A stretch of DNA of 64,000 nt from an uncultured Nitrospiraceae bacterium (lineage in GTDB: Bacteria; Nitrospirota; Nitrospiria; Nitrospirales; Nitrospiraceae). The position numbers were made by a program, and so were the translations under genes. Under the pieces are notes generated by a model. The model did no database searches and was not told the origin of the DNA. It worked only from the letters and a program-made list of their open reading frames with translations. The DNA lies in contig CAWJWJ010000002.1 in NCBI GenBank assembly GCA_963846575.1, positions 1 to 64,000 on the forward strand, in the 5' to 3' direction. Below, piece by piece: positions 1-64,000 of the stretch; within the stretch, counting starts at the first letter, position 1, and each line of letters begins with the position of its first letter.

Positions 1-11
1 GGCGCACCTAC

Positions 12-54
12 ACCTCGCTCCCGTCTATGAACGGGGGCCGTTGCCCAGGAGGAT
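12..54 (+). promoter_or_regulatory. Possible S6:S18 autoregulatory leader of rpsF
   Basis: Hairpin ctcccgt/acggggg followed by CCG, and an upstream CCTC able to pair with the GGAGG Shine-Dalgarno; position matches known rpsF leaders; judged by eye. Confidence 0.35.
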
Positions 55-59
55 TCTGC

Positions 60-419
60 ATGGAACTCTATGAGTCCCTGTTCATTATTCGTCCGTCGCT
101 TACCGACGAAGAAACCACAGCGCTGATTGAGAAGATGAAGGGCACCGTGACAAAAAACGGCGCCTCGCTCGTGCGAGCTGAAAACTGGGGCCGCAAAAAA
201 CTCGCCTATGAGATTAAGCGAGAACGCAAAGGCACCTACGTGTATTTTTATTTCCAGGGGCCAGGAGCGGTCATCGCCGAGTTGGAGCGCTCCTATCGCC
301 TTGAAGATTCAATCATTAAATTTCTCACCGTAAAGTTGGAGCAAGAGCCTGCTCCACCGAGGGGTGCGCCAACTCCAGCGCCCGCACCGCAAGGAGCGAC
401 CGTTGGCGGGGTTCAATAA
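60..419 (+). CDS. rpsF: 30S ribosomal protein S6
   Basis: MELYESLFIIRP...WGRKKLAYEI motif; AGGAGG RBS before ATG at 60. Confidence 0.97.
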   Translation: MELYESLFIIRPSLTDEETTALIEKMKGTVTKNGASLVRAENWGRKKLAYEIKRERKGTYVYFYFQGPGAVIAELERSYRLEDSIIKFLTVKLEQEPAPPRGAPTPAPAPQGATVGGVQ

Positions 420-792
420 AGTCATTCTCGTCGGGAATCTGACCCGCAATCCCGAGCTACGGTATACGCCGAGCGGGACGCCGGTCGCCAGCTTTGGGTT
501 GGCGACAAGTCGCCGATTCAAGCAGGCGGAAGAGCTCAAGGAAGAAGTTTGTTTTATTGATATCGTGGTGTTTGGCAAACAGGCAGAACACTGCGGACAG
601 TATTTGAGCAAGGGGAACGGAGTGATCATCGACGGCCGGCTTCAACAACGGCGTTGGGAGACGGAGGACGGTCAGAAACGCAGTAAGCATGAAGTCGTGG
701 CGCAGGGCGTGACCTTTCTTCCAAAGCGAGGCGAGGCCGGGGGCGAGAGCGGCCCTCACGAGGAATCCTCTTACGAAGACGAACAGTCGTAG
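403..792 (+). CDS. ssb: Single-stranded DNA-binding protein
   Basis: NKVILVGNLTRNPELRYTPSG OB-fold start; TTG start at 403 after AAGGAG; lies between rpsF and rpsR. Confidence 0.96.
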   Translation: MAGFNKVILVGNLTRNPELRYTPSGTPVASFGLATSRRFKQAEELKEEVCFIDIVVFGKQAEHCGQYLSKGNGVIIDGRLQQRRWETEDGQKRSKHEVVAQGVTFLPKRGEAGGESGPHEESSYEDEQS

Positions 793-807
793 CAGACGGA
801 GGCGATT

Positions 808-1065
808 ATGGAACGAGGAGAGCGTGGGAATAGTGGAGGTGGTGGCGGTCGGTTTTTTCAACGCCGCAAGCCATGCCGGTTTTGTGTGGATAAGGCGCCG
901 ATCGATTTTAAGGATGTCGGTTTGTTACGCAACTTTTTGACCGAGCGCGGGCGTATTGTGCCGCGGCGCATCTCCGGCAATTGCCTGCAGCACCAGCGCG
1001 TCCTGACCGTGGCGGTCAAGCGGGCGCGCCAGATCGCTTTGGTAAGTTTTGCCGAAGAGCGATAG
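808..1065 (+). CDS. rpsR: 30S ribosomal protein S18 (Zn-binding form)
   Basis: CRFC...[29 protein letters not shown]. Confidence 0.97.
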
Positions 1066-1159
1066 GGCAAGGCATAGCTTGGTGAATCTTGGAACAGGTG
1101 GTGGAACGGATTGTCTCTTGCGGTATGCGGAAGCGACGTTCCCCTCGATAACGCTGTCT

Positions 1160-1750
1160 ATGGACACGCTCAACCCAGCGATCGTCGATATTGTCCCAGA
1201 GGGACTAGCTTTGTCCTGTACCGTCACCGGACCGCAACTCGGCTTGAACGAGTCCGAAGAGAAGTTTCAGGATCCGCTCTTGATCCGTTTGGACCTGGCC
1301 CAGCAGGAAGCTCTGATTACGGTGACCGGAACCTTGGAGGGGACAGCGGTTCGTCAATGTGTCCGTTGTCTGACCGATTTTTCAGAGCCTCTCTTCGTGT
1401 CGCTATATGCGGAGTTCGTTCAACAGCCCGATGAAACCGTCAAGTCGGCGGCTGAGCGGGGCCGGAGAGGTCCCAAGCGAGCGCCCCAGCCGGTTGAATC
1501 GGAGGAAGAGGTCGAAGAGGAGGACGAGGTGTACCTCTACCAGGGTGACCATCTCGATTTGACTCAGATGCTGCGGGAACAAGTCATTTTGGCTGCGCCG
1601 ATGCAGCCGTTATGTCGAGAAGATTGTCTTGGGCTCTGCCCGCAGTGTGGACAGAATCTCAATGATCAGCCCTGTGCTTGTCCTCCAGCTCCGGGGCCAA
1701 GGCCCTTTCGTGTGGTGCGGGGACGCCAGTCGAAACGTGGAAACGCATAG
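1160..1750 (+). CDS. yceD: DUF177/YceD family protein
   Basis: CVRCL...PMQPLCREDCLGLCPQCGQNLN motif; directly upstream of rpmF; start taken at ATG 1160. Confidence 0.9.
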   Translation: MDTLNPAIVDIVPEGLALSCTVTGPQLGLNESEEKFQDPLLIRLDLAQQEALITVTGTLEGTAVRQCVRCLTDFSEPLFVSLYAEFVQQPDETVKSAAERGRRGPKRAPQPVESEEEVEEEDEVYLYQGDHLDLTQMLREQVILAAPMQPLCREDCLGLCPQCGQNLNDQPCACPPAPGPRPFRVVRGRQSKRGNA

Positions 1751-1789
1751 TTTGTTAACCGGGTCACGCGCCCGTTGCAAGGAGTCGTC

Positions 1790-1975
1790 ATGCCAAATCC
1801 AAAACACAAACATTCACGGTCCCGTCGAGACATGCGGCGAACGGCCAAGACAAGGTTGGTTCCCCCTGGATTTTCGCTTTGCCCGCAGTGCCACGAGCTG
1901 AAACTTCCTCACTACACCTGCATGAATTGCGGGACCTATAAGGGGAAGGCCGTCATCGTCGTCGAGGAATCCTAG
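1790..1975 (+). CDS. rpmF: 50S ribosomal protein L32
   Basis: [17 protein letters not shown]...CPQC...[11 protein letters not shown]. Confidence 0.96.
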
Positions 1976-2126
1976 CCGTATTTTCTTTTCCAACCGTGAT
2001 TCGGATACAATTGTGCACCGTGATCACGAACCGATGTTGTACGCCGCGCGAAGCCGTTCAGGTCTTGGCCGGCAAGGCCTCGCTACACGATTCCTCACAT
2101 CTCTATCGGTGGACCGTTAACCGCAC

Positions 2127-3158
2127 ATGAAGATTGCCGTCGATGCGATGGGCGGAGACCACGGACCGGCCCCGGTCATTGAGGGTGCGATGCAGGCCGC
2201 ACAGGAGCTTGATGTCGGCGTCATCCTGGTAGGCAAGGAAGGCGAGCTGACTGCCGCCTGCCAGAAGCTCCGCTGCACCGATCCGCGTATCACCATTCAC
2301 CACGCGCCTCAGGTGGTGGAAATGCATGAGTCACCGGCGTCAGTGGCACGGAGAAAGCGGGATTCGTCGATCTGGGTCGCAACGGAACTCGTGAAATCAG
2401 GCCAAGCTGATGCAGTCGTGAGTCCGGGCAATACCGGTGCCAGCATGGTCGCTTCTTTCTTCGTGCTGGGGCTGACCAAGGGAGTGGAGCGTCCGGCGAT
2501 TGCCACGATGTTACCCACCCTGACCGGAAGCGCCGTGATGCTTGATGTCGGCGCCAATGTCGATTGTACGGCGCAGCATCTGGAGCAGTTCGCATTAATG
2601 GGGAATGAGTTTGCCAAGCATCTATATGCCAGGCCGAATCCGCGAATCGGACTTTTGAGTATCGGAGAAGAGGATACCAAGGGAAACGAAGTCACCAAGG
2701 AGGCCTTTAAGCTGTTGAAGGCGAGCCCGTTGAATTTTATCGGCAATATCGAAGGACGGGAAGTCTACAGCGGGAGCGCGGATGTGGTGGTCTGTGACGG
2801 GTTTATCGGCAACGTGGCACTGAAAATCTCAGAAGGCGTCGCCGAGGTCATCAAGAAGTTGCTACTGAAAGAGCTCTCCGGTTCCTGGCTCGGCCGCTTA
2901 GCCTACCCGTTGATCGCGGGACCGCTCCTGAATTTGAAACGAAAAATTGATTATGCCGAGTTCGGCGGCGCTCCTCTTCTCGGCGTGAATGGAACGACCA
3001 TCATTTGTCACGGACGTTCCTCCGCGAAGGCGATCAAAAATGCCATTCGTCGGGCAAAGGGATTGGCCGAGACCAGGCTGGACGAATTGATTCAGCGCGA
3101 TATAGAGGAAAGTTTCTCGCGACACCAGGATGAACGACCTGAGGGACGGCAGGCGTGA
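2127..3158 (+). CDS. plsX: Phosphate acyltransferase
   Basis: MKIAVDAMGGDHGP, GNTGA, DVGANVD, GGAPLLGV, HGRS motifs. Confidence 0.97.
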   Translation: MKIAVDAMGGDHGPAPVIEGAMQAAQELDVGVILVGKEGELTAACQKLRCTDPRITIHHAPQVVEMHESPASVARRKRDSSIWVATELVKSGQADAVVSPGNTGASMVASFFVLGLTKGVERPAIATMLPTLTGSAVMLDVGANVDCTAQHLEQFALMGNEFAKHLYARPNPRIGLLSIGEEDTKGNEVTKEAFKLLKASPLNFIGNIEGREVYSGSADVVVCDGFIGNVALKISEGVAEVIKKLLLKELSGSWLGRLAYPLIAGPLLNLKRKIDYAEFGGAPLLGVNGTTIICHGRSSAKAIKNAIRRAKGLAETRLDELIQRDIEESFSRHQDERPEGRQA

Positions 3159-4132
3159 AAAGAGCGAGAATTACAGGGACCGGCTCGTATGCACCCGAAC
3201 GAATCATGCCCAATGCCGAACTTGAGCAGCTCGTCGCGACCTCTGATGAGTGGATTCGAGAGCGCACCGGCATTCGCGAGCGCCGCATCGTGGCTGAGGG
3301 ACAGGCCTGCTCCGATCTGGGCCTCATTGCCGCCGAGCGGGCACTGAAGGCGGCCGAGATTTCGGCCTGCGAACTGGACATGATTCTCATGGCGACTTGC
3401 ACGGGAGACATGCCGCTGCCGTCGACCGCCTGTCTGCTCCAGCACCAATTGGGTGCCACGCGCGCTGCGGCCTGCGACATTTCTGCCGCCTGCTGCGGAT
3501 TCGTGTACGCGCTTGGCGTCGCCGATGCCTATGTCAGAACCGGCATGCGCCATGTGTTGGTGGTGGGATCGGAAGTGATGTCGGCGATTTTAGACTGGAC
3601 GGATCGTAACACCTGCATCCTATTTGGGGACGGCGCCGGAGCGGTGGTCGTGAGCGCCTCCGAGGGCGAGCGGGGTATCCTATCCACTCATTTGCATTCC
3701 GATGGCAGTCTTTCGGATCTGATCGTGGTGCCGGGAGGCGGGACGCGAATTCCTCCGTCTGAGGACATGTTGAGGGAGCGTTCGCAGTACATCAAAATGA
3801 AGGGCAACGAGACATTCAAGGTGGCGGTACGGACTCTTGAGGAGGTGGCGAGAGAGACACTCGCAGCCAATCAACTGGCAATCGAAGACCTCGACCTGTA
3901 CATCCCCCACCAGGCGAATCTGAGGATCATCACGGCGGTGGCGGGCCGCCTAGGGCTGCCGCTCGAAAAAGTGATGTTGAACATGGATCGATACGGCAAT
4001 ACGTCTGCCGCCTCGATTCCATTGGCCTTGGATGAAGCAGTCCGTGATGGCCGAGTACGCGAGGGACAGCTCGTGATGTTGGGAGCCTTCGGGGCGGGTC
4101 TGACCTGGGCCTCGTCATTGATTCGCTGGTAG
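3155..4132 (+). CDS. fabH: 3-oxoacyl-ACP synthase III
   Basis: AACCGF, HQANLRI, GNTSAASIP catalytic motifs. Confidence 0.97.
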   Translation: MKRARITGTGSYAPERIMPNAELEQLVATSDEWIRERTGIRERRIVAEGQACSDLGLIAAERALKAAEISACELDMILMATCTGDMPLPSTACLLQHQLGATRAAACDISAACCGFVYALGVADAYVRTGMRHVLVVGSEVMSAILDWTDRNTCILFGDGAGAVVVSASEGERGILSTHLHSDGSLSDLIVVPGGGTRIPPSEDMLRERSQYIKMKGNETFKVAVRTLEEVARETLAANQLAIEDLDLYIPHQANLRIITAVAGRLGLPLEKVMLNMDRYGNTSAASIPLALDEAVRDGRVREGQLVMLGAFGAGLTWASSLIRW

Positions 4133-4238
4133 CCATGAGAGAACCAAGACCGAGACCCGCTTCTGATATTGCGGGTTCGTGCCATCTGTCTTTTTCCCGT
4201 TGACTTTGAACGTGGTTTCTACGATACCTTACGCGGTT

Positions 4239-5192
4239 ATGACGACATCAGGCATCGGGTTTTTGTTCCCGGGACAGGGGTCTCAATCGGTCGGAATGGG
4301 GCGCGCATTATGCGATGCGTTCCCAACGGTGAAGGCCGTATATGAAGAGGCCTCGTTGATCCTCGGGTATGATGTCGCGCAGCTCTGCTTCGAAGGTCCG
4401 GCTGAACGGCTCAACTTGACCGAATATACTCAGCCTGCCTTACTCGTGAGCAGTGCGGCTGCGCTCAAAGCCCTGGAGCCAACCGGCGTGATCCCGATGG
4501 CTGTCGCCGGTCACAGCTTGGGTGAGTACTCTGCGGTGTACGCGGCGGGCGGATTGTCGTTCCGCGATACGGTAGCCCTGGTGCAGAAACGAGGCCGGTA
4601 TATGGCTGAAGCGGTGCCGCCGGGAACCGGGCTGGTTGCAGCTCTCTTAGGGCTTTCTGGTGATGTGGTGAAGGCGGCCTGTCAGGAGGCGGCGTCCACC
4701 GGCGTAGTCGCAGCGGCGAATTTCAATTCCCCGGGCCAGGTGGTGATTGCGGGAGAGAAGGCTGCGGTGGAACGGGCGATTGAAATTGCCAAGACCAGGG
4801 GCTGCAAGAAAGCGATTCCATTGCCGGTGAGCGTGCCGGTTCACACTCCCCTGATGCAACGAGCCGCAGACCGGTTGGCCGCGGAGTTTGGCGGGACGGC
4901 GTGGCGGGATTTGACGGTTCCTCTAGTGAATAATGCAGAGGCCATGGCCATCCAGCGGTGCGAAGAGATTCGCGCCTCCCTGGTTCGGCAGCTGCCCTCT
5001 TCGGTGCGATGGGAAGAGTCGGTGCAGACAATGGCCCGGCTGGGCGTCACCACTTTTGTGGAGATCGGGCCTGGGACGGTTTTGACCGGGTTGGTGAAAC
5101 GCATTCTTCCCGGTGCCGCGACATTGAATGTACATGATCCAAAATCGTTGGAAGCCACCCTCACCGCCCTGGGCGTGAGGAGTCAGGCGTAA
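4239..5192 (+). CDS. fabD: Malonyl-CoA:ACP transacylase
   Basis: FPGQGSQ, TQPAL, GHSLGEY motifs; start at ATG 4239. Confidence 0.97.
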   Translation: MTTSGIGFLFPGQGSQSVGMGRALCDAFPTVKAVYEEASLILGYDVAQLCFEGPAERLNLTEYTQPALLVSSAAALKALEPTGVIPMAVAGHSLGEYSAVYAAGGLSFRDTVALVQKRGRYMAEAVPPGTGLVAALLGLSGDVVKAACQEAASTGVVAAANFNSPGQVVIAGEKAAVERAIEIAKTRGCKKAIPLPVSVPVHTPLMQRAADRLAAEFGGTAWRDLTVPLVNNAEAMAIQRCEEIRASLVRQLPSSVRWEESVQTMARLGVTTFVEIGPGTVLTGLVKRILPGAATLNVHDPKSLEATLTALGVRSQA

Positions 5193-5220
5193 GTCTCAAG
5201 CAGACGGCGGGAGTAGACTG

Positions 5221-5964
5221 ATGTCATTACAGGGGAAAGTGGCGATTGTCACCGGGGCGGCTCAAGGCATCGGACGGGCGATCGCGGAGGCGCTGGCGGA
5301 GGATGGCGCTGACATTGCGGTCGCAGACCTCGATCCGGCCCGCGCCCAGGATGCCGTAGCGGCGATTCAAAAACTAGGACGCCGCGCCCTCAGCGTGAAG
5401 GTCAACGTGGCCGATTGGAACGATGCCAAGGCCATGGCCGATCAGGTGATACAAGAGTGGGGAAAAATCGATATTCTGGTGAATAACGCTGGGATTACCC
5501 GGGACGGATTGTTACTTCGAATGAAGGAAGAAGACTGGAATCTGGTGCTACAGGTCAATCTGAATGGCACCTTTCACTGCACGAAAGCCGTTCTTCTCCC
5601 CATGACCAAGCAACGGTACGGCCGGATTGTCAATATCGCGTCCATCGTGGGGGCGATGGGTAATGTCGGGCAGGCTAATTATGCCGCGTCGAAGGCGGCG
5701 GTTATCGGATTTACCAAGACGGTCGCGCGTGAGTATGCGAGCCGGGCGGTCACGGTCAATGCCGTGGCGCCTGGATTCATCGACACGGCAATGACACAGA
5801 ATCTGTCTCCCGAGGTGAAGGAAACGTTGCAGAAGCAGATCCCTTTGGGACGGTTAGGGCTTCCATCCGATATTGCGGCGGCGGTCCGCTTCCTGGTGTC
5901 GGACGCGGCGTCCTATATCACGGGGCAAGTGTTGCACGTGAACGGTGGCATGCTCATGGTATAA
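5221..5964 (+). CDS. fabG: 3-oxoacyl-ACP reductase
   Basis: TGAAQGIG, NNAGITRD, YAASK motifs; fab operon context. Confidence 0.97.
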   Translation: MSLQGKVAIVTGAAQGIGRAIAEALAEDGADIAVADLDPARAQDAVAAIQKLGRRALSVKVNVADWNDAKAMADQVIQEWGKIDILVNNAGITRDGLLLRMKEEDWNLVLQVNLNGTFHCTKAVLLPMTKQRYGRIVNIASIVGAMGNVGQANYAASKAAVIGFTKTVAREYASRAVTVNAVAPGFIDTAMTQNLSPEVKETLQKQIPLGRLGLPSDIAAAVRFLVSDAASYITGQVLHVNGGMLMV

Positions 5965-6058
5965 GTAAGTCAGGTCGGTGACCGGATCGGCCTGATCGAT
6001 TCGGTGGAGCCCGGTGTGGATTAAGGAGGCTAAGATGGGGAAGGAGGTGGGCAAGTCA

Positions 6059-6292
6059 ATGGCAACTGTAGATGAACGGGTGAAGAAAATTATTGCCGAG
6101 CAGCTGGGGGTAGAGGAAGAGGAAGTGACGCTGGAAGCGCATTTCGTCGAAGACTTGGGCGCCGATTCGCTCGATACGGTTGAATTGGTCATGGCCCTGG
6201 AAGAAGAGTTTGAGATTGAGATTCCCGATGAGGACGCCGAGAAGATTCTCACTGTCGGGAAGGCACTTGAGTATATTAAAGAGAAGGCCTAA
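6059..6292 (+). CDS. acpP: Acyl carrier protein
   Basis: [24 protein letters not shown] before ATG 6059. Confidence 0.97.
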
Positions 6293-6303
6293 TCGGACTG
6301 TCG

Positions 6304-7554
6304 ATGAAGGAGCGACCCACCAGACGCGTCGTGGTCACCGGTCTCGGACTGGTCACTCCCCTGGGAACCGGGGTGGAGAAGACTTGGAAGGCTGTGTGTG
6401 CCGGGGAATCGGGCATCGGTCGCATCACGCGATTCGATCCCACCGGTTATGATGCGCAGATTGCCGGAGAGGTCAAGGATTTCGACCCGGCTCAGTTCAT
6501 CGAAAAAAAAGAAATCAAGAAGATGGACACCTTCATCCACTATGCGGTGGGGGCGAGTCATCTGGCGGTTGAAGATGCAAAACTCACCGTGTCGGCAGAA
6601 GAAGCGACGCGTGTGGGGGTCTATATCGGATCCGGCATCGGCGGCCTCGGGTCGATTGAGCATTACCATGATGTGCTTAAGGAGAAGGGGCCCGGTCGTG
6701 TCTCTCCCTTTTTCATTCCCATGACGATCATCAACTTGGCTTCGGGACAGGTGGCCATTCGAATCGGAGCGAAAGGGCCGAATTCCTGCGCGGTCACGGC
6801 CTGCGCGACGGGCAACCACTGTATTGGCGACGCCAGCCGGCTCATCCAGCGTGATGATGCGGATGTCATGATCGCCGGAGGTGCGGAGGCGGCTATCACT
6901 CCGTTGGGGGTGGCGGGGTTTGCTTCGGCGAAAGCATTGTCGTTCAGGAATGATGAACCGACGAAAGCCAGTCGGCCGTTTGATAAAGATCGAGATGGAT
7001 TTGTGCTGGGGGAGGGCGCCGGAGTGGTGGTGCTGGAAGAGCTTGAGCATGCCCGAAAGCGAGGGGCGCGTATTTATGCAGAGGTCATCGGCTATGCGAT
7101 GAACAGCGATGCCTACCATATCACGGCTCCGCCTGAGGATGGGGAGGGTGCCGTTCGTTGTATGGAAATGGTTTTACAAGATGCCGGGGTTGCCAAAACG
7201 GACATTGGGTATATCAATGCGCATGGCACATCCACCATGGCAGATGCCATCGAGACCAAAGCTATTAAACAGGTGTTCGGGAACCACGCGTTCAAAATTC
7301 CCGTCAGTTCGACCAAGTCCATGACAGGTCATTTGTTGGGTGCTGCCGGAGGTATTGAGGCGGTGTTCAGCATTCTGGCTCTCCACCATGGCATGCTGCC
7401 ACCCACGATCAACCTTGATCAACCTGACCCCGCCTGCGACCTTGACTATGTGCCTAACCAGGCTCGCCCAGCCAATCCTCAGGTGGTGTTGTCCAACTCG
7501 TTCGGCTTTGGCGGTGTCAACGCCTGTCTGCTGTTTCGTCGGTGTGAGTCGTAA
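6304..7554 (+). CDS. fabF: 3-oxoacyl-ACP synthase II
   Basis: [38 protein letters not shown]. Confidence 0.97.
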
Positions 7555-7581
7555 CCCCACCTCCATCATGAGTCAAATCCT

Positions 7582-8301
7582 ATGACGCCGGCCACGTCAA
7601 TTGAGACGGCCCAGCGCATCCTGGGTTATCGCTTTCGCCAGCCTCGTCTGCTTGAAGAAGCGTTGACGCACAAGTCCTATTCCAACGAGCGGCGCGGTAA
7701 GGATCGAACACAGAACGAGCGCTTGGAGTTTCTGGGTGACGCCGTTTTGTCCTTGGTGATCAGTGAGTATCTTGCCGCCGAGTTCCAAGATAGCAGCGAA
7801 GGCGGGCTGTCCAAGCTGAAAGCGCAGCTCGTAAGTGAAGCTTCGCTGGCCAGGGCCGCGCGGCGCATGAAACTGGGCCGCCTCCTGCGTCTGGGCAAAG
7901 GGGAAGAGCTTTCGAAGGGACGGGAGAAACACTCACTGTTAGCCGATGCGCTGGAAGCATTAATCGCGGCGGTGTATCTGGATGGTGGACTGGAGGCGAG
8001 CCGGAAATTCACGTTGCAGGTGTTGGAAGACGAATTGCTCGCGACGCGAGCGGAACAAGCACGCCCCGGAATGGATGACTACAAGACTCAACTTCAGGAA
8101 ATTTGCCAGAAGCGGTACGAAACATTGCCTCGTTATGAGACGGTGCGGGAATCAGGCCCTGATCACCAGAAAGTATTTGAAGTGGAACTGACGATTCAGG
8201 GTATCATGCGTGGAGTGGGATCTGGACTTAGTAAGAAAGAAGCTGAACAAAAGGCAGCGAAGGAAGCGCTGGCACAATTGACGGCAGGAACCGAGAGATA
8301 G
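7582..8301 (+). CDS. rnc: Ribonuclease III
   Basis: NERLEFLGDAVL signature plus C-terminal dsRBD. Confidence 0.97.
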   Translation: MTPATSIETAQRILGYRFRQPRLLEEALTHKSYSNERRGKDRTQNERLEFLGDAVLSLVISEYLAAEFQDSSEGGLSKLKAQLVSEASLARAARRMKLGRLLRLGKGEELSKGREKHSLLADALEALIAAVYLDGGLEASRKFTLQVLEDELLATRAEQARPGMDDYKTQLQEICQKRYETLPRYETVRESGPDHQKVFEVELTIQGIMRGVGSGLSKKEAEQKAAKEALAQLTAGTER

Positions 8302-8321
8302 CGTCAGCACAAGGAGGTACG

Positions 8322-8972
8322 ATGGCATATCGGTACTGGAATAAGGCGTTAGGAATCGCGAGTGTCTTGGGGCTGCTCTGGGGGAGTGTCCTGACCGAGC
8401 AGGGCCTGGCAGCCGATACTGCTCCGGCAGAGAACCAATCCGTGAATGTGCACAATGCGAGGGCGATCATCAAAACAAAATTTGGCGATATCGAGATGAA
8501 ATTTCTTCCCGATGTTGCGCCGAAGCATGTTGAGAATTTCATCAAACTGGCCAAGTCTGGGTTTTACAACGGAACGATTTTTCATCGCGTGATCCCAGGA
8601 TTTATGATCCAGGGTGGCGATCCGAACACCAAAGATTCTTTAAAGAAGGGCGCTTACGGACAAGGTGGTCCCGGCCATAATGTGAAAGGCGAGTTCAGCG
8701 ACTTGCCTCACAAGCGAGGGGTCGTATCGATGGCGCGCGCGCAAGACCCTGATAGCGCCGGGTCGCAGTTTTTTATTGTTGTCGAAGAGTCGCGGTTCTT
8801 AGACAGGAAATATACGATATTTGGCGAGGTGGTTAGAGGCATCGGGGTTGCCGATAAGATTGTCGGTTTGCCGAGAGTCATGTGTCAGGCAGGTGCGCCG
8901 TCTCCTGCGGACAAGGGACCCTGCGACAATCCGATTGAGCGTGTGGAAATGACTGTGACCCTTATAGAGTGA
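8322..8972 (+). CDS. Exported cyclophilin-type peptidyl-prolyl isomerase
   Basis: Signal peptide; FHRVIPGFMIQGGDP, SMAR, SAGSQFFI. Confidence 0.93.
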   Translation: MAYRYWNKALGIASVLGLLWGSVLTEQGLAADTAPAENQSVNVHNARAIIKTKFGDIEMKFLPDVAPKHVENFIKLAKSGFYNGTIFHRVIPGFMIQGGDPNTKDSLKKGAYGQGGPGHNVKGEFSDLPHKRGVVSMARAQDPDSAGSQFFIVVEESRFLDRKYTIFGEVVRGIGVADKIVGLPRVMCQAGAPSPADKGPCDNPIERVEMTVTLIE

Positions 8973-9130
8973 ACCGTTTGCGAGTGTCTTCGGCAAGGGC
9001 CATGATCGACTGATCTCAAAAACCGGTCTATCGCCACGCTGCGGGTCAGTTGCCGCAGGTCCCGGTCGCCACCCTGCGATACGCAGCAATTCCTCCCTTC
9101 TCACGCACCACACAACAGCACGATGTCAGT

Positions 9131-9166
9131 GAGCCCGGTCCGAATCTTCGATTCGGTGCCGGGCTT
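9131..9166. terminator. Hairpin between convergent genes, probable terminator
   Basis: gagcccgg-t-ccgaatc ttc gattcgg-tg-ccgggctt inverted repeat. Confidence 0.5.
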
Positions 9167-9172
9167 ATCATT

Positions 9173-9748
9173 TCAGAAGGGTTGTGTGTTTTCTTGGGTG
9201 CGGACCAATGTCAACAAGTGGACTAGTGCCTTAGTGACGCGCTCGGCATGGGAGGCTGATCGGAATAGCAATGTGTCCTCTGGAAACTGACCTTGCAGTT
9301 CCGCCACATTGCCTGTACAGAAGCTGGTTTTCATAATGCAGGGACTGCTGTTCTTGCAGGTTAACCGAATCCCGTAGAGGACCAGGGTATTTTCACGGCC
9401 GCTGTGGCCTTGATACTGGATTGTATCGATCTCGTGCAGATCGAAATGGGTGAATCCGGTATTGACGCCGTCATGGCCGTGATTAAGTTCCACTGCCCCA
9501 AGTTTATTTCCCGTGGGAATGACGCTGTAGACCTCGGTGATTTTTGTCGCTTTGCCGGATTTAGGATTTCTGCAGCTCAGGCTGCGAACAAAACCATGGG
9601 TATTCGTCATGTCCCCGATGAATTGAACCGTTTCCTCTACCGTTTGACTGAGAGCCGCGGCAGGTGAGAGGAGGAGGATAACCAATGCCCCAATGACGGA
9701 TGCCTTATGGAGGGCCGCCGTTTTGATTCTCGAATTTGCGTCCCGCAT
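9173..9748 (-). CDS. Hypothetical exported protein
   Basis: ATG at 9748 after AGGAAG; hydrophobic signal-like segment ending AAALSQ; four Cys in the mature part; no family recognised. Confidence 0.7.
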   Translation of the reverse strand: MRDANSRIKTAALHKASVIGALVILLLSPAAALSQTVEETVQFIGDMTNTHGFVRSLSCRNPKSGKATKITEVYSVIPTGNKLGAVELNHGHDGVNTGFTHFDLHEIDTIQYQGHSGRENTLVLYGIRLTCKNSSPCIMKTSFCTGNVAELQGQFPEDTLLFRSASHAERVTKALVHLLTLVRTQENTQPF

Positions 9749-9899
9749 GATGGTCTTCCTATAGTGCTGCGTCAGAATGGCTGGGAGATCCTTACCGTAC
9801 TGAAACCGTCTCAACAGTTCAATCCCTCCATGAGGCAGGGTCGCGGAAAAATGTTGTCCTGATCTCGCGAAAAACCGGGGATGTAGTATCGGAAAGGGT

Positions 9900-10793
9900 T
9901 TAACCCACGTCTTGCGGAACTTCTGCCGGAGGAATGAGCGGAAAAATAGTCGAGTCGAGAGGCATGCTCGGTGACAGATCGATCTGTTCCGCAATAGGGG
10001 CAAATTGGAAAGCATTTACCAAGGAAGAGATCCGAGACTCCATCTTGTCGAGATTCCGGTAATGGAGCAGTCGTGAAAAAAAGGTCCCTTCCATATGCGG
10101 TTGCTGCGGATCAAGCTCCCATGGGTGAAAATACATGACGACGGGGCGACCTTGGCGCTCGATGCGTTTCAGGAGTTTGCATAGAACGGAAAACGGGAGA
10201 AGCCGGAAGAAACTCCCGCCTGCAATTGGAATACGCACGCCTCCGATGTTTGAAGTTGAAGGTGGAACCTCCCAAATGGGACCTGCTGAGGTCTGTTGCA
10301 GATGGTGCCAAGGGTCCGATCCCGGGACACCGCAGTGGTCATGCCGGATCGGGATGATGCTGGAATCGTACGTATAACCCTCTTCGGCCAAGATCGGTAA
10401 GGCCCACAACGTTTCTCGCGTAATAGTAAACCCCGGGGCACGATAACCCTGGACTGTCAAACCCGTAAGATCTTCAAGAATATGCTTGGCTTTTCTGACA
10501 TCGGCACGAAAGAGTTCCGGTGTTTGAGCCGTCACGAGTTCGTGCCCGTACCCATGAGAGGCGATCTCATGTCCGCAGTCGGCGATCTGTTTGATCAGAC
10601 CGGGGTGCCGTTCAGCAACCCAGCCCAGGACGAAAAAGGTCGCTCTGGTTTGGTAGCGGGCTAGCAGGTCCAGCACTTTGCAAGTATTCGACGTAACCCG
10701 GCTCTGAAAAGATCCCCAGTGCCGCCGACGAATGGGAGAGTCGAATCGAGAAACCTGGAAGTGTTCTTCTACGTCGAATGTTAAACAATGCAC
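9900..10793 (-). CDS. XrtA/PEP-CTERM-system-type polysaccharide deacetylase (DUF3473)
   Basis: LTFDVEEHFQV, ATFFVLGWVAE, HEIASHGYGH, GYRAP, YDSS, YFHPWELDP. Confidence 0.9.
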   Translation of the reverse strand: MHCLTFDVEEHFQVSRFDSPIRRRHWGSFQSRVTSNTCKVLDLLARYQTRATFFVLGWVAERHPGLIKQIADCGHEIASHGYGHELVTAQTPELFRADVRKAKHILEDLTGLTVQGYRAPGFTITRETLWALPILAEEGYTYDSSIIPIRHDHCGVPGSDPWHHLQQTSAGPIWEVPPSTSNIGGVRIPIAGGSFFRLLPFSVLCKLLKRIERQGRPVVMYFHPWELDPQQPHMEGTFFSRLLHYRNLDKMESRISSLVNAFQFAPIAEQIDLSPSMPLDSTIFPLIPPAEVPQDVG

Positions 10794-11009
10794 AGGGAAG
10801 TTCCTTGATCACTGTAGGATATTGCATGCATGGGTAGATATCTGAGGAAGGCAACGAGGGAGCTGGAAGGGAAATTCACTCAAAGGCCCCTTTCGACGTG
10901 CTGTGTATACTATGTGTGCCACCCGATGTAAAGCAAAGTTTAAGCCGTCAATAATACTGATATTTATCAACGGTCTAAGCATTCGGTGCCTGTTTGTCAC
11001 AAAGCCAGA

Positions 11010-11048
11010 GTATCTTGAAAGACACCATTGGCGTATCTGAAAAGATAC
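11010..11048. promoter_or_regulatory. Tandem palindromic operator-like sites GTATCT-N4-AGAYAC
   Basis: gtatct-tgaa-agacac (11010-11025) and gtatct-gaaa-agatac (11033-11048) upstream of the deacetylase. Confidence 0.5.
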
Positions 11049-11115
11049 GTTTGTGTGAGAAGAGTGAAGGAAAGCGGCGTCGTTCAGGAAGCTCAGATCC
11101 GGACTGCGTTCGTCG

Positions 11116-12363
11116 TCAGGCTACGTGCCGGGAGGGTTGGCTCTGCGGTAATACTTGTTGAAGGGGCACCGTAAACCGGAAGGTAGAGCCACGTCCGGGC
11201 TCGCTCTCTGCCCCGATATGGCCCCCCATCAATTCCACGAGTTGTTTTGAGATGGCCAAACCGAGGCCCGTTCCTCCGTATTTCCTGGTCGTGGACCCAT
11301 CTGCTTGCACAAATGGTTGAAACAATTTCGAGAATGCGCTCGGCGCAATTCCGATTCCATTGTCAAGGACCGAGAACCGAAGATGGATTACTCGACGGTC
11401 GTCCGCTCGGATTTCCCCATAGCTGGTGGCGGGAAATTCCAAGCGTTGCTCCGACGACCGTTCATCAAGATCTACTCGGAGACACACCGTTCCCTGATCG
11501 CTGAATTTGATCGCATTGGCGAGTAAGTTGCTCAGAATTTGTTGAAGTCTTGAAGGGTCTCCCAGCAGGTTTGATGGCACCCCCTCGGCGATACTGGAGG
11601 TCAAAGCCAGACCTTTACGCTGGGCGCGTTCGCAAAACAATGCAATGACGCGATTGACGAAAACGCGCAAGTCAAAGTCCAATAGTTCAAGGGAAAGTTT
11701 TCCGGACTCGATCTTGGAGAAGTCCAGAATGTCGTTGATGATCACCATCAAAGCATCGCCGGAAGCACGGATGGTTTGCGCGCAGTCCTGTTGCTCAGGG
11801 CTCAGGGGGGTATCCAGGAGCCAGTCCGTCATTCCCAGGACTCCGTTCATGGGTGTGCGTATTTCGTGACTCATGGTCGCAAGAAATTCGGATTTAAGCC
11901 GGGTCCCTTCGATGGCTGCATCCCTTGCCTGTGTCAATGTGGCCTGGCTGGCTCGAAGTTCTTGTAAAACCTGGTTTGCCCGCACCATGTAGCGAACGCG
12001 ATGCGTCAAGAGCATTGCGTTCAAGGGTTTGACAATAAAATCTGTTGCGCCGGCGTCGTACGCTCTCGTAATTGAGTCGAAATCATCTAGTCCGGTCATA
12101 ATCAGAATAGGGATGTGCTCACCCTCTGGCAGCTGTCGCAAGGCCGCGCAGGTGGCGAAGCCATCCATTTCCGGCATCATCACATCGAGGAGCACAACGT
12201 CCGGGAGGCGTTGTTGGAAAGCCGCCCAGGCCTCCTTTCCGTCGTCAGCCTCCGCCACGATCCAGCCGGCCTGCTCCAACGCTTCGCGGGCGAACATGCG
12301 GATTATGAGATCGTCATCGGCTACAAGCGCGAGGGGAGCTCGGCCTGGTATGAGTGGATTCAT
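11116..12363 (-). CDS. Receiver-histidine kinase (REC-HisKA-HATPase)
   Basis: N-terminal ADDD..LLDVMMP..KP receiver; [16 protein letters not shown]-box; N, G1, F, G2 boxes. Confidence 0.93.
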
Positions 12364-15300
12364 GCCGCGGTCTCCTTCGCGATCTCGCTTCGAAAAAGTG
12401 CGCAGGCAGCGAGGTACTCGGATTCCAGGTGAGCAAGAATGCGATCGGCCTCAATTAGTGTCTTGCGGCTGCCCATACCTTCTAATTCCTGACAGCGCGC
12501 AGCTACTGCGATAGCTCCGAGTTGGGCACTGCTCGATTTAAGCCGGTGTGCGATGGCCTGAACCGCTGCTGGGTTGTTCGCACGAATGGCGTCGCGGAGA
12601 GCATCCAGACTCCCCCTGGAGTAATCAAGATACTTTCGCAACACGGCGGCCAATACACTGGGCCGGTTGGGGCGTTGTAATGCTCGGATATCGGCCAGGG
12701 CCTTGAGATTGACGGCGGAGGGAACGGGGGTGGCCTCCACGGGCGGTTCGGTCGACAGGTCGGCCGCGTGGAGTCTAGAGGACATGTCAGGGGAGGATGC
12801 GTCAGATACTGTCGCACGGTCGCCCGAAAGCCCTCTGGGCAACCATTTCACCACTACATCCCGCAATTGCATCTGGGAATAGGGTTTGGTCAGGTAATCA
12901 TCCATGCCGGCCGCGAGGCATTGATCCCGGTCTCCTTGCATGGCATGCGCCGTCAACGCGATAATGGGCAACCGGCGTCGACCCGAGGATACTTCCTGTT
13001 GGCGGATTTTTTCGGTTGCCGTCAGGCCATCCATGCCAGGCATCTGGCAGTCCATCAAAATCAGATCGATATAATTTCCGCCGGCGGCCAACAAAGCCTG
13101 CTGCCCATTTTCTGCGAGCTCGACTTCATACCCGAGTAATTCCAGCATGCCAACTGCAACTTCTCGATTGACGGGACTGTCCTCAGCCAGGAGAATCCGT
13201 CTGCCGCCCGCCTGGGTCGTGCTGCCACGCGAGATGGATGTTGCGGTACACGTCGGTTCTCCAGCGGTCTGTCCCGAGGGCGGTAAGGGGGGATCCAGTC
13301 GTGGGCCGGGTGCGAAGTCGAGGGGGATGGTGTTTACGAAAGCCTGGCGGTCGAGCCAAGCCGTAAAGGAGAAGGTCGAGCCGCGCCCGGGAATACTGTC
13401 CACGGTAATGGTTCCACCCATGAGGGTGACTAATTGTTTGACAATCGAGAGTCCCAGACCGGTGCCGCCGTATCGTCGGGTCGTTGAGCCATCGGCTTGT
13501 GAAAATGCATCGAAAATGCGTGCTTTGGCCGCTGGGGGGATACCGATGCCACTGTCGGTCACGGCAATTCTAAGGAGCACCCGGCTTGCCGCGCTTTGCA
13601 CTAAATCGGTGGTCAACGAGACTGTGCCGGTATCGGTAAATTTAATCGCATTGCTCAAAAGATTCATGAGAATCTGCCGGAGGCGCACCGGGTCACCCTT
13701 GAGATAGTGAGGCACTCCTTCGCCGGTGTGTTGAATCAGTTGAAGTGGCTTGCGTCGCGCCGCCTCGACGAATAGCTCAAGCGATTCCGACAGCACCTGC
13801 GATAGATCAAAACAGACAGATTCCAATTCCAGTTTGCCTGCTTCGATCTTCGAAAAGTCGAGAATGTCGTTGATGATCGCGAGAAGGGTTCGGCCAGACC
13901 GGTGCACGGTCGAAGCGAGATGCCTCTGCTTATCCGTGAGTTCGCTGTTTAACAATATTTCTGTCGTACCCAGCACGCCATTCATCGGAGTGCGAATTTC
14001 ATGGCTCATATTGGCCAGAAATTCGCTCTTGGCTTTGCTGGCGGCTTCGGCCGCCTCTTTTGCCGCCCGAAGTTCTTGCTCGGTGTGTTTGCGGTCGGTG
14101 GTATCGATGTGGATGCCGACCATACGGGACGCGACGCCGGACGAACTGCGAAGGACAGTACCTCGTGACAAAATCCACCGATAGGATCCGTCCCGATGTC
14201 GAAGGCGGTGCTCACACTCAAACTGTTGCTGCCCGCCGTGAAGGCAAGCCTCAAGGGATTCGAGTGTTCGTTGTCGATCATCCTCATGAATTCGGGAGCG
14301 CCAGCTATCCAATTCATTGGCAAGGGTGGTCTCGTCAAACCCGAGATGATGTTTCCACTGCGGGGAGAGATAGACGGAGTTCGAGATAAGATTCCAGTCC
14401 CAGATCCCGATGTGTGAGCCTTGCACCGTCATGGCCAACCGCTCTTCGCTTGTACGAAGGGCCTCTTCGGCCCGTTTCCGTTCCGTAATATCCACGACGA
14501 AGGCCGTGAAGGTGTAGGAATTCTCGATGTGTAGGGGGGTAACGGCCAACTCGATGGGGAACTCAGTACCATCGCGTCTTAAGGCGGTAATTTCAATCCG
14601 TTTATTCAGAATTGGGCCGTGGCCGGATTTCAGAAACTCCGCCAGTCCGCGCTGATGATCCCCACGATGGTCGGGAGGCATGATGAGGTCCACCATTCTG
14701 CAGCCGATGGCTTCGTGGCGTTGCCATCCGAATATGTGTTCGGCCTGCGCATTCCAATCTATGATCTCGCCCCTGTCGTCCATCCCGATGACCCCGCTGA
14801 TGGCCGTGTCGATAATCAGCCGGGTACGACCCTCATTCTTGCGCAAGGCACGCTCAGCTTGGAGACGCTCCGCCGCTTCCAGGGCAAGGCAGACCAGTGA
14901 GGCGACGGCGGCGCTGAATTGCTGCTCTTCAAGCATCCAGGAGCGGGGTGCACCGGAATGTTCATGGCACAGTACGCCCACCAGTTTTCCCTTAAAGCGG
15001 ATCGGGACGTCCAGCATGGCACGGATTCCGTTGGGGATCAGGTAGGTGTTCGCGAACTCGGCCGTGCGCGGGTCGGCAGTGGCATCGGCGGCATCAATGA
15101 TGATGTGAGATCCCAGCTCCCGAAAGTAATTGGGGTAGGTGTCCGCATGCATTTCCATGCCGGAGGAATGTGAGTCGCTAGACGACTCATACAGGTCTTT
15201 GCACTGCAGCACGCTGGAATCCCCGTTCAGGAACCAGATACCGGCTCGGCTCACGTTGAGGGTCTTGGCAGCGGTATGAGTAATTTCTTTCAGTGCATGT

Positions 15301-15998
15301 TCGAGCAAGCCACTTTGGAGAATGGTGTTGCGCGTCAGGTCTAGCAAGGCGGCTTGGTGCCGCCTCAGCATCTGTTCGGTCTCGTGGCGGATGGAGTCAG
15401 AGTATTTACGCTCGCTAATGTCTCGAAACACGAGTACGGCGCCCGCCACACGGTTCTCCCGAACGATCGGAGCCAGAACATAGGAGACCGGAAACGCGCG
15501 TCCGCTGTGTGTGGTGAGCAATCCATCATCAGTTCGAAAGGTGTCCCCCTGGGCAGTTTCTTCCAAGAGGATTTGAGTGAAGATGGGCTCCGTGAGGGTG
15601 GTTCCAGAGGACAGAGAAATTAGGGTGGGGAGCGGACGGCCGACCACCTCCGTTTCACTGCAAGCCCAGAGGCGTTGGCCGGCCGGATTGAGTAACAGGA
15701 CGTTCCAATTCTGGTCCACCACACAGAGGCCATCGCCGATGGAACGTATCACCGTGTGGAGTTTGTCCCGCTCTTCGGTCAACCGGCTCTCGGAAGTCCG
15801 GCGCAGTTGCTCGTTCAAGGCCAGCATTTCGGTGGAAGAGAGCGCGATGGAACGTTCCAGGAGTTCATGCCCCTGATCTGATTCGACGTAGCTCTGGCTG
15901 ACCCGCGCGAGAAGTTGCTGCCAACTCTCCGGAGATGGAGGTACGGTGGAGGGCTCCAGTCCCAGGCGTTTGAGTTGTCGTGTGAGCAGGGGATGCAT
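12360..15998 (-). CDS. Cytoplasmic multi-sensor hybrid histidine kinase (PAS-GAF-PAS-PAS-HisKA-HATPase-REC-Hpt)
   Basis: PAS/PAC motifs, GAF (AMLDVPI..GVLCHEH), [35 protein letters not shown]. Confidence 0.95.
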
Positions 15999-16003
15999 AG
16001 GGG

Positions 16004-17155
16004 CTACGTTTCGTTAATGGTTGTCATCGTCATGGTCTGGTTGTGAAGATCGCAGGCCCCGCTCTTAGAGGATGAAATCTCACCATAGGAATAGAATCCG
16101 ATCTGCCGGCTGCCTGGCGGAAGCATCTCCATGGTGGCTTCGGTCTCTTCCTCTGTTCGTTCTCCCAGTACCAACCGGCGCCCGACAGAACTGATGGCGA
16201 TGGAGAGTCTGGAGGTGGCCTGCGCACTGGTTGCGTGGCCATCCGCCGTGAGCATCGCGGCATCGGAGGCGCCCTGGATCAAGCGGTCGAAATTCGCGCG
16301 CATCAGTTGCGCGTACATGCCTTGCGGAATGTCTCCCGCAAAAGTCAGCGATTGAGCGTCTTCGTCCACGGCCAGGATGGTACGGACCAGATTTTTCCCC
16401 TCCGAAAGCGAACCTCTTATCGCGAGCGGGAATAACAAACCCGTCGCGGGCAGGCCGGCCGCTCGTTCCCCGAGATACTCTTTGTACAGGTGCAAGGCCG
16501 GTCGCCCGTCCAATTCATACAGCACATGCCCGTTTGATCTGGTGACCAGGCGTTCCGGGCCGAACTTATCCCAACCGCCTCGGGAGCCGGTTCCAATGCG
16601 CACATAGTCGCCATAGAGGCCAGCGGCGATGACATAGCCACTCTGTGGGGCGCGATCTTTCAGGACCCACGTTCGCTTGAAGTGTGTTCCATCGCCGGCC
16701 AGACCTCCGGTGATGACCACCGGCAAACCGCCGATGGTGTCGTTTAGGCCCTTGACCAGTTCGCTGCCGTTCACATGCAGACCATCCGACAAGACTAGAA
16801 TGGCCCGGAGTGATGGCCGTGCCAACTGGGAACCGATCGCCACTCCGGCAGAGTAGGAATTTTCAGAATCGTGCACGGCAGCTTGTGCCGTATGCACGGC
16901 AGTGTGGTGGAACCGCATGGAGGCAGCCACCAGGGTGTCATCCGAGATTTCACTGCCGTGAATTTCTCCGGCGGTGGAGCATCCGATGACATGACTTTGA
17001 GGGCAGGCGTCGAGGACCCGGCGGATGCGCTCAGGTTCGTCGATGAGACCCGGCGATCCGAACAGCACCAGGAGAGTGTCCGGCGAGTCCAATGCGGCGA
17101 ATGACGACGGTGACCAGTAACCGTCGGCCTTGATACTGGTTGTCGCCAGTTGCAT
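16004..17155 (-). CDS. FIST-N/FIST-C signal transduction protein (NosP-like)
   Basis: GCSTAGEI, SDGL..NGS, GGLAGDG, ELDGRPA, GFYSYGEI, LHNQT motifs. Confidence 0.92.
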   Translation of the reverse strand: MQLATTSIKADGYWSPSSFAALDSPDTLLVLFGSPGLIDEPERIRRVLDACPQSHVIGCSTAGEIHGSEISDDTLVAASMRFHHTAVHTAQAAVHDSENSYSAGVAIGSQLARPSLRAILVLSDGLHVNGSELVKGLNDTIGGLPVVITGGLAGDGTHFKRTWVLKDRAPQSGYVIAAGLYGDYVRIGTGSRGGWDKFGPERLVTRSNGHVLYELDGRPALHLYKEYLGERAAGLPATGLLFPLAIRGSLSEGKNLVRTILAVDEDAQSLTFAGDIPQGMYAQLMRANFDRLIQGASDAAMLTADGHATSAQATSRLSIAISSVGRRLVLGERTEEETEATMEMLPPGSRQIGFYSYGEISSSKSGACDLHNQTMTMTTINET

Positions 17156-17362
17156 GACGCATCCCCCTCATGTACTCACTGCGGGGTTCATCTCCCGCAT
17201 CTTGGTGATGATCCGTCCTTCATACGATCAGGCGAGATTGCAGTAAGACGCCAGGGTTCGTTTTGATCAGCTCACTCCCGGATGCCGTATCTTTTCCTGC
17301 TTAGAAGAGCATCGATTGCAGTATTCCGATCTCGTCGTCGTGACGGTATTGGTGTCCCATTT

Positions 17363-17390
17363 ATATCGGCAGTAAGAGTAGGAAACTAAA
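17363..17390 (-). promoter_or_regulatory. Sigma-28 (FliA)-type promoter of the FIST-kinase operon
   Basis: Minus strand TTTA-N16-GCCGATAT. Confidence 0.75.
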
Positions 17391-17523
17391 AAGAACTGAT
17401 CGTAATTAGGCACCGTGGTTAACGCTCTAAGGATGTTCACGGTTTCCATTCAGCAGGCGCGGAACATCTGCTAAGTGTCTCCGCCGGCTGGATCCGGCAG
17501 AGCCGGTCAGACCTTGCTCGCAG

Positions 17524-20490
17524 TTACGTGTTCGAGCGCGTCCGCAATTCCAACTCCATCATTTGGCACGCCTTTTGGTGCGTGTGAATGAGTTGTTCGA
17601 GGAGCATATCGGCCGAGTCGAATGCCTCCGAGCGTCCGAGCGTTTCCAATTTCCGGCAATGAGCGGCGGTGGCCAATGCACCTAACTGGGCACTGCTCGA
17701 TTGCAACCGGTGAGCTGCATGGTGAAGCACCACTGGATCGCGACTCCGAACTGCCTGACTGATCTGCCCCACGAGCGCTCGGGAATCTTCCAGGTACTTA
17801 GCCAGCACCGTGGCTAGGATGCCGGGATGTCCCGGCCGCTGGAGCGCAACGATCGCCTTCCAAGCGTATGTATCGACATCAGGCGGGGCCGGCAGTGGCG
17901 GGGGGCAGCCCGGGCCTTGCGATAGCTCGCCAATGGAGGAGCGATGGGGTCGGTCGAGAAAACGCGTGAGGATGCGCTGGAGGTGGTCCTGCGTATAGGG
18001 TTTGGGCAAGTAGTCGTCCATGCCTACGGCTAAACACCGGTCGCGGTCGCCTTCCATGGCATCTGCGGTCAGTGCCACAATGGGCGTTCGTGGTCGGTTG
18101 AGTGTGGTCTGTTCATATCGGCGAATTGCCTCGGTAGCGGCAAAGCCGTCCATTTCCGGCATGTGGCAGTCCATCAAGATCAGGTCATAAGAGGTCAGAA
18201 TGGCCGCGTCGAGCGCGAATCGCCCGTTGCCAACCACGTCGACGTGACAGCCGAATAGTTCCAGCATGCCGGTCGCCACTTCCTGATTGACGGGGTTATC
18301 CTCGGCGAGGAGGACTCTTTTATTGAGCGGTGAAGGATGGTGAGGAGTGACTGCGGGCGAAGACTCTGTTCCGGCCAGCTCTTTGGCGTACTCTCTGCGT
18401 TTGAGCACCATCAAGACTTCGCGAAGGACCGACTGCCGAACAGGTTTGGAGAGCCATCGCCAAATATGAGCTTCTTCGGCGAGCCGTTGGTCATAGTTGA
18501 CCGAACTCAACATGAGGATGCGGAGCGACCGGAGGCATGGGTCTGCGTGGATCGCATGCGCAACTGCTAAGCCATCCATCTCCGGCATATGCATATCGAG
18601 AACGACAAGATCGTAGGGAGCGCGTTCTGTGACGGCTTGTGCGAGTAAAGACAGTCCCCGGGGGCCGGAATCGGCGGATGCATGGGTGGCTCCCCACTGG
18701 GACAACTGCTCTTCGAGGATGAGCCGATTAGTTTCATTGTCGTCAATGATCAGGATGCGGAGTCCGCATAAGTCTTGCACCGGCGAAGGGGAGGAATCCG
18801 GCACGAGGGATTGTTTCTCAAATTGGGCGGTGAACCAAAACGTGGACCCTTGTCCCGGGATGCTCTCGATCCCGATGGTACCCTGCATCAATACGGTCAA
18901 GTGCTTGCAAATGGCGAGGCCCAGGCCGGTGCCGCCGAATCGTCGGGTGGTCGAGCCATCAGCCTGGGAGAATGCTTGGAATAAACGTTGTTGGGTCGCG
19001 AGGGGAATCCCCTCACCGGTATCAGACACGCGGACCTGCAGCGACACGGTCTTGGCTGTTTCAGTCAGCGTGTTAATCAGCACGCTGACATGGCCCTGTG
19101 CGGTGAATTTTATCGCATTGCCGACCAGATTCAGGATGATTTGACGCAGCCGTACGGGGTCGCCGAGGAGATCCGTACGGCAGCTCTGGTGGATGTGATA
19201 AATCAGCTCGAGCCCTTTGCGTTGGGCAGGCTCCGCCATCAACTCCAGGGCTTCTTCGATCGTCTGCCGGAGATCGAACTCAATCAACTCCAACTCCAGC
19301 TTGCCCGCTTCGATTTTAGAGAAATCCAGAATGTCGTTGATAATCTGCAGCAGTGCCGTCCCGGAACGATACACGGTACCGGCCAGGTGCCTCTGTTTCG
19401 GCGTAAGATCCGTAGAGAGCAGCAAATCGGTCATCCCGAGCACACCGTTCATCGGGGTTCGGATTTCGTGGCTCATATTTGCCAGAAATTGAGACTTCGC
19501 CTGGCTGGCGGCCTCGGCGACCTCTTTGGCACGGTAGAGCATCGCTTCTTGTTTTTTTCGTTCCGAGATGTCCCGGATAAATATGGAGAGATGTGGAACT
19601 CCACCCAAAATGATGCAACTCATGGCCAATTCCACAGGAAACGCGTTGCCCCTGCGGGTGTTAGCGACCATTTCCATGCGGCGATTCGGGACGGCCCAGG
19701 GGATGGAGGTTGGGTGCGGGGTTACCGGATCCGCTGAAGACGTGTTGGTCAAGGTGGGAAGGTAGGTGCTCACCAAAGTCCCGATGGCCTCGGCTCGGGC
19801 GACTTCGAACATTCTTTCCGCCTGAGCATTCCACTCTGTAATGATTCCTCCCGCATCGGTCGTGACAACGGCGTCGAGGGCTGTCTCGATGACCATGCCC
19901 ATGCGTGTCCGGGTTTCACTTTCGATTGCCGCTGTTTGCGCGATCTCACTGACTCGCCAGAAGTAGGTGAGGGCGACGCATTCAGCCAGGATGAAGGTGC
20001 CATGGATCAGCGCCCAGTTCCACGGATGCGCTTGGCCGGAATCGTGGTTGTACACCATGGTCGGCATGAGCGTACCCATCAAGCCATGGTCGGCTATGAT
20101 GAACAGGATGCCGAACAGAAATGGGCCCCAGTCCTGGTACAACACAACAACGGCGATCATCACGAAAAAATGAAAATGCAGTTCGATGTACCCTCCGGAC
20201 AGGTGCACCAGCATCGCAGATGCGGTCATCAGGCCGAAGGTGGCAACGACGGACTGGGTTCGGCAGTGGATGATCGATAGACGAGCCGTAAGGGCAAGCG
20301 AGGCCAGGATGAGGCCCGCTCCGCCGCAGACGATGAGATCCGAGCCCATATAGGCCCCGAATAACGGAACCCCGAGGACATGGGACCACAGTACAAAGAG
20401 AATGCCCCGGTGGCGTGCGTTCCAGTCAGAGGTGCTGAGGGAACCGCCCCTGGGAAGGCATGACAGGATATATGACGAGCGAGTCGTCAT
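17524..20490 (-). CDS. Membrane hybrid histidine kinase (multi-TM sensor-PAS-HisKA-HATPase-REC-REC-Hpt)
   Basis: About 6 hydrophobic segments with IELHFHFFV..YQDW; H-box; LDMHMP and MDCHMP receivers; [13 protein letters not shown]. Confidence 0.95.
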   Translation of the reverse strand: MTTRSSYILSCLPRGGSLSTSDWNARHRGILFVLWSHVLGVPLFGAYMGSDLIVCGGAGLILASLALTARLSIIHCRTQSVVATFGLMTASAMLVHLSGGYIELHFHFFVMIAVVVLYQDWGPFLFGILFIIADHGLMGTLMPTMVYNHDSGQAHPWNWALIHGTFILAECVALTYFWRVSEIAQTAAIESETRTRMGMVIETALDAVVTTDAGGIITEWNAQAERMFEVARAEAIGTLVSTYLPTLTNTSSADPVTPHPTSIPWAVPNRRMEMVANTRRGNAFPVELAMSCIILGGVPHLSIFIRDISERKKQEAMLYRAKEVAEAASQAKSQFLANMSHEIRTPMNGVLGMTDLLLSTDLTPKQRHLAGTVYRSGTALLQIINDILDFSKIEAGKLELELIEFDLRQTIEEALELMAEPAQRKGLELIYHIHQSCRTDLLGDPVRLRQIILNLVGNAIKFTAQGHVSVLINTLTETAKTVSLQVRVSDTGEGIPLATQQRLFQAFSQADGSTTRRFGGTGLGLAICKHLTVLMQGTIGIESIPGQGSTFWFTAQFEKQSLVPDSSPSPVQDLCGLRILIIDDNETNRLILEEQLSQWGATHASADSGPRGLSLLAQAVTERAPYDLVVLDMHMPEMDGLAVAHAIHADPCLRSLRILMLSSVNYDQRLAEEAHIWRWLSKPVRQSVLREVLMVLKRREYAKELAGTESSPAVTPHHPSPLNKRVLLAEDNPVNQEVATGMLELFGCHVDVVGNGRFALDAAILTSYDLILMDCHMPEMDGFAATEAIRRYEQTTLNRPRTPIVALTADAMEGDRDRCLAVGMDDYLPKPYTQDHLQRILTRFLDRPHRSSIGELSQGPGCPPPLPAPPDVDTYAWKAIVALQRPGHPGILATVLAKYLEDSRALVGQISQAVRSRDPVVLHHAAHRLQSSSAQLGALATAAHCRKLETLGRSEAFDSADMLLEQLIHTHQKACQMMELELRTRSNT

Positions 20491-20554
20491 GACGACTAAC
20501 CTTTGTGATGGCCTGTTGGAGCTTCGCCGAACGTGACGTAGCCTCGGCCTACCT

Positions 20555-20582
20555 GTATCGGCAGAAAGGTCGTGCAGCTAAA
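20555..20582 (-). promoter_or_regulatory. Sigma-28 (FliA)-type promoter of the second hybrid kinase
   Basis: Minus strand TTTA-N16-GCCGATAC, about 65 nt upstream of the ATG. Confidence 0.75.
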
Positions 20583-20686
20583 TAGGCACGGAGGATGATG
20601 TCGTTGAACATCAGTTGCGGAGGGCACCCACAGGGATGGCCGGGTTGTCAGGCCTTGCTCGGGACAGGCAGGATATTTAAATTTCG

Positions 20687-21385
20687 CTAGTGGTGGTGAT
20701 GCTGACACTCCGGACTATGCACATGTGACGGCTCCGGGGGCGGGGGTGTCAGTTGTCCGGGGAGCAGGATTCGTCCGACTTCGTGTTGCTTGCTCAAGTG
20801 TTCAGCGATTTCGGGGTGGAATGTTTTGACGTAACCGATCATGCCGTTCAGGAAGCGGCGCGATTGGAAGTCCTGGCCTGAAAACTCCGAAATAAGTGCT
20901 ACGGCTCGGTCCAGAAGTTCCGGGGCTGACCCCAGGTCAGCGATTTGTTGAGGGTTTTGCTTGGCGAATGTATCGTATTCTTTTTTCAGCCGTTCTGCGA
21001 AGACCGGCATTGGGGCAGCCGGTATATGGAGAGGGCTCAAGGTGCGGCGTAGGGCCTGAATGGCTGCAATGACCTCGGCATCCTGGCCGTCCCGGCGATC
21101 GTGGAAGTAGCCGAACGTGACGACTTCGATCAGGTTGAACAGGGCGGCGGCCTTTTCACCTCCTGCAACGCTCAGCTGTCTGTATAATTCCCGGCGGACG
21201 GGGGCGAACTGGTCGCCGAGTCGCTTCTGCTGATAGTCGCTGCCGGTTTCGAGGTAGGCACAGTCAGGAGGACAGGAAATTCTTGTCAGACGATGTTCTC
21301 CGCAACATTGACTGCAGATCAGCCCGTTGAGTGCCGGACAGGAGCGTTTCCCTTTGCGCCGGCCACAATACACGCACTGGCTCAT
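20687..21385 (-). CDS. Hypothetical protein with Cys-rich N-terminus and His-rich tail
   Basis: CVYC..CPAL..ICSQCC..CPPDC; ends HVHSPECQHHHH; start overlaps the upstream stop. Confidence 0.85.
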   Translation of the reverse strand: MSQCVYCGRRKGKRSCPALNGLICSQCCGEHRLTRISCPPDCAYLETGSDYQQKRLGDQFAPVRRELYRQLSVAGGEKAAALFNLIEVVTFGYFHDRRDGQDAEVIAAIQALRRTLSPLHIPAAPMPVFAERLKKEYDTFAKQNPQQIADLGSAPELLDRAVALISEFSGQDFQSRRFLNGMIGYVKTFHPEIAEHLSKQHEVGRILLPGQLTPPPPEPSHVHSPECQHHHH

Positions 21386-22374
21386 TTGGCGGGTGATCCT
21401 TTCTTGTCGGATTGCAGCGGTTCCACGAATCCATAGTCCGCGAGGGTGCGTTTTGCTCGATCAGCCGAGGATGAGGCCACAGGAGACTCGAGTCCATTGA
21501 CCTCGGCGGCATTCGAGTCCTGATAGGGGACGAGAATTAAGTGGTTTGCGCGGTCAATGCCCAGATCCGTGGGAGAGGGGAGGTATTCCGCGATCACCTG
21601 AAACTTCTTGTTGGGACCCATCCGCCAGATCTTGCCTTTCGTCGCATCCGCCACATACATGCTGCCCCAGCGATCAAAATCCACTCCGCTCAGATTTTGA
21701 AAGCGGGCGGTAAAAAACCCGTTCGAGACGAGTTCCGTGAGGGCCCCTTCGGGAGTAATCTCAAAGATTTTCCCTGAATCGTAACTCACTACGACGATAT
21801 GTCCGGTTCTGGGATGAACCGCGACGCCTGATGGTCCGGCCAAATGTTTGCCGGACACATAGGTCGTGAGGGTTTGTGAGGGTGTGAGGTCGAGCCGATA
21901 CACCGTATTGCCGAGCTGGTCCGCAAGATACAGGTGACCGTGACCATCAGCGGCCACATCTACGAGGGACTGTGCCGATCCGGCATCGGCTGGACGCGGG
22001 AGCACGATCGTGGAGAGAGGCTTGCCCGTTGTCTTGTCGAAGGCACGCAGGCTGTCGAGATCTGTGACGTACAAGACCTGGTCGACGACCGCCATCCCTT
22101 TGGGTGCATGAAGCGTCACACCGCCGCGGCCACCTTCAATGAACTTGAAGGCCGTAATGCGTCCGTCGTCGCTGAGTTTAGTGATGAATCCATTGTTGTC
22201 GCGGGCTTCGGTCTCTCCGTTGATGTTGGAGATAAAGTAGGAATTCGTCGTGGGGTCAGCGAGGAAGCTATGCGGAGATTCCAACCCGCTGACCTGAAGG
22301 GCCAGGGCGAATGAGCAGTGAAGGACCCATGCTATCGCCGTTCCCAGCGTCAGTTCGACGGTGCGACGGCCCAT
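21382..22374 (-). CDS. Exported SMP-30/gluconolactonase/NHL-like beta-propeller protein
   Basis: Signal peptide then GLESPHS, YFISNING, DNNGFI, LHAPKGM, GPSGVA blades; start taken at ATG 22374. Confidence 0.85.
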   Translation of the reverse strand: MGRRTVELTLGTAIAWVLHCSFALALQVSGLESPHSFLADPTTNSYFISNINGETEARDNNGFITKLSDDGRITAFKFIEGGRGGVTLHAPKGMAVVDQVLYVTDLDSLRAFDKTTGKPLSTIVLPRPADAGSAQSLVDVAADGHGHLYLADQLGNTVYRLDLTPSQTLTTYVSGKHLAGPSGVAVHPRTGHIVVVSYDSGKIFEITPEGALTELVSNGFFTARFQNLSGVDFDRWGSMYVADATKGKIWRMGPNKKFQVIAEYLPSPTDLGIDRANHLILVPYQDSNAAEVNGLESPVASSSADRAKRTLADYGFVEPLQSDKKGSPAK

Positions 22375-22660
22375 GGACCGTCTTGAGACCCTGTGAGGAA
22401 TGGTATCGGAAATCATGCCAGAAGGTGTCGCACAGAGGATTGTGTATCTGTATCGTAGCCAAGGGTCTCGGACACTGTCAAGGAAGCGACGACACCAGGC
22501 ATAGAAAAGGGCTTCCGCCTGGTGCAGCGAGGATGGATCCTTTCGTTCGAGCTCCTCATCAGGTGTCGGGCTCGGGAGCTCCTCGATCGTTGACTTGTTG
22601 AAAAATGGCCTGCTATGGTGCCCTGAATTTTTCGCATAATCTCTGCTCAGGGAGGACATT

Positions 22661-23521
22661 GTGGCTGCACGAATCATCGATGGAAGAGCATTGGCCCAGC
22701 AGGTCCGCGACGGGCTCGCTAAGGAGTCCGCGGCGGTGTTGGCCAAAACGGGCATGAAGCCAGGCTTGGCCACCATCTTGGTGGGAGATGACCCTGCCTC
22801 GCATCTCTATGTCAAAAGCAAACAGAAGGCGTGCGATGCGGCCGGAATATACATCGACGATTCCAAGTTGCCTGCCAACACGACTCAGGCTGATCTGCTC
22901 ACGCTCATCTCCCAGAAAAATGCCGATCCAAAGATACACGGTATCCTCGTGCAACTTCCGCTTCCCAAGCATATCGACAGCAAGGTCGTCCTCGATGCCG
23001 TGTCCGCTCAGAAGGATGCCGACGGATTCCACCCATACAATTTCGGTCGCCTGGTGGAGGGCAGCCCGATTTTTGAGGCCTGCACGCCCAAGGGGGTCAT
23101 CAAGATGATCGAATCCACCGGCCTTTCGATCGAGGGCAAACGAGCCGTGGTGCTGGGACGCAGCAACATTGTCGGGAAACCGCTGGCGCTGATGTTACTT
23201 CACCGCCATGCGACTGTGACCATTTGCCACTCGAAGACGAAAGATCTTCCGGCCGTCTGTCGTGAGGCCGAGTTGTTACTGGTGGCGATCGGGAAAGCTA
23301 GATTCGTCACCGCCGATATGGTGCGCGAAGGGGCGGTCGTGATTGATGTCGGAACGAATCGCCTGCCGGACGGGAAGGTAGTCGGTGACGTCGACTTTGA
23401 CTCGGTCAGTCAGAAAGCAGGTTGGATCAGCCCGGTTCCTGGCGGCGTGGGTCCAATGACGATCGCAATGTTGCTCGACAATACGGTGGAATCTGCTAAG
23501 AGAATGGCAGGAATGAAGTGA
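22661..23521 (+). CDS. folD: Methylene-THF dehydrogenase/cyclohydrolase
   Basis: GILVQLPLP, KDADGFHP, CTPKG, GRSNIVGKP, PVPGGVGPMT. Confidence 0.97.
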   Translation: MAARIIDGRALAQQVRDGLAKESAAVLAKTGMKPGLATILVGDDPASHLYVKSKQKACDAAGIYIDDSKLPANTTQADLLTLISQKNADPKIHGILVQLPLPKHIDSKVVLDAVSAQKDADGFHPYNFGRLVEGSPIFEACTPKGVIKMIESTGLSIEGKRAVVLGRSNIVGKPLALMLLHRHATVTICHSKTKDLPAVCREAELLLVAIGKARFVTADMVREGAVVIDVGTNRLPDGKVVGDVDFDSVSQKAGWISPVPGGVGPMTIAMLLDNTVESAKRMAGMK

Positions 23522-23588
23522 GCGCAGGCAGTCTACCGGGACAGAGGGGGGGAGAGTTGGAACGATTTGTCACGGATGGGAGCGACGC

Positions 23589-24479
23589 ATGAGCGCGGAG
23601 CCGCGACGGCTCAAGGACGTGTTGGCCCAGGGGCAATTTGCCGTCACGGTGGAATATAACCCGCCAAAGGGGACGAACCTGAGCCACGTGGTGGAGAGCG
23701 CCAAGACTTTGGTTGGCCGTGTGCATGGCGTCAACGTCACTGACAACACAGCGGCGATCGTCCGGGCGGGCTCGTTGCCGGTCTGTCGGGTGTTGTATGA
23801 GCTGGGACACGATCCGGTGATGCAGCTCACCTGTAGGGATCGCAATCGTATCGCCATGCAGTCCGATCTCATGGGCGCGCACATGTTGGGTCTCCGAAAC
23901 ATTCTCTGTTTGACCGGGGATTATCCGACGGTCGGTGACCATAAAGAAGCCAAGCCAGTCTATGATCTGGATTCTGTTCAGGTCATGCAGTTGGTGCAAG
24001 GCCTGAATCAAGGGAAGGACTATGCGGGCAATAAGCTGGATGGAGCCACCGCCTTCATGATCGGCGGTGCCGTGACTCCAGAGGCCGACCCATTGGGTCC
24101 CATGTTGGTCAAGTTCGAAGTGAAGGTGCGGGCAGGGGTGGACTTCTTCCAGACCCAAGCCATCTATCAGCCGGAACAATTCAAGACCTTCATGCAGGCC
24201 GTGCGTCCCTTTAAGGTGAAGGTGCTCGCTGGAATCCTGCTGTTGCGGAGCGCCAAGATGGCAGAATTCATGAACGCCAATATCCCCGGCGTATGCGTCC
24301 CGCAGGACATGATCGACGAAATGCGTGCCGCGGGCGACAAACGGGCTCTCGATGTCGGTGTGGAGATTGCCGTGCGAACGATCAAGGCCGTGCGCCCCTA
24401 CTGCGATGGCGTGCATATTATGGCGATCAAGGCGACCGAACGGCTCCCGGAAATCCTGACGAAAGCGGAACTCGGGTGA
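23589..24479 (+). CDS. metF: Methylene-THF reductase (MetVF-type catalytic subunit)
   Basis: VEYNPPKG, NVTDN, QLTCRDRNRIAMQSDL, LTGD, FFQTQ, GVHIM. Confidence 0.92.
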   Translation: MSAEPRRLKDVLAQGQFAVTVEYNPPKGTNLSHVVESAKTLVGRVHGVNVTDNTAAIVRAGSLPVCRVLYELGHDPVMQLTCRDRNRIAMQSDLMGAHMLGLRNILCLTGDYPTVGDHKEAKPVYDLDSVQVMQLVQGLNQGKDYAGNKLDGATAFMIGGAVTPEADPLGPMLVKFEVKVRAGVDFFQTQAIYQPEQFKTFMQAVRPFKVKVLAGILLLRSAKMAEFMNANIPGVCVPQDMIDEMRAAGDKRALDVGVEIAVRTIKAVRPYCDGVHIMAIKATERLPEILTKAELG

Positions 24480-25267
24480 TGACCGTCCCGGACTTGCAGA
24501 AGTGCAAGCGTGAAACACGGAAGATCGCTGTGGTCACGGCGTACGACGCGCTGTTCACGCGAATCATTGAACAAGCGGGGATCGACGTCATTCTCGTCGG
24601 AGATTCGTTAGGCGTGGTGGTGCAGGGCAAGGCCAATACGTTATCGGTCACGATGGAGGAGATGCTGTATCACACCAGGCTGGTGGCCGGCGCGGCCCGG
24701 CGCGCCCTGGTCATCGGAGACATGCCCTTCATGTCCTACCAGGCCGGTACGGATGACGCCTTGCGCAACGCAGGGCGGTTTCTCCAGGCGGGGGCGACTG
24801 CCGTGAAATTGGAGGGAGGCGCGGCGATGACGGATCGGGTGGAGGCCATGACGAGGATCGGCATTCCCGTCGTGGGCCATCTCGGAATGACCCCGCAATC
24901 CGTTCAGCAGTATGGCGGGTTCAAGGTGCAGGGAAAGGGAATGGACCAGGCTCAACAGCTCCTGAGCGACGCCAAAGCGCTGCAGGAATCCGGCGCGGTC
25001 GCCATTGTGCTTGAGGCCATTCCAGCCGAGTTGGCGAGATCCATGACGGAGGCGGTAGAGATCCCAACCATTGGCATCGGTGCCGGACCCTATTGCGATG
25101 GTCAAGTACTGGTATTGTACGACCTGTTAGGCCTTTTTGATGAGTTCTCACCGAAGTTTGTGAGACCCTATGCCCATCTTAAGGCCAATGCCGAGGATGC
25201 CCTTCGCCGTTATAAAGACGATGTCGAACAGGGCAAATTCCCTTCCGACGCCGAAAGTTATCACTGA
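24479..25267 (+). CDS. panB: 3-methyl-2-oxobutanoate hydroxymethyltransferase
   Basis: TAYD, LVGDSLG, DMPFMSY, VKLEGG, GHLGMTPQS, IGIGAG..DGQVLV. Confidence 0.97.
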   Translation: MTVPDLQKCKRETRKIAVVTAYDALFTRIIEQAGIDVILVGDSLGVVVQGKANTLSVTMEEMLYHTRLVAGAARRALVIGDMPFMSYQAGTDDALRNAGRFLQAGATAVKLEGGAAMTDRVEAMTRIGIPVVGHLGMTPQSVQQYGGFKVQGKGMDQAQQLLSDAKALQESGAVAIVLEAIPAELARSMTEAVEIPTIGIGAGPYCDGQVLVLYDLLGLFDEFSPKFVRPYAHLKANAEDALRRYKDDVEQGKFPSDAESYH

Positions 25268-25371
25268 TCGATGGTTCGAGCCTCTCTGCCCTCCTGATCG
25301 GGTGATGTCCCCGTCTCACTCAACTGGTCTTCTGCTGACGTGTTAGCCTGGCGCCGCTTGTCCGTTCCGGT

Positions 25372-25983
25372 TCAGACAGAGCGGTCGTCTGAGGAGCCGT
25401 CGGCAGGCTCAAGTATTATCCACACATGCGAATCTCGCTGGGCCTCCAGCCACCGCCTGAACCGGTCGGCCAAGGCGAGGGTGTCGACTCCCATGTAATG
25501 GGGGGGGACGGTCTGCAAGCGCGCCAGACCTCGTTGGACAAGCTTCTCGGCCGCATCCTGGCAGCCCATAGCCTGTTTGAGATTCGCGGCAGCCAGTTGA
25601 ATCAGAGCTTGGAAAAAGTTGCCTTCCTGGGTCGCGCGTCCATATCCGTGCCACAATCCCTCCAGGATCTCATGTGCCTCCCACCAGTAGGCGAAATTGT
25701 AGAGGTCGATCGCGAAGAGATAATCCTCCGACCCGGCCCATTCCCCATGCCGGAAGATGCGCGGCGGTGTTTCCGTGAGACCGAAGGAATGACCCTCTGG
25801 ATGGCGACGTGGATGTGGGGTTACGCCGGGAATAAATCGGTAGGGCGGAAAAACACGAGTGCTGTAGCGGGGCTGTACCGCTGGTGCAGGCGGCTCACTG
25901 CCTCCCACGATTGTCCTGACAGGTGACTTGATACACCTTACGATCTTCAAGGCAAACCGCCGTGAGTTGGCGTCCGTATACAC
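25372..25983 (-). CDS. DUF309 domain protein
   Basis: LYN..YWWEAHEILEGLW...ALIQLAAA; true start probably near GTG 25908, since the longer ORF overlaps apaH. Confidence 0.82.
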   Translation of the reverse strand: MYTDANSRRFALKIVRCIKSPVRTIVGGSEPPAPAVQPRYSTRVFPPYRFIPGVTPHPRRHPEGHSFGLTETPPRIFRHGEWAGSEDYLFAIDLYNFAYWWEAHEILEGLWHGYGRATQEGNFFQALIQLAAANLKQAMGCQDAAEKLVQRGLARLQTVPPHYMGVDTLALADRFRRWLEAQRDSHVWIILEPADGSSDDRSV

Positions 25984-26713
25984 AGCCGCTGTCTAGCGCC
26001 AGCAGATTCGGGGTCATATGAAGCCCCATGGCAGCCCAATGCCCTATGATGATGGTGGCCGTCGCATTGCGTCGGGATGGAATATTAAACCAGGGATGAA
26101 ACCCCTCGGGAGTGGATTCCGGCGGACCTGAAAAGGATGATTCCATCAACCCGGAAACCGAGCAGGCTCTCAGTCGGGTGAGCACGTTGATGATGCTTGC
26201 GAAACGAGCGGGGCCGACGAGGTTGGGCGTCCATTGCAAATGTCCACTAGGATGGAGTGCGCGTAACGTGGCGGTGAACTGATCTCCACGAAGTGCAGTT
26301 TCGGCCTCTCGTGCCAATTGATGAGCTTCGTCAACCGTCCACTGAGGCAGCAATCCGGCATGGACCAACACCACATTCCCCTCCCGGTGGAGCAGGGGGC
26401 GCTGCCTGAGCCAGGCGAGCAGTTCATCTCTATCAGGAGCTTTCAAGATCGGCGTGAGTGTATCGCTTTGACGGAGGCTGGCCACACCCTCAGCAACAGC
26501 TAGCAAGAATAGATCATGGTTACCCAGGACGGTAATGGCAGCCGGCCCCAGACTCTTGATGTATCTGAGGACCTGCAGCGATTCCGGCCCCCGATTAACC
26601 AGATCTCCCACGAACCAAAGGCGGTCTTCTGGCGGATTGAAGCGAACCAACTGGGCAAGTTGCTGCAGGGAGGTGTAACAGCCTTGGAGATCACCGATTG
26701 CATAGCTCGCCAT
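25895..26713 (-). CDS. apaH: Symmetrical bis(5'-nucleosyl)-tetraphosphatase
   Basis: YAIGDLQGC, GDLVNRGPES, LGNHD, VHAGLLPQW, GHWAA, LDSGCVYG. Confidence 0.95.
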   Translation of the reverse strand: MASYAIGDLQGCYTSLQQLAQLVRFNPPEDRLWFVGDLVNRGPESLQVLRYIKSLGPAAITVLGNHDLFLLAVAEGVASLRQSDTLTPILKAPDRDELLAWLRQRPLLHREGNVVLVHAGLLPQWTVDEAHQLAREAETALRGDQFTATLRALHPSGHLQWTPNLVGPARFASIINVLTRLRACSVSGLMESSFSGPPESTPEGFHPWFNIPSRRNATATIIIGHWAAMGLHMTPNLLALDSGCVYGRQLTAVCLEDRKVYQVTCQDNRGRQ

Positions 26714-26838
26714 AGATGCACTCAGACTAGCCTGGATGGCCTGGCTTCGCAAGCCGTGAAATGGTGTGCGAGTACCCAGGGCCTATTATGAAAAAGCCGA
26801 CGGGATGCTGTAAACGATGGGTTGAATCAGCCGGGCAG

Positions 26839-29800
26839 TCAGCGTCCTTGGCGAGCCTGCAATTCCCGGTTCATGACAGCACAGGCGGCAGTATGGACTT
26901 GGGTGAGGTCCTGTAATAAATGTTCGGTCTGATCATGCCGGCCGAGGCGTCCTAGGATCTCCAGGTCCTTGCAGCGGGCCGCTGTTGCCAGAGCGCCGAG
27001 CTGTGCACTGCTCGATTTCAGGCGGTGTGCCGCCTGGTAGAGTGTGACCGGATCGTGGCTGTGCACAGCCATCTTAATTTGTTCGACCAACCGGCAGGAA
27101 TCTTCGAGATAGCTGCCAAGGACGCGTGCAAGGATGTCGGGCCGGCCAGGACGTTGCAGGGCCTGAATCGCAGCCCAGGCATTCTTATCGACTCCGTCCG
27201 CAATGGGCTGAGCTGAAGCGAGTGCCGGAGGATTGAGGCAATCGACAGGAGTGTCTTTCCCATGACCTTCAGAAGGTGTGGTGGGTTCTTTCAATGGTAG
27301 CCACCGGGCAAGCAGGGATTTCAGTTGAGATATGCTGAAAGGTTTTGTGAGGTAGTCGTCCATCCCCGCGGCGAAACAGCGGGCACGATCGCCCTCCATT
27401 GCGTTGGCCGTGAGCGCGATGATGGGGACGTGGCGTCGGCCGGTATTCTCTGCCTCCTGACGGCGAATGATTGCCGTAGCAGTAAAGCCATCCATCTCCG
27501 GCATCTGACAATCCATGAGGATCAGGTCGAAGGTGTTCTCTGCTGCCGCTTCGACGGCTTCTCGGCCATCGCCCGCCACCGTCATGCTGCAGCCTAAAAG
27601 GTGGGCCATCCCGAGTGTCACCTCGCGATTCACGGGGTTATCCTCGGTGAGCAGAATGTGTGCCCGTAGAGCAAGAACCTCCTGTCCGGTCTGTAATTCT
27701 GCGGGAGGCATTGCTTGACTTACGCCTGTGTGAATGAGGTTCAGGCATTTCTGGAGCAGGGATCGACGAATCGGTTTTCTTAACCAGGTGTGAAAGCGGC
27801 TGTTGTGAGTCTCCGTTTGCTCTGGCAATCGATCCACCGCAGTAAGGGCGACGAGGGTGGTGCGGCGGAGCGCTGGGTCGCTCGCGATCGCATCCGCCAA
27901 TGCCAATCCATCCATGTCGGGCATGTGAATGTCCAGCAGCGCCGTATCGACGGGGATCCCCTGTTGTACGGACTGTTCCAGCAAGACCAGTGCTGTCGTA
28001 CCGGAATCAGCGACCGTGACCGTAGCCCCCCACCCGCGCAAATACGACTCTAGGATTTGACGAGTGGTGGGATGATCGTCCACGACGAGAACGTGCGTAC
28101 CGGCCAATTCTTGGCTCTCCAGGAGCGCGGTAGAGACTTCCGTTCCTCTTTCCAGGGTGAGGGTAAACCAGAAAGTCGATCCCCGTTCGGAGGAACTGGA
28201 GACGCCCACTTCGCCACCCATCAGGTGGACCAGTTGTTTGACGATCGCCAACCCCAGACCGGTACCTCCGAAGCGGCGGGTGGTACTCCCATCAGCTTGC
28301 GAGAAGGCCTCGAAGAGCCGCTCACGGGCTGATGGGACAACGCCGATTCCGGTATCAGTCACCGTGCATTTCAGTGTAACGGTGCTAGGAGTCTGAGACA
28401 GAGGAGTGACAGCCACGGTGACTTCGCCCTGTGAGGTGAACTTTATAGCATTGCTGACGAGGTTCAGAAGGATTTGACGCAATCGAACGGGATCTCCACG
28501 GGTGGAATCAGGAATCCCCTCAGCGATAAAACACGTCAGTTCCAGATGTTTTCTTGCTGCCGGCTCTGCGAGGAGTTCAATAGCTTCTTCGAAAGCGTAC
28601 CGGAGGCTGAACTCAATTTTCTCTAATTCCAGCTTGCCAGCCTCCACTTTAGAAAAGTCGAGAATGTCGTTAATGATGTCGAGCAATGCCGATCCGGAAC
28701 TACGGACGGTTTGGGCCAGCGACTGCTGCTTGGGGGTGAGGTTTGTGGAAAGCAGCAGCTCTGCCATGCCGAGGACGCCATTCATCGGCGTACGAATCTC
28801 GTGGCTCATGTTTGCCAGAAATTGACTTTTTGCGATAGTCGCGGCCTCCGCCGTTTCTTTGGCATGCCGTAGTTCGTGCTCGGCGAGTTTTCTTTCCGAG
28901 ATATCCCTGATAAATCCGCTGAAGGTCGTGCCCGATGTCAGTCTAAGAGGTGTAATGGCAAGTTCAACGGGAAATTCCGTTCCATCTTGACGCAGCGCGG
29001 CTATCTCCAGCCGCTTTCCAATTGCTTTGCCTTGACCGGTCGCCAGATAGTGCTGCAGCCCCTTTTCATGTGCCTCTCGATAGGCGGTGGGAACGATGGT
29101 TTCCGATAGTTTCTGGCCTAGAATCTCCTGCCGTGTCCATCCAAAAATTTGCTCGGCCTGTGGGTTCCAATCAATGATTCGGCCGTGGTCATCCATCACG
29201 ACGATCGCATCCAACGCATGATCTACTATGGACCTCGTTCGTTCCTCGCTGTCGCGAAGTCCTCGCGTGAGAGGCGCACTGATGTGACGGTTGATGAGCC
29301 ATCCAATAATGAAAATCGTACTGAGCAGCCCCAGTCCCAGCATCCCGAGTAAATAGGTCCGTTCCTGAAGGACTGAGGTGGCTGCTCGTTCGATGTGTCG
29401 ACGCTCCGCATCCGCGAGTGCATCCAGGGCAAGAATTTCCTGACGATGTTGCTCAAAATAACGAGTAAGGGGGCCAGCTACCAAAGTGGTCATAGCTGCT
29501 CTATCGCCTCGTTCTGCGGCCGGCAGAAACTCCTCATTCCATACGTCGTAGAATCGTCGTGCCCACAGACCTGAGGCATTGATCAGTTTGTCGTGGAGCG
29601 GTCCCGGCGGAAGGCGTTTATGCCATTCATTCTCTTTTAAGATGTATTCTTGTTGGAGACGCTGGAATCGTTCGATGAGCACTGGCGATTGGGCAGGAGG
29701 AACTACGAGCAGTTCCAACGTGGCGAGATAGGATTCAACAATGTAGAGAGGAGGAGGAAGCGTATCAACGACGAGATCTTTGCTGGCTACAATTTTGACA

Positions 29801-30000
29801 TACAGCGGGCCATGAATCTGTATGGTGGTGACCGTATCGCGCACCATGAGAGTAAATGCTCCGGTGGCCAGGATCGCGACGCCGATCAGAAGGCCGAGCC
29901 GAAGTTTGATCGATTCGGGCTGCTTCGTAGGAAAGGTCGACTGTGCTGGATTCACACGCTCTCCAGGTAGCACGATCTGGGTAGCCAGGAATATGGCCAT
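26839..30000 (-). CDS. Membrane hybrid histidine kinase (periplasmic helical sensor-PAS-HisKA-HATPase-REC-REC-Hpt)
   Basis: Two TM helices flanking GPLY..IV..KDL..D.LPPP.YI.ESYL; PAS; H-box; two receivers; [13 protein letters not shown]; likely start GTG 29955 after GGAGAG. Confidence 0.95.
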   Translation of the reverse strand: MAIFLATQIVLPGERVNPAQSTFPTKQPESIKLRLGLLIGVAILATGAFTLMVRDTVTTIQIHGPLYVKIVASKDLVVDTLPPPLYIVESYLATLELLVVPPAQSPVLIERFQRLQQEYILKENEWHKRLPPGPLHDKLINASGLWARRFYDVWNEEFLPAAERGDRAAMTTLVAGPLTRYFEQHRQEILALDALADAERRHIERAATSVLQERTYLLGMLGLGLLSTIFIIGWLINRHISAPLTRGLRDSEERTRSIVDHALDAIVVMDDHGRIIDWNPQAEQIFGWTRQEILGQKLSETIVPTAYREAHEKGLQHYLATGQGKAIGKRLEIAALRQDGTEFPVELAITPLRLTSGTTFSGFIRDISERKLAEHELRHAKETAEAATIAKSQFLANMSHEIRTPMNGVLGMAELLLSTNLTPKQQSLAQTVRSSGSALLDIINDILDFSKVEAGKLELEKIEFSLRYAFEEAIELLAEPAARKHLELTCFIAEGIPDSTRGDPVRLRQILLNLVSNAIKFTSQGEVTVAVTPLSQTPSTVTLKCTVTDTGIGVVPSARERLFEAFSQADGSTTRRFGGTGLGLAIVKQLVHLMGGEVGVSSSSERGSTFWFTLTLERGTEVSTALLESQELAGTHVLVVDDHPTTRQILESYLRGWGATVTVADSGTTALVLLEQSVQQGIPVDTALLDIHMPDMDGLALADAIASDPALRRTTLVALTAVDRLPEQTETHNSRFHTWLRKPIRRSLLQKCLNLIHTGVSQAMPPAELQTGQEVLALRAHILLTEDNPVNREVTLGMAHLLGCSMTVAGDGREAVEAAAENTFDLILMDCQMPEMDGFTATAIIRRQEAENTGRRHVPIIALTANAMEGDRARCFAAGMDDYLTKPFSISQLKSLLARWLPLKEPTTPSEGHGKDTPVDCLNPPALASAQPIADGVDKNAWAAIQALQRPGRPDILARVLGSYLEDSCRLVEQIKMAVHSHDPVTLYQAAHRLKSSSAQLGALATAARCKDLEILGRLGRHDQTEHLLQDLTQVHTAACAVMNRELQARQGR

Positions 30001-30005
30001 TTTTC

Positions 30006-30033
30006 TTATCGGACGACCCTGGTTCGGTCTTTA
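30006..30033 (-). promoter_or_regulatory. Sigma-28 (FliA)-type promoter of the third hybrid kinase
   Basis: Minus strand TAAA-N16-TCCGATAA. Confidence 0.7.
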
Positions 30034-30561
30034 CCGTTCAGATTTTCGATGCAGGCTGCTAGGCCTGTTGAACTCCCTGAGGGCCATAGGCTTGAGCCAA
30101 TGGGCGCCGCGAGGGCAAGATGTGCGGATTGAAGTCGCAGAGCGCTAGTGGGGGGAGATTGAAGACAGTTCTATTGTCTGGGGACCTTGTCGTCGAATGC
30201 GAGAACGACTAGTGTGCCACACAGCGTGTGATTCAGCTGGCCTGAGCGCACGAGTCGAATAATGTCTTAGAATTGGTGAATACTCCAACGTCTCCAGGCT
30301 GGCTCGGTTCGGATCTACCTATCTCGGAAGCCGGTATGAAAATGCATGGGTTGATCAAGATACGTTGCGTTGCTGGGGTGGCCGGACTATATGAGAAGAC
30401 TACTTCTTTGGAGCATGCGTCAGTCGAGAACCTGCAGCTGTGACGATCGGAGTTTCCGAGCGGTTTGGCGTGGCCTTATCAATACGAGGCAATTGAGTTT
30501 GCAAGCATTGAGCATAAACCAAGGGTGCAACTCACGGGCGTGCGATCCGGAATTGATGCTC

Positions 30562-30993
30562 CTACCTGTAACGTGCTTCAATTTTGCTGGATAGGCCGCC
30601 CCGAGCAGTAAAGTCGCCTGTGACACGGGCCCAGACCGGACGACAGGCATGCACAATGTCCTGGAGGATGCGATTCACGGCATTCTCGTAAAAGATTCCT
30701 AAGTTTCTATAGGCGTGGATATACATTTTCAGTGCTTTAAGCTCAAGGCACCGCTTATCCGGCATGTAATGGAGTGTAATCGAGCCAAAGTCTGGCAAAT
30801 TGGTTTTTGGACAAATTGCAGTATACTCGGGAATCACGATCGTAATTTCATACCCTTTGAATTGATTCGGGAAGGTTTCAATCTCAGGCAGGGGCGTAGC
30901 AATCCCGCTTTTGGCATGCCGTTCGTTATAGCCTAGCCTGGTCGCTGATTCATTCAGCTGGCCCTTCCGTTTCCCGGTAGTCGTCACCCCCAC
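30562..30993 (-). CDS. queF: NADPH-dependent preQ0 reductase (unimodular type)
   Basis: PEYTAICPKTNLPDFG, ELKALKMY, YEN, FTARGG. Confidence 0.94.
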   Translation of the reverse strand: MGVTTTGKRKGQLNESATRLGYNERHAKSGIATPLPEIETFPNQFKGYEITIVIPEYTAICPKTNLPDFGSITLHYMPDKRCLELKALKMYIHAYRNLGIFYENAVNRILQDIVHACRPVWARVTGDFTARGGLSSKIEARYR

Positions 30994-31015
30994 ACTCCTA
31001 ACGTGCCCTGATTAT

Positions 31016-31264
31016 TCAGACTTGTTTCATCCATTCCAATTGCCCAAGTTCATTGAGCTTGTGATAGAGGGTCACCCACGGACAAGTCATATCCGGATAG
31101 ACCTCGCAGAACCCGCCTTTACGGACGCCTCCGCAGGGACCATGACTCATGAACTTAGGACATTCCGCCTTCAGTGAACCGTCAGGAATCGGCGGGCGCT
31201 TGTGTACACCCCCAACATGCTGCTCGCTATGTTCCTCTCCAGGCACTAATACTCGTGTAGGCAT
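31016..31264 (-). CDS. Small MetV-like (MTHFR C-terminal Cys-rich domain) protein
   Basis: CPKFMSHGPCGG...GFCEV....CPW motif. Confidence 0.8.
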   Translation of the reverse strand: MPTRVLVPGEEHSEQHVGGVHKRPPIPDGSLKAECPKFMSHGPCGGVRKGGFCEVYPDMTCPWVTLYHKLNELGQLEWMKQV

Positions 31265-31270
31265 AGACGT

Positions 31271-31299
31271 AGTGTAAACTGAATTGCGTTGGGCGACAA
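31271..31299 (-). promoter_or_regulatory. Sigma-70-type promoter giving a probably leaderless metV-like/queF transcript
   Basis: TTGTCG-N17-TACACT ending 6 nt before the ATG; no SD. Confidence 0.55.
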
Positions 31300-31532
31300 C
31301 ATCTACATCTCTTTGGAGCGCATCCTAAGCAGATAATGTTTGGGATTCATCAGCGTGAAAAAACCACTCGTCTGGTTGGTTTAGTGCCAAGGGCCTACCG
31401 CTCGTCCCGGAACTAGGCCTTCTTTCGTTAATCTTGGGCCTTCTGCAAAGTTGCAATGCTCTGCTGGACGCTATAGACTGGCATTTGTCTTGGAATGACA
31501 GCCATTTCCGTTTTTGTCCGGAAGCCTTGCGA

Positions 31533-31562
31533 TTGACAGATTTTTTAGCCCTTTGCTACACT
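31533..31562 (+). promoter_or_regulatory. Sigma-70-type promoter of the for operon
   Basis: TTGACA-N18-TACACT with TG extension. Confidence 0.6.
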
Positions 31563-31720
31563 CGGCGACGAAGCAGAAAAAGAGCCGACATTCCTTATCA
31601 GTCTTAAGGAACATTGCTCAGTATTCAACCGGTCAACGTCCATATAATCCGCATTTGACATTTCTTCTGGCCCCTTTAGGGCTGGGAGGAATCACCAGCG
31701 AATAAAGGGAGGGAATTCTT

Positions 31721-32617
31721 ATGAGCCTTGATTACGTCAAGTTTTCAAGCGGCTTTGAAAAGTTCATGCCGAAGGAATATCGCGACATGGTGGAGCACGG
31801 ACCTTTCGGCAAAAAAGTATCGGTCTCGCAGATGGGTTCTTTTAAAGAAGTGCTTGAAGAGCACCCCATGTGTGCTGGCTGTGCAATGACTCTCTTTATC
31901 CGACTTGCCATGATTGCCTTCCCGAATCCAGAAGATACTATCACTGTAGGTACCGCCGGTTGCGGCCGGTTAGCGATCTCGCAAGCAGCCATCCCCTTCG
32001 TATATGGGAATTACGGTGACCAGAATGGTGTAGCGAGTGGGTTGTCTCGCGGCCTACGCCTTCGATTCGGCGACAAACCCAAGGACGTCGTCGTGATGGC
32101 AGGAGACGGGGGAACGGCAGATATAGGATTTCAGCAAGTGCTCCATTCGTGGTTCCGGAAAGAGCGATTCACCACGATCATGTTGGATAATGAAGTGTAT
32201 GGAAATACCGGCGGGCAGGAGAGTGGGATGACCAATCGAGGCGCGGTCCTCAAAATGGCACCCCTGGGGAAGAAGTTTGAGAAGATGGATATGTTGCAGA
32301 TGGCAAAAGTGGCTGGTTGCGCGTATGTGGCGACCGTGGTTCCGAACAATCCCCGTCGGGTTGAGAGCGTCATCAAGAAGGCTGTGCTGATCGCCAGAGA
32401 AGTGGGGTCCACGTACATTCAGGCCTACACGTCATGCAACATTGAGTACGCAATTCCAACCGACAAGGTCATGGAAGATGCCAAAACCGTTGAAAACGAT
32501 CGCTACCAATTCTCCGAATACATTACTGACGAAGCGAAGCAATTTCTCACTGAGCGGTATGGGTACAAGGAGTTTCTCCCGAAGCCAGCCGCTCCCGCTG
32601 GTCTGCCAAAGGCCTGA
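31721..32617 (+). CDS. forB: 2-oxoglutarate:ferredoxin oxidoreductase (five-subunit For type), beta/TPP subunit
   Basis: CAGC, TAGC, AGDGGTADIG, DNEVYGNTGGQES; OGOR rather than POR inferred from rTCA context. Confidence 0.85.
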   Translation: MSLDYVKFSSGFEKFMPKEYRDMVEHGPFGKKVSVSQMGSFKEVLEEHPMCAGCAMTLFIRLAMIAFPNPEDTITVGTAGCGRLAISQAAIPFVYGNYGDQNGVASGLSRGLRLRFGDKPKDVVVMAGDGGTADIGFQQVLHSWFRKERFTTIMLDNEVYGNTGGQESGMTNRGAVLKMAPLGKKFEKMDMLQMAKVAGCAYVATVVPNNPRRVESVIKKAVLIAREVGSTYIQAYTSCNIEYAIPTDKVMEDAKTVENDRYQFSEYITDEAKQFLTERYGYKEFLPKPAAPAGLPKA

Positions 32618-32640
32618 GTCACGTTGAAGGAGGATTGAGC

Positions 32641-33354
32641 ATGGCGAAACGGTTTAACATTCGGATGGCGGGCGTGGGTGGTCAAGGCGTTGTGACCGGC
32701 TCTCATATTCTCAGCACCGCAGTTATTAACGCAGGCGGAGAAAGTACGATTGTTCCGTTTTACGGATCGGAAAAGCGGATGGCGCCCGTGGAGAGCTATG
32801 TGCGGGTGTCCGATGAGCCCATCTATGAGATTGGGGAAATCACTTTCCCCCACATCATTATCATTTTCCACCCACAAGTCATTACTCACGGCAAATCGTA
32901 CACCATGCCGTTTTACTTCGGACTGAAGGAAGACGGTATCGCCTTGATTAATAACGATGGGCCGATGAAACTCCATCGGGATCAAGCTCGCGAATTAGAA
33001 GAGCGTCGCGCGAGGTTGTACTATTTCCCGGCCACAAAAATTTCTCTTGAGGTTGCGGGGATGGATCTGGCGACGAACATGGCTTTGATGGGTTGCATCG
33101 GGGCAATCACGGGTCTGACATCCGTCCAATCCTTAGAGCAGGCTGTCAAGGATCGGTTCCTGGGTAAAGGCTTTGTCGTGTCTGGTGGAACTGCCGCATT
33201 GGATAGTGTCGTTGAACGAAAGTTTAAAAAGAAGCAAGAATTGATCGACAAGAACGTTGCGGTCATTCAAGCCGGCTGGAATTATGCGGTTGATAACGGT
33301 TGGGCCGCCCCATCCGTCAAGCGCTCGGAAACGGCAGAGGCCGTTACCGCTTGA
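32641..33354 (+). CDS. forC: 2-oxoacid:ferredoxin oxidoreductase gamma subunit
   Basis: IRMAGVGGQGVVT, YGSEKRMAP, NMALMG. Confidence 0.85.
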   Translation: MAKRFNIRMAGVGGQGVVTGSHILSTAVINAGGESTIVPFYGSEKRMAPVESYVRVSDEPIYEIGEITFPHIIIIFHPQVITHGKSYTMPFYFGLKEDGIALINNDGPMKLHRDQARELEERRARLYYFPATKISLEVAGMDLATNMALMGCIGAITGLTSVQSLEQAVKDRFLGKGFVVSGGTAALDSVVERKFKKKQELIDKNVAVIQAGWNYAVDNGWAAPSVKRSETAEAVTA

Positions 33355-33379
33355 TTCAGCTTAAGAACAAGGAGTTCTC

Positions 33380-33703
33380 ATGTATCTCGTAGCCGATATC
33401 AGCGTTGAGATCTGTGCCGCGAAAAGCTGCAAGCTCTGCACCCAATACTGTCCAGAAGCCAATACAATCCTTTATAGTGACGAAATGGGCAAGGATAAAG
33501 GATTTAAGTATGGTTCGGCGTATGTGGCGGTGGATCGATGTAAGGGTTGCGCCCAATGCGTCTGGGTCTGTGACAACATGGCAAAGAATAATGCCATTAA
33601 GATGATCATGATCGATCAACTGCCGGTGGCAGCATTGACGGACAATATTACCTACGGGGAAAAGAGCACGACGGCCGCATTGGTTAGTCCTGTAGTTGGG
33701 TAA
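33380..33703 (+). CDS. forE: 2-oxoacid:ferredoxin oxidoreductase ferredoxin-like (epsilon) subunit
   Basis: C...SCKLCTQYCP and CKGCAQCVWVC clusters. Confidence 0.82.
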   Translation: MYLVADISVEICAAKSCKLCTQYCPEANTILYSDEMGKDKGFKYGSAYVAVDRCKGCAQCVWVCDNMAKNNAIKMIMIDQLPVAALTDNITYGEKSTTAALVSPVVG

Positions 33704-34488
33704 TGCACGAAAGGGGAATGGGCGTGGGAACGACGCAAGATACGAGAGAGCGGATCATCGTGCCGGGACCAGCAGGGTTCCATCCACCGTCAGCAGCTCA
33801 GCTGGGAGTATCGCTGCCCGATCCTGGGCAGGGCCTGTATTATGGACTGCTGGAGCCGAATGAGGACACAGTAATCGAAGAGATGGCTCGGAAAATGCTG
33901 ACTAGCCCGAATGCTACGATCTTCCCGGGACCTCTCGTCTTGTGGGCGTGGAATGATCATGCCGTCGAAAAGGCAAAGGCAGTTTTGGAAATTGCTGCTC
34001 AAATTCCAGAAGTTATGATCATCCCTATGCCGGATTACCGTCCAAAGTACCCAAAGATCGATCCCGAAGAAGTTATCAATCCGAATCATCCAAACCTTAC
34101 GATTTGGGGGAATAAGATCGAAGCCTGCGTCTTCATTGGGGTGCACTGTCACTATGCCAATCTCACCCTGAAAATGATTCGGGCCGGGACGAACTGCTGT
34201 ACTATGGCCATTTGTGCAGAGCAAGGTCATGAAGACGCGATGTTGACCATTCGTGATTCAGACACGCTGAAGCTGAGAAAAACAGCACAAATCTTCAAGC
34301 GGATTCGCGAGGAGATGGGCATAAAGTTGCCTGAAAACGGAGAGAATGTTCGATTCACTGGGACTCAGGCCAAAGTCCATAATGGTAAGACGCATACCAA
34401 CCCTATGACCTTTATGCCCTCGGCTGCCGGCGTCGGCAGTGCAGCCACATTTGGCCACTCAGCTGATCAGATGAAGCGAGAAGGCTAA
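33703..34488 (+). CDS. forD: 2-oxoacid:ferredoxin oxidoreductase delta subunit (For/Por five-subunit type)
   Basis: IFPGPLVLW, PMPDYRPKYPKI, NPNHPNLTIW, GVHCHYAN; start may be 33718 or 33724. Confidence 0.8.
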   Translation: MHERGMGVGTTQDTRERIIVPGPAGFHPPSAAQLGVSLPDPGQGLYYGLLEPNEDTVIEEMARKMLTSPNATIFPGPLVLWAWNDHAVEKAKAVLEIAAQIPEVMIIPMPDYRPKYPKIDPEEVINPNHPNLTIWGNKIEACVFIGVHCHYANLTLKMIRAGTNCCTMAICAEQGHEDAMLTIRDSDTLKLRKTAQIFKRIREEMGIKLPENGENVRFTGTQAKVHNGKTHTNPMTFMPSAAGVGSAATFGHSADQMKREG

Positions 34489-34513
34489 GGCGATACAGTT
34501 AAGAGGTGCAAAG

Positions 34514-35860
34514 ATGAGCGAAGCATTAGAACCCCAACAGAAAACAAATCCGCAAGGCGACCCCATCACGAGTGTTTCGGCTCCCAAAGCCGAAGGTAAG
34601 AAGGATCCGCATGCGGATGCAAAACGGCAAAAGGTTGTAACTCCTGAATACCTCTTCTTAGAGGCTCCTCGCACGAAAGAGTTTATCACCGGGAGTGAGG
34701 CCGCAAAAGAAGCAATACGAAGGTCAAATGTAGACCTTGCTATCGCCTACCCAATCACGCCGCAAAGCGAGACGATGCAATTGGTCGGCGTGCTGTATGG
34801 TGAAGGATATGTTAAAGAATACTATCGCGGAGAAGAAGAAGTCGGCGTGATGGCAGCAATTGCCGGTGGATCCCGAGCAGGGGTACGCTGTTACACGGCG
34901 ACCGCGGGCCCGGGTACGCTGAGAGGTTTGGAGGGTATTGCTTCATGGCCTGGACATCGGCTTCCCGTTGTTGCCATGTTCACCTGTCGAGTTGTGAATG
35001 CGCCTTTGGCGATTCAGCCAGATAACATTGAGGTGTCCTATTTGATCAATTGCGGCATGATCGTGTTCCACGCCGAAAATCAGCAGGACATGTATGATTT
35101 CACGATGGCAGGATTCGTCATCAGTGAAAAGAATGATGTTACCCTTCCTGTCGGCGTATGTTGCGATGGGTTCTTCGTTACGCATGCCAGGGGTTATGTA
35201 CGGATGCAGGATCGCGGAATGAAATTGCCGCCAAGAGAACCGTGGAGAGGAGCAGTTCCAGTTCTGGATGCGGAGAATCCCCCTGCCCGACTGTCTCGGG
35301 ATGCTCCGGTTCAGAAGTCCAACTTTATGGCGTACAACATTCATGCGGTTTGGCAGCAAGAGGTCTGGGCCGCGGTAGAACGCTCGCGTAAATATATAAA
35401 CCAGTATATGGGCGGGTTGCTTACCGCCGAGAATGTGGACGATGCCGAGGCGGTCATTATTGCTTCTGGAAGTGCAGCGGCTCAATCTCGGGAAGCAGTC
35501 CGTATTTGTGCAGAGAAGGGCATTAAGATTGGGTTGATCAAGATCCGCTCGCTCCGTCCGTTCCCGACACAGGAACTACGTAAGTTATGCGGAAAAGCCA
35601 AATTGATTGTTGTTCCGGAATTCAACTATGTCGGGTGGTTGGCTAAAGAGGTGGCAACCGCTATTTATGGATTCTCAAACGCAAAAATCATCGGTGGCCC
35701 GCGTGTTTATGGGGGACAGTCGATGCCGGTAGAATTGATTGTGGATGAAGTTGAATCCGGTTTGACAGGTAAGAAGTCGACAAACGTGGCGATGTCTCAG
35801 GTCATGGGCGCTTCCGCTGCCGACCAGGAGGCCATGGGGCATTTCCTGCGCAGTATTTGA
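34514..35860 (+). CDS. forA: 2-oxoacid:ferredoxin oxidoreductase alpha subunit
   Basis: AYPITPQSE, TATAGPG, DGFFVTH, IRSLRPFP. Confidence 0.87.
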   Translation: MSEALEPQQKTNPQGDPITSVSAPKAEGKKDPHADAKRQKVVTPEYLFLEAPRTKEFITGSEAAKEAIRRSNVDLAIAYPITPQSETMQLVGVLYGEGYVKEYYRGEEEVGVMAAIAGGSRAGVRCYTATAGPGTLRGLEGIASWPGHRLPVVAMFTCRVVNAPLAIQPDNIEVSYLINCGMIVFHAENQQDMYDFTMAGFVISEKNDVTLPVGVCCDGFFVTHARGYVRMQDRGMKLPPREPWRGAVPVLDAENPPARLSRDAPVQKSNFMAYNIHAVWQQEVWAAVERSRKYINQYMGGLLTAENVDDAEAVIIASGSAAAQSREAVRICAEKGIKIGLIKIRSLRPFPTQELRKLCGKAKLIVVPEFNYVGWLAKEVATAIYGFSNAKIIGGPRVYGGQSMPVELIVDEVESGLTGKKSTNVAMSQVMGASAADQEAMGHFLRSI

Positions 35861-35888
35861 GTTCGAGAAGAGGAACGTGAAGAAAAAG

Positions 35889-35921
35889 CAGAGCCCGTTC
35901 GGCTGATCCGAACGGGCTCTG
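35889..35921. terminator. Intrinsic terminator between convergent genes
   Basis: 14-bp perfect stem cagagcccgttcgg/ccgaacgggctctg; A-run on the left gives a U-tract on the minus strand. Confidence 0.8.
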
Positions 35922-35944
35922 TGCGTTGTGAAGATCACGCAACC

Positions 35945-36193
35945 TTAGCCTTGCAGATCTTCTTCAACCAGGTCGGGACTCTCCGGCATTCCGCTGGCAA
36001 TGTATTTGGCATAGGAAAGGTAAATCAGGCTACTATCGCGCATGGCCTTGGCCCCATAGGTCATACGTTCCAAACGTTCCGCATCAACGGGTTGAGCCGA
36101 TTGAAGCGTTGCGACATGTTCTTCCAGGACCATTGTGTATCGTTCCATGGCCATCTCTACTTCCCGATAGGCTTGCAGAATAGGATCAGTCAT
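35945..36193 (-). CDS. Hypothetical small helical protein
   Basis: 82 aa; GAGGAG RBS and TTGACC-N18-TATCCT promoter upstream; terminator downstream. Confidence 0.8.
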   Translation of the reverse strand: MTDPILQAYREVEMAMERYTMVLEEHVATLQSAQPVDAERLERMTYGAKAMRDSSLIYLSYAKYIASGMPESPDLVEEDLQG

Positions 36194-36260
36194 ATAATTT
36201 GCTCCTCTTGCTAGGCAGGATACAGCAGGGTCCTTTTAAGGGTCAACACGGTATCTATTC

Positions 36261-37466
36261 ATGCATAAAGTATCATCAGCGGTACTGAGCGCGCTGGCAA
36301 CAGTGGCTCGGGGAAGCCTTCAGGGGTTGCATCGGGATCCGCCGCAACCCATCGCCAGCGGAGTATTAAGCCTTTCAGCATTATTTACTAGGGGTGGGCT
36401 CGGGAAAAGCCGTGCATATCTAGAGGATGCACGGCTGCGTGCGAGTTATCTTTCCTATTATGTGCCCGTAAACGTTTCGAAAGTGCAGGCATTACTGGAT
36501 GAGCTGCGTCCCACCTTTTCAGCCATTCGAAACGATGAATTTCGAGTCCTAGATCTCGGTGGAGGGCCTGGAACTGGGGCGGTCGCTACATTGGATTGGT
36601 GTTGTTCGACCGACACCCTCTCTCCCGCGTCTCTTCGAATGACAGTCGTTGATCACTCTCCCCAAGCGTTAAGGCTCTGTGACGAGGTCTGGAATGCGTA
36701 CGGCAAGGCGCAGAATGGGCGAAGAATTTCCTCGCTACACACCGTGGAGCACAATTTAGAACAGCGTCTTCCCTCCCGTCTTCGACCGCTTGATGGGGAG
36801 AGGGGCTATGACTTAATTATTCTTCAGAATCTGCTTTCCGAGTTATTCGTTGAAAGCTCAGATCCCATCAATCAGCGAACCATGTTGGTGGCGACGTTGC
36901 TCGAGTGGTTAGCGAGAGACGGAAGCCTGATGATCGTAGAGCCTGCTATGCGATCTGCCTCGCGAGAATTGCATCAGGTGCGGGATAAACTTCTGGCTAG
37001 CGAGCGCTGTGGTATCTATAGCCCCTGCCTGCACGATTCACCATGCCCAGCATTGATTAAGCCTGATGATTGGTGCCACGAGGAACGCAAATGGGAGACC
37101 CCAGATTGGATTAGTCAGATCGACAGACAGGTGGGGTTCATCAAGGACGCACTTAAGTTTTCATATGTGATCCTGCGGAAGGACGGGAAAACACTAGTTC
37201 CGAGAAATTCTGAATATCATCGTGTTGTCAGCGAGTTACGTGTAATGAAGGGTGAGAAACGGGTCTGGTTGTGTGATGCAACAGGTAGGCTGGAGGTCGG
37301 ACGGCAAGACAAGGAGCAGTCGACATCCAACACGGCCTTTGATTCCTGGCATCGGGGTGCTATTGTGCGTGTCAGTGAAATTGTCAGGAAGAACAGAAAA
37401 GATCGACCGGCTATGGTCGGCCGAATCCTCTCAATAGGAGAAGCCGAAATCATCCGCCCTGCGTAA
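36261..37466 (+). CDS. Rsm22/METTL17-family SAM-dependent methyltransferase-like protein
   Basis: VLDLGGGPGTG, IVEP, SPC.H...CP......WCH, FSYVILRK, LCD..G. Confidence 0.82.
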   Translation: MHKVSSAVLSALATVARGSLQGLHRDPPQPIASGVLSLSALFTRGGLGKSRAYLEDARLRASYLSYYVPVNVSKVQALLDELRPTFSAIRNDEFRVLDLGGGPGTGAVATLDWCCSTDTLSPASLRMTVVDHSPQALRLCDEVWNAYGKAQNGRRISSLHTVEHNLEQRLPSRLRPLDGERGYDLIILQNLLSELFVESSDPINQRTMLVATLLEWLARDGSLMIVEPAMRSASRELHQVRDKLLASERCGIYSPCLHDSPCPALIKPDDWCHEERKWETPDWISQIDRQVGFIKDALKFSYVILRKDGKTLVPRNSEYHRVVSELRVMKGEKRVWLCDATGRLEVGRQDKEQSTSNTAFDSWHRGAIVRVSEIVRKNRKDRPAMVGRILSIGEAEIIRPA

Positions 37467-37470
37467 AGTA

Positions 37471-37665
37471 TTAATCAGCTTCGGGCTCAGAGCTGCCGTG
37501 TTGATGGGTGACACGGTCCTCATCGAAGAGTTCGGCCATTTCGTCTGCCATCATGTCCCGGTCATTAGGAACCGAGACGAGGGGGATTTCTTTGCGCGGC
37601 TTCGCTTCGCCATCGGGGGGGGGGGAGGGCAATTTAGGTGATTTAGGGGCTTGTGAGTTGCTCAT
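37471..37665 (-). CDS. Hypothetical small acidic/Pro-rich protein
   Basis: 64 aa ORF from ATG 37665 filling the gap; TATACT just upstream. Confidence 0.6.
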   Translation of the reverse strand: MSNSQAPKSPKLPSPPPDGEAKPRKEIPLVSVPNDRDMMADEMAELFDEDRVTHQHGSSEPEAD

Positions 37666-37706
37666 ACAAAATTCAGTATACACGAAATGTTGATCAATAA
37701 TAAGCG

Positions 37707-38066
37707 TTATTCGAATGCTTCCAGCGACGAACGCTCAGGGAATTGAGTCTTACAGGCGGAGCAGGTGACAAAATAGACGGATTCGCGGACTGACATGGTG
37801 ACCCGGAAATCAAGACCCACGCCTCGATGCTGGCAGGTTGGACATGAGATCTCCTTCAGTCGGTAAGGGATATCCGGTTGAGTTCTCAGATAAAATTCCA
37901 TGTCGGTGTACACAGGGAAATTGTACCGACATTTTAAGCAGACGCCACGGCATTCTCCGTCCGATTGTAAGGTTCGTCGGTCGACGCCAAAAGCGTTCGT
38001 CTTGCATATTGCGCAACGAATGCTGGATAGGCGCTGTTCCACTTCTTCGAGCGGAGTGCGAGACAT
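37707..38066 (-). CDS. Hypothetical double zinc-ribbon protein
   Basis: Four CxxC motifs (CAIC, CLKC, CPTC, CSAC); TTGAAG-N18-TATACT upstream. Confidence 0.82.
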   Translation of the reverse strand: MSRTPLEEVEQRLSSIRCAICKTNAFGVDRRTLQSDGECRGVCLKCRYNFPVYTDMEFYLRTQPDIPYRLKEISCPTCQHRGVGLDFRVTMSVRESVYFVTCSACKTQFPERSSLEAFE

Positions 38067-38191
38067 GCGTCGGTTACCTTTTCAGATTGAGTCATGAGTA
38101 TACGCAGCGAATGAGACAATCTTCAACCAACATGTTCGGATAAGCTAGAATTTCTTGACCGGGAACCAGTCGTCCCTATACTAACTAGACC

Positions 38192-38623
38192 ATGCATTTG
38201 ATTAATAAGCGGCTTCTGGTGGGCAATGCTGACGATGCCAAGAATCCCCCCCCCCAAGTGGGCGCCGTTTTGATGGTTGCAGAAGAACAGAACGTGCCGG
38301 TACCGCCGAGGATCGTCTATGCGAAAATTCCTTTAAAAGAATTTGGCAAGCCCACCGTCGTGTCGCTTGGCGAAGCTGTTGATTGGGTGGAGGCGCATAT
38401 CGTCGACCATCGAATCATGGTCTGTTGCCGCGCGGGCATGGGGCGCTCGGTCTCAGTGGTGATTGCCTACTTCTGCTGCGTCGAACGGATGTCTTACCCC
38501 GATGCCCTTAAGATGGTACTAGCTCGCCGTCCAGGTGGAATGCCACTGCCATATCTTCAGGAAATAATCGAAGCTCTCAATCTGCTCCGACGAGACCGTT
38601 CCAATTCGGCAATCGCTCAGTAG
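38192..38623 (+). CDS. Dual-specificity/PTP-like phosphatase
   Basis: VCCRAGMGRS (CX5R) loop followed by SVVIAY and RRP. Confidence 0.85.
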   Translation: MHLINKRLLVGNADDAKNPPPQVGAVLMVAEEQNVPVPPRIVYAKIPLKEFGKPTVVSLGEAVDWVEAHIVDHRIMVCCRAGMGRSVSVVIAYFCCVERMSYPDALKMVLARRPGGMPLPYLQEIIEALNLLRRDRSNSAIAQ

Positions 38624-38817
38624 TGGACTTGCTCTCATTTTGCTGCGAAGTCGCAATTCACTGCTCCACTTCGTGGAACAAGTTCTCCGCTCCCCCTCCC
38701 AATAAATACCATCCTAGACTCAGTCTAATTCCCCCAGTTGCATTTTGCCTGACAGCCATGGCGTAATTTGGTCTGCGCGGGAAGGCTTTTCCATTCTCAC
38801 AGGGAAGATGTATTTCG

Positions 38818-39708
38818 ATGCCAGAGCTGCCCGAAGCGGAAGTTGTAGCACGTCAATTGCGTAACCGAGTGATCGGAACGACCGTGCGGGAGGTCTGGGT
38901 GGGTCGCGATGATATTGTTCGCGAGGGCCTGCCGTCAGTGGAATGGTACCGTCAGGCGAAAATTATTGACGTTGAGCGAAGGGGTAAGAGCGTCATCCTC
39001 GGATTCGTTCGGAAAGGGGATGCGCGATTTCTAGTTGCCGAATTGGGCATGACTGGCCTACTAATCTTTGCATCGACCCGAACGAAGCACCCGCAACACA
39101 CTCACTTTGTTCTGCACTTAGACGGTAGTGGAGAAACTCAAATCCGATATTGGAATCCTCGGCGATTTGGGCGACTGTCCTTGCTCGACCAATCGGGTCT
39201 TGACCGATATGCGGCGCGTCGGTTCGGTTATGATCCGCTCACTATCAGCCTTGGAGAATTTATCAGAGTACTCGGGTCCACACGCCAACGGCTGAAGCCC
39301 TTGTTGATGCATCAGCAAGTGATTGCTGGAATAGGGAATATCTACGCCAGTGAGATTCTCTTCCGCGCCGGGCTCCATCCGCACCAAGTTGCCAATCAAT
39401 TGAATGAGAAAGCGATGATGCGATTGCACAGAATTATGGGGGAAGTGTTGCAGGAAGCCATTGCCATGGGGGGGTCAAGCGTGAGGGACTACTTTGCGCC
39501 GGATGGAACGGAGGGGCAATATAAGCGCAGACACTTGGTCTACGCAAAAACGGGGGAGCCTTGTCCAAACGGGTGCGGGGGGCTGATCCGACGGTCTGCC
39601 GGCGAACGGACTTCTTTCTATTGTCCAATATGTCAACGAAGGAGGACCCGTCGGGCTCCTCAACCAGAACAGAGCTCATTGGGCAGTTCAGGGAAGGCAA
39701 AGTCTTGA
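38818..39708 (+). CDS. mutM: Formamidopyrimidine-DNA glycosylase
   Basis: MPELPE, RRGK, LGMTG, PRRFG, GIGNIYASE, C-terminal zinc finger. Confidence 0.95.
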   Translation: MPELPEAEVVARQLRNRVIGTTVREVWVGRDDIVREGLPSVEWYRQAKIIDVERRGKSVILGFVRKGDARFLVAELGMTGLLIFASTRTKHPQHTHFVLHLDGSGETQIRYWNPRRFGRLSLLDQSGLDRYAARRFGYDPLTISLGEFIRVLGSTRQRLKPLLMHQQVIAGIGNIYASEILFRAGLHPHQVANQLNEKAMMRLHRIMGEVLQEAIAMGGSSVRDYFAPDGTEGQYKRRHLVYAKTGEPCPNGCGGLIRRSAGERTSFYCPICQRRRTRRAPQPEQSSLGSSGKAKS

Positions 39709-39872
39709 TAACAATCAGATCAATTATTTATGAAGATGAATCTTCAGTCCCCATTGTGGTAGGACTTCTGTGCTCAAGGCGTAGGCCCTTTGGAGGATTG
39801 AGCTAATCACCGGATTTCGGTACTCTATCGGTCCGTTTCTCTGCCCTATCACTCACCAAGGAGTCGTCAATC

Positions 39873-41072
39873 ATGGCGAAAGTGCTGGAAGGTCCCGGGA
39901 TGGGGCTGATGAAAAAATGGGGAATCAATGTTCCCAATTACGTGGTCGTCACGTCCGTCGACGAACTGACGAATTTAGGACAAGCCAACGATTGGCTGAC
40001 GAAATCCAAATTGGTTGTCAAGGCGCATGAGGCCCTTGGGTCGCGTTTTAAGCTTGGGCTGGTCAAGGTAGACTTGGATTTCAAAGCTGCAGAGGCTGCA
40101 ACGAAGGAGATAATCGGACGGCAAGTCGGCAGCATCACCGTCGCCCAGGTCATTGTCTCTGAGATGGTCCCGCATAAAGAAGAATACTACTGTGCGGTGA
40201 AATCGACCCGAGAAGGCAGTGAGGTTCTGGTCGCCAATTGCGGAGGAATCGAGGTCGAGTCGAATTGGGACCGTGTCAAGCGGCTGTGTTTGGAAATCGG
40301 GCAATCGCCTTCTCCGGATTCGCTGGAAAAATTGTCCAAAGACGCGGGATTTTCCGGCCCCCTTGTCAAGAAGATCGCTGAATTCTCAGGGAAAATGTTT
40401 GCCTGTTTCGATAACGAGGACGCGCAATACCTTGAAGTCAACCCATTGGTGGTTCGCGCCAGTGATGGCGAATTGGTGGCGCTCGATGCTGTCACCCTGC
40501 TCGACGGCGATGCGAAGTTTCGCCACCCGGACTGGAACTTTGCATTTGCCGCGGAGTTTGGCCGTGCCTATTCCAAGCAGGAAATCGAAGTCATGGCGGT
40601 AGACAGCAAAATCAAAGGATCGGTGAAGTTTATCGAAATTCCCGGTGGTGATACCGCCATGTTGCCTGCCGGGGGTGGCGCGAGCGTGTACTATTCGGAC
40701 GCAGTCGTTGCACGCGGGGGCAAGCTGGCGAACTATGCCGAGTATTCGGGCGATCCACCAGATTGGGCTGTGGAAGTGCTTACGGAAAAAGTTTGTTCGT
40801 TGCCCGGGATCAAGAACATCATCGTTGGTGGCGCAATAGCGAATTTTACCGATGTGAAGAAAACATTCGGTGGCATCATCAATGGATTCCGCAAGGCGAA
40901 ATCAGAGGGCAAGCTTAAAGGAGTCAAAATCTGGGTGCGACGCGGTGGACCGCGTGAGAGAGAAGGTCTCGATGCCATGCGTGCATTAAAAGATGAAGGC
41001 TTCGATATCAATGTCTTCGACCGCAATACACCGCTTACTGATATCGTCGACAAGGCACTTCAGGCGAAATAG
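39873..41072 (+). CDS. aclB: ATP-citrate lyase beta subunit
   Basis: ATP-grasp fold; LEVNPL, AGGGASVYYSD, ANYAEYSGDP, GGAIANFTDV, VRRGGP. Confidence 0.95.
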   Translation: MAKVLEGPGMGLMKKWGINVPNYVVVTSVDELTNLGQANDWLTKSKLVVKAHEALGSRFKLGLVKVDLDFKAAEAATKEIIGRQVGSITVAQVIVSEMVPHKEEYYCAVKSTREGSEVLVANCGGIEVESNWDRVKRLCLEIGQSPSPDSLEKLSKDAGFSGPLVKKIAEFSGKMFACFDNEDAQYLEVNPLVVRASDGELVALDAVTLLDGDAKFRHPDWNFAFAAEFGRAYSKQEIEVMAVDSKIKGSVKFIEIPGGDTAMLPAGGGASVYYSDAVVARGGKLANYAEYSGDPPDWAVEVLTEKVCSLPGIKNIIVGGAIANFTDVKKTFGGIINGFRKAKSEGKLKGVKIWVRRGGPREREGLDAMRALKDEGFDINVFDRNTPLTDIVDKALQAK

Positions 41073-41112
41073 CATGCCGCCAATGACCAACCGAAGATAA
41101 GGGGAGATCCCG

Positions 41113-42933
41113 ATGAGTATTCTGGCAAACAAAGACACCCGTGTGGTGATACAGGGTGGTCAAGCCGGCGTCAATGCCGCTCGCCGCATGGCTGAATTTT
41201 GCTATCTGATCAAGCGTCCGCTGAATGTGGAAGCATTTGTCTACCCGCCCGACGCTGGCAAGACGAACGAGGTTCCGTATGGCAGTGGGCTTATGGCCAT
41301 TCCGGTCTACAGGTCCATCGCCGAAGCAACGAAGAACCATCCCACGATCAACACCAGCCTTGTCTACATCGGCGCCGACCGTGCGATGAAGGGGGGGATG
41401 GAAGCCCTCGACGATTCACACATCAAAGTGGTCTCCATGATCACTGAGGGTGTGCCCGAGAAGGATGCGAAAATTCTCGGAGCGCACGCGCGCAAGCTCG
41501 GAAAGGTGTTCAATGGGCCCTCGTCTATCGGAATCATTTCAGCCGGGGCCTGTCGCTTAGGCGTTATCGGCGGTGCATTTGACAATCTTGTGCTCTCCAA
41601 GCTCTACCGTGAGGGGTCGTTTGGTGTCATTACCAAATCGGGCGGGTTGTCGAATGAGATCATCTGGATCTGTTCGCAATTTGCCGACGGCATCACCACA
41701 GCCATTGGGATTGGCGGCGATGCCTTCCCTGGGACCGATTACGTCAGTTATCTCGAGATGTTTGAGGGGGATCCTCAGACGAAGGCAGTGGTCATTGTTG
41801 GTGAAATGGGCGGAGACCTGGAGGAGCGGGCGGCTGAATGGTATGGCGCGAAGCAGCGTCGTGTGAAGTTGATTGCCGTCGTGTCCGGTTTTTGTCAGGA
41901 AAGTTTGCCCAAAGGAATGAAGTTCGGCCATGCTGGTGCCAAGGAAGGTCTGAAGGGTGAGGGGTCGGCCAGGTCCAAGTCAGATGCACTCAAGAAGGCC
42001 GGCGCTCTGGTACCCCCCACCTTTGGCGCGCTGGGTCCTGCCATTAAGGAAACCTATCAGGAGCTCTTGAAGTCCGGTCAGGTGAAGGAGCCGGTTGAGC
42101 CAGCCACATTGCCACGGCTGCCAAAGACGGTGGAAGAGGCGATGAAGGCCGACGAGGTCATGGTCGCACCCCTGATCCGAACGACGATCAGCGATGACCG
42201 AGGCGATGAGCCTTGCTATGATGGCTATCCAGCTTCCGAATTGATCAATAAGGGGTACGAAATTCCGCACGTCATTGGTCTCTTATGGGACAAGCGGCTT
42301 ATCTCGAAGCAGGAGGCCGAAATCATCAAGCGGATTATGATGCTTTCGGCCGATCACGGACCTTGTGTGAGCGGTGCTTATGCGACCATTTTGGCCGCCT
42401 GTGCAGGGATCGGATTGTCTCAGTCGGTCGCAGCGGGCATGATTATGATCGGACCGCGTTTCGGCGGTGCCGTGACCGATGCCGGGCGGTTTTTTAAGTA
42501 CGCTGTCGACAACAGGATGTCCGTCGACGAATTTTTGACCTATATGAAGAAGAATCATGGCCCGGTACCTGGGATCGGCCATCGCGTGAAAAGCTTACGC
42601 AATCCTGACAAGCGGGTGAAAGAATTGGTCGGTTACGTGAAGAGCTTGAAGATAAAAACCCCTTGTTTGGACTTCGCTCTTGAAGTGGAGAAAATCACAT
42701 CGGTCAAAAAGGATAACTTGATATTAAACGTAGACGGGACCATGGCGGCCGTTTTGGTTGACATCGGGTTCCCCGTAGATAGTTTGAATGGATTCTTTAT
42801 TTTATCGCGTACGATCGGGTTAATCGGGCATTGGGTCGATCAAAAGCGGCAAGATAGTCGCTTGATACGGTTATTTGACTATCTTGTAAACTACGCAGCG
42901 CCTAAACGTCGTGAGGTACCGCCCTTGAAGTAG
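41113..42933 (+). CDS. aclA: ATP-citrate lyase alpha subunit
   Basis: CoA-binding domain; FGHAGA phospho-His; ADHGPCVSGA, GPRFGGA, PGIGHRVKS, LNVDG citryl-CoA lyase domain. Confidence 0.96.
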   Translation: MSILANKDTRVVIQGGQAGVNAARRMAEFCYLIKRPLNVEAFVYPPDAGKTNEVPYGSGLMAIPVYRSIAEATKNHPTINTSLVYIGADRAMKGGMEALDDSHIKVVSMITEGVPEKDAKILGAHARKLGKVFNGPSSIGIISAGACRLGVIGGAFDNLVLSKLYREGSFGVITKSGGLSNEIIWICSQFADGITTAIGIGGDAFPGTDYVSYLEMFEGDPQTKAVVIVGEMGGDLEERAAEWYGAKQRRVKLIAVVSGFCQESLPKGMKFGHAGAKEGLKGEGSARSKSDALKKAGALVPPTFGALGPAIKETYQELLKSGQVKEPVEPATLPRLPKTVEEAMKADEVMVAPLIRTTISDDRGDEPCYDGYPASELINKGYEIPHVIGLLWDKRLISKQEAEIIKRIMMLSADHGPCVSGAYATILAACAGIGLSQSVAAGMIMIGPRFGGAVTDAGRFFKYAVDNRMSVDEFLTYMKKNHGPVPGIGHRVKSLRNPDKRVKELVGYVKSLKIKTPCLDFALEVEKITSVKKDNLILNVDGTMAAVLVDIGFPVDSLNGFFILSRTIGLIGHWVDQKRQDSRLIRLFDYLVNYAAPKRREVPPLK

Positions 42934-43033
42934 ACCGAGCGGTGAATCAATCAATGGGAAGTATGGGATAGCCTGCTAGGGATGCCTCTTAAGAGGCAAG
43001 CGATATTAAACAGGGAAAGACGGAGATAGAACC

Positions 43034-45280
43034 ATGTCTATGGAGCTCGCCAGAAAATTGTATGCCAGGATGCCGGACGTTTTTGCCAAGGCCAGGAAGA
43101 AATTCGGCCGGGGCCTTACGGTGGCCGACAAGATATTGGTGTCGCACGCCGATAATTTTGAGACCCAAACCTGGGAGCGAGGGAAGGCCATGTTGGCGCT
43201 TCGCCCTGATCGTGTGGCAATGCAGGACGCCACGGCCCAGATGGCTATGCTTCAATTCATGCAGGCCAACAAGAAGCAAGTGGCCGTTCCAAGCACCATC
43301 CACTGCGACCATCTCATTCGGGCTGAAATGGGTTCCGAAAAGGACCTGCTTCGCGCGATGGATGAGAACAAGGAAGTGTACAATTTCCTCGCTTCAGCTG
43401 CCAAAAAATACGGGATTGGATTCTGGAAACCAGGAGCTGGGATCATCCATCAAGTCGTGTTGGAGAACTATGCTTTCCCAGGCTGCTTGATTATTGGGAC
43501 CGACTCTCACACTCCCAATGGCGGCGGGCTGGGGGGATTGGCCATCGGGGTCGGTGGTGCGGATGCCGGTGAAGTCATGGCCGGGCTCCCCTGGGAAGTC
43601 CTTCATCCTAAGCTGATCGGAGTGCGGTTGACGGGTAAGCTGAGCGGCTGGGCCTCGCCCAAGGACGTGATTCTGTACCTCTGCGGTCTCCTCACCGTAA
43701 AGGGTGGTACCAACAAGATTGTCGAGTATTTTGGCCCTGGCGCAGAGACTATCAGCGCTACAGGAAAAGGGACAATCTGTAATATGGGCGCAGAATTGGG
43801 TGCAACGACCTCCGTATTTCCGTTCGATCAGAAAATGGTTGCCTACATGAACATCATGGATCGGGCGGACCTCGCAAATTTCGCTCAGTCGCACAAGGAT
43901 CTTCTTGTGGCTGATGCCGAGGTCTATCAATCGCCTGAAAAGTACTACGACCAAATCGTTGAAGTAGATCTGTCCTCTCTGGAGCCGCATGTGGTAGGGC
44001 CGCACACGCCGGACCTCGCCAGGCCGATTTCAAAATTAGCGGCAGAGGCGAAAGAAAAAGGATATCCGGTGGAGTTGAAGGCGGCATTGATCGGGAGCTG
44101 CACCAACTCTTCCTACGAAGACATCAGTCGCTCAGCGCACATTGCGCGACAAGGCTTGAAGGCCGGGCTGAAGGCGAAAGCTTCCTTTCTCGTCTCGCCA
44201 GGATCCGAACGCATCTACCACACTATGAAGCGCGACGGATTTTTAGAGACGTTCGAGGAACTCGGTGGAACCGTACTGTCCAATTCCTGCGGTCCTTGTA
44301 TTGGGCAGTGGAAACGGGCGGACGGCGTGAAGGGAAAAGCCGATTCCATCGTCAGCTCATTCAACCGCAACTTTCCAGGCCGCAATGATGGAATCAGCGA
44401 AACGCTCTCCTTCCTCGCCAGTCCGGAAGTCGTGACGGCATATGCGATCACGGGTGACCTGGGTTTCGACCCTGTGAATCAAAGGTTGAAGGGCGCTGAT
44501 GGGAAAGAGTTCAAACTCGAACCGCCACAGGGCGAGGAGCTACCCCCCAAAGGATTTGCTAAGGGGGATGAGGGGTTCGTGGCTCCCGCGGATAATGGTG
44601 AAGGCCTCACGGTAGACGTTCCGCCCACTAGCGAGCGACTGCAGTTGTTGCAGCCCTTCCCGAGGTGGGACGGTAAAGATTTTGAAAAACTTCCGCTTTT
44701 AATTAAAACCAAGGGCAAGACCACTACGGACCATATATCTCCAGCCGGACCTTGGTTGAAATACCGTGGGCACCTCGACAAAATAAGCGACAACATGTTC
44801 CTGGGTGCCAATAGTGCTTTTTCATCGGAGCCTGGTAAGGGCATAGATGTGATGACGGGTGAGTCCGGACTTACCATCGCTCAGATCGCCCGCCGCTACA
44901 AGGCCAAGGAGATAGGGTCGGTCGTTGTAGGGGATGAAAATTACGGCGAAGGGAGCAGTCGGGAACATGCGGCCATGTCCCCAAGGTTCTTGAACGTGCG
45001 GGTGGTAATCACCAAGAGTTTTGCTCGGATTCACGAAACTAACTTGAAAAAGCAGGGGATCCTGGCTTTGACTTTCGCAGATCCGAAGGACTACGAGAAG
45101 ATCGAACAGGAAGATCGTATTAGTGTAACAGGTCTAAATGGTCTCGCTCCCGGCAAGCCGGTACAAGTGACGATTCACAAGTCGGGTGGGCAGTCGCCTA
45201 CGATCCAAGCGAACCACAGTATGACGGAGCAGCAGCTCGCGTGGTTCAAGGCTGGTTCCGCGCTCAATGCGCTGAACTAA
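43034..45280 (+). CDS. acnA: Aconitate hydratase (mitochondrial-like AcnA type)
   Basis: MQDATAQ, HCDHLI, GIIHQ, DSHT, GSCTNSS, CGPCIGQW, TTDHISPAG, GSSREHAA. Confidence 0.95.
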   Translation: MSMELARKLYARMPDVFAKARKKFGRGLTVADKILVSHADNFETQTWERGKAMLALRPDRVAMQDATAQMAMLQFMQANKKQVAVPSTIHCDHLIRAEMGSEKDLLRAMDENKEVYNFLASAAKKYGIGFWKPGAGIIHQVVLENYAFPGCLIIGTDSHTPNGGGLGGLAIGVGGADAGEVMAGLPWEVLHPKLIGVRLTGKLSGWASPKDVILYLCGLLTVKGGTNKIVEYFGPGAETISATGKGTICNMGAELGATTSVFPFDQKMVAYMNIMDRADLANFAQSHKDLLVADAEVYQSPEKYYDQIVEVDLSSLEPHVVGPHTPDLARPISKLAAEAKEKGYPVELKAALIGSCTNSSYEDISRSAHIARQGLKAGLKAKASFLVSPGSERIYHTMKRDGFLETFEELGGTVLSNSCGPCIGQWKRADGVKGKADSIVSSFNRNFPGRNDGISETLSFLASPEVVTAYAITGDLGFDPVNQRLKGADGKEFKLEPPQGEELPPKGFAKGDEGFVAPADNGEGLTVDVPPTSERLQLLQPFPRWDGKDFEKLPLLIKTKGKTTTDHISPAGPWLKYRGHLDKISDNMFLGANSAFSSEPGKGIDVMTGESGLTIAQIARRYKAKEIGSVVVGDENYGEGSSREHAAMSPRFLNVRVVITKSFARIHETNLKKQGILALTFADPKDYEKIEQEDRISVTGLNGLAPGKPVQVTIHKSGGQSPTIQANHSMTEQQLAWFKAGSALNALN

Positions 45281-45285
45281 TTTAA

Positions 45286-47541
<2,256 letters not shown>

Positions 47542-47659
47542 CTCATTCGTTTCGTTTTCAAACGGGTGGAACGTATCTCGTGAGTTACGTTGGGGGTGAT
47601 GGATCTGGGCTTTCCCTCCCATCGCCCCCAATGTTCACCCCTCGCCGGAATCGGGGAAT

Positions 47660-48370
47660 ATGGCACAAGAAGACATCAATGTAATCGATCAGCCAGAAGT
47701 GGTGCGCCATAAACTGGTGACCATTGAAATTTCCGGCAAGAAGTATGAAGTGCCCGAAGGGATCACGGTGATTAAGGCACTCTGGTACACCGGACAGGAA
47801 GTGGTGCGAGGAGCCGGCTGTCTCGGTGGGTTCTGCGGCGCCTGCGCGACGTATTATCGAACGAAGGATGATCCTAAGGTGCGCACCTGTCTAGCTTGCC
47901 AAATGGCCGTCGAAGACGGCATGTCCTTCACCATTATGCCTCCTTTCCCAGCGCGGAAGGCGCTGTACGACATCCAGACCCTCAAGGACCCGAAGCAAGA
48001 CCTATTCAGTCTGTACCCCGAAGCCCCCCTGTGCAGAAATTGTAACGCCTGCACTGAAGCCTGTCCTCAGAAAATCGACGTGCGGGAAGGCGTTTGGAAA
48101 GCTGTCTTCGGAGATTTCAAAAGTGTCTCAGAGATGTTTATGGACTGTGTCATGTGCGGGATGTGCACGCCGGTCTGTATCGCTGATATTGCCCCCAATC
48201 TGGTCGCTCTCTATGTCAGCCGGGCGCAAGGCGCTCACTTCACGGAAAAAGCCCAAGGCCTTGAGACACGCATTAAGGAAATACAGGACGGACGATTCAA
48301 CGAGGAATGGAACAAGGTGCTCGGGATGAGCGAGAAGGAGTTGGCCGATCACTGCTCGACAGTGAAGTAA
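47660..48370 (+). CDS. frdB: Fumarate reductase Fe-S subunit (soluble type)
   Basis: 2Fe-2S motif GCLGGFCGAC..CLAC plus CRNCNACTEACP and CVMCGMCTPVC. Confidence 0.82.
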   Translation: MAQEDINVIDQPEVVRHKLVTIEISGKKYEVPEGITVIKALWYTGQEVVRGAGCLGGFCGACATYYRTKDDPKVRTCLACQMAVEDGMSFTIMPPFPARKALYDIQTLKDPKQDLFSLYPEAPLCRNCNACTEACPQKIDVREGVWKAVFGDFKSVSEMFMDCVMCGMCTPVCIADIAPNLVALYVSRAQGAHFTEKAQGLETRIKEIQDGRFNEEWNKVLGMSEKELADHCSTVK

Positions 48371-48442
48371 TGCTTTGTGCCGTCTGCCCGGCTTCGGAGA
48401 ACTCGCCAGGGGGGATTGTGCTCACCGTTGAAAGCGAAATAC

Positions 48443-50044
48443 ATGGATATTCACGCACTCCAACAAATAGTACATCAAACCAGGGATGCTCGCCGCAAGC
48501 AAACGCTTCAAAAGTTTTCTCCCGCAGAACGCGATAAATTGATTCATACATATCATCCTGATCACCGCGCCAGTGCCTATCGGCCGATCCGATTTGGTCC
48601 TAACGCAGAGGACCAGACAGTCGTGGAATTGGCGGCGCTCCTCGAAGGTGATAGCCCCATCGCAGATAATGCGGACCTGACAGCCCACTATACGGCCGAT
48701 GTTTTAGTTATTGGAGGAGGAGGCGCGGGATGTGCCGCGGCATTGCACGCTCACGGAGCAGGCGCGAAAGTAATCCTCGCCACTAAGCTTCGTCTCGCCG
48801 ATTCTAATAGCGTGATGGCTCAGGGGGGAATGCAGATCTCGGTCGCGCCAGAAGACTCTCCGGTGACCCATTTCCTCGATACGCTCAAGGGCGGCCATAT
48901 GCAGAACGACCATGACCTGCTCAAGGTGATGGTCGAGGAAGGCCCCGCCATCGCAAAGTGGCTGATAGAACTGGGAGTGCTGTTTGATCGCCAAGCGGAT
49001 GGGAACCTGCATGTGAAGAAGGGCGGCGGGAGTTCCAAACCGCGACTCTTGACCTGCTCAGACTATACCGGTCTCGAAATTATGCGTGTGTTAAAGGACG
49101 AGGTCCTGAATCAAAAGATTCAACTCCTCGAATTTTGTGCGGCAGTCGAGTTGTTGAGCGATGAGAACGGTCATTGTACCGGAGCCATCTTCAAAGATCT
49201 CGACAATCATCGACAGGTGGTGGTCGCGGCTAAATCAGTGATCCTCGCGACTGGTGGCATCGGCCGGCTGCATATACAGGGCTTTCCCACCAGCAACCAC
49301 TATGGTGCGACCGGGGATGGTTTGTGCCTCGCGTACCGAATGGGCGCGAAACTCGACCACATCGATACGTTTCAGTATCACCCGTCGGGTGCGGTCTATC
49401 CGGAACAATTGATCGGAGCCCTGGTCACGGAAGGCATTCGATCCGAAGGTGGCCATCTCGTGAACGCCAGGGGCGAACGCTTTGTGAACGAACTTGATAC
49501 GCGCGATGTGGTGTCCTCCTCTATCATTCGCGAGTGTGAGGAGGGCAGGGGCATTCGCACCATGTCAGGTCGGGTCGGTGTCTGGTTGGATACGCCCCTC
49601 TTGGATGCCGAACATGGACCGGGAACAGTCGAAAAACATTTTCCGGCGATGATGATGCAGTTCGAGCGTTTCGGGATCGATATCAGCAAGGACCCGGTTC
49701 TAATCTACCCGACCTTGCACTACCAGAACGGTGGCGTGAAGATCGACACGAGTGCTGAAACGAATGTGAAAAACCTCTTTGTTGCCGGCGAAGCATCTGG
49801 CGGCCTGCATGGACGCAACCGGTTAATGGGTAATTCGCTACTTGACCTGATGGTCTTCGGTAAACGATCGGGCTTGACAGCCGCGACTCGTGCCGGATCG
49901 ATGCAGCAAGGGAAGCTCACGGTGAAGCATCTCGAGCGATTCCGCGCCGAAGCTAGGAAGCATGGTAATTCAAGCGGCGTGATCTCTCCCATGATCCTTC
50001 CTGCCTATACACGCAAAGAACCCGAACGTACGACGAAAAGCTGA
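48443..50044 (+). CDS. frdA: Fumarate reductase flavoprotein subunit
   Basis: [53 protein letters not shown]. Confidence 0.85.
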   Translation: MDIHALQQIVHQTRDARRKQTLQKFSPAERDKLIHTYHPDHRASAYRPIRFGPNAEDQTVVELAALLEGDSPIADNADLTAHYTADVLVIGGGGAGCAAALHAHGAGAKVILATKLRLADSNSVMAQGGMQISVAPEDSPVTHFLDTLKGGHMQNDHDLLKVMVEEGPAIAKWLIELGVLFDRQADGNLHVKKGGGSSKPRLLTCSDYTGLEIMRVLKDEVLNQKIQLLEFCAAVELLSDENGHCTGAIFKDLDNHRQVVVAAKSVILATGGIGRLHIQGFPTSNHYGATGDGLCLAYRMGAKLDHIDTFQYHPSGAVYPEQLIGALVTEGIRSEGGHLVNARGERFVNELDTRDVVSSSIIRECEEGRGIRTMSGRVGVWLDTPLLDAEHGPGTVEKHFPAMMMQFERFGIDISKDPVLIYPTLHYQNGGVKIDTSAETNVKNLFVAGEASGGLHGRNRLMGNSLLDLMVFGKRSGLTAATRAGSMQQGKLTVKHLERFRAEARKHGNSSGVISPMILPAYTRKEPERTTKS

Positions 50045-50131
50045 GGGCGTCGGCCTGAATCGGCGGGTCCGCACGCTTACACCACTCGACATCTCCGATG
50101 CCATGAGCCAATAGCTCTTAAGAGGATTTAC

Positions 50132-51310
50132 ATGAATGTTCATGAATTTCAGGCTAAGCAGTTGTTTGCGCAATTTGGGGTGCCGGTGCCTCGTGGCAAA
50201 GAAGTCACCTCACCAGAGACGGCAGCCGCCTGGGCTGGCGAACTTAATACACCTGTCTTTGTCGTGAAAGCCCAGATTCATGCAGGAGGCCGTGGGAAAG
50301 CCGGTGGCGTTAAGATCACGAAGGATAAAGCGGCTGTTCCGGGTTTCGCGAAGGAGTTGATCGGCAAGACCTTGATCACTCATCAGACCGGACCGAAGGG
50401 CAGAACGGTTCATCGGCTGCTGGTGGAAGAAGGGGCTAACATCGCCAAGGAACTGTATTTGAGTATTTTGGTGGACCGTGATACCGGCTGGCCAACGTTC
50501 ATTGCCAGCACCGAAGGCGGCATGGAAATCGAAGAGGTTGCGGAAAAGACCCCTGACAGGATCATCAAAGAAGCAATCGATCCCGCAGTCGGGTTCCAAG
50601 GGCACAACGGTCGTAATGTCGCATTCGCGTTGGGACTTCAACAGTTGGAGCCCGCTATCATCAATCCGTTCGTGCAGATGCTCGGGAATCTCTATCGACT
50701 TTTCATGGAAAAACATGCCGCATTAGTTGAAATCAACCCATTGATCATCACGAAGGAAAAAACGTTGGTGGCGCTCGATGGGAAGGTGTCCTTTGACGAC
50801 AATGGTCTCTTCAAGCATGATGATGTGCAAAAGATGCGGGATCTTAACGAAGAGGATCCGCTGGAAATTGAGGCTACAGCCAGTAATCTCAACTATGTGA
50901 AGCTTGACGGTAACATCGGTTGCATGGTGAACGGCGCTGGGCTTGCCATGGCGACTATGGATGTCATTAAGTTGGCGGGCAGTGAGCCGGCCAACTTCCT
51001 GGACGTGGGCGGCGGGGCTACGAAGGAGACAGTCGCGGCCGGGTTCAGAATTCTGCTCAAAGACCCGAACGTCAAAGGCATCTTCATTAACATCTTTGGC
51101 GGCATCGTGCGGTGCGAGCGGATTGCGCATGGTGTGATCGAGGCGGCCAAAGAAGTAAAGATTAATGTGCCTTTGGTGGTCCGGCTACAGGGAACCAATG
51201 CAGACGAAGGCCGGAACCTGTTGGCGGAATCAGGTCTCAAACTTGAGGTGGCGAACGATTTGTGGGAGGCGGCGCAGAAAGTAGTGAAATTGACTGGCAA
51301 GGCGGCGTAA
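50132..51310 (+). CDS. sucC: Succinyl-CoA synthetase beta subunit
   Basis: [44 protein letters not shown]. Confidence 0.97.
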
Positions 51311-51321
51311 AGGAGAAGACC

Positions 51322-52194
51322 GTGAGTATTCTCGTCAATAAAAATACGCGTGTGGTGGTACAAGGGATTACGGGGAAAGAGGGCTCTTTCCACGCGACGC
51401 AGTGCAAAGCCTATGGTACCAAGATGGTCGCCGGGGTCACCCCCGGAAAAGCCGGTCAGGAAGTCGAAGGCATTCCCGTCTTCAACACCGTGGCCGACGC
51501 GGTCAAGAAGACTGAGTGCGATACCTCGCTGATTTTTGTGCCCCCTCCCTTTTGTGCCGATGCAATACTTGAGGCTGCCGATGCAGGTGTGAAGCTGATT
51601 ATCTGCATCACGGAAGGTATTCCTGTAAACGACATGGTTAAGGTGAAACGGGCGCTGCATGGCCGTGATGTGCGACTCATCGGTCCGAACTGTCCCGGTG
51701 TTATCACCGTCGATGAAGCCAAGATTGGGATTATGCCGGGGTTCATTCATAAGCGGGGAGTAGTCGGCGTCGTCTCGCGCAGCGGGACCTTGACCTATGA
51801 GGCGGTGCATCAACTTTCCACGTTGGGACTTGGCGAGACGACCTGTGTGGGAATCGGCGGTGATCCTGTCAATGGCACCGGCTTTGTCGATATCTTGCCG
51901 CTGTTCGAGAAGGATCCCGAAACCCAGGCAGTAGTTATGATCGGTGAAATCGGCGGCGATGCCGAAGAAAAGGCTGCGGAGTACATTAAAAAGCATGTAA
52001 AAAAGCCGGTCATCAGTTTTATCGCGGGCATCACCGCACCTCCGGGGCGCCGCATGGGCCACGCCGGAGCAATAATTTCTGGTGGTAAAGGGACGGCAAC
52101 CGAAAAGATGAAGTCCCTCGAAGCGGCCGGGGTTCGGGTGGTGAAGAATCCTGCCGAGATTGGCGCTGCTGTAAAGCTGGCCCTCGGTCGTTAG
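51322..52194 (+). CDS. sucD: Succinyl-CoA synthetase alpha subunit
   Basis: [29 protein letters not shown] start after AAGGAG. Confidence 0.97.
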
Positions 52195-52208
52195 AATTTG
52201 CCTGTGTG

Positions 52209-52247
52209 AGGAAGAGGGCGTTGGATCGTCTCCAACGCCCTCTTCCT
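52209..52247 (+). terminator. Terminator hairpin after sucD
   Basis: 17-bp perfect stem aggaagagggcgttgga/tccaacgccctcttcct followed by gtttgt. Confidence 0.8.
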
Positions 52248-52514
52248 GTTTGTGAGGGCTCACGGAAGGATGCCCGAGCGCAGCCGACCTGTGGAAAGGC
52301 CGCTGTGCTCGCTGCACGTGTGATTGTGGGTTGGCCGAATCTTTCCTTTTCCCTCTGCTGCGAGACGTGGTACTGTACAGGACTCATTAGAGCCGAATGG
52401 GTTGGGTGTGATGGCCTGTTAGCGGATATACCGAGATAGGATCGGCCTCCCTCCAGGAGACGCGGCGGCGATACTAAGAAGCCCTTGTTATTGTCCGCAT
52501 GAAAGGACGCCACT

Positions 52515-54149
52515 ATGCTCGTGTTTCTCATACATGTACGTGACCCTCAGTTTTACGCCCTTCCAGCTAAAACGCGTGCCAAGAACGGACGGATTCGGGT
52601 GATGGGCTTCCCGCCTATCGGGATCATGTCCCTGTCGTCGGTCTTGAAGCGTGCAGGCCACGACTGCGTGATGTTCGACCAGGCGCACCCTGAGACCCCC
52701 AACGAGTTTATTGTTGAACAGATCAAACAACGGAAGCCGGCGCTGGTAGGGCTCAGCTTTCTCAGCACCACGAGCTACCCATACGCAAAGATTCTCGCCC
52801 GACAGATACGGGCAACCGATCAGGATGTGAAGCTGGCGTTCGGCGGGGTGTTTGCCAGCCTAAATGCGGGACTTGTCAAATTGCAATGTCCGGAGGTGGA
52901 CTTTGTCTGCCGTGGAGATGGGGAGCAACTGCTCCTGGATCTGCTTGATCGTATCGACGACCCGCAGGAAGTGGGCGGTCTCACTTGGGCAAAAGACGGC
53001 AGGGTGATCAATAATCCTAACCGGACTATGGAGCGCCATCTAGATCAATGGCCCTTCCCTGATCGGGAAAGTCTGGAATTGGATTTCGTCGAATCCATGC
53101 CATTGGATGTCCCCGCAGTGCTGTCCATGGAGCGGTTCACCACCATGCAAACATCACGCGGATGTCCATGGCCCTGCGTCTTTTGTGATATCCCCATTTT
53201 CAATGAGGGAAAGTGGCGGGCGCGTAGTGCCCAGCATGTCGTCGATGAGCTCAAGTACCTCGAGTCGAATGGTTACGGGTCCGTCTACTTCGTCGACGAT
53301 CACTTTCTCCTGCAGCCAAAGAGGATCGATGCAATTTGTAAAGGTGTCATTGACGCCAAGCTCTCAATCCAATGGGGGATCGAAGGCCGCGTGGACTCGG
53401 TGGCGCAGCATCTGTTCCCCGCCATGGCCAAGGCACACTGCCGAACGGTCATGTTTGGGATTGAAAGCGGAAGCCAGAAGATTCTCAATCGCCTCCAGAA
53501 AGAACAGACATTGGCAGAAGTCGAAACGGCCGTGAAGAACGCCAAAAAGGCCGGGATCGAAATCGTCCATGGGTTTTTTACCGTGGGGAACCCGGATGAA
53601 ACCGTCGAGGACATGCAGAAGACGTTCGATTTTGCTTCCAAGCTGCCGCTGGATACGTTTGGGTTCAACCGTCTTTGTGTTTATCGCGGAACACCACTTT
53701 GGCAGGAGTACGTGAAGCGCGGGTTGGTGACCGATGCCAAGGATTGGTACAAGTATTTTAAGTGTTCGGAGATTGATCCGACCTGTTTGCCGGGAGCGGT
53801 GATCAATACGGTGAGACAGGAAGGCCTGAAAAAACTGTTTATCTATAAATTAACCCGCTATCCGATTCAGACCTTCAAATTACTCCGGCGGTTTCTGCGG
53901 TATATGCCATTCCGGGATGTCGCCTATCTTATCATCAAGCCGTTTTTGGGGCAGAAGAAGGGCGCAACGAAGGCTGAAGTGCTCTCCAGAGCTGTCGAAC
54001 ATGCTGAGATGAAAGACGCCGCCGCGCAACTCACGCAACTGAGCGATGAACTCTTGCATAGCGTGTTAGAGGAGTCGAAGGCGGAACGCCAACGAATTCA
54101 GCAAGACGCAGAAACCTCACGTGAGCTTCCGATGGTAAACGTCCGCTGA
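52515..54149 (+). CDS. Cobalamin-binding radical SAM protein (class B methyltransferase-like)
   Basis: FPPIG..SLS, GGVFAS, RGDGE B12 domain; SRGCPWPCVFC; GIESGS. Confidence 0.92.
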   Translation: MLVFLIHVRDPQFYALPAKTRAKNGRIRVMGFPPIGIMSLSSVLKRAGHDCVMFDQAHPETPNEFIVEQIKQRKPALVGLSFLSTTSYPYAKILARQIRATDQDVKLAFGGVFASLNAGLVKLQCPEVDFVCRGDGEQLLLDLLDRIDDPQEVGGLTWAKDGRVINNPNRTMERHLDQWPFPDRESLELDFVESMPLDVPAVLSMERFTTMQTSRGCPWPCVFCDIPIFNEGKWRARSAQHVVDELKYLESNGYGSVYFVDDHFLLQPKRIDAICKGVIDAKLSIQWGIEGRVDSVAQHLFPAMAKAHCRTVMFGIESGSQKILNRLQKEQTLAEVETAVKNAKKAGIEIVHGFFTVGNPDETVEDMQKTFDFASKLPLDTFGFNRLCVYRGTPLWQEYVKRGLVTDAKDWYKYFKCSEIDPTCLPGAVINTVRQEGLKKLFIYKLTRYPIQTFKLLRRFLRYMPFRDVAYLIIKPFLGQKKGATKAEVLSRAVEHAEMKDAAAQLTQLSDELLHSVLEESKAERQRIQQDAETSRELPMVNVR

Positions 54150-54234
54150 GGACTCACAATTTAGAATGAAATCTCCCGCATCTGCCTTGAGGGCAAGGCC
54201 TAACCCAATTCTCATGCCAATGGTAACCTCAACG

Positions 54235-54315
54235 ATGGCTAAGTCGAAGACGAACCGCCGTCGGGTGTCCTTGCCGGCGCAAATCGACCGCAGGGTCGAG
54301 CTATGCTCGCTTTGA
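54235..54315 (+). pseudogene. Possible truncated ribbon-helix-helix (CopG-like) gene remnant
   Basis: MAKSKTNRRRVSLPAQIDRRVE resembles an RHH strand plus helix A, then an early stop. Confidence 0.3.
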
Positions 54316-54683
54316 GGCTGTACGGAGCATCCATACCGGCGGATTCGTGATCACAAATATGACCGCGGAGTGCAGGAAAGCGCGTCCCCAGAAGCTCCGG
54401 TTTACACAACAGACGATGATCTGACCGGTCACGGTTTACTCTGGTCCCCCTCGAGTCCCCTACAGAATCAGTGCCTTTGCGCGGGCTTTTACCATCACAG
54501 ACTTTTTGGATACCACGCTAACCACGCGCCGGTTTCCATTGAAGCGATGCGGAGACGCATTGACTATCGCGGCGACGGACAGCCCGGTAAGGCCGGCGAT
54601 TCGAACAGCGCGAGTCGTCTGCTGCGGCCTGTTCTATAACGGTTCCGTTGGTTTGAAGGAGGAGAGGTGTGATGCCAGACAAG

Positions 54684-54709
54684 GCTGCGGTCGCCGAAGC
54701 GACCGCAGC
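54684..54709 (-). terminator. Stable C(UUCG)G hairpin downstream of ahcY
   Basis: 11-bp perfect stem gctgcggtcgc-ttcg-gcgaccgcagc on the minus strand; weak U-tract. Confidence 0.55.
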
Positions 54710-54780
54710 GGAAACAATCTCAAACAATGGCTCGTTCAACTGTCCCTTGGTGAGGAGATCCCAAGGGAGAAACGAGATGC

Positions 54781-57292
<2,512 letters not shown>

Positions 57293-57486
57293 TGTTCCCC
57301 CTGGAATTAAGTAGTACGAGGATTCGGTGATTGAGTCAGTTGATACGCGACTAAATGTGGAAGATGTTGCGCTCTCAGAACAATTCGGCAACTGCGCGGA
57401 AACTGAAGCAATACTAGCTGACGAGGGGCAATTTGTCCACCAATCAAAAGGTTTCAATCGATTCATGGAAAGTCGGAGGGGCTTGC

Positions 57487-57516
57487 TTGACAGTGCTTAA
57501 AGACGACTTGTAAGAT
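57487..57516 (+). promoter_or_regulatory. Sigma-70-type promoter of the ccs operon
   Basis: TTGACA-N18-TAAGAT. Confidence 0.55.
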
Positions 57517-57685
57517 GGCTTACTTTTCGCGCATTTGGCACAGTTATTTGCACGCGTTCTGCCCTGGAAATTCCAACCTAGTGAGTGTCGCCCTGTATTG
57601 GCGCAGACTCCCACCGGTAGCCTGCCATCGTTTATGATGATGGGACTGCATAATAGCAAGCCGGAGTAGATAGGTCTGTTAATTC

Positions 57686-59116
57686 ATGAACGGTAAACCC
57701 GACACAGCATCTGATTCGACCGTACCCGGCCCCTCCACATCCAGACTCGGCTGGGAGGAGTTTTCCCGCGAGGTGGTGGAGTTTTTTGCCTCCATCAAGC
57801 TGGCCATGTTTCTGTTCATAGCGCTCGCGATGACGGCCACGATAGGCACGGTTATTCAGCAGGGCGAGCGACCTGAAACCTACGTGCAAGAATACGGAGA
57901 AGACGCGTATCGTTGGTTTGTCCGGTTGGGTTTCATCGATGTTTATCACACCTGGTGGTTCACCAGTTTGCTGGGCCTCCTCTGCGTGAATTCTCTCACC
58001 TGCTTTCATAAACGGTTTCCGAGCGTGTGGCGGTCGATGCGTCAAGATAAGGTGAGCGTGTCCCTGGCGTTCATCAAGGGCATGAAGCAGCAGACGACCC
58101 TCTCGCTGACCCAGACCAAGGAAGCGGTTGCGGAGCATTTAGTGAGGCTGTTCGGCGAAAAAGGCTATCGCGTCCTGGCGAAGAGCGATCCCGGCGAGGT
58201 CACGGTCTATGCCACAAAAGGCATCATGGGCCGGGTCGGCGCGCACGTCGCCCATCTGAGCGCAACTGTGATCGTTCTCGGCGGGCTGTTGGGTAGCTAC
58301 TATGGTTTCCAGGAGTTTGGCGTCTGCCTTGAAGGGCAGACCTACCATATCCCACGAGGCAACTTTGATCTGCGTGTGGACAAGTTTTGGATCGATTACC
58401 ATGAAAACGGTTCGGTGAAATCTTACAACAGTACGTTAACCGTGCTCGATCAAGGACTTCCCACCGCGACTAAGACCATAACGGTCAACGACCCGTTGGT
58501 TTATAAGGGAATCTGGTTTTACCAGTCCAGTTATGGGGATGCCTGGGACCAGATCGAGGCGGCACGGATCAATATCAAGGAGAAGAATAGCGACAAAATC
58601 GTCGCTACGGTTGATCTGGAGTGGAACAAGGAAAAGGCGGTTGATGGGCTTCCGCTCAAAGTAAAGATGACGGATTTCGTCGCGGATTTTGCATTCAATT
58701 CAACTGAGAAGAAAGTGTTTTCGAAGACAGCCGAGCACGCTAACCCGGCGATCCGTTTGGCGGTGGACGAACGAAGTATCGTGCAGTCCACCCCCTGGGT
58801 GTTCTATCATTATCCTGATCTGTTCGAGATTAAAGATTCCGCATACCAATTCGAATTTGTTGGCTATCAACCCAAGAAATTCACCGGTCTGCAAATCGCG
58901 AGAAATCCAGGCATCAATATGGTGTGGATCGGGTGTACGATGCTGGTGGTGGGAATGACCTTGTCATCGCTCATTTATCATAGGCGGCTATGGGCGAAGA
59001 TCATACCAGGCGAGTCCGGTGTCACTGTCCATCTGGGCGGGACGACGCACAAGAGTCAGATCGACTTCCAAAAGGAATTCAAAAAACTCACGGAAAAGGT
59101 CCAGTCCCAGACCTGA
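57686..59116 (+). CDS. ccsB: Cytochrome c biogenesis protein ResB/CcsB (system II)
   Basis: SIKLA..IGTVIQQ, DVYHTWWF, AHLS, ITVNDPL.Y.G..FYQSSY, NPG. Confidence 0.92.
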   Translation: MNGKPDTASDSTVPGPSTSRLGWEEFSREVVEFFASIKLAMFLFIALAMTATIGTVIQQGERPETYVQEYGEDAYRWFVRLGFIDVYHTWWFTSLLGLLCVNSLTCFHKRFPSVWRSMRQDKVSVSLAFIKGMKQQTTLSLTQTKEAVAEHLVRLFGEKGYRVLAKSDPGEVTVYATKGIMGRVGAHVAHLSATVIVLGGLLGSYYGFQEFGVCLEGQTYHIPRGNFDLRVDKFWIDYHENGSVKSYNSTLTVLDQGLPTATKTITVNDPLVYKGIWFYQSSYGDAWDQIEAARINIKEKNSDKIVATVDLEWNKEKAVDGLPLKVKMTDFVADFAFNSTEKKVFSKTAEHANPAIRLAVDERSIVQSTPWVFYHYPDLFEIKDSAYQFEFVGYQPKKFTGLQIARNPGINMVWIGCTMLVVGMTLSSLIYHRRLWAKIIPGESGVTVHLGGTTHKSQIDFQKEFKKLTEKVQSQT

Positions 59117-59193
59117 TACCGAACCGCTATGCAGCGTGGCTGTGAGAAGAGTGGAAACCGGTCCGCTGCAATCTACGATAGACGGAGGCCTGT

Positions 59194-60108
59194 ATGATGC
59201 GATCACTGTTTCTTTTTGATATGACCTTCTGGCTGTACCTGGCTGCGTTGGGTTTGTATGTGGCGTATCTGTTTGCGAAACGTCCCGCCATGCAGTTGGC
59301 TCCGGCCGGGCACCCGATCGAAGACATAGAAGCGCGTGATGGCACCTGGGCTACCCAGTTGGGGCAAGTGGCTACATTGGTTACGGTGTTCGGGTGGGTG
59401 CTGAATACGCTGGCCTTGACGACGCGGGCGTTTGAGCGGATGGAACATTCCGGTACCTTCGCCCCCTGGTCGAATCAATTCGAAGCCATGGCCTACGTGT
59501 CCTGGGCGATCATCCTGGGCTACGTACTCTTGGAGTTCAGATACCGGATCAAGGCAGTCGGAGCGTTCGTCGTCGGGATAGGATTCATCGCGATGGGCGC
59601 GGCATCGCTTCTGCCCTATCGATATCAAACTGCCGAGCCGTTGGTGCCGGCGCTCAATAGTTATTGGATTTACATCCATGTGTCAGTCACCTTGACGAGT
59701 TACGCTGCGTTTGCCATGGCAGGGGGACTGGGGGTGATGTATTTGTTCAAGGAGCGGGCCGTCAATCGTGGAAGTCAGTCACGCTTTTTCGCTGCTTTTC
59801 CGGATCTCGAAACGATTGATGAACTTGGATACAAGGCGATTATGCTCGGCTTCCCCCTCTTGGCATTCGGCATCATTCTAGGGGCGATGTGGGCTAACTA
59901 TGCGTGGGGTGGTTACTGGAGCTGGGATCCTAAGGAAACCTGGTCGTTAATTGTGTGGCTCATTTACGGGGCCTATATCCATGCCCGCATGACGCGAGGA
60001 TGGGAGGGGCATAAGGCTGCTATCTATGCGATCTTCGGATTTCTCATGGTTGTGTTTTGTTTCTGGGGAGTGAATTTTCTGCTCTCCGGCTTGCATGCAT
60101 ATGCCTAA
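59194..60108 (+). CDS. ccsA: Cytochrome c biogenesis protein ResC/CcsA (system II)
   Basis: PALNSYWIYIHV; GAMWANYAWGGYWSWDPKETW (WWD motif); GLHAY. Confidence 0.95.
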   Translation: MMRSLFLFDMTFWLYLAALGLYVAYLFAKRPAMQLAPAGHPIEDIEARDGTWATQLGQVATLVTVFGWVLNTLALTTRAFERMEHSGTFAPWSNQFEAMAYVSWAIILGYVLLEFRYRIKAVGAFVVGIGFIAMGAASLLPYRYQTAEPLVPALNSYWIYIHVSVTLTSYAAFAMAGGLGVMYLFKERAVNRGSQSRFFAAFPDLETIDELGYKAIMLGFPLLAFGIILGAMWANYAWGGYWSWDPKETWSLIVWLIYGAYIHARMTRGWEGHKAAIYAIFGFLMVVFCFWGVNFLLSGLHAYA

Positions 60109-60111
60109 GCG

Positions 60112-60735
60112 ATGGCTGATCAATTGAGCCAAAGTTCCGCCGGAGCCGTGCAGCAGTCTGGGCCATCCCGGACTGTGGTGGTGCTTGCCGCCGCCGCCAT
60201 CCTTGCAGTGATGTTTTTGGTCGTCTGGCTGCAGAGTTCCAAGTATGAGCCCCTGCTGGTGGGGAAGGTGGCGCCTGACTTCCAACTACCCGACTTGGAC
60301 GACAAGCAGCTGCGGCTTTCCGACTACCGTGGGAAGGTGGTTTTTCTGAACTTTTGGGCGACCTGGTGTAAGCCTTGCCGGGAGGAAATGCCTTCAATGG
60401 AAGTCTTGTACAAGAACTTTGAAAAGGACGGGCTGGTGATCCTCGCGGTCAGCATTGATCGCGTCACCACGAAGAAGGATATTCCGCCCTTTGTCAAAGG
60501 ACTCAATCTCACGTTTCCCGTCTTAGTGGATTCATGGGGACAGACCGACAAGAGGTACAAGCTGATGGGGGTCCCAGAAACCTACATCATCGACCAGCAG
60601 GGTGTCCTGCGGGAAAAAGTCATCGGGCCTCGTGATTGGACACGGTTAGACAATCTCAAGGTGCTGACTCAACTTCTCAAGACCGGAGAGAAGGCTGCCC
60701 GAGCGTCCTCGGTTCTGGAAGCGCCAGCGTTGTAG
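60112..60735 (+). CDS. TlpA/ResA-family thiol-disulfide oxidoreductase
   Basis: N-terminal TM anchor; NFWATWCKPCREEMP. Confidence 0.92.
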   Translation: MADQLSQSSAGAVQQSGPSRTVVVLAAAAILAVMFLVVWLQSSKYEPLLVGKVAPDFQLPDLDDKQLRLSDYRGKVVFLNFWATWCKPCREEMPSMEVLYKNFEKDGLVILAVSIDRVTTKKDIPPFVKGLNLTFPVLVDSWGQTDKRYKLMGVPETYIIDQQGVLREKVIGPRDWTRLDNLKVLTQLLKTGEKAARASSVLEAPAL

Positions 60736-60744
60736 GCGGACACC

Positions 60745-61299
60745 ATGAATTACTGGATTTTATATGGGATGATCGGTGTCGTGGTGGCGAACGGACTCGT
60801 GACGGCCGACGCGCGCGCCGCTTCCCCGCCGGCTGGGGGACCGCTCGTCATAGTCGATCGCGCTCCTCAGATCGATGAAGAGGCGCCGAACTTTCTCCTG
60901 AAAGACTCGCAAGGGTTCAATGTCACGCTGGATCAATTTCGAGGGAAAGTCGTTTTGCTGAACTTTTGGGCAACCTGGTGCGGGCCCTGCAAGGTTGAGA
61001 TGCCGGCCATGGAACGGCTCTACCGGTCCTTCAGTCGGGCAGAATTTGAGATCCTGGCCGTCTCGACTGATGCTCAGGGAGCTGCCGTCACCCGTCCCTT
61101 TCAACAGGAGGCAGGCTTCACCTTTCCCGTATTGCATGATGCCGACTTCCGGATTGGTCTCCGGTACGGGGCACGCCAGCTTCCGATGACATTTCTCATC
61201 GATCGAAACGGGATTATTCGCAACCGTATTCCCGGGGCCCGTGATTGGAACACGCCTGCGGGGAAGCGGTTGGTGGAATCGTTGCTTCAGGGGTCGTGA
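60745..61299 (+). CDS. Second TlpA/ResA-family thiol-disulfide oxidoreductase
   Basis: Signal peptide; NFWATWCGPCKVEMP. Confidence 0.92.
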   Translation: MNYWILYGMIGVVVANGLVTADARAASPPAGGPLVIVDRAPQIDEEAPNFLLKDSQGFNVTLDQFRGKVVLLNFWATWCGPCKVEMPAMERLYRSFSRAEFEILAVSTDAQGAAVTRPFQQEAGFTFPVLHDADFRIGLRYGARQLPMTFLIDRNGIIRNRIPGARDWNTPAGKRLVESLLQGS

Positions 61300-61301
61300 G
61301 C

Positions 61302-62048
61302 ATGACGGACTCCGTCCAGTCGATTTCGTTGATTGCCGCTTTTTCCGCCGGACTGCTGTCCTTTGTCTCGCCTTGTGTGCTTCCGCTGGTTCCATCGTAC
61401 ATTTCGTACATCACGGGCCTCTCAATCGAACAGCTGACCGATGTGTCCGAAAGAAGTCGGTTCCGGAAAGCGATCGTTGTGAACTCGCTGTTGTTTATCG
61501 CCGGGTTCTCTACGGTGTTCGTGGCGTTCGGAGCTTCGGCCAGCTTTCTGGGACAGATGCTGATCACCTATCAAGAGCACTTGCGGCGGTTCGGGGGGAT
61601 CGTGGTCATTTTGTTCGGCCTCTACCTGCTCGGGATCTTGAATTTGAATTTTCTTAAAATGGAGCATCGCTACCAATTTCGGAGCCGGCCTGCTGGCTTG
61701 CTTGGATCTTTTTTAATCGGCATCGCGTTTGCGGCTGGCTGGACTCCCTGCGTGGGGCCGGTACTGGGAACCATCCTGCTGTACGCAAGTACGACCGAAT
61801 CGATGTTCAGCGGTGTGGTGTTGCTCACGTTTTACTCGATGGGTTTGGCATTGCCCCTGTTCTTGACGGCCCTGGGTGTCGATCGGTTTCTTAGCTATTT
61901 TAAGGAAGTGCGGGCATATCTCTGGGGCGTCTCCACTGTCAGCGGGGTGCTACTCATCGTGGTGGGCGTGATGATTTACGGGAATTCGCTCACGATGATT
62001 ACGAGTTTTCTGGAACGGTATGGGATTGGTTGGTATCTCGGGCAGTAA
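61302..62048 (+). CDS. ccdA: Cytochrome c biogenesis protein CcdA
   Basis: AGLLSFVSPCVLPLVP and GWTPCVGPVL. Confidence 0.94.
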   Translation: MTDSVQSISLIAAFSAGLLSFVSPCVLPLVPSYISYITGLSIEQLTDVSERSRFRKAIVVNSLLFIAGFSTVFVAFGASASFLGQMLITYQEHLRRFGGIVVILFGLYLLGILNLNFLKMEHRYQFRSRPAGLLGSFLIGIAFAAGWTPCVGPVLGTILLYASTTESMFSGVVLLTFYSMGLALPLFLTALGVDRFLSYFKEVRAYLWGVSTVSGVLLIVVGVMIYGNSLTMITSFLERYGIGWYLGQ

Positions 62049-62163
62049 CTCGGATGGTGGGCTCCTCCCTCGCTAATTCTCCTCCGCATGTGCGAACTGT
62101 GTGACCGCTTCAGGTTCCAAAGCCACGGACTCAGGGCGTACCCGTCACGATCGGTCGTGGTGC

Positions 62164-63372
62164 ATGGCTGAGAGGCACGACGCCGGGATCTATGATGTCG
62201 CGATAGTCGGTTTGGGACCGGCTGGTGCATCCGCGGCGACGGTACTGAGCCGAGGCGGTCTGGCCGTACTGGGGTTCGACAAAGCCGTACACCCTCGAGA
62301 CAAGATCTGCGGTGGCGGCTTGTCGGCACGCATCGCCCAGCTACTAGACCCCCAATTTCAATCGGTGGTCGAGCGTACGGTCCATGGGGTCCGGTTCGTG
62401 TATCGGGGACAAGACCCGCTACTGATTGAATCGCCGCGACCGATTGCCTATATGGTCATGCGGAATCGCTTCGACCATTATTTACTTGAGGAAGCCTGTC
62501 GTGCCGGGACCCAGGTTCGGAATGGGGAAGGAGTGATTGCTCTCCGCCAGGAGTCCGACATGGTAGAGATTACCACGGCTCAGGGTCGATATCGGGCAAG
62601 GATGGTAATCGGAGCAGACGGAGCCAATAGTACAGTGGCACGGCACCTGTTTCCACATCGCGCCCTCACTCTTGCTCCGGCCCTGGAAAGCGAGGTGCCC
62701 ATTGAGGATGGCCGTCATTATCCCGGCCCCTCGACCATTCTGGTTGACGTTGGGGCGGCTCGGCAAGGGTATGGATGGATTTTCCCTAAAGAAGGCTGCC
62801 TGTCCGTGGGGATCGGAGAATTTCGAGGCAAGTCGACGAGTTTGCGTAAGACTTTCGACCGATTCATTCAGGGAGAACCCGGCCTCGTCGAACGGACGGT
62901 GCCACGTCCGATGGGTCATCCCATCCCAGCGTTTTCGAATCGCGGCCCGGAGCGGGGACCGCGCGCGTTGTCACACTTTGTCAGCGGCCGGGCGTTACTG
63001 GTCGGGGATGCAGGCCATTTAGTCGACCCATTGTTCGGTGAGGGGATTTATTACGCGGTGCGTTCTGGGCAACTGGCTGCCCGGTCTATCCTGTCGAACG
63101 GCTGCGACTACCGTCTGTCGACGGCAGCGTATGAGGCGGGGTTGGATCAGGATATTCTGCCCGACTTCCGGATCACAGCTCGCGTCGCCAGCGTGGTCTA
63201 CGGATTTCCCAGACTTGCGTTCAAACTCCTCAGACGCTACGAGGATGTCGTCCAGGCCTATTATGAAGTGTTGCAGGGACGTATCTCTGCTCAACAGTTT
63301 TTGAGCAATGCAAAAAAACGTCTGAAGGGATCGGTCAGCGACCTGCTGCTTGAAGCCTTACACTTGCGGTAG
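62164..63372 (+). CDS. Geranylgeranyl reductase-family FAD-dependent oxidoreductase
   Basis: GLGPAGA, PRDKICGGGL, GADGANS, GYGWIFPK, VGDAG.LVDPLFGEGIYYA. Confidence 0.9.
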   Translation: MAERHDAGIYDVAIVGLGPAGASAATVLSRGGLAVLGFDKAVHPRDKICGGGLSARIAQLLDPQFQSVVERTVHGVRFVYRGQDPLLIESPRPIAYMVMRNRFDHYLLEEACRAGTQVRNGEGVIALRQESDMVEITTAQGRYRARMVIGADGANSTVARHLFPHRALTLAPALESEVPIEDGRHYPGPSTILVDVGAARQGYGWIFPKEGCLSVGIGEFRGKSTSLRKTFDRFIQGEPGLVERTVPRPMGHPIPAFSNRGPERGPRALSHFVSGRALLVGDAGHLVDPLFGEGIYYAVRSGQLAARSILSNGCDYRLSTAAYEAGLDQDILPDFRITARVASVVYGFPRLAFKLLRRYEDVVQAYYEVLQGRISAQQFLSNAKKRLKGSVSDLLLEALHLR

Positions 63373-63399
63373 GTCGGTTGAACCGGGAAGAGCGCAGGG

Positions 63400-64000
63400 T
63401 CAGCACCAGGCTCCGAGGCGGCAGGCGACGAATGGTTGTCGCAACGACAGGCCGGCCGTGTCAGGTTGTGGTTGCTCGGTCGATGCCCTGATGGAAGGGA
63501 GGCTCGATGACGAAGCGGAGGCAGCAAAGACTTGAGTGGCCAATGGGGAATCGGCAGTGCGTGTGCCGGCGTCAGCTACGACGGCTGGAGGAGATGAAGA
63601 GGGCTTTTTATCCAGTTTAGCCAATAACCGGCGACCGTCTCCAGAAAATTGACTATTCGGATATTTCTCTGTCAGGAGCTGGAGTTTTTCCACCGCCCAA
63701 TCGTTGGCTCCGAGTTCCTGGTAGGTCAAGGCCAGATAGTACAGCGCTTCCGGTGCCACTTGTTTATCCGCATAGTCCTTCATGATCTGGTCAAAACGAT
63801 GGGCCGCTGCAAGGTAGGAGGCTCGACGATAGTAGAACTGCCCCACGAATAGGTGGGTTTTGGCCAACCAATCGTGGCAGTCATCTAACCGTTGAAGGGC
63901 CTGGCCTTCATACTTGCTGCCCGGGAAGTCTTTCCGCAGTTTCTCGAAGGCGGCAATAGCCTTTTGAATGGGTTCCGGGTCGCGATCGATTGACTTGGCC
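63400..64000 (-). CDS. bamD: Outer membrane protein assembly factor BamD (5' end outside window)
   Basis: Frame open to the window end: SIDRDPEPIQKAI..F..L..FPGSKY...LAKTHLFVGQFY..YLAAAHRF; TPR helices. Confidence 0.88.
   Translation of the reverse strand, partial: AKSIDRDPEPIQKAIAAFEKLRKDFPGSKYEGQALQRLDDCHDWLAKTHLFVGQFYYRRASYLAAAHRFDQIMKDYADKQVAPEALYYLALTYQELGANDWAVEKLQLLTEKYPNSQFSGDGRRLLAKLDKKPSSSPPAVVADAGTRTADSPLATQVFAASASSSSLPSIRASTEQPQPDTAGLSLRQPFVACRLGAWC

Follow-up and report, generated by a model that had tools for sequence, protein, structure and literature searches.

Predicted sigma-28 (FliA) promoters ahead of a FIST operon and hybrid histidine kinases in an uncultured Nitrospiraceae bacterium

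The window considered here, a stretch of 64,000 nucleotides from an uncultured Nitrospiraceae bacterium assigned to Nitrospira by the names of homologues, carries signalling genes on its minus strand, each group lying behind a sigma-28-type promoter. Site 1 (17363..17390, minus strand; TTTAG-N15-GCCGATAT) is located 208 nt upstream of its first gene, with a predicted transcription start at about 17355, 8 nt past the -10 box. This gene encodes a 383-aa protein with FIST N and FIST C domains (16004..17155, minus strand; Pfam PF08495 and PF10442), for which no solved structure matching by sequence was found. The next gene encodes kinase 1 (12360..15998, minus strand; 1212 aa), described by domain search as a soluble PAS-GAF-PAS-PAS-HisKA-HATPase-REC-Hpt hybrid kinase. 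No membrane segment is predicted in this protein, and the REC Asp and Hpt His motifs are present. A REC-HisKA-HATPase protein of 415 aa (11116..12363, minus strand) overlaps kinase 1 by 4 nt.

Site 2 (20555..20582, minus strand; TTTAG-N15-GCCGATAC) resides 65 nt upstream of the ATG of kinase 2, with a predicted start at about 20547. Kinase 2 (17524..20490, minus strand; 988 aa) consists of a six-helix membrane sensor followed by PAS-HisKA-HATPase-REC-REC-Hpt; its homologues in most close relatives are of approximately 580 aa and are without REC and Hpt domains. Site 3 (30006..30033, minus strand; TAAAG-N15-TCCGATAA) lies between kinase 3 and queF (30562..30987, minus strand), a fixed landmark upstream of the signalling cassette at this site, and has a predicted start at about 29998. 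Kinase 3 (26839..29955, minus strand) joins a two-TM periplasmic sensor to PAS-HisKA-HATPase-REC-REC-Hpt. Its reading frame is open from an ATG at 30000, but this codon is an unlikely start, as it sits 5 nt past the -10 box and over the predicted transcription start. The start codon is probably the GTG at 29955, which has GGAGAG upstream of it; similarity to the proteins of relatives sets in at residues 18-29.

The block between the signalling genes (20687..26713) holds an unknown Cys/His-rich gene, a propeller-like gene, folD, metF, panB, a DUF309 gene and an apaH-like phosphoesterase gene, and no sigma-28 motif was found within it. Sigma-70-like sites occur on the minus strand at 22481-22452 and 26814-26785; none was found in the three intergenic regions that hold sites 1-3.

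The initial annotation had read the sites as minus-strand TTTA-N16-GCCGATAT (17390-17363), TTTA-N16-GCCGATAC (20582-20555) and TAAA-N16-TCCGATAA (30033-30006), and re-reading of the DNA confirmed all three. As was also claimed, each has a G after the tetramer, is intergenic and is oriented toward the downstream gene. The strength of the matches is uneven. A matrix built from 13 sites, all outside the window, gives sites 1, 3 and 2 scores of 20.0, 19.4 and 12.7, which corresponds to ranks 12, 14 and 27 among 2435 upstream regions. An independent matrix, trained solely on 26 flgM promoters of relatives, gives ranks of 11, 15 and, for site 2, 69 of 2435, with 1.7% of shuffled regions scoring as high as site 2, and site 2 is thus a weak match in this genome. 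The antisense control for the matrix ranks was inflated, probably from divergent gene pairs with a common intergenic region, and was set aside.

The sigma-28 reading had been made dependent on the presence of fliA, and the genome encodes one copy (C2:1636132; TIGR02479, 260.5 bits against a cut-off of 189.6), together with the anti-sigma gene flgM and the flagellin gene fliC. The 28-nt motif T(C/A/T)(A/T/C)AG-N15-NCCGATA lies ahead of flgM, fliC, csrA, both che operons and c-di-GMP genes, so that a genome-wide scan recovers, with the same spacer, the flagellar and chemotaxis targets that the initial annotation had expected. Among the best matches, the flagellar and chemotaxis units downstream are flgM-flgN-flgK-flgL, csrA-fliW, fliC-flaG-fliD-fliS, cheR-cheY-cheZ-cheA and a second cheY-cheA; the other genes downstream include three of the HD-GYP type, PilZ, HDOD and GGDEF genes and more kinases. 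Gene starts outside the window are approximate, as these genes (3816) were called by a simple caller. Some motif matches sit before efflux parts, a DUF420 gene and a TPR protein gene, which have no obvious link to motility; these may be false positives.

The motif is rare in both shuffled and wrong-spacer controls. The pattern T[ACT][ACT]AG-N15-[AGT]CCGATA occurs 22 times in the 4.2 Mb genome, whereas six other spacers give 5-11 matches each. For the looser TNNAG-N15-NCCGATA, 18 promoter-like matches are found at spacer 16 (five being the flagellar sites used to draw the pattern and three the window sites), compared with 0-3 at each of nine other spacers. The motif precedes all 4 hybrid kinases with an Hpt domain that the genome encodes, one of the four units having belonged to the training set, but only 3 of the 47 other kinases.

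Conservation among relatives extends this picture. All 16 of the 16 syntenic relatives retain site 2, with scores of 18.7-22.9, and all 12 invariant columns of the alignment around it fall inside the site. A first scan of 600 nt ahead of FIST orthologues found the motif (score at least 13) in 14 of 29 relatives; in the wider loci that were re-examined, which leave out G072, G110, G126 and G134, a kinase-2 homologue separates the promoter from FIST. No internal promoter like site 1 was found in the 10 syntenic relatives where the kinase-2 homologue abuts FIST, and the flanks of site 1 have short words in common with those of site 2. The motif is therefore kept ahead of orthologues, as anticipated, with the exception of site 1. 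Judged by sequence, site 2 is the original promoter of a kinase-FIST operon, and site 1 is an additional copy inside it, located between kinase 2 and FIST and without an orthologous counterpart; the sites were not acquired on three separate occasions.

At the position of site 3, 16 of 17 relatives have a motif in the interval that separates queF from the first signalling gene, although no base-for-base alignment of the site 3 flanks with relatives was found. The motif is absent in both genomes (2/2) where queF runs straight into apaH, and in other genera it accompanies the cassette into other gene neighbourhoods. That the motif follows the cassette in this manner, and vanishes where the cargo is lost, argues against the most serious alternative, in which the sites are real but secondary FliA promoters and the kinase mRNA comes mostly from read-through of same-strand housekeeping genes, the kinases being general sensors that are boosted when the cell is motile. 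The co-occurrence of FIST orthologues with fliA, which is present in 38 of 40 genomes with an orthologous FIST gene and in 46 of 111 others, speaks against it as well. Read-through would be compatible with the same-strand genes upstream of kinase 2 (gap of 197 nt) and of kinase 3 (queF), with the sigma-70-like site at 22481-22452, between which and kinase 2 no minus-strand T-tract terminator was found, and with the drift of site 2 in this genome. It would also fit genome G019 (81% complete), which keeps the cassette while neither fliA nor flagellin was found. On balance this alternative is unlikely.

The number of motifs across the family varies with the presence of the sigma factor. The median count in 84 family genomes with fliA is 20.5 at spacer 16 against 9 at spacer 18, while in the 67 genomes where no fliA was found it is 6 against 5. 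Within genus g2, the counts are 22 and 26 for the two genomes with fliA and 1-11 for the other sixteen. The excess is below 3 in 7 of the 84 fliA genomes, and in genome G139, where both fliA and the FIST gene are retained, the site is degenerate (score 11.3). Over the 151 family genomes, which are related and not independent samples, motif excess tracks fliA. The lack of this excess in most family genomes without fliA, and the location of the motif ahead of fliC and flgM with both sigma-28 boxes, make it very improbable that the motif is read by another sigma factor of the genome, RpoS/RpoH-like or ECF, even though eight further sigma-like matches exist and the spacer exceeds that of E. coli and P. 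aeruginosa FliA promoters by one base. Chance can be dismissed in spite of the short and degenerate motif, its approximately 5-11 matches per genome at wrong spacers and the unremarkable rank of site 2 by itself under the strict matrix, since the window holds 3 matches against 0.34 expected per 64 kb, all intergenic, on the minus strand and correctly oriented, and since the footprint conserved at site 2, the motif ahead of 4/4 Hpt kinases and the spacer specificity contradict it.

It is thus very likely, on sequence grounds, that sites 1-3 are FliA (sigma-28) promoters. The FIST gene and four histidine kinases would then belong to a late flagellar regulon with approximately 20 promoters. The initial annotation had proposed one such regulon; sequence tests support it, but it is genome-wide and not local. 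In sigma-28 biology, FliA stays bound to FlgM until assembly of the hook-basal body is complete, upon which FliA transcribes filament, chemotaxis and signalling genes. Newly motile cells would therefore build these kinase and FIST sensors alongside the filament and chemotaxis proteins. The kinases would then pass phosphate along a His-Asp-His route to receivers within the same regulon, the simplest candidates being a REC-HD-GYP phosphodiesterase (C2:1304860), REC-HDOD, single REC proteins (one at C2:1577433) or a REC-PP2C/REC-kinase/STAS partner switch; both CheY proteins are motif-led receivers as well. The output of such a phosphorelay would be the tuning of c-di-GMP and of swimming versus attachment. 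That the kinases act in motility is inferred solely from their membership of the regulon. As to its history, a single promoter behind queF may once have stood ahead of a kinase-FIST cassette. In this genus the FIST part would have a second fixed promoter, site 2, ahead of it, and cargo genes would have been gained and lost behind these promoters.

Nitrospira are key nitrifiers and are genetically hard to study, and a literature search found no description of a Nitrospira flagellar regulon. Through its approximately 20 predicted promoters, the motif links the motile state to orphan kinases, to genes of the HD-GYP, PilZ and HDOD types and to a partner switch. The motif-led gene set reduces the number of likely phosphorelay partners, and transcription starts are predicted at exact positions. 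That FliA transcribes signalling genes outside the flagellar cluster is already known in principle; E. coli FliA also drives the c-di-GMP genes pdeH and ycgR. The regulon map for this lineage is new, and it carries an unusually large load of sensor kinases.

The geometry of the promoters is close to strict. The spacer had been given as N15/16; it is 16 at all three sites and almost always 16 elsewhere, with 27 of 29 flgM promoters at spacer 16 and one at spacer 15, and flgM is preceded by the motif in 27 of 29 genomes. A 16-nt spacer is also found in Bacillus SigD and Chlamydia sigma-28 promoters. The near-strict spacer offers a clean test of sigma-28 control over promoter geometry. In the available text on the E. 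coli FliA regulon (PMC4183435) and the P. aeruginosa fliC promoter (PMC12784957), the AAG-type -35 and the CCGATA -10 are as here, but 14 nt separate the -35 G from the -10 (TAAA-N15), compared with 15 here (N16), where the -35 is usually TCAAG, TTAAG or TTTAG. The E. coli regulon as outlined there shares the core targets fliC, flgM and the che operons and the anti-sigma factor FlgM; the one predicted here goes further and takes in all hybrid kinases with an Hpt domain, as well as csrA-fliW, HDOD proteins and a partner-switch cluster.

The FIST operon resembles NosP-NahK (P. aeruginosa PA1975-PA1976) and Legionella lpg0279-0278-0277, in which, in the available text of 10.1101/604611, a protein with FIST N and C domains likewise stands ahead of a co-transcribed histidine kinase. 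The kinase here differs in carrying REC and Hpt domains, and no cyclase lies in the operon. Assignment of the FIST protein as NosP was rejected (NF041558 equivalog, 62.1 bits against a cut-off of 450). A NosP-like function would involve binding of heme and nitric oxide as a control on the kinase. As the Legionella operon is described in that text as RpoS-dependent and not FliA-dependent, the combination of FIST and kinase genes in an operon does not in itself imply flagellar control.

The input domain of kinase 2 (19921..20490, minus strand) is a His-rich six-transmembrane domain that also occurs in haloarchaeal chemoreceptors (Htr8-like). It has no Pfam or NCBIfam match, falls only in unnamed or MASE-type Atlas clusters and gave no Foldseek match at E<=0.001. 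In a fold comparison aimed at likeness to the heme-binding core of cytochrome c oxidase subunit I, the best matches (Z 10-11; rmsd 3.5-3.9 over 163-175 residues) were membrane adenylyl cyclase and ImcA membrane domains, with no cytochrome oxidase chain among the 50 fold matches listed. It resembles Htr8 (HtrVIII) in its six predicted membrane helices and invariant histidines, and is 39-40% identical to chemoreceptors of Halobacterium species, H. salinarum Htr8 (OE3167F) being likened by description. In the available text of PMC13401364 and PMC7289035, Htr8 is the sole six-helix transducer in the H. salinarum table and the Halobacterium oxygen transducer. The sensor of kinase 2 differs in being fused to a kinase and not to a chemoreceptor domain.

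In the flagellar cluster, a sigma-28 motif precedes a set of genes (C2:1689741-1693004) for two STAS proteins, a REC-PP2C protein, a stand-alone Hpt protein and a REC-kinase, a set that by domain content recalls the P. aeruginosa HptB-HsbR-HsbA system as covered in the available text of PMC5085249 and 10.1101/2021.08.29.457346. The D-S site is kept in both STAS proteins, and a search of the 151 family genomes detected the REC-PP2C gene in 69. HsbR is described in PMC5085249, as far as the available text goes, as one polypeptide with both phosphatase and kinase activities, whereas these functions here fall to two separate genes, REC-SpoIIE and REC-HATPase_c_2; the two STAS genes and the Hpt domains carried by the window kinases themselves are further differences. 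If the cluster worked like that system, a STAS protein would sequester FlgM and hybrid kinases would phosphorylate the Hpt protein. A complex prediction for the second STAS protein with FlgM (score 0.00, mark 0.32) is evidence neither way.

A more speculative, and rather improbable, extension is that newly motile Nitrospira cells use FliA to build a gas-sensing circuit, in which FIST (NO/heme?) and Htr8-like membrane (oxygen?) sensors would feed all four Hpt kinases, and these in turn a split HsbR/HsbA-like switch and FliA-controlled c-di-GMP phosphodiesterases, with a feedback loop through FlgM. Were this so, the cell would commit to swimming or settling according to oxygen and nitric oxide. 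As only 1 of 10 inner branches is supported in a tree of 13 kinase cores, the motif-led kinases are not claimed as a clade. Five of the 11 closest kinase paralogues are without the motif, and one of these five has the same six-helix sensor as kinase 2.

Three 28-nt predicted promoters of the sigma-28 type were confirmed on the minus strand of the window at 17363-17390 (site 1), 20555-20582 (site 2) and 30006-30033 (site 3), where the initial annotation had placed them; each is intergenic and points to its downstream gene. Site 1 precedes a FIST protein gene (16004-17155), kinase 1 (12360-15998; PAS-GAF-PAS-PAS-HisKA-HATPase-REC-Hpt) and a REC-kinase (11116-12363), site 2 precedes kinase 2 (17524-20490) and site 3 precedes kinase 3 (26839 to about 29955), all on the minus strand. 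Between the kinase units lie folD, metF, panB, a DUF309 gene and an apaH-like gene. The window also encodes ATP-citrate lyase and ferredoxin oxidoreductase, and close homologues carry the name Nitrospira. When the -10 box is placed as described for a P. aeruginosa promoter (-15 to -8; PMC12784957), transcription is predicted to start near 17355, 20547 and 29998; because of the last, the GTG at 29955 is the likelier start of kinase 3. The minus strand at 20687-21385 encodes an unannotated 232-aa protein that has clusters of Cys and a tail rich in His; it is 84-90% identical among close relatives, and no family match was found for it.

The sites had been attributed to FliA, and a single FliA above the family cut-off is encoded in the 4.2 Mb genome, along with flagellin and FlgM. 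A first regular-expression scan located the motif, at the same spacing, before flgM, fliC and the che operon, as the annotation had anticipated, and also before csrA and a divergent HD-GYP/hybrid-kinase operon within the flagellar cluster. The pattern TNNAG-N15-NCCGATA (spacer 16, counted as TAAA-N16) has 39 matches in the genome, 23 of them intergenic and 18 at most 350 nt from a same-strand gene. These 18 promoter-like matches compare with 0-3 at each of nine other spacers; the pattern was itself drawn from five of the 18, and another three are sites 1-3. A matrix built on 13 sites, all outside the window, ranked site 1 12th, site 3 14th and site 2 27th of 2435 upstream regions. At scores of at least 14 it returned 22 regions (13 being the training sites) versus 0.8 for wrong spacers and 2.8 for shuffles. 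A second matrix, trained solely on 26 flgM promoters from relatives, gave ranks of 11 (site 1), 15 (site 3) and 69 (site 2). Site 2 thus counts as a weak match in this particular genome.

The best promoter-like matches predict as sigma-28 units flgM-flgN-flgK-flgL, csrA-fliW, fliC-flaG-fliD-fliS, a helix-turn-helix gene followed by cheR-cheY-cheZ-cheA-cheV-cheB-mcp-cheW, a second cheY-cheA-cheV, three HD-GYP-type genes, GGDEF, PilZ and HDOD genes, a 1391-aa hybrid kinase, a PAS kinase with REC-HDOD, and DUF420 followed by STAS-STAS-REC/PP2C-Hpt-REC/kinase. A few matches ahead of unrelated genes may be false positives. Among 51 kinases collected with the kinase-2 core, all four bearing Hpt are motif-led (one of these units belonged to the matrix training set) versus 3 of the 47 others; five of the 11 closest kinase paralogues have no motif. 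The helix-turn-helix gene (HTH_17, 75 aa; contig C2:1677926-1678153) begins 11 nt after one of the strongest sigma-28 sites. The two cheA copies (C2:1680205-1682076 and C2:1078912-1080783) are 99.8% identical across 1876 nt, reflecting either recent conversion or an assembly artefact; the adjoining cheV copies share only about 80% identity.

Conservation before orthologues, also expected from the initial annotation, was borne out at site 2, where the motif (score 18.7-22.9) occurs in all 16 relatives whose 20687-21385 gene still borders the cassette of signalling genes. In an alignment of 14 of these motifs with sites 1 and 2, all 12 invariant columns fall within the 28-nt motif, 10 of them in the two boxes. 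In 10 of the 16, a kinase-2 homologue directly adjoins FIST and no internal site is present; in the other six, the promoter stands immediately before FIST. From the conserved motif and the lack of an internal site it follows that site 2 is the ancestral promoter, site 1 being an additional copy. These homologues are mostly about 580 aa, and REC and Hpt were absent from the single one scanned. The site-1 and site-2 regions have a 15-nt word in common (E 0.008), and both are similar to a portion of the promoter in the closest relative, which suggests a duplication. No motif is present at three distant FIST-kinase pairs, which show 49% identity and a different kind of kinase.

On the queF side, at site 3, 16 of the 17 relatives have a motif scoring at least 14.0 before their first signalling gene (11.3 in the exception), placed 39-330 nt after queF versus 529 nt here; it is absent behind queF in both genomes where queF runs into apaH. 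The cargo behind the promoters varies among relatives (kinases, TonB receptors, binding proteins, cytochrome c, FIST), and the queF-side locus acts as a place where sensor cassettes are exchanged. In six relatives' loci (L082, L083, L087, L088, L093 and L094), TonB-dependent receptors, ABC binding proteins, cytochrome c and hybrid kinases lie behind queF, with sigma-28 motifs of their own in front.

Across 151 family genomes, median counts at spacers 16 and 18 were 20.5 versus 9 in the 84 fliA genomes, whereas in the 67 where no fliA was found they were 6 and 5; as kin are not independent, no p-value is claimed. Within one genus (g2), spacer-16 counts were 22 and 26 in the two fliA genomes and 1-11 in the other sixteen. 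The excess was at least 8 in seven genomes with no fliA match, three of which (G020, G049, G130) encode flgM or flagellin, so that fliA may sit in assembly gaps; it was below 3 in seven fliA genomes. An orthologous FIST gene is accompanied by fliA in 38 of 40 genomes versus 46 of 111 lacking this orthologue, a count that excludes four distant FIST matches, one of them dropped by identity only. Of 29 genomes, 27 carry the motif ahead of flgM, with spacer 16 in 27 and spacer 15 in one; the E. coli and P. aeruginosa promoters described have a spacer one base shorter than here (PMC4183435, PMC12784957). One relative, G019, keeps the cassette with no intergenic motif, and neither fliA nor flagellin was found there; the kinases can therefore exist outside the regulon. 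Immediately before its FIST gene, G019 encodes a fusion of an ammonium-transporter domain, GAF and a hybrid kinase (L096:6157-10023).

The sites, the identity of their motif, its conservation and its co-occurrence are established here. That the sites belong to a sigma-28 regulon, one whose spacer is longer and whose cargo includes every Hpt-bearing kinase, is well supported at the sequence level. The kinases might also be transcribed by read-through from housekeeping genes on the same strand; no sigma-70-like sites were found in the three intergenic regions holding the sites. A FIST-kinase operon of Legionella is described as dependent on RpoS and not FliA (10.1101/604611), which would count against the FliA reading. 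Sigma-28 regulons are already known, and what is new is the regulon of this lineage, with its longer spacer and Hpt-kinase cargo. It is not described in the literature covered on Nitrospira FliA or flagellar promoters, Leptospirillum sigma-28 and hybrid-kinase FliA regulons, a body that takes in few subscription journals.

Within the sigma-28 regulon, established FliA/FlgM biology suggests that the kinases would be produced at a late stage of flagellar assembly. No output domain occurs in the cassette itself; receivers are encoded within the predicted regulon. In the simplest route, the kinase Hpt would signal to REC-HD-GYP proteins and lower c-di-GMP, as sensed by PilZ proteins; the HD-GYP and PilZ sequence motifs are present. 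A second route might lead to the partner switch STAS-STAS-REC/PP2C-Hpt-REC/kinase (C2:1689741-1693004; L011:13741-17004), which closes the flagellar-chemotaxis region and is preceded by a sigma-28 motif. A search of the 151 family genomes found its REC-PP2C gene in 69, and the cluster lies behind its own motif or closes a che operon. It resembles, in a split HsbR/HsbA-like form widespread in the family, the HptB-HsbR-HsbA switch of Pseudomonas, which is described as releasing FliA from FlgM (PMC5085249).

The FIST protein has a NosP-like architecture, with a score far under the NosP cut-off. The kinase-2 input (19921-20490, minus strand) was modelled with high confidence (pLDDT 93.5) as a six-helix membrane domain. 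Six of its histidines are invariant across 41 sequences, and it shares 39-40% identity with chemoreceptors of Halobacterium species. It is His-rich and resembles Htr8, which is described as the H. salinarum oxygen transducer with six helices (PMC7289035, PMC13401364). Thus, gas sensing by the FIST and kinase-2 inputs is a lead, drawn from these likenesses, and not a result. The domain has no Pfam or NCBIfam model and was found in 765 proteins, including kinases, diguanylate cyclases and haloarchaeal chemoreceptors. Its nearest folds are the membrane domains of adenylyl cyclase and ImcA, and a paralogue is encoded in the same genome at C1:376550-377074.
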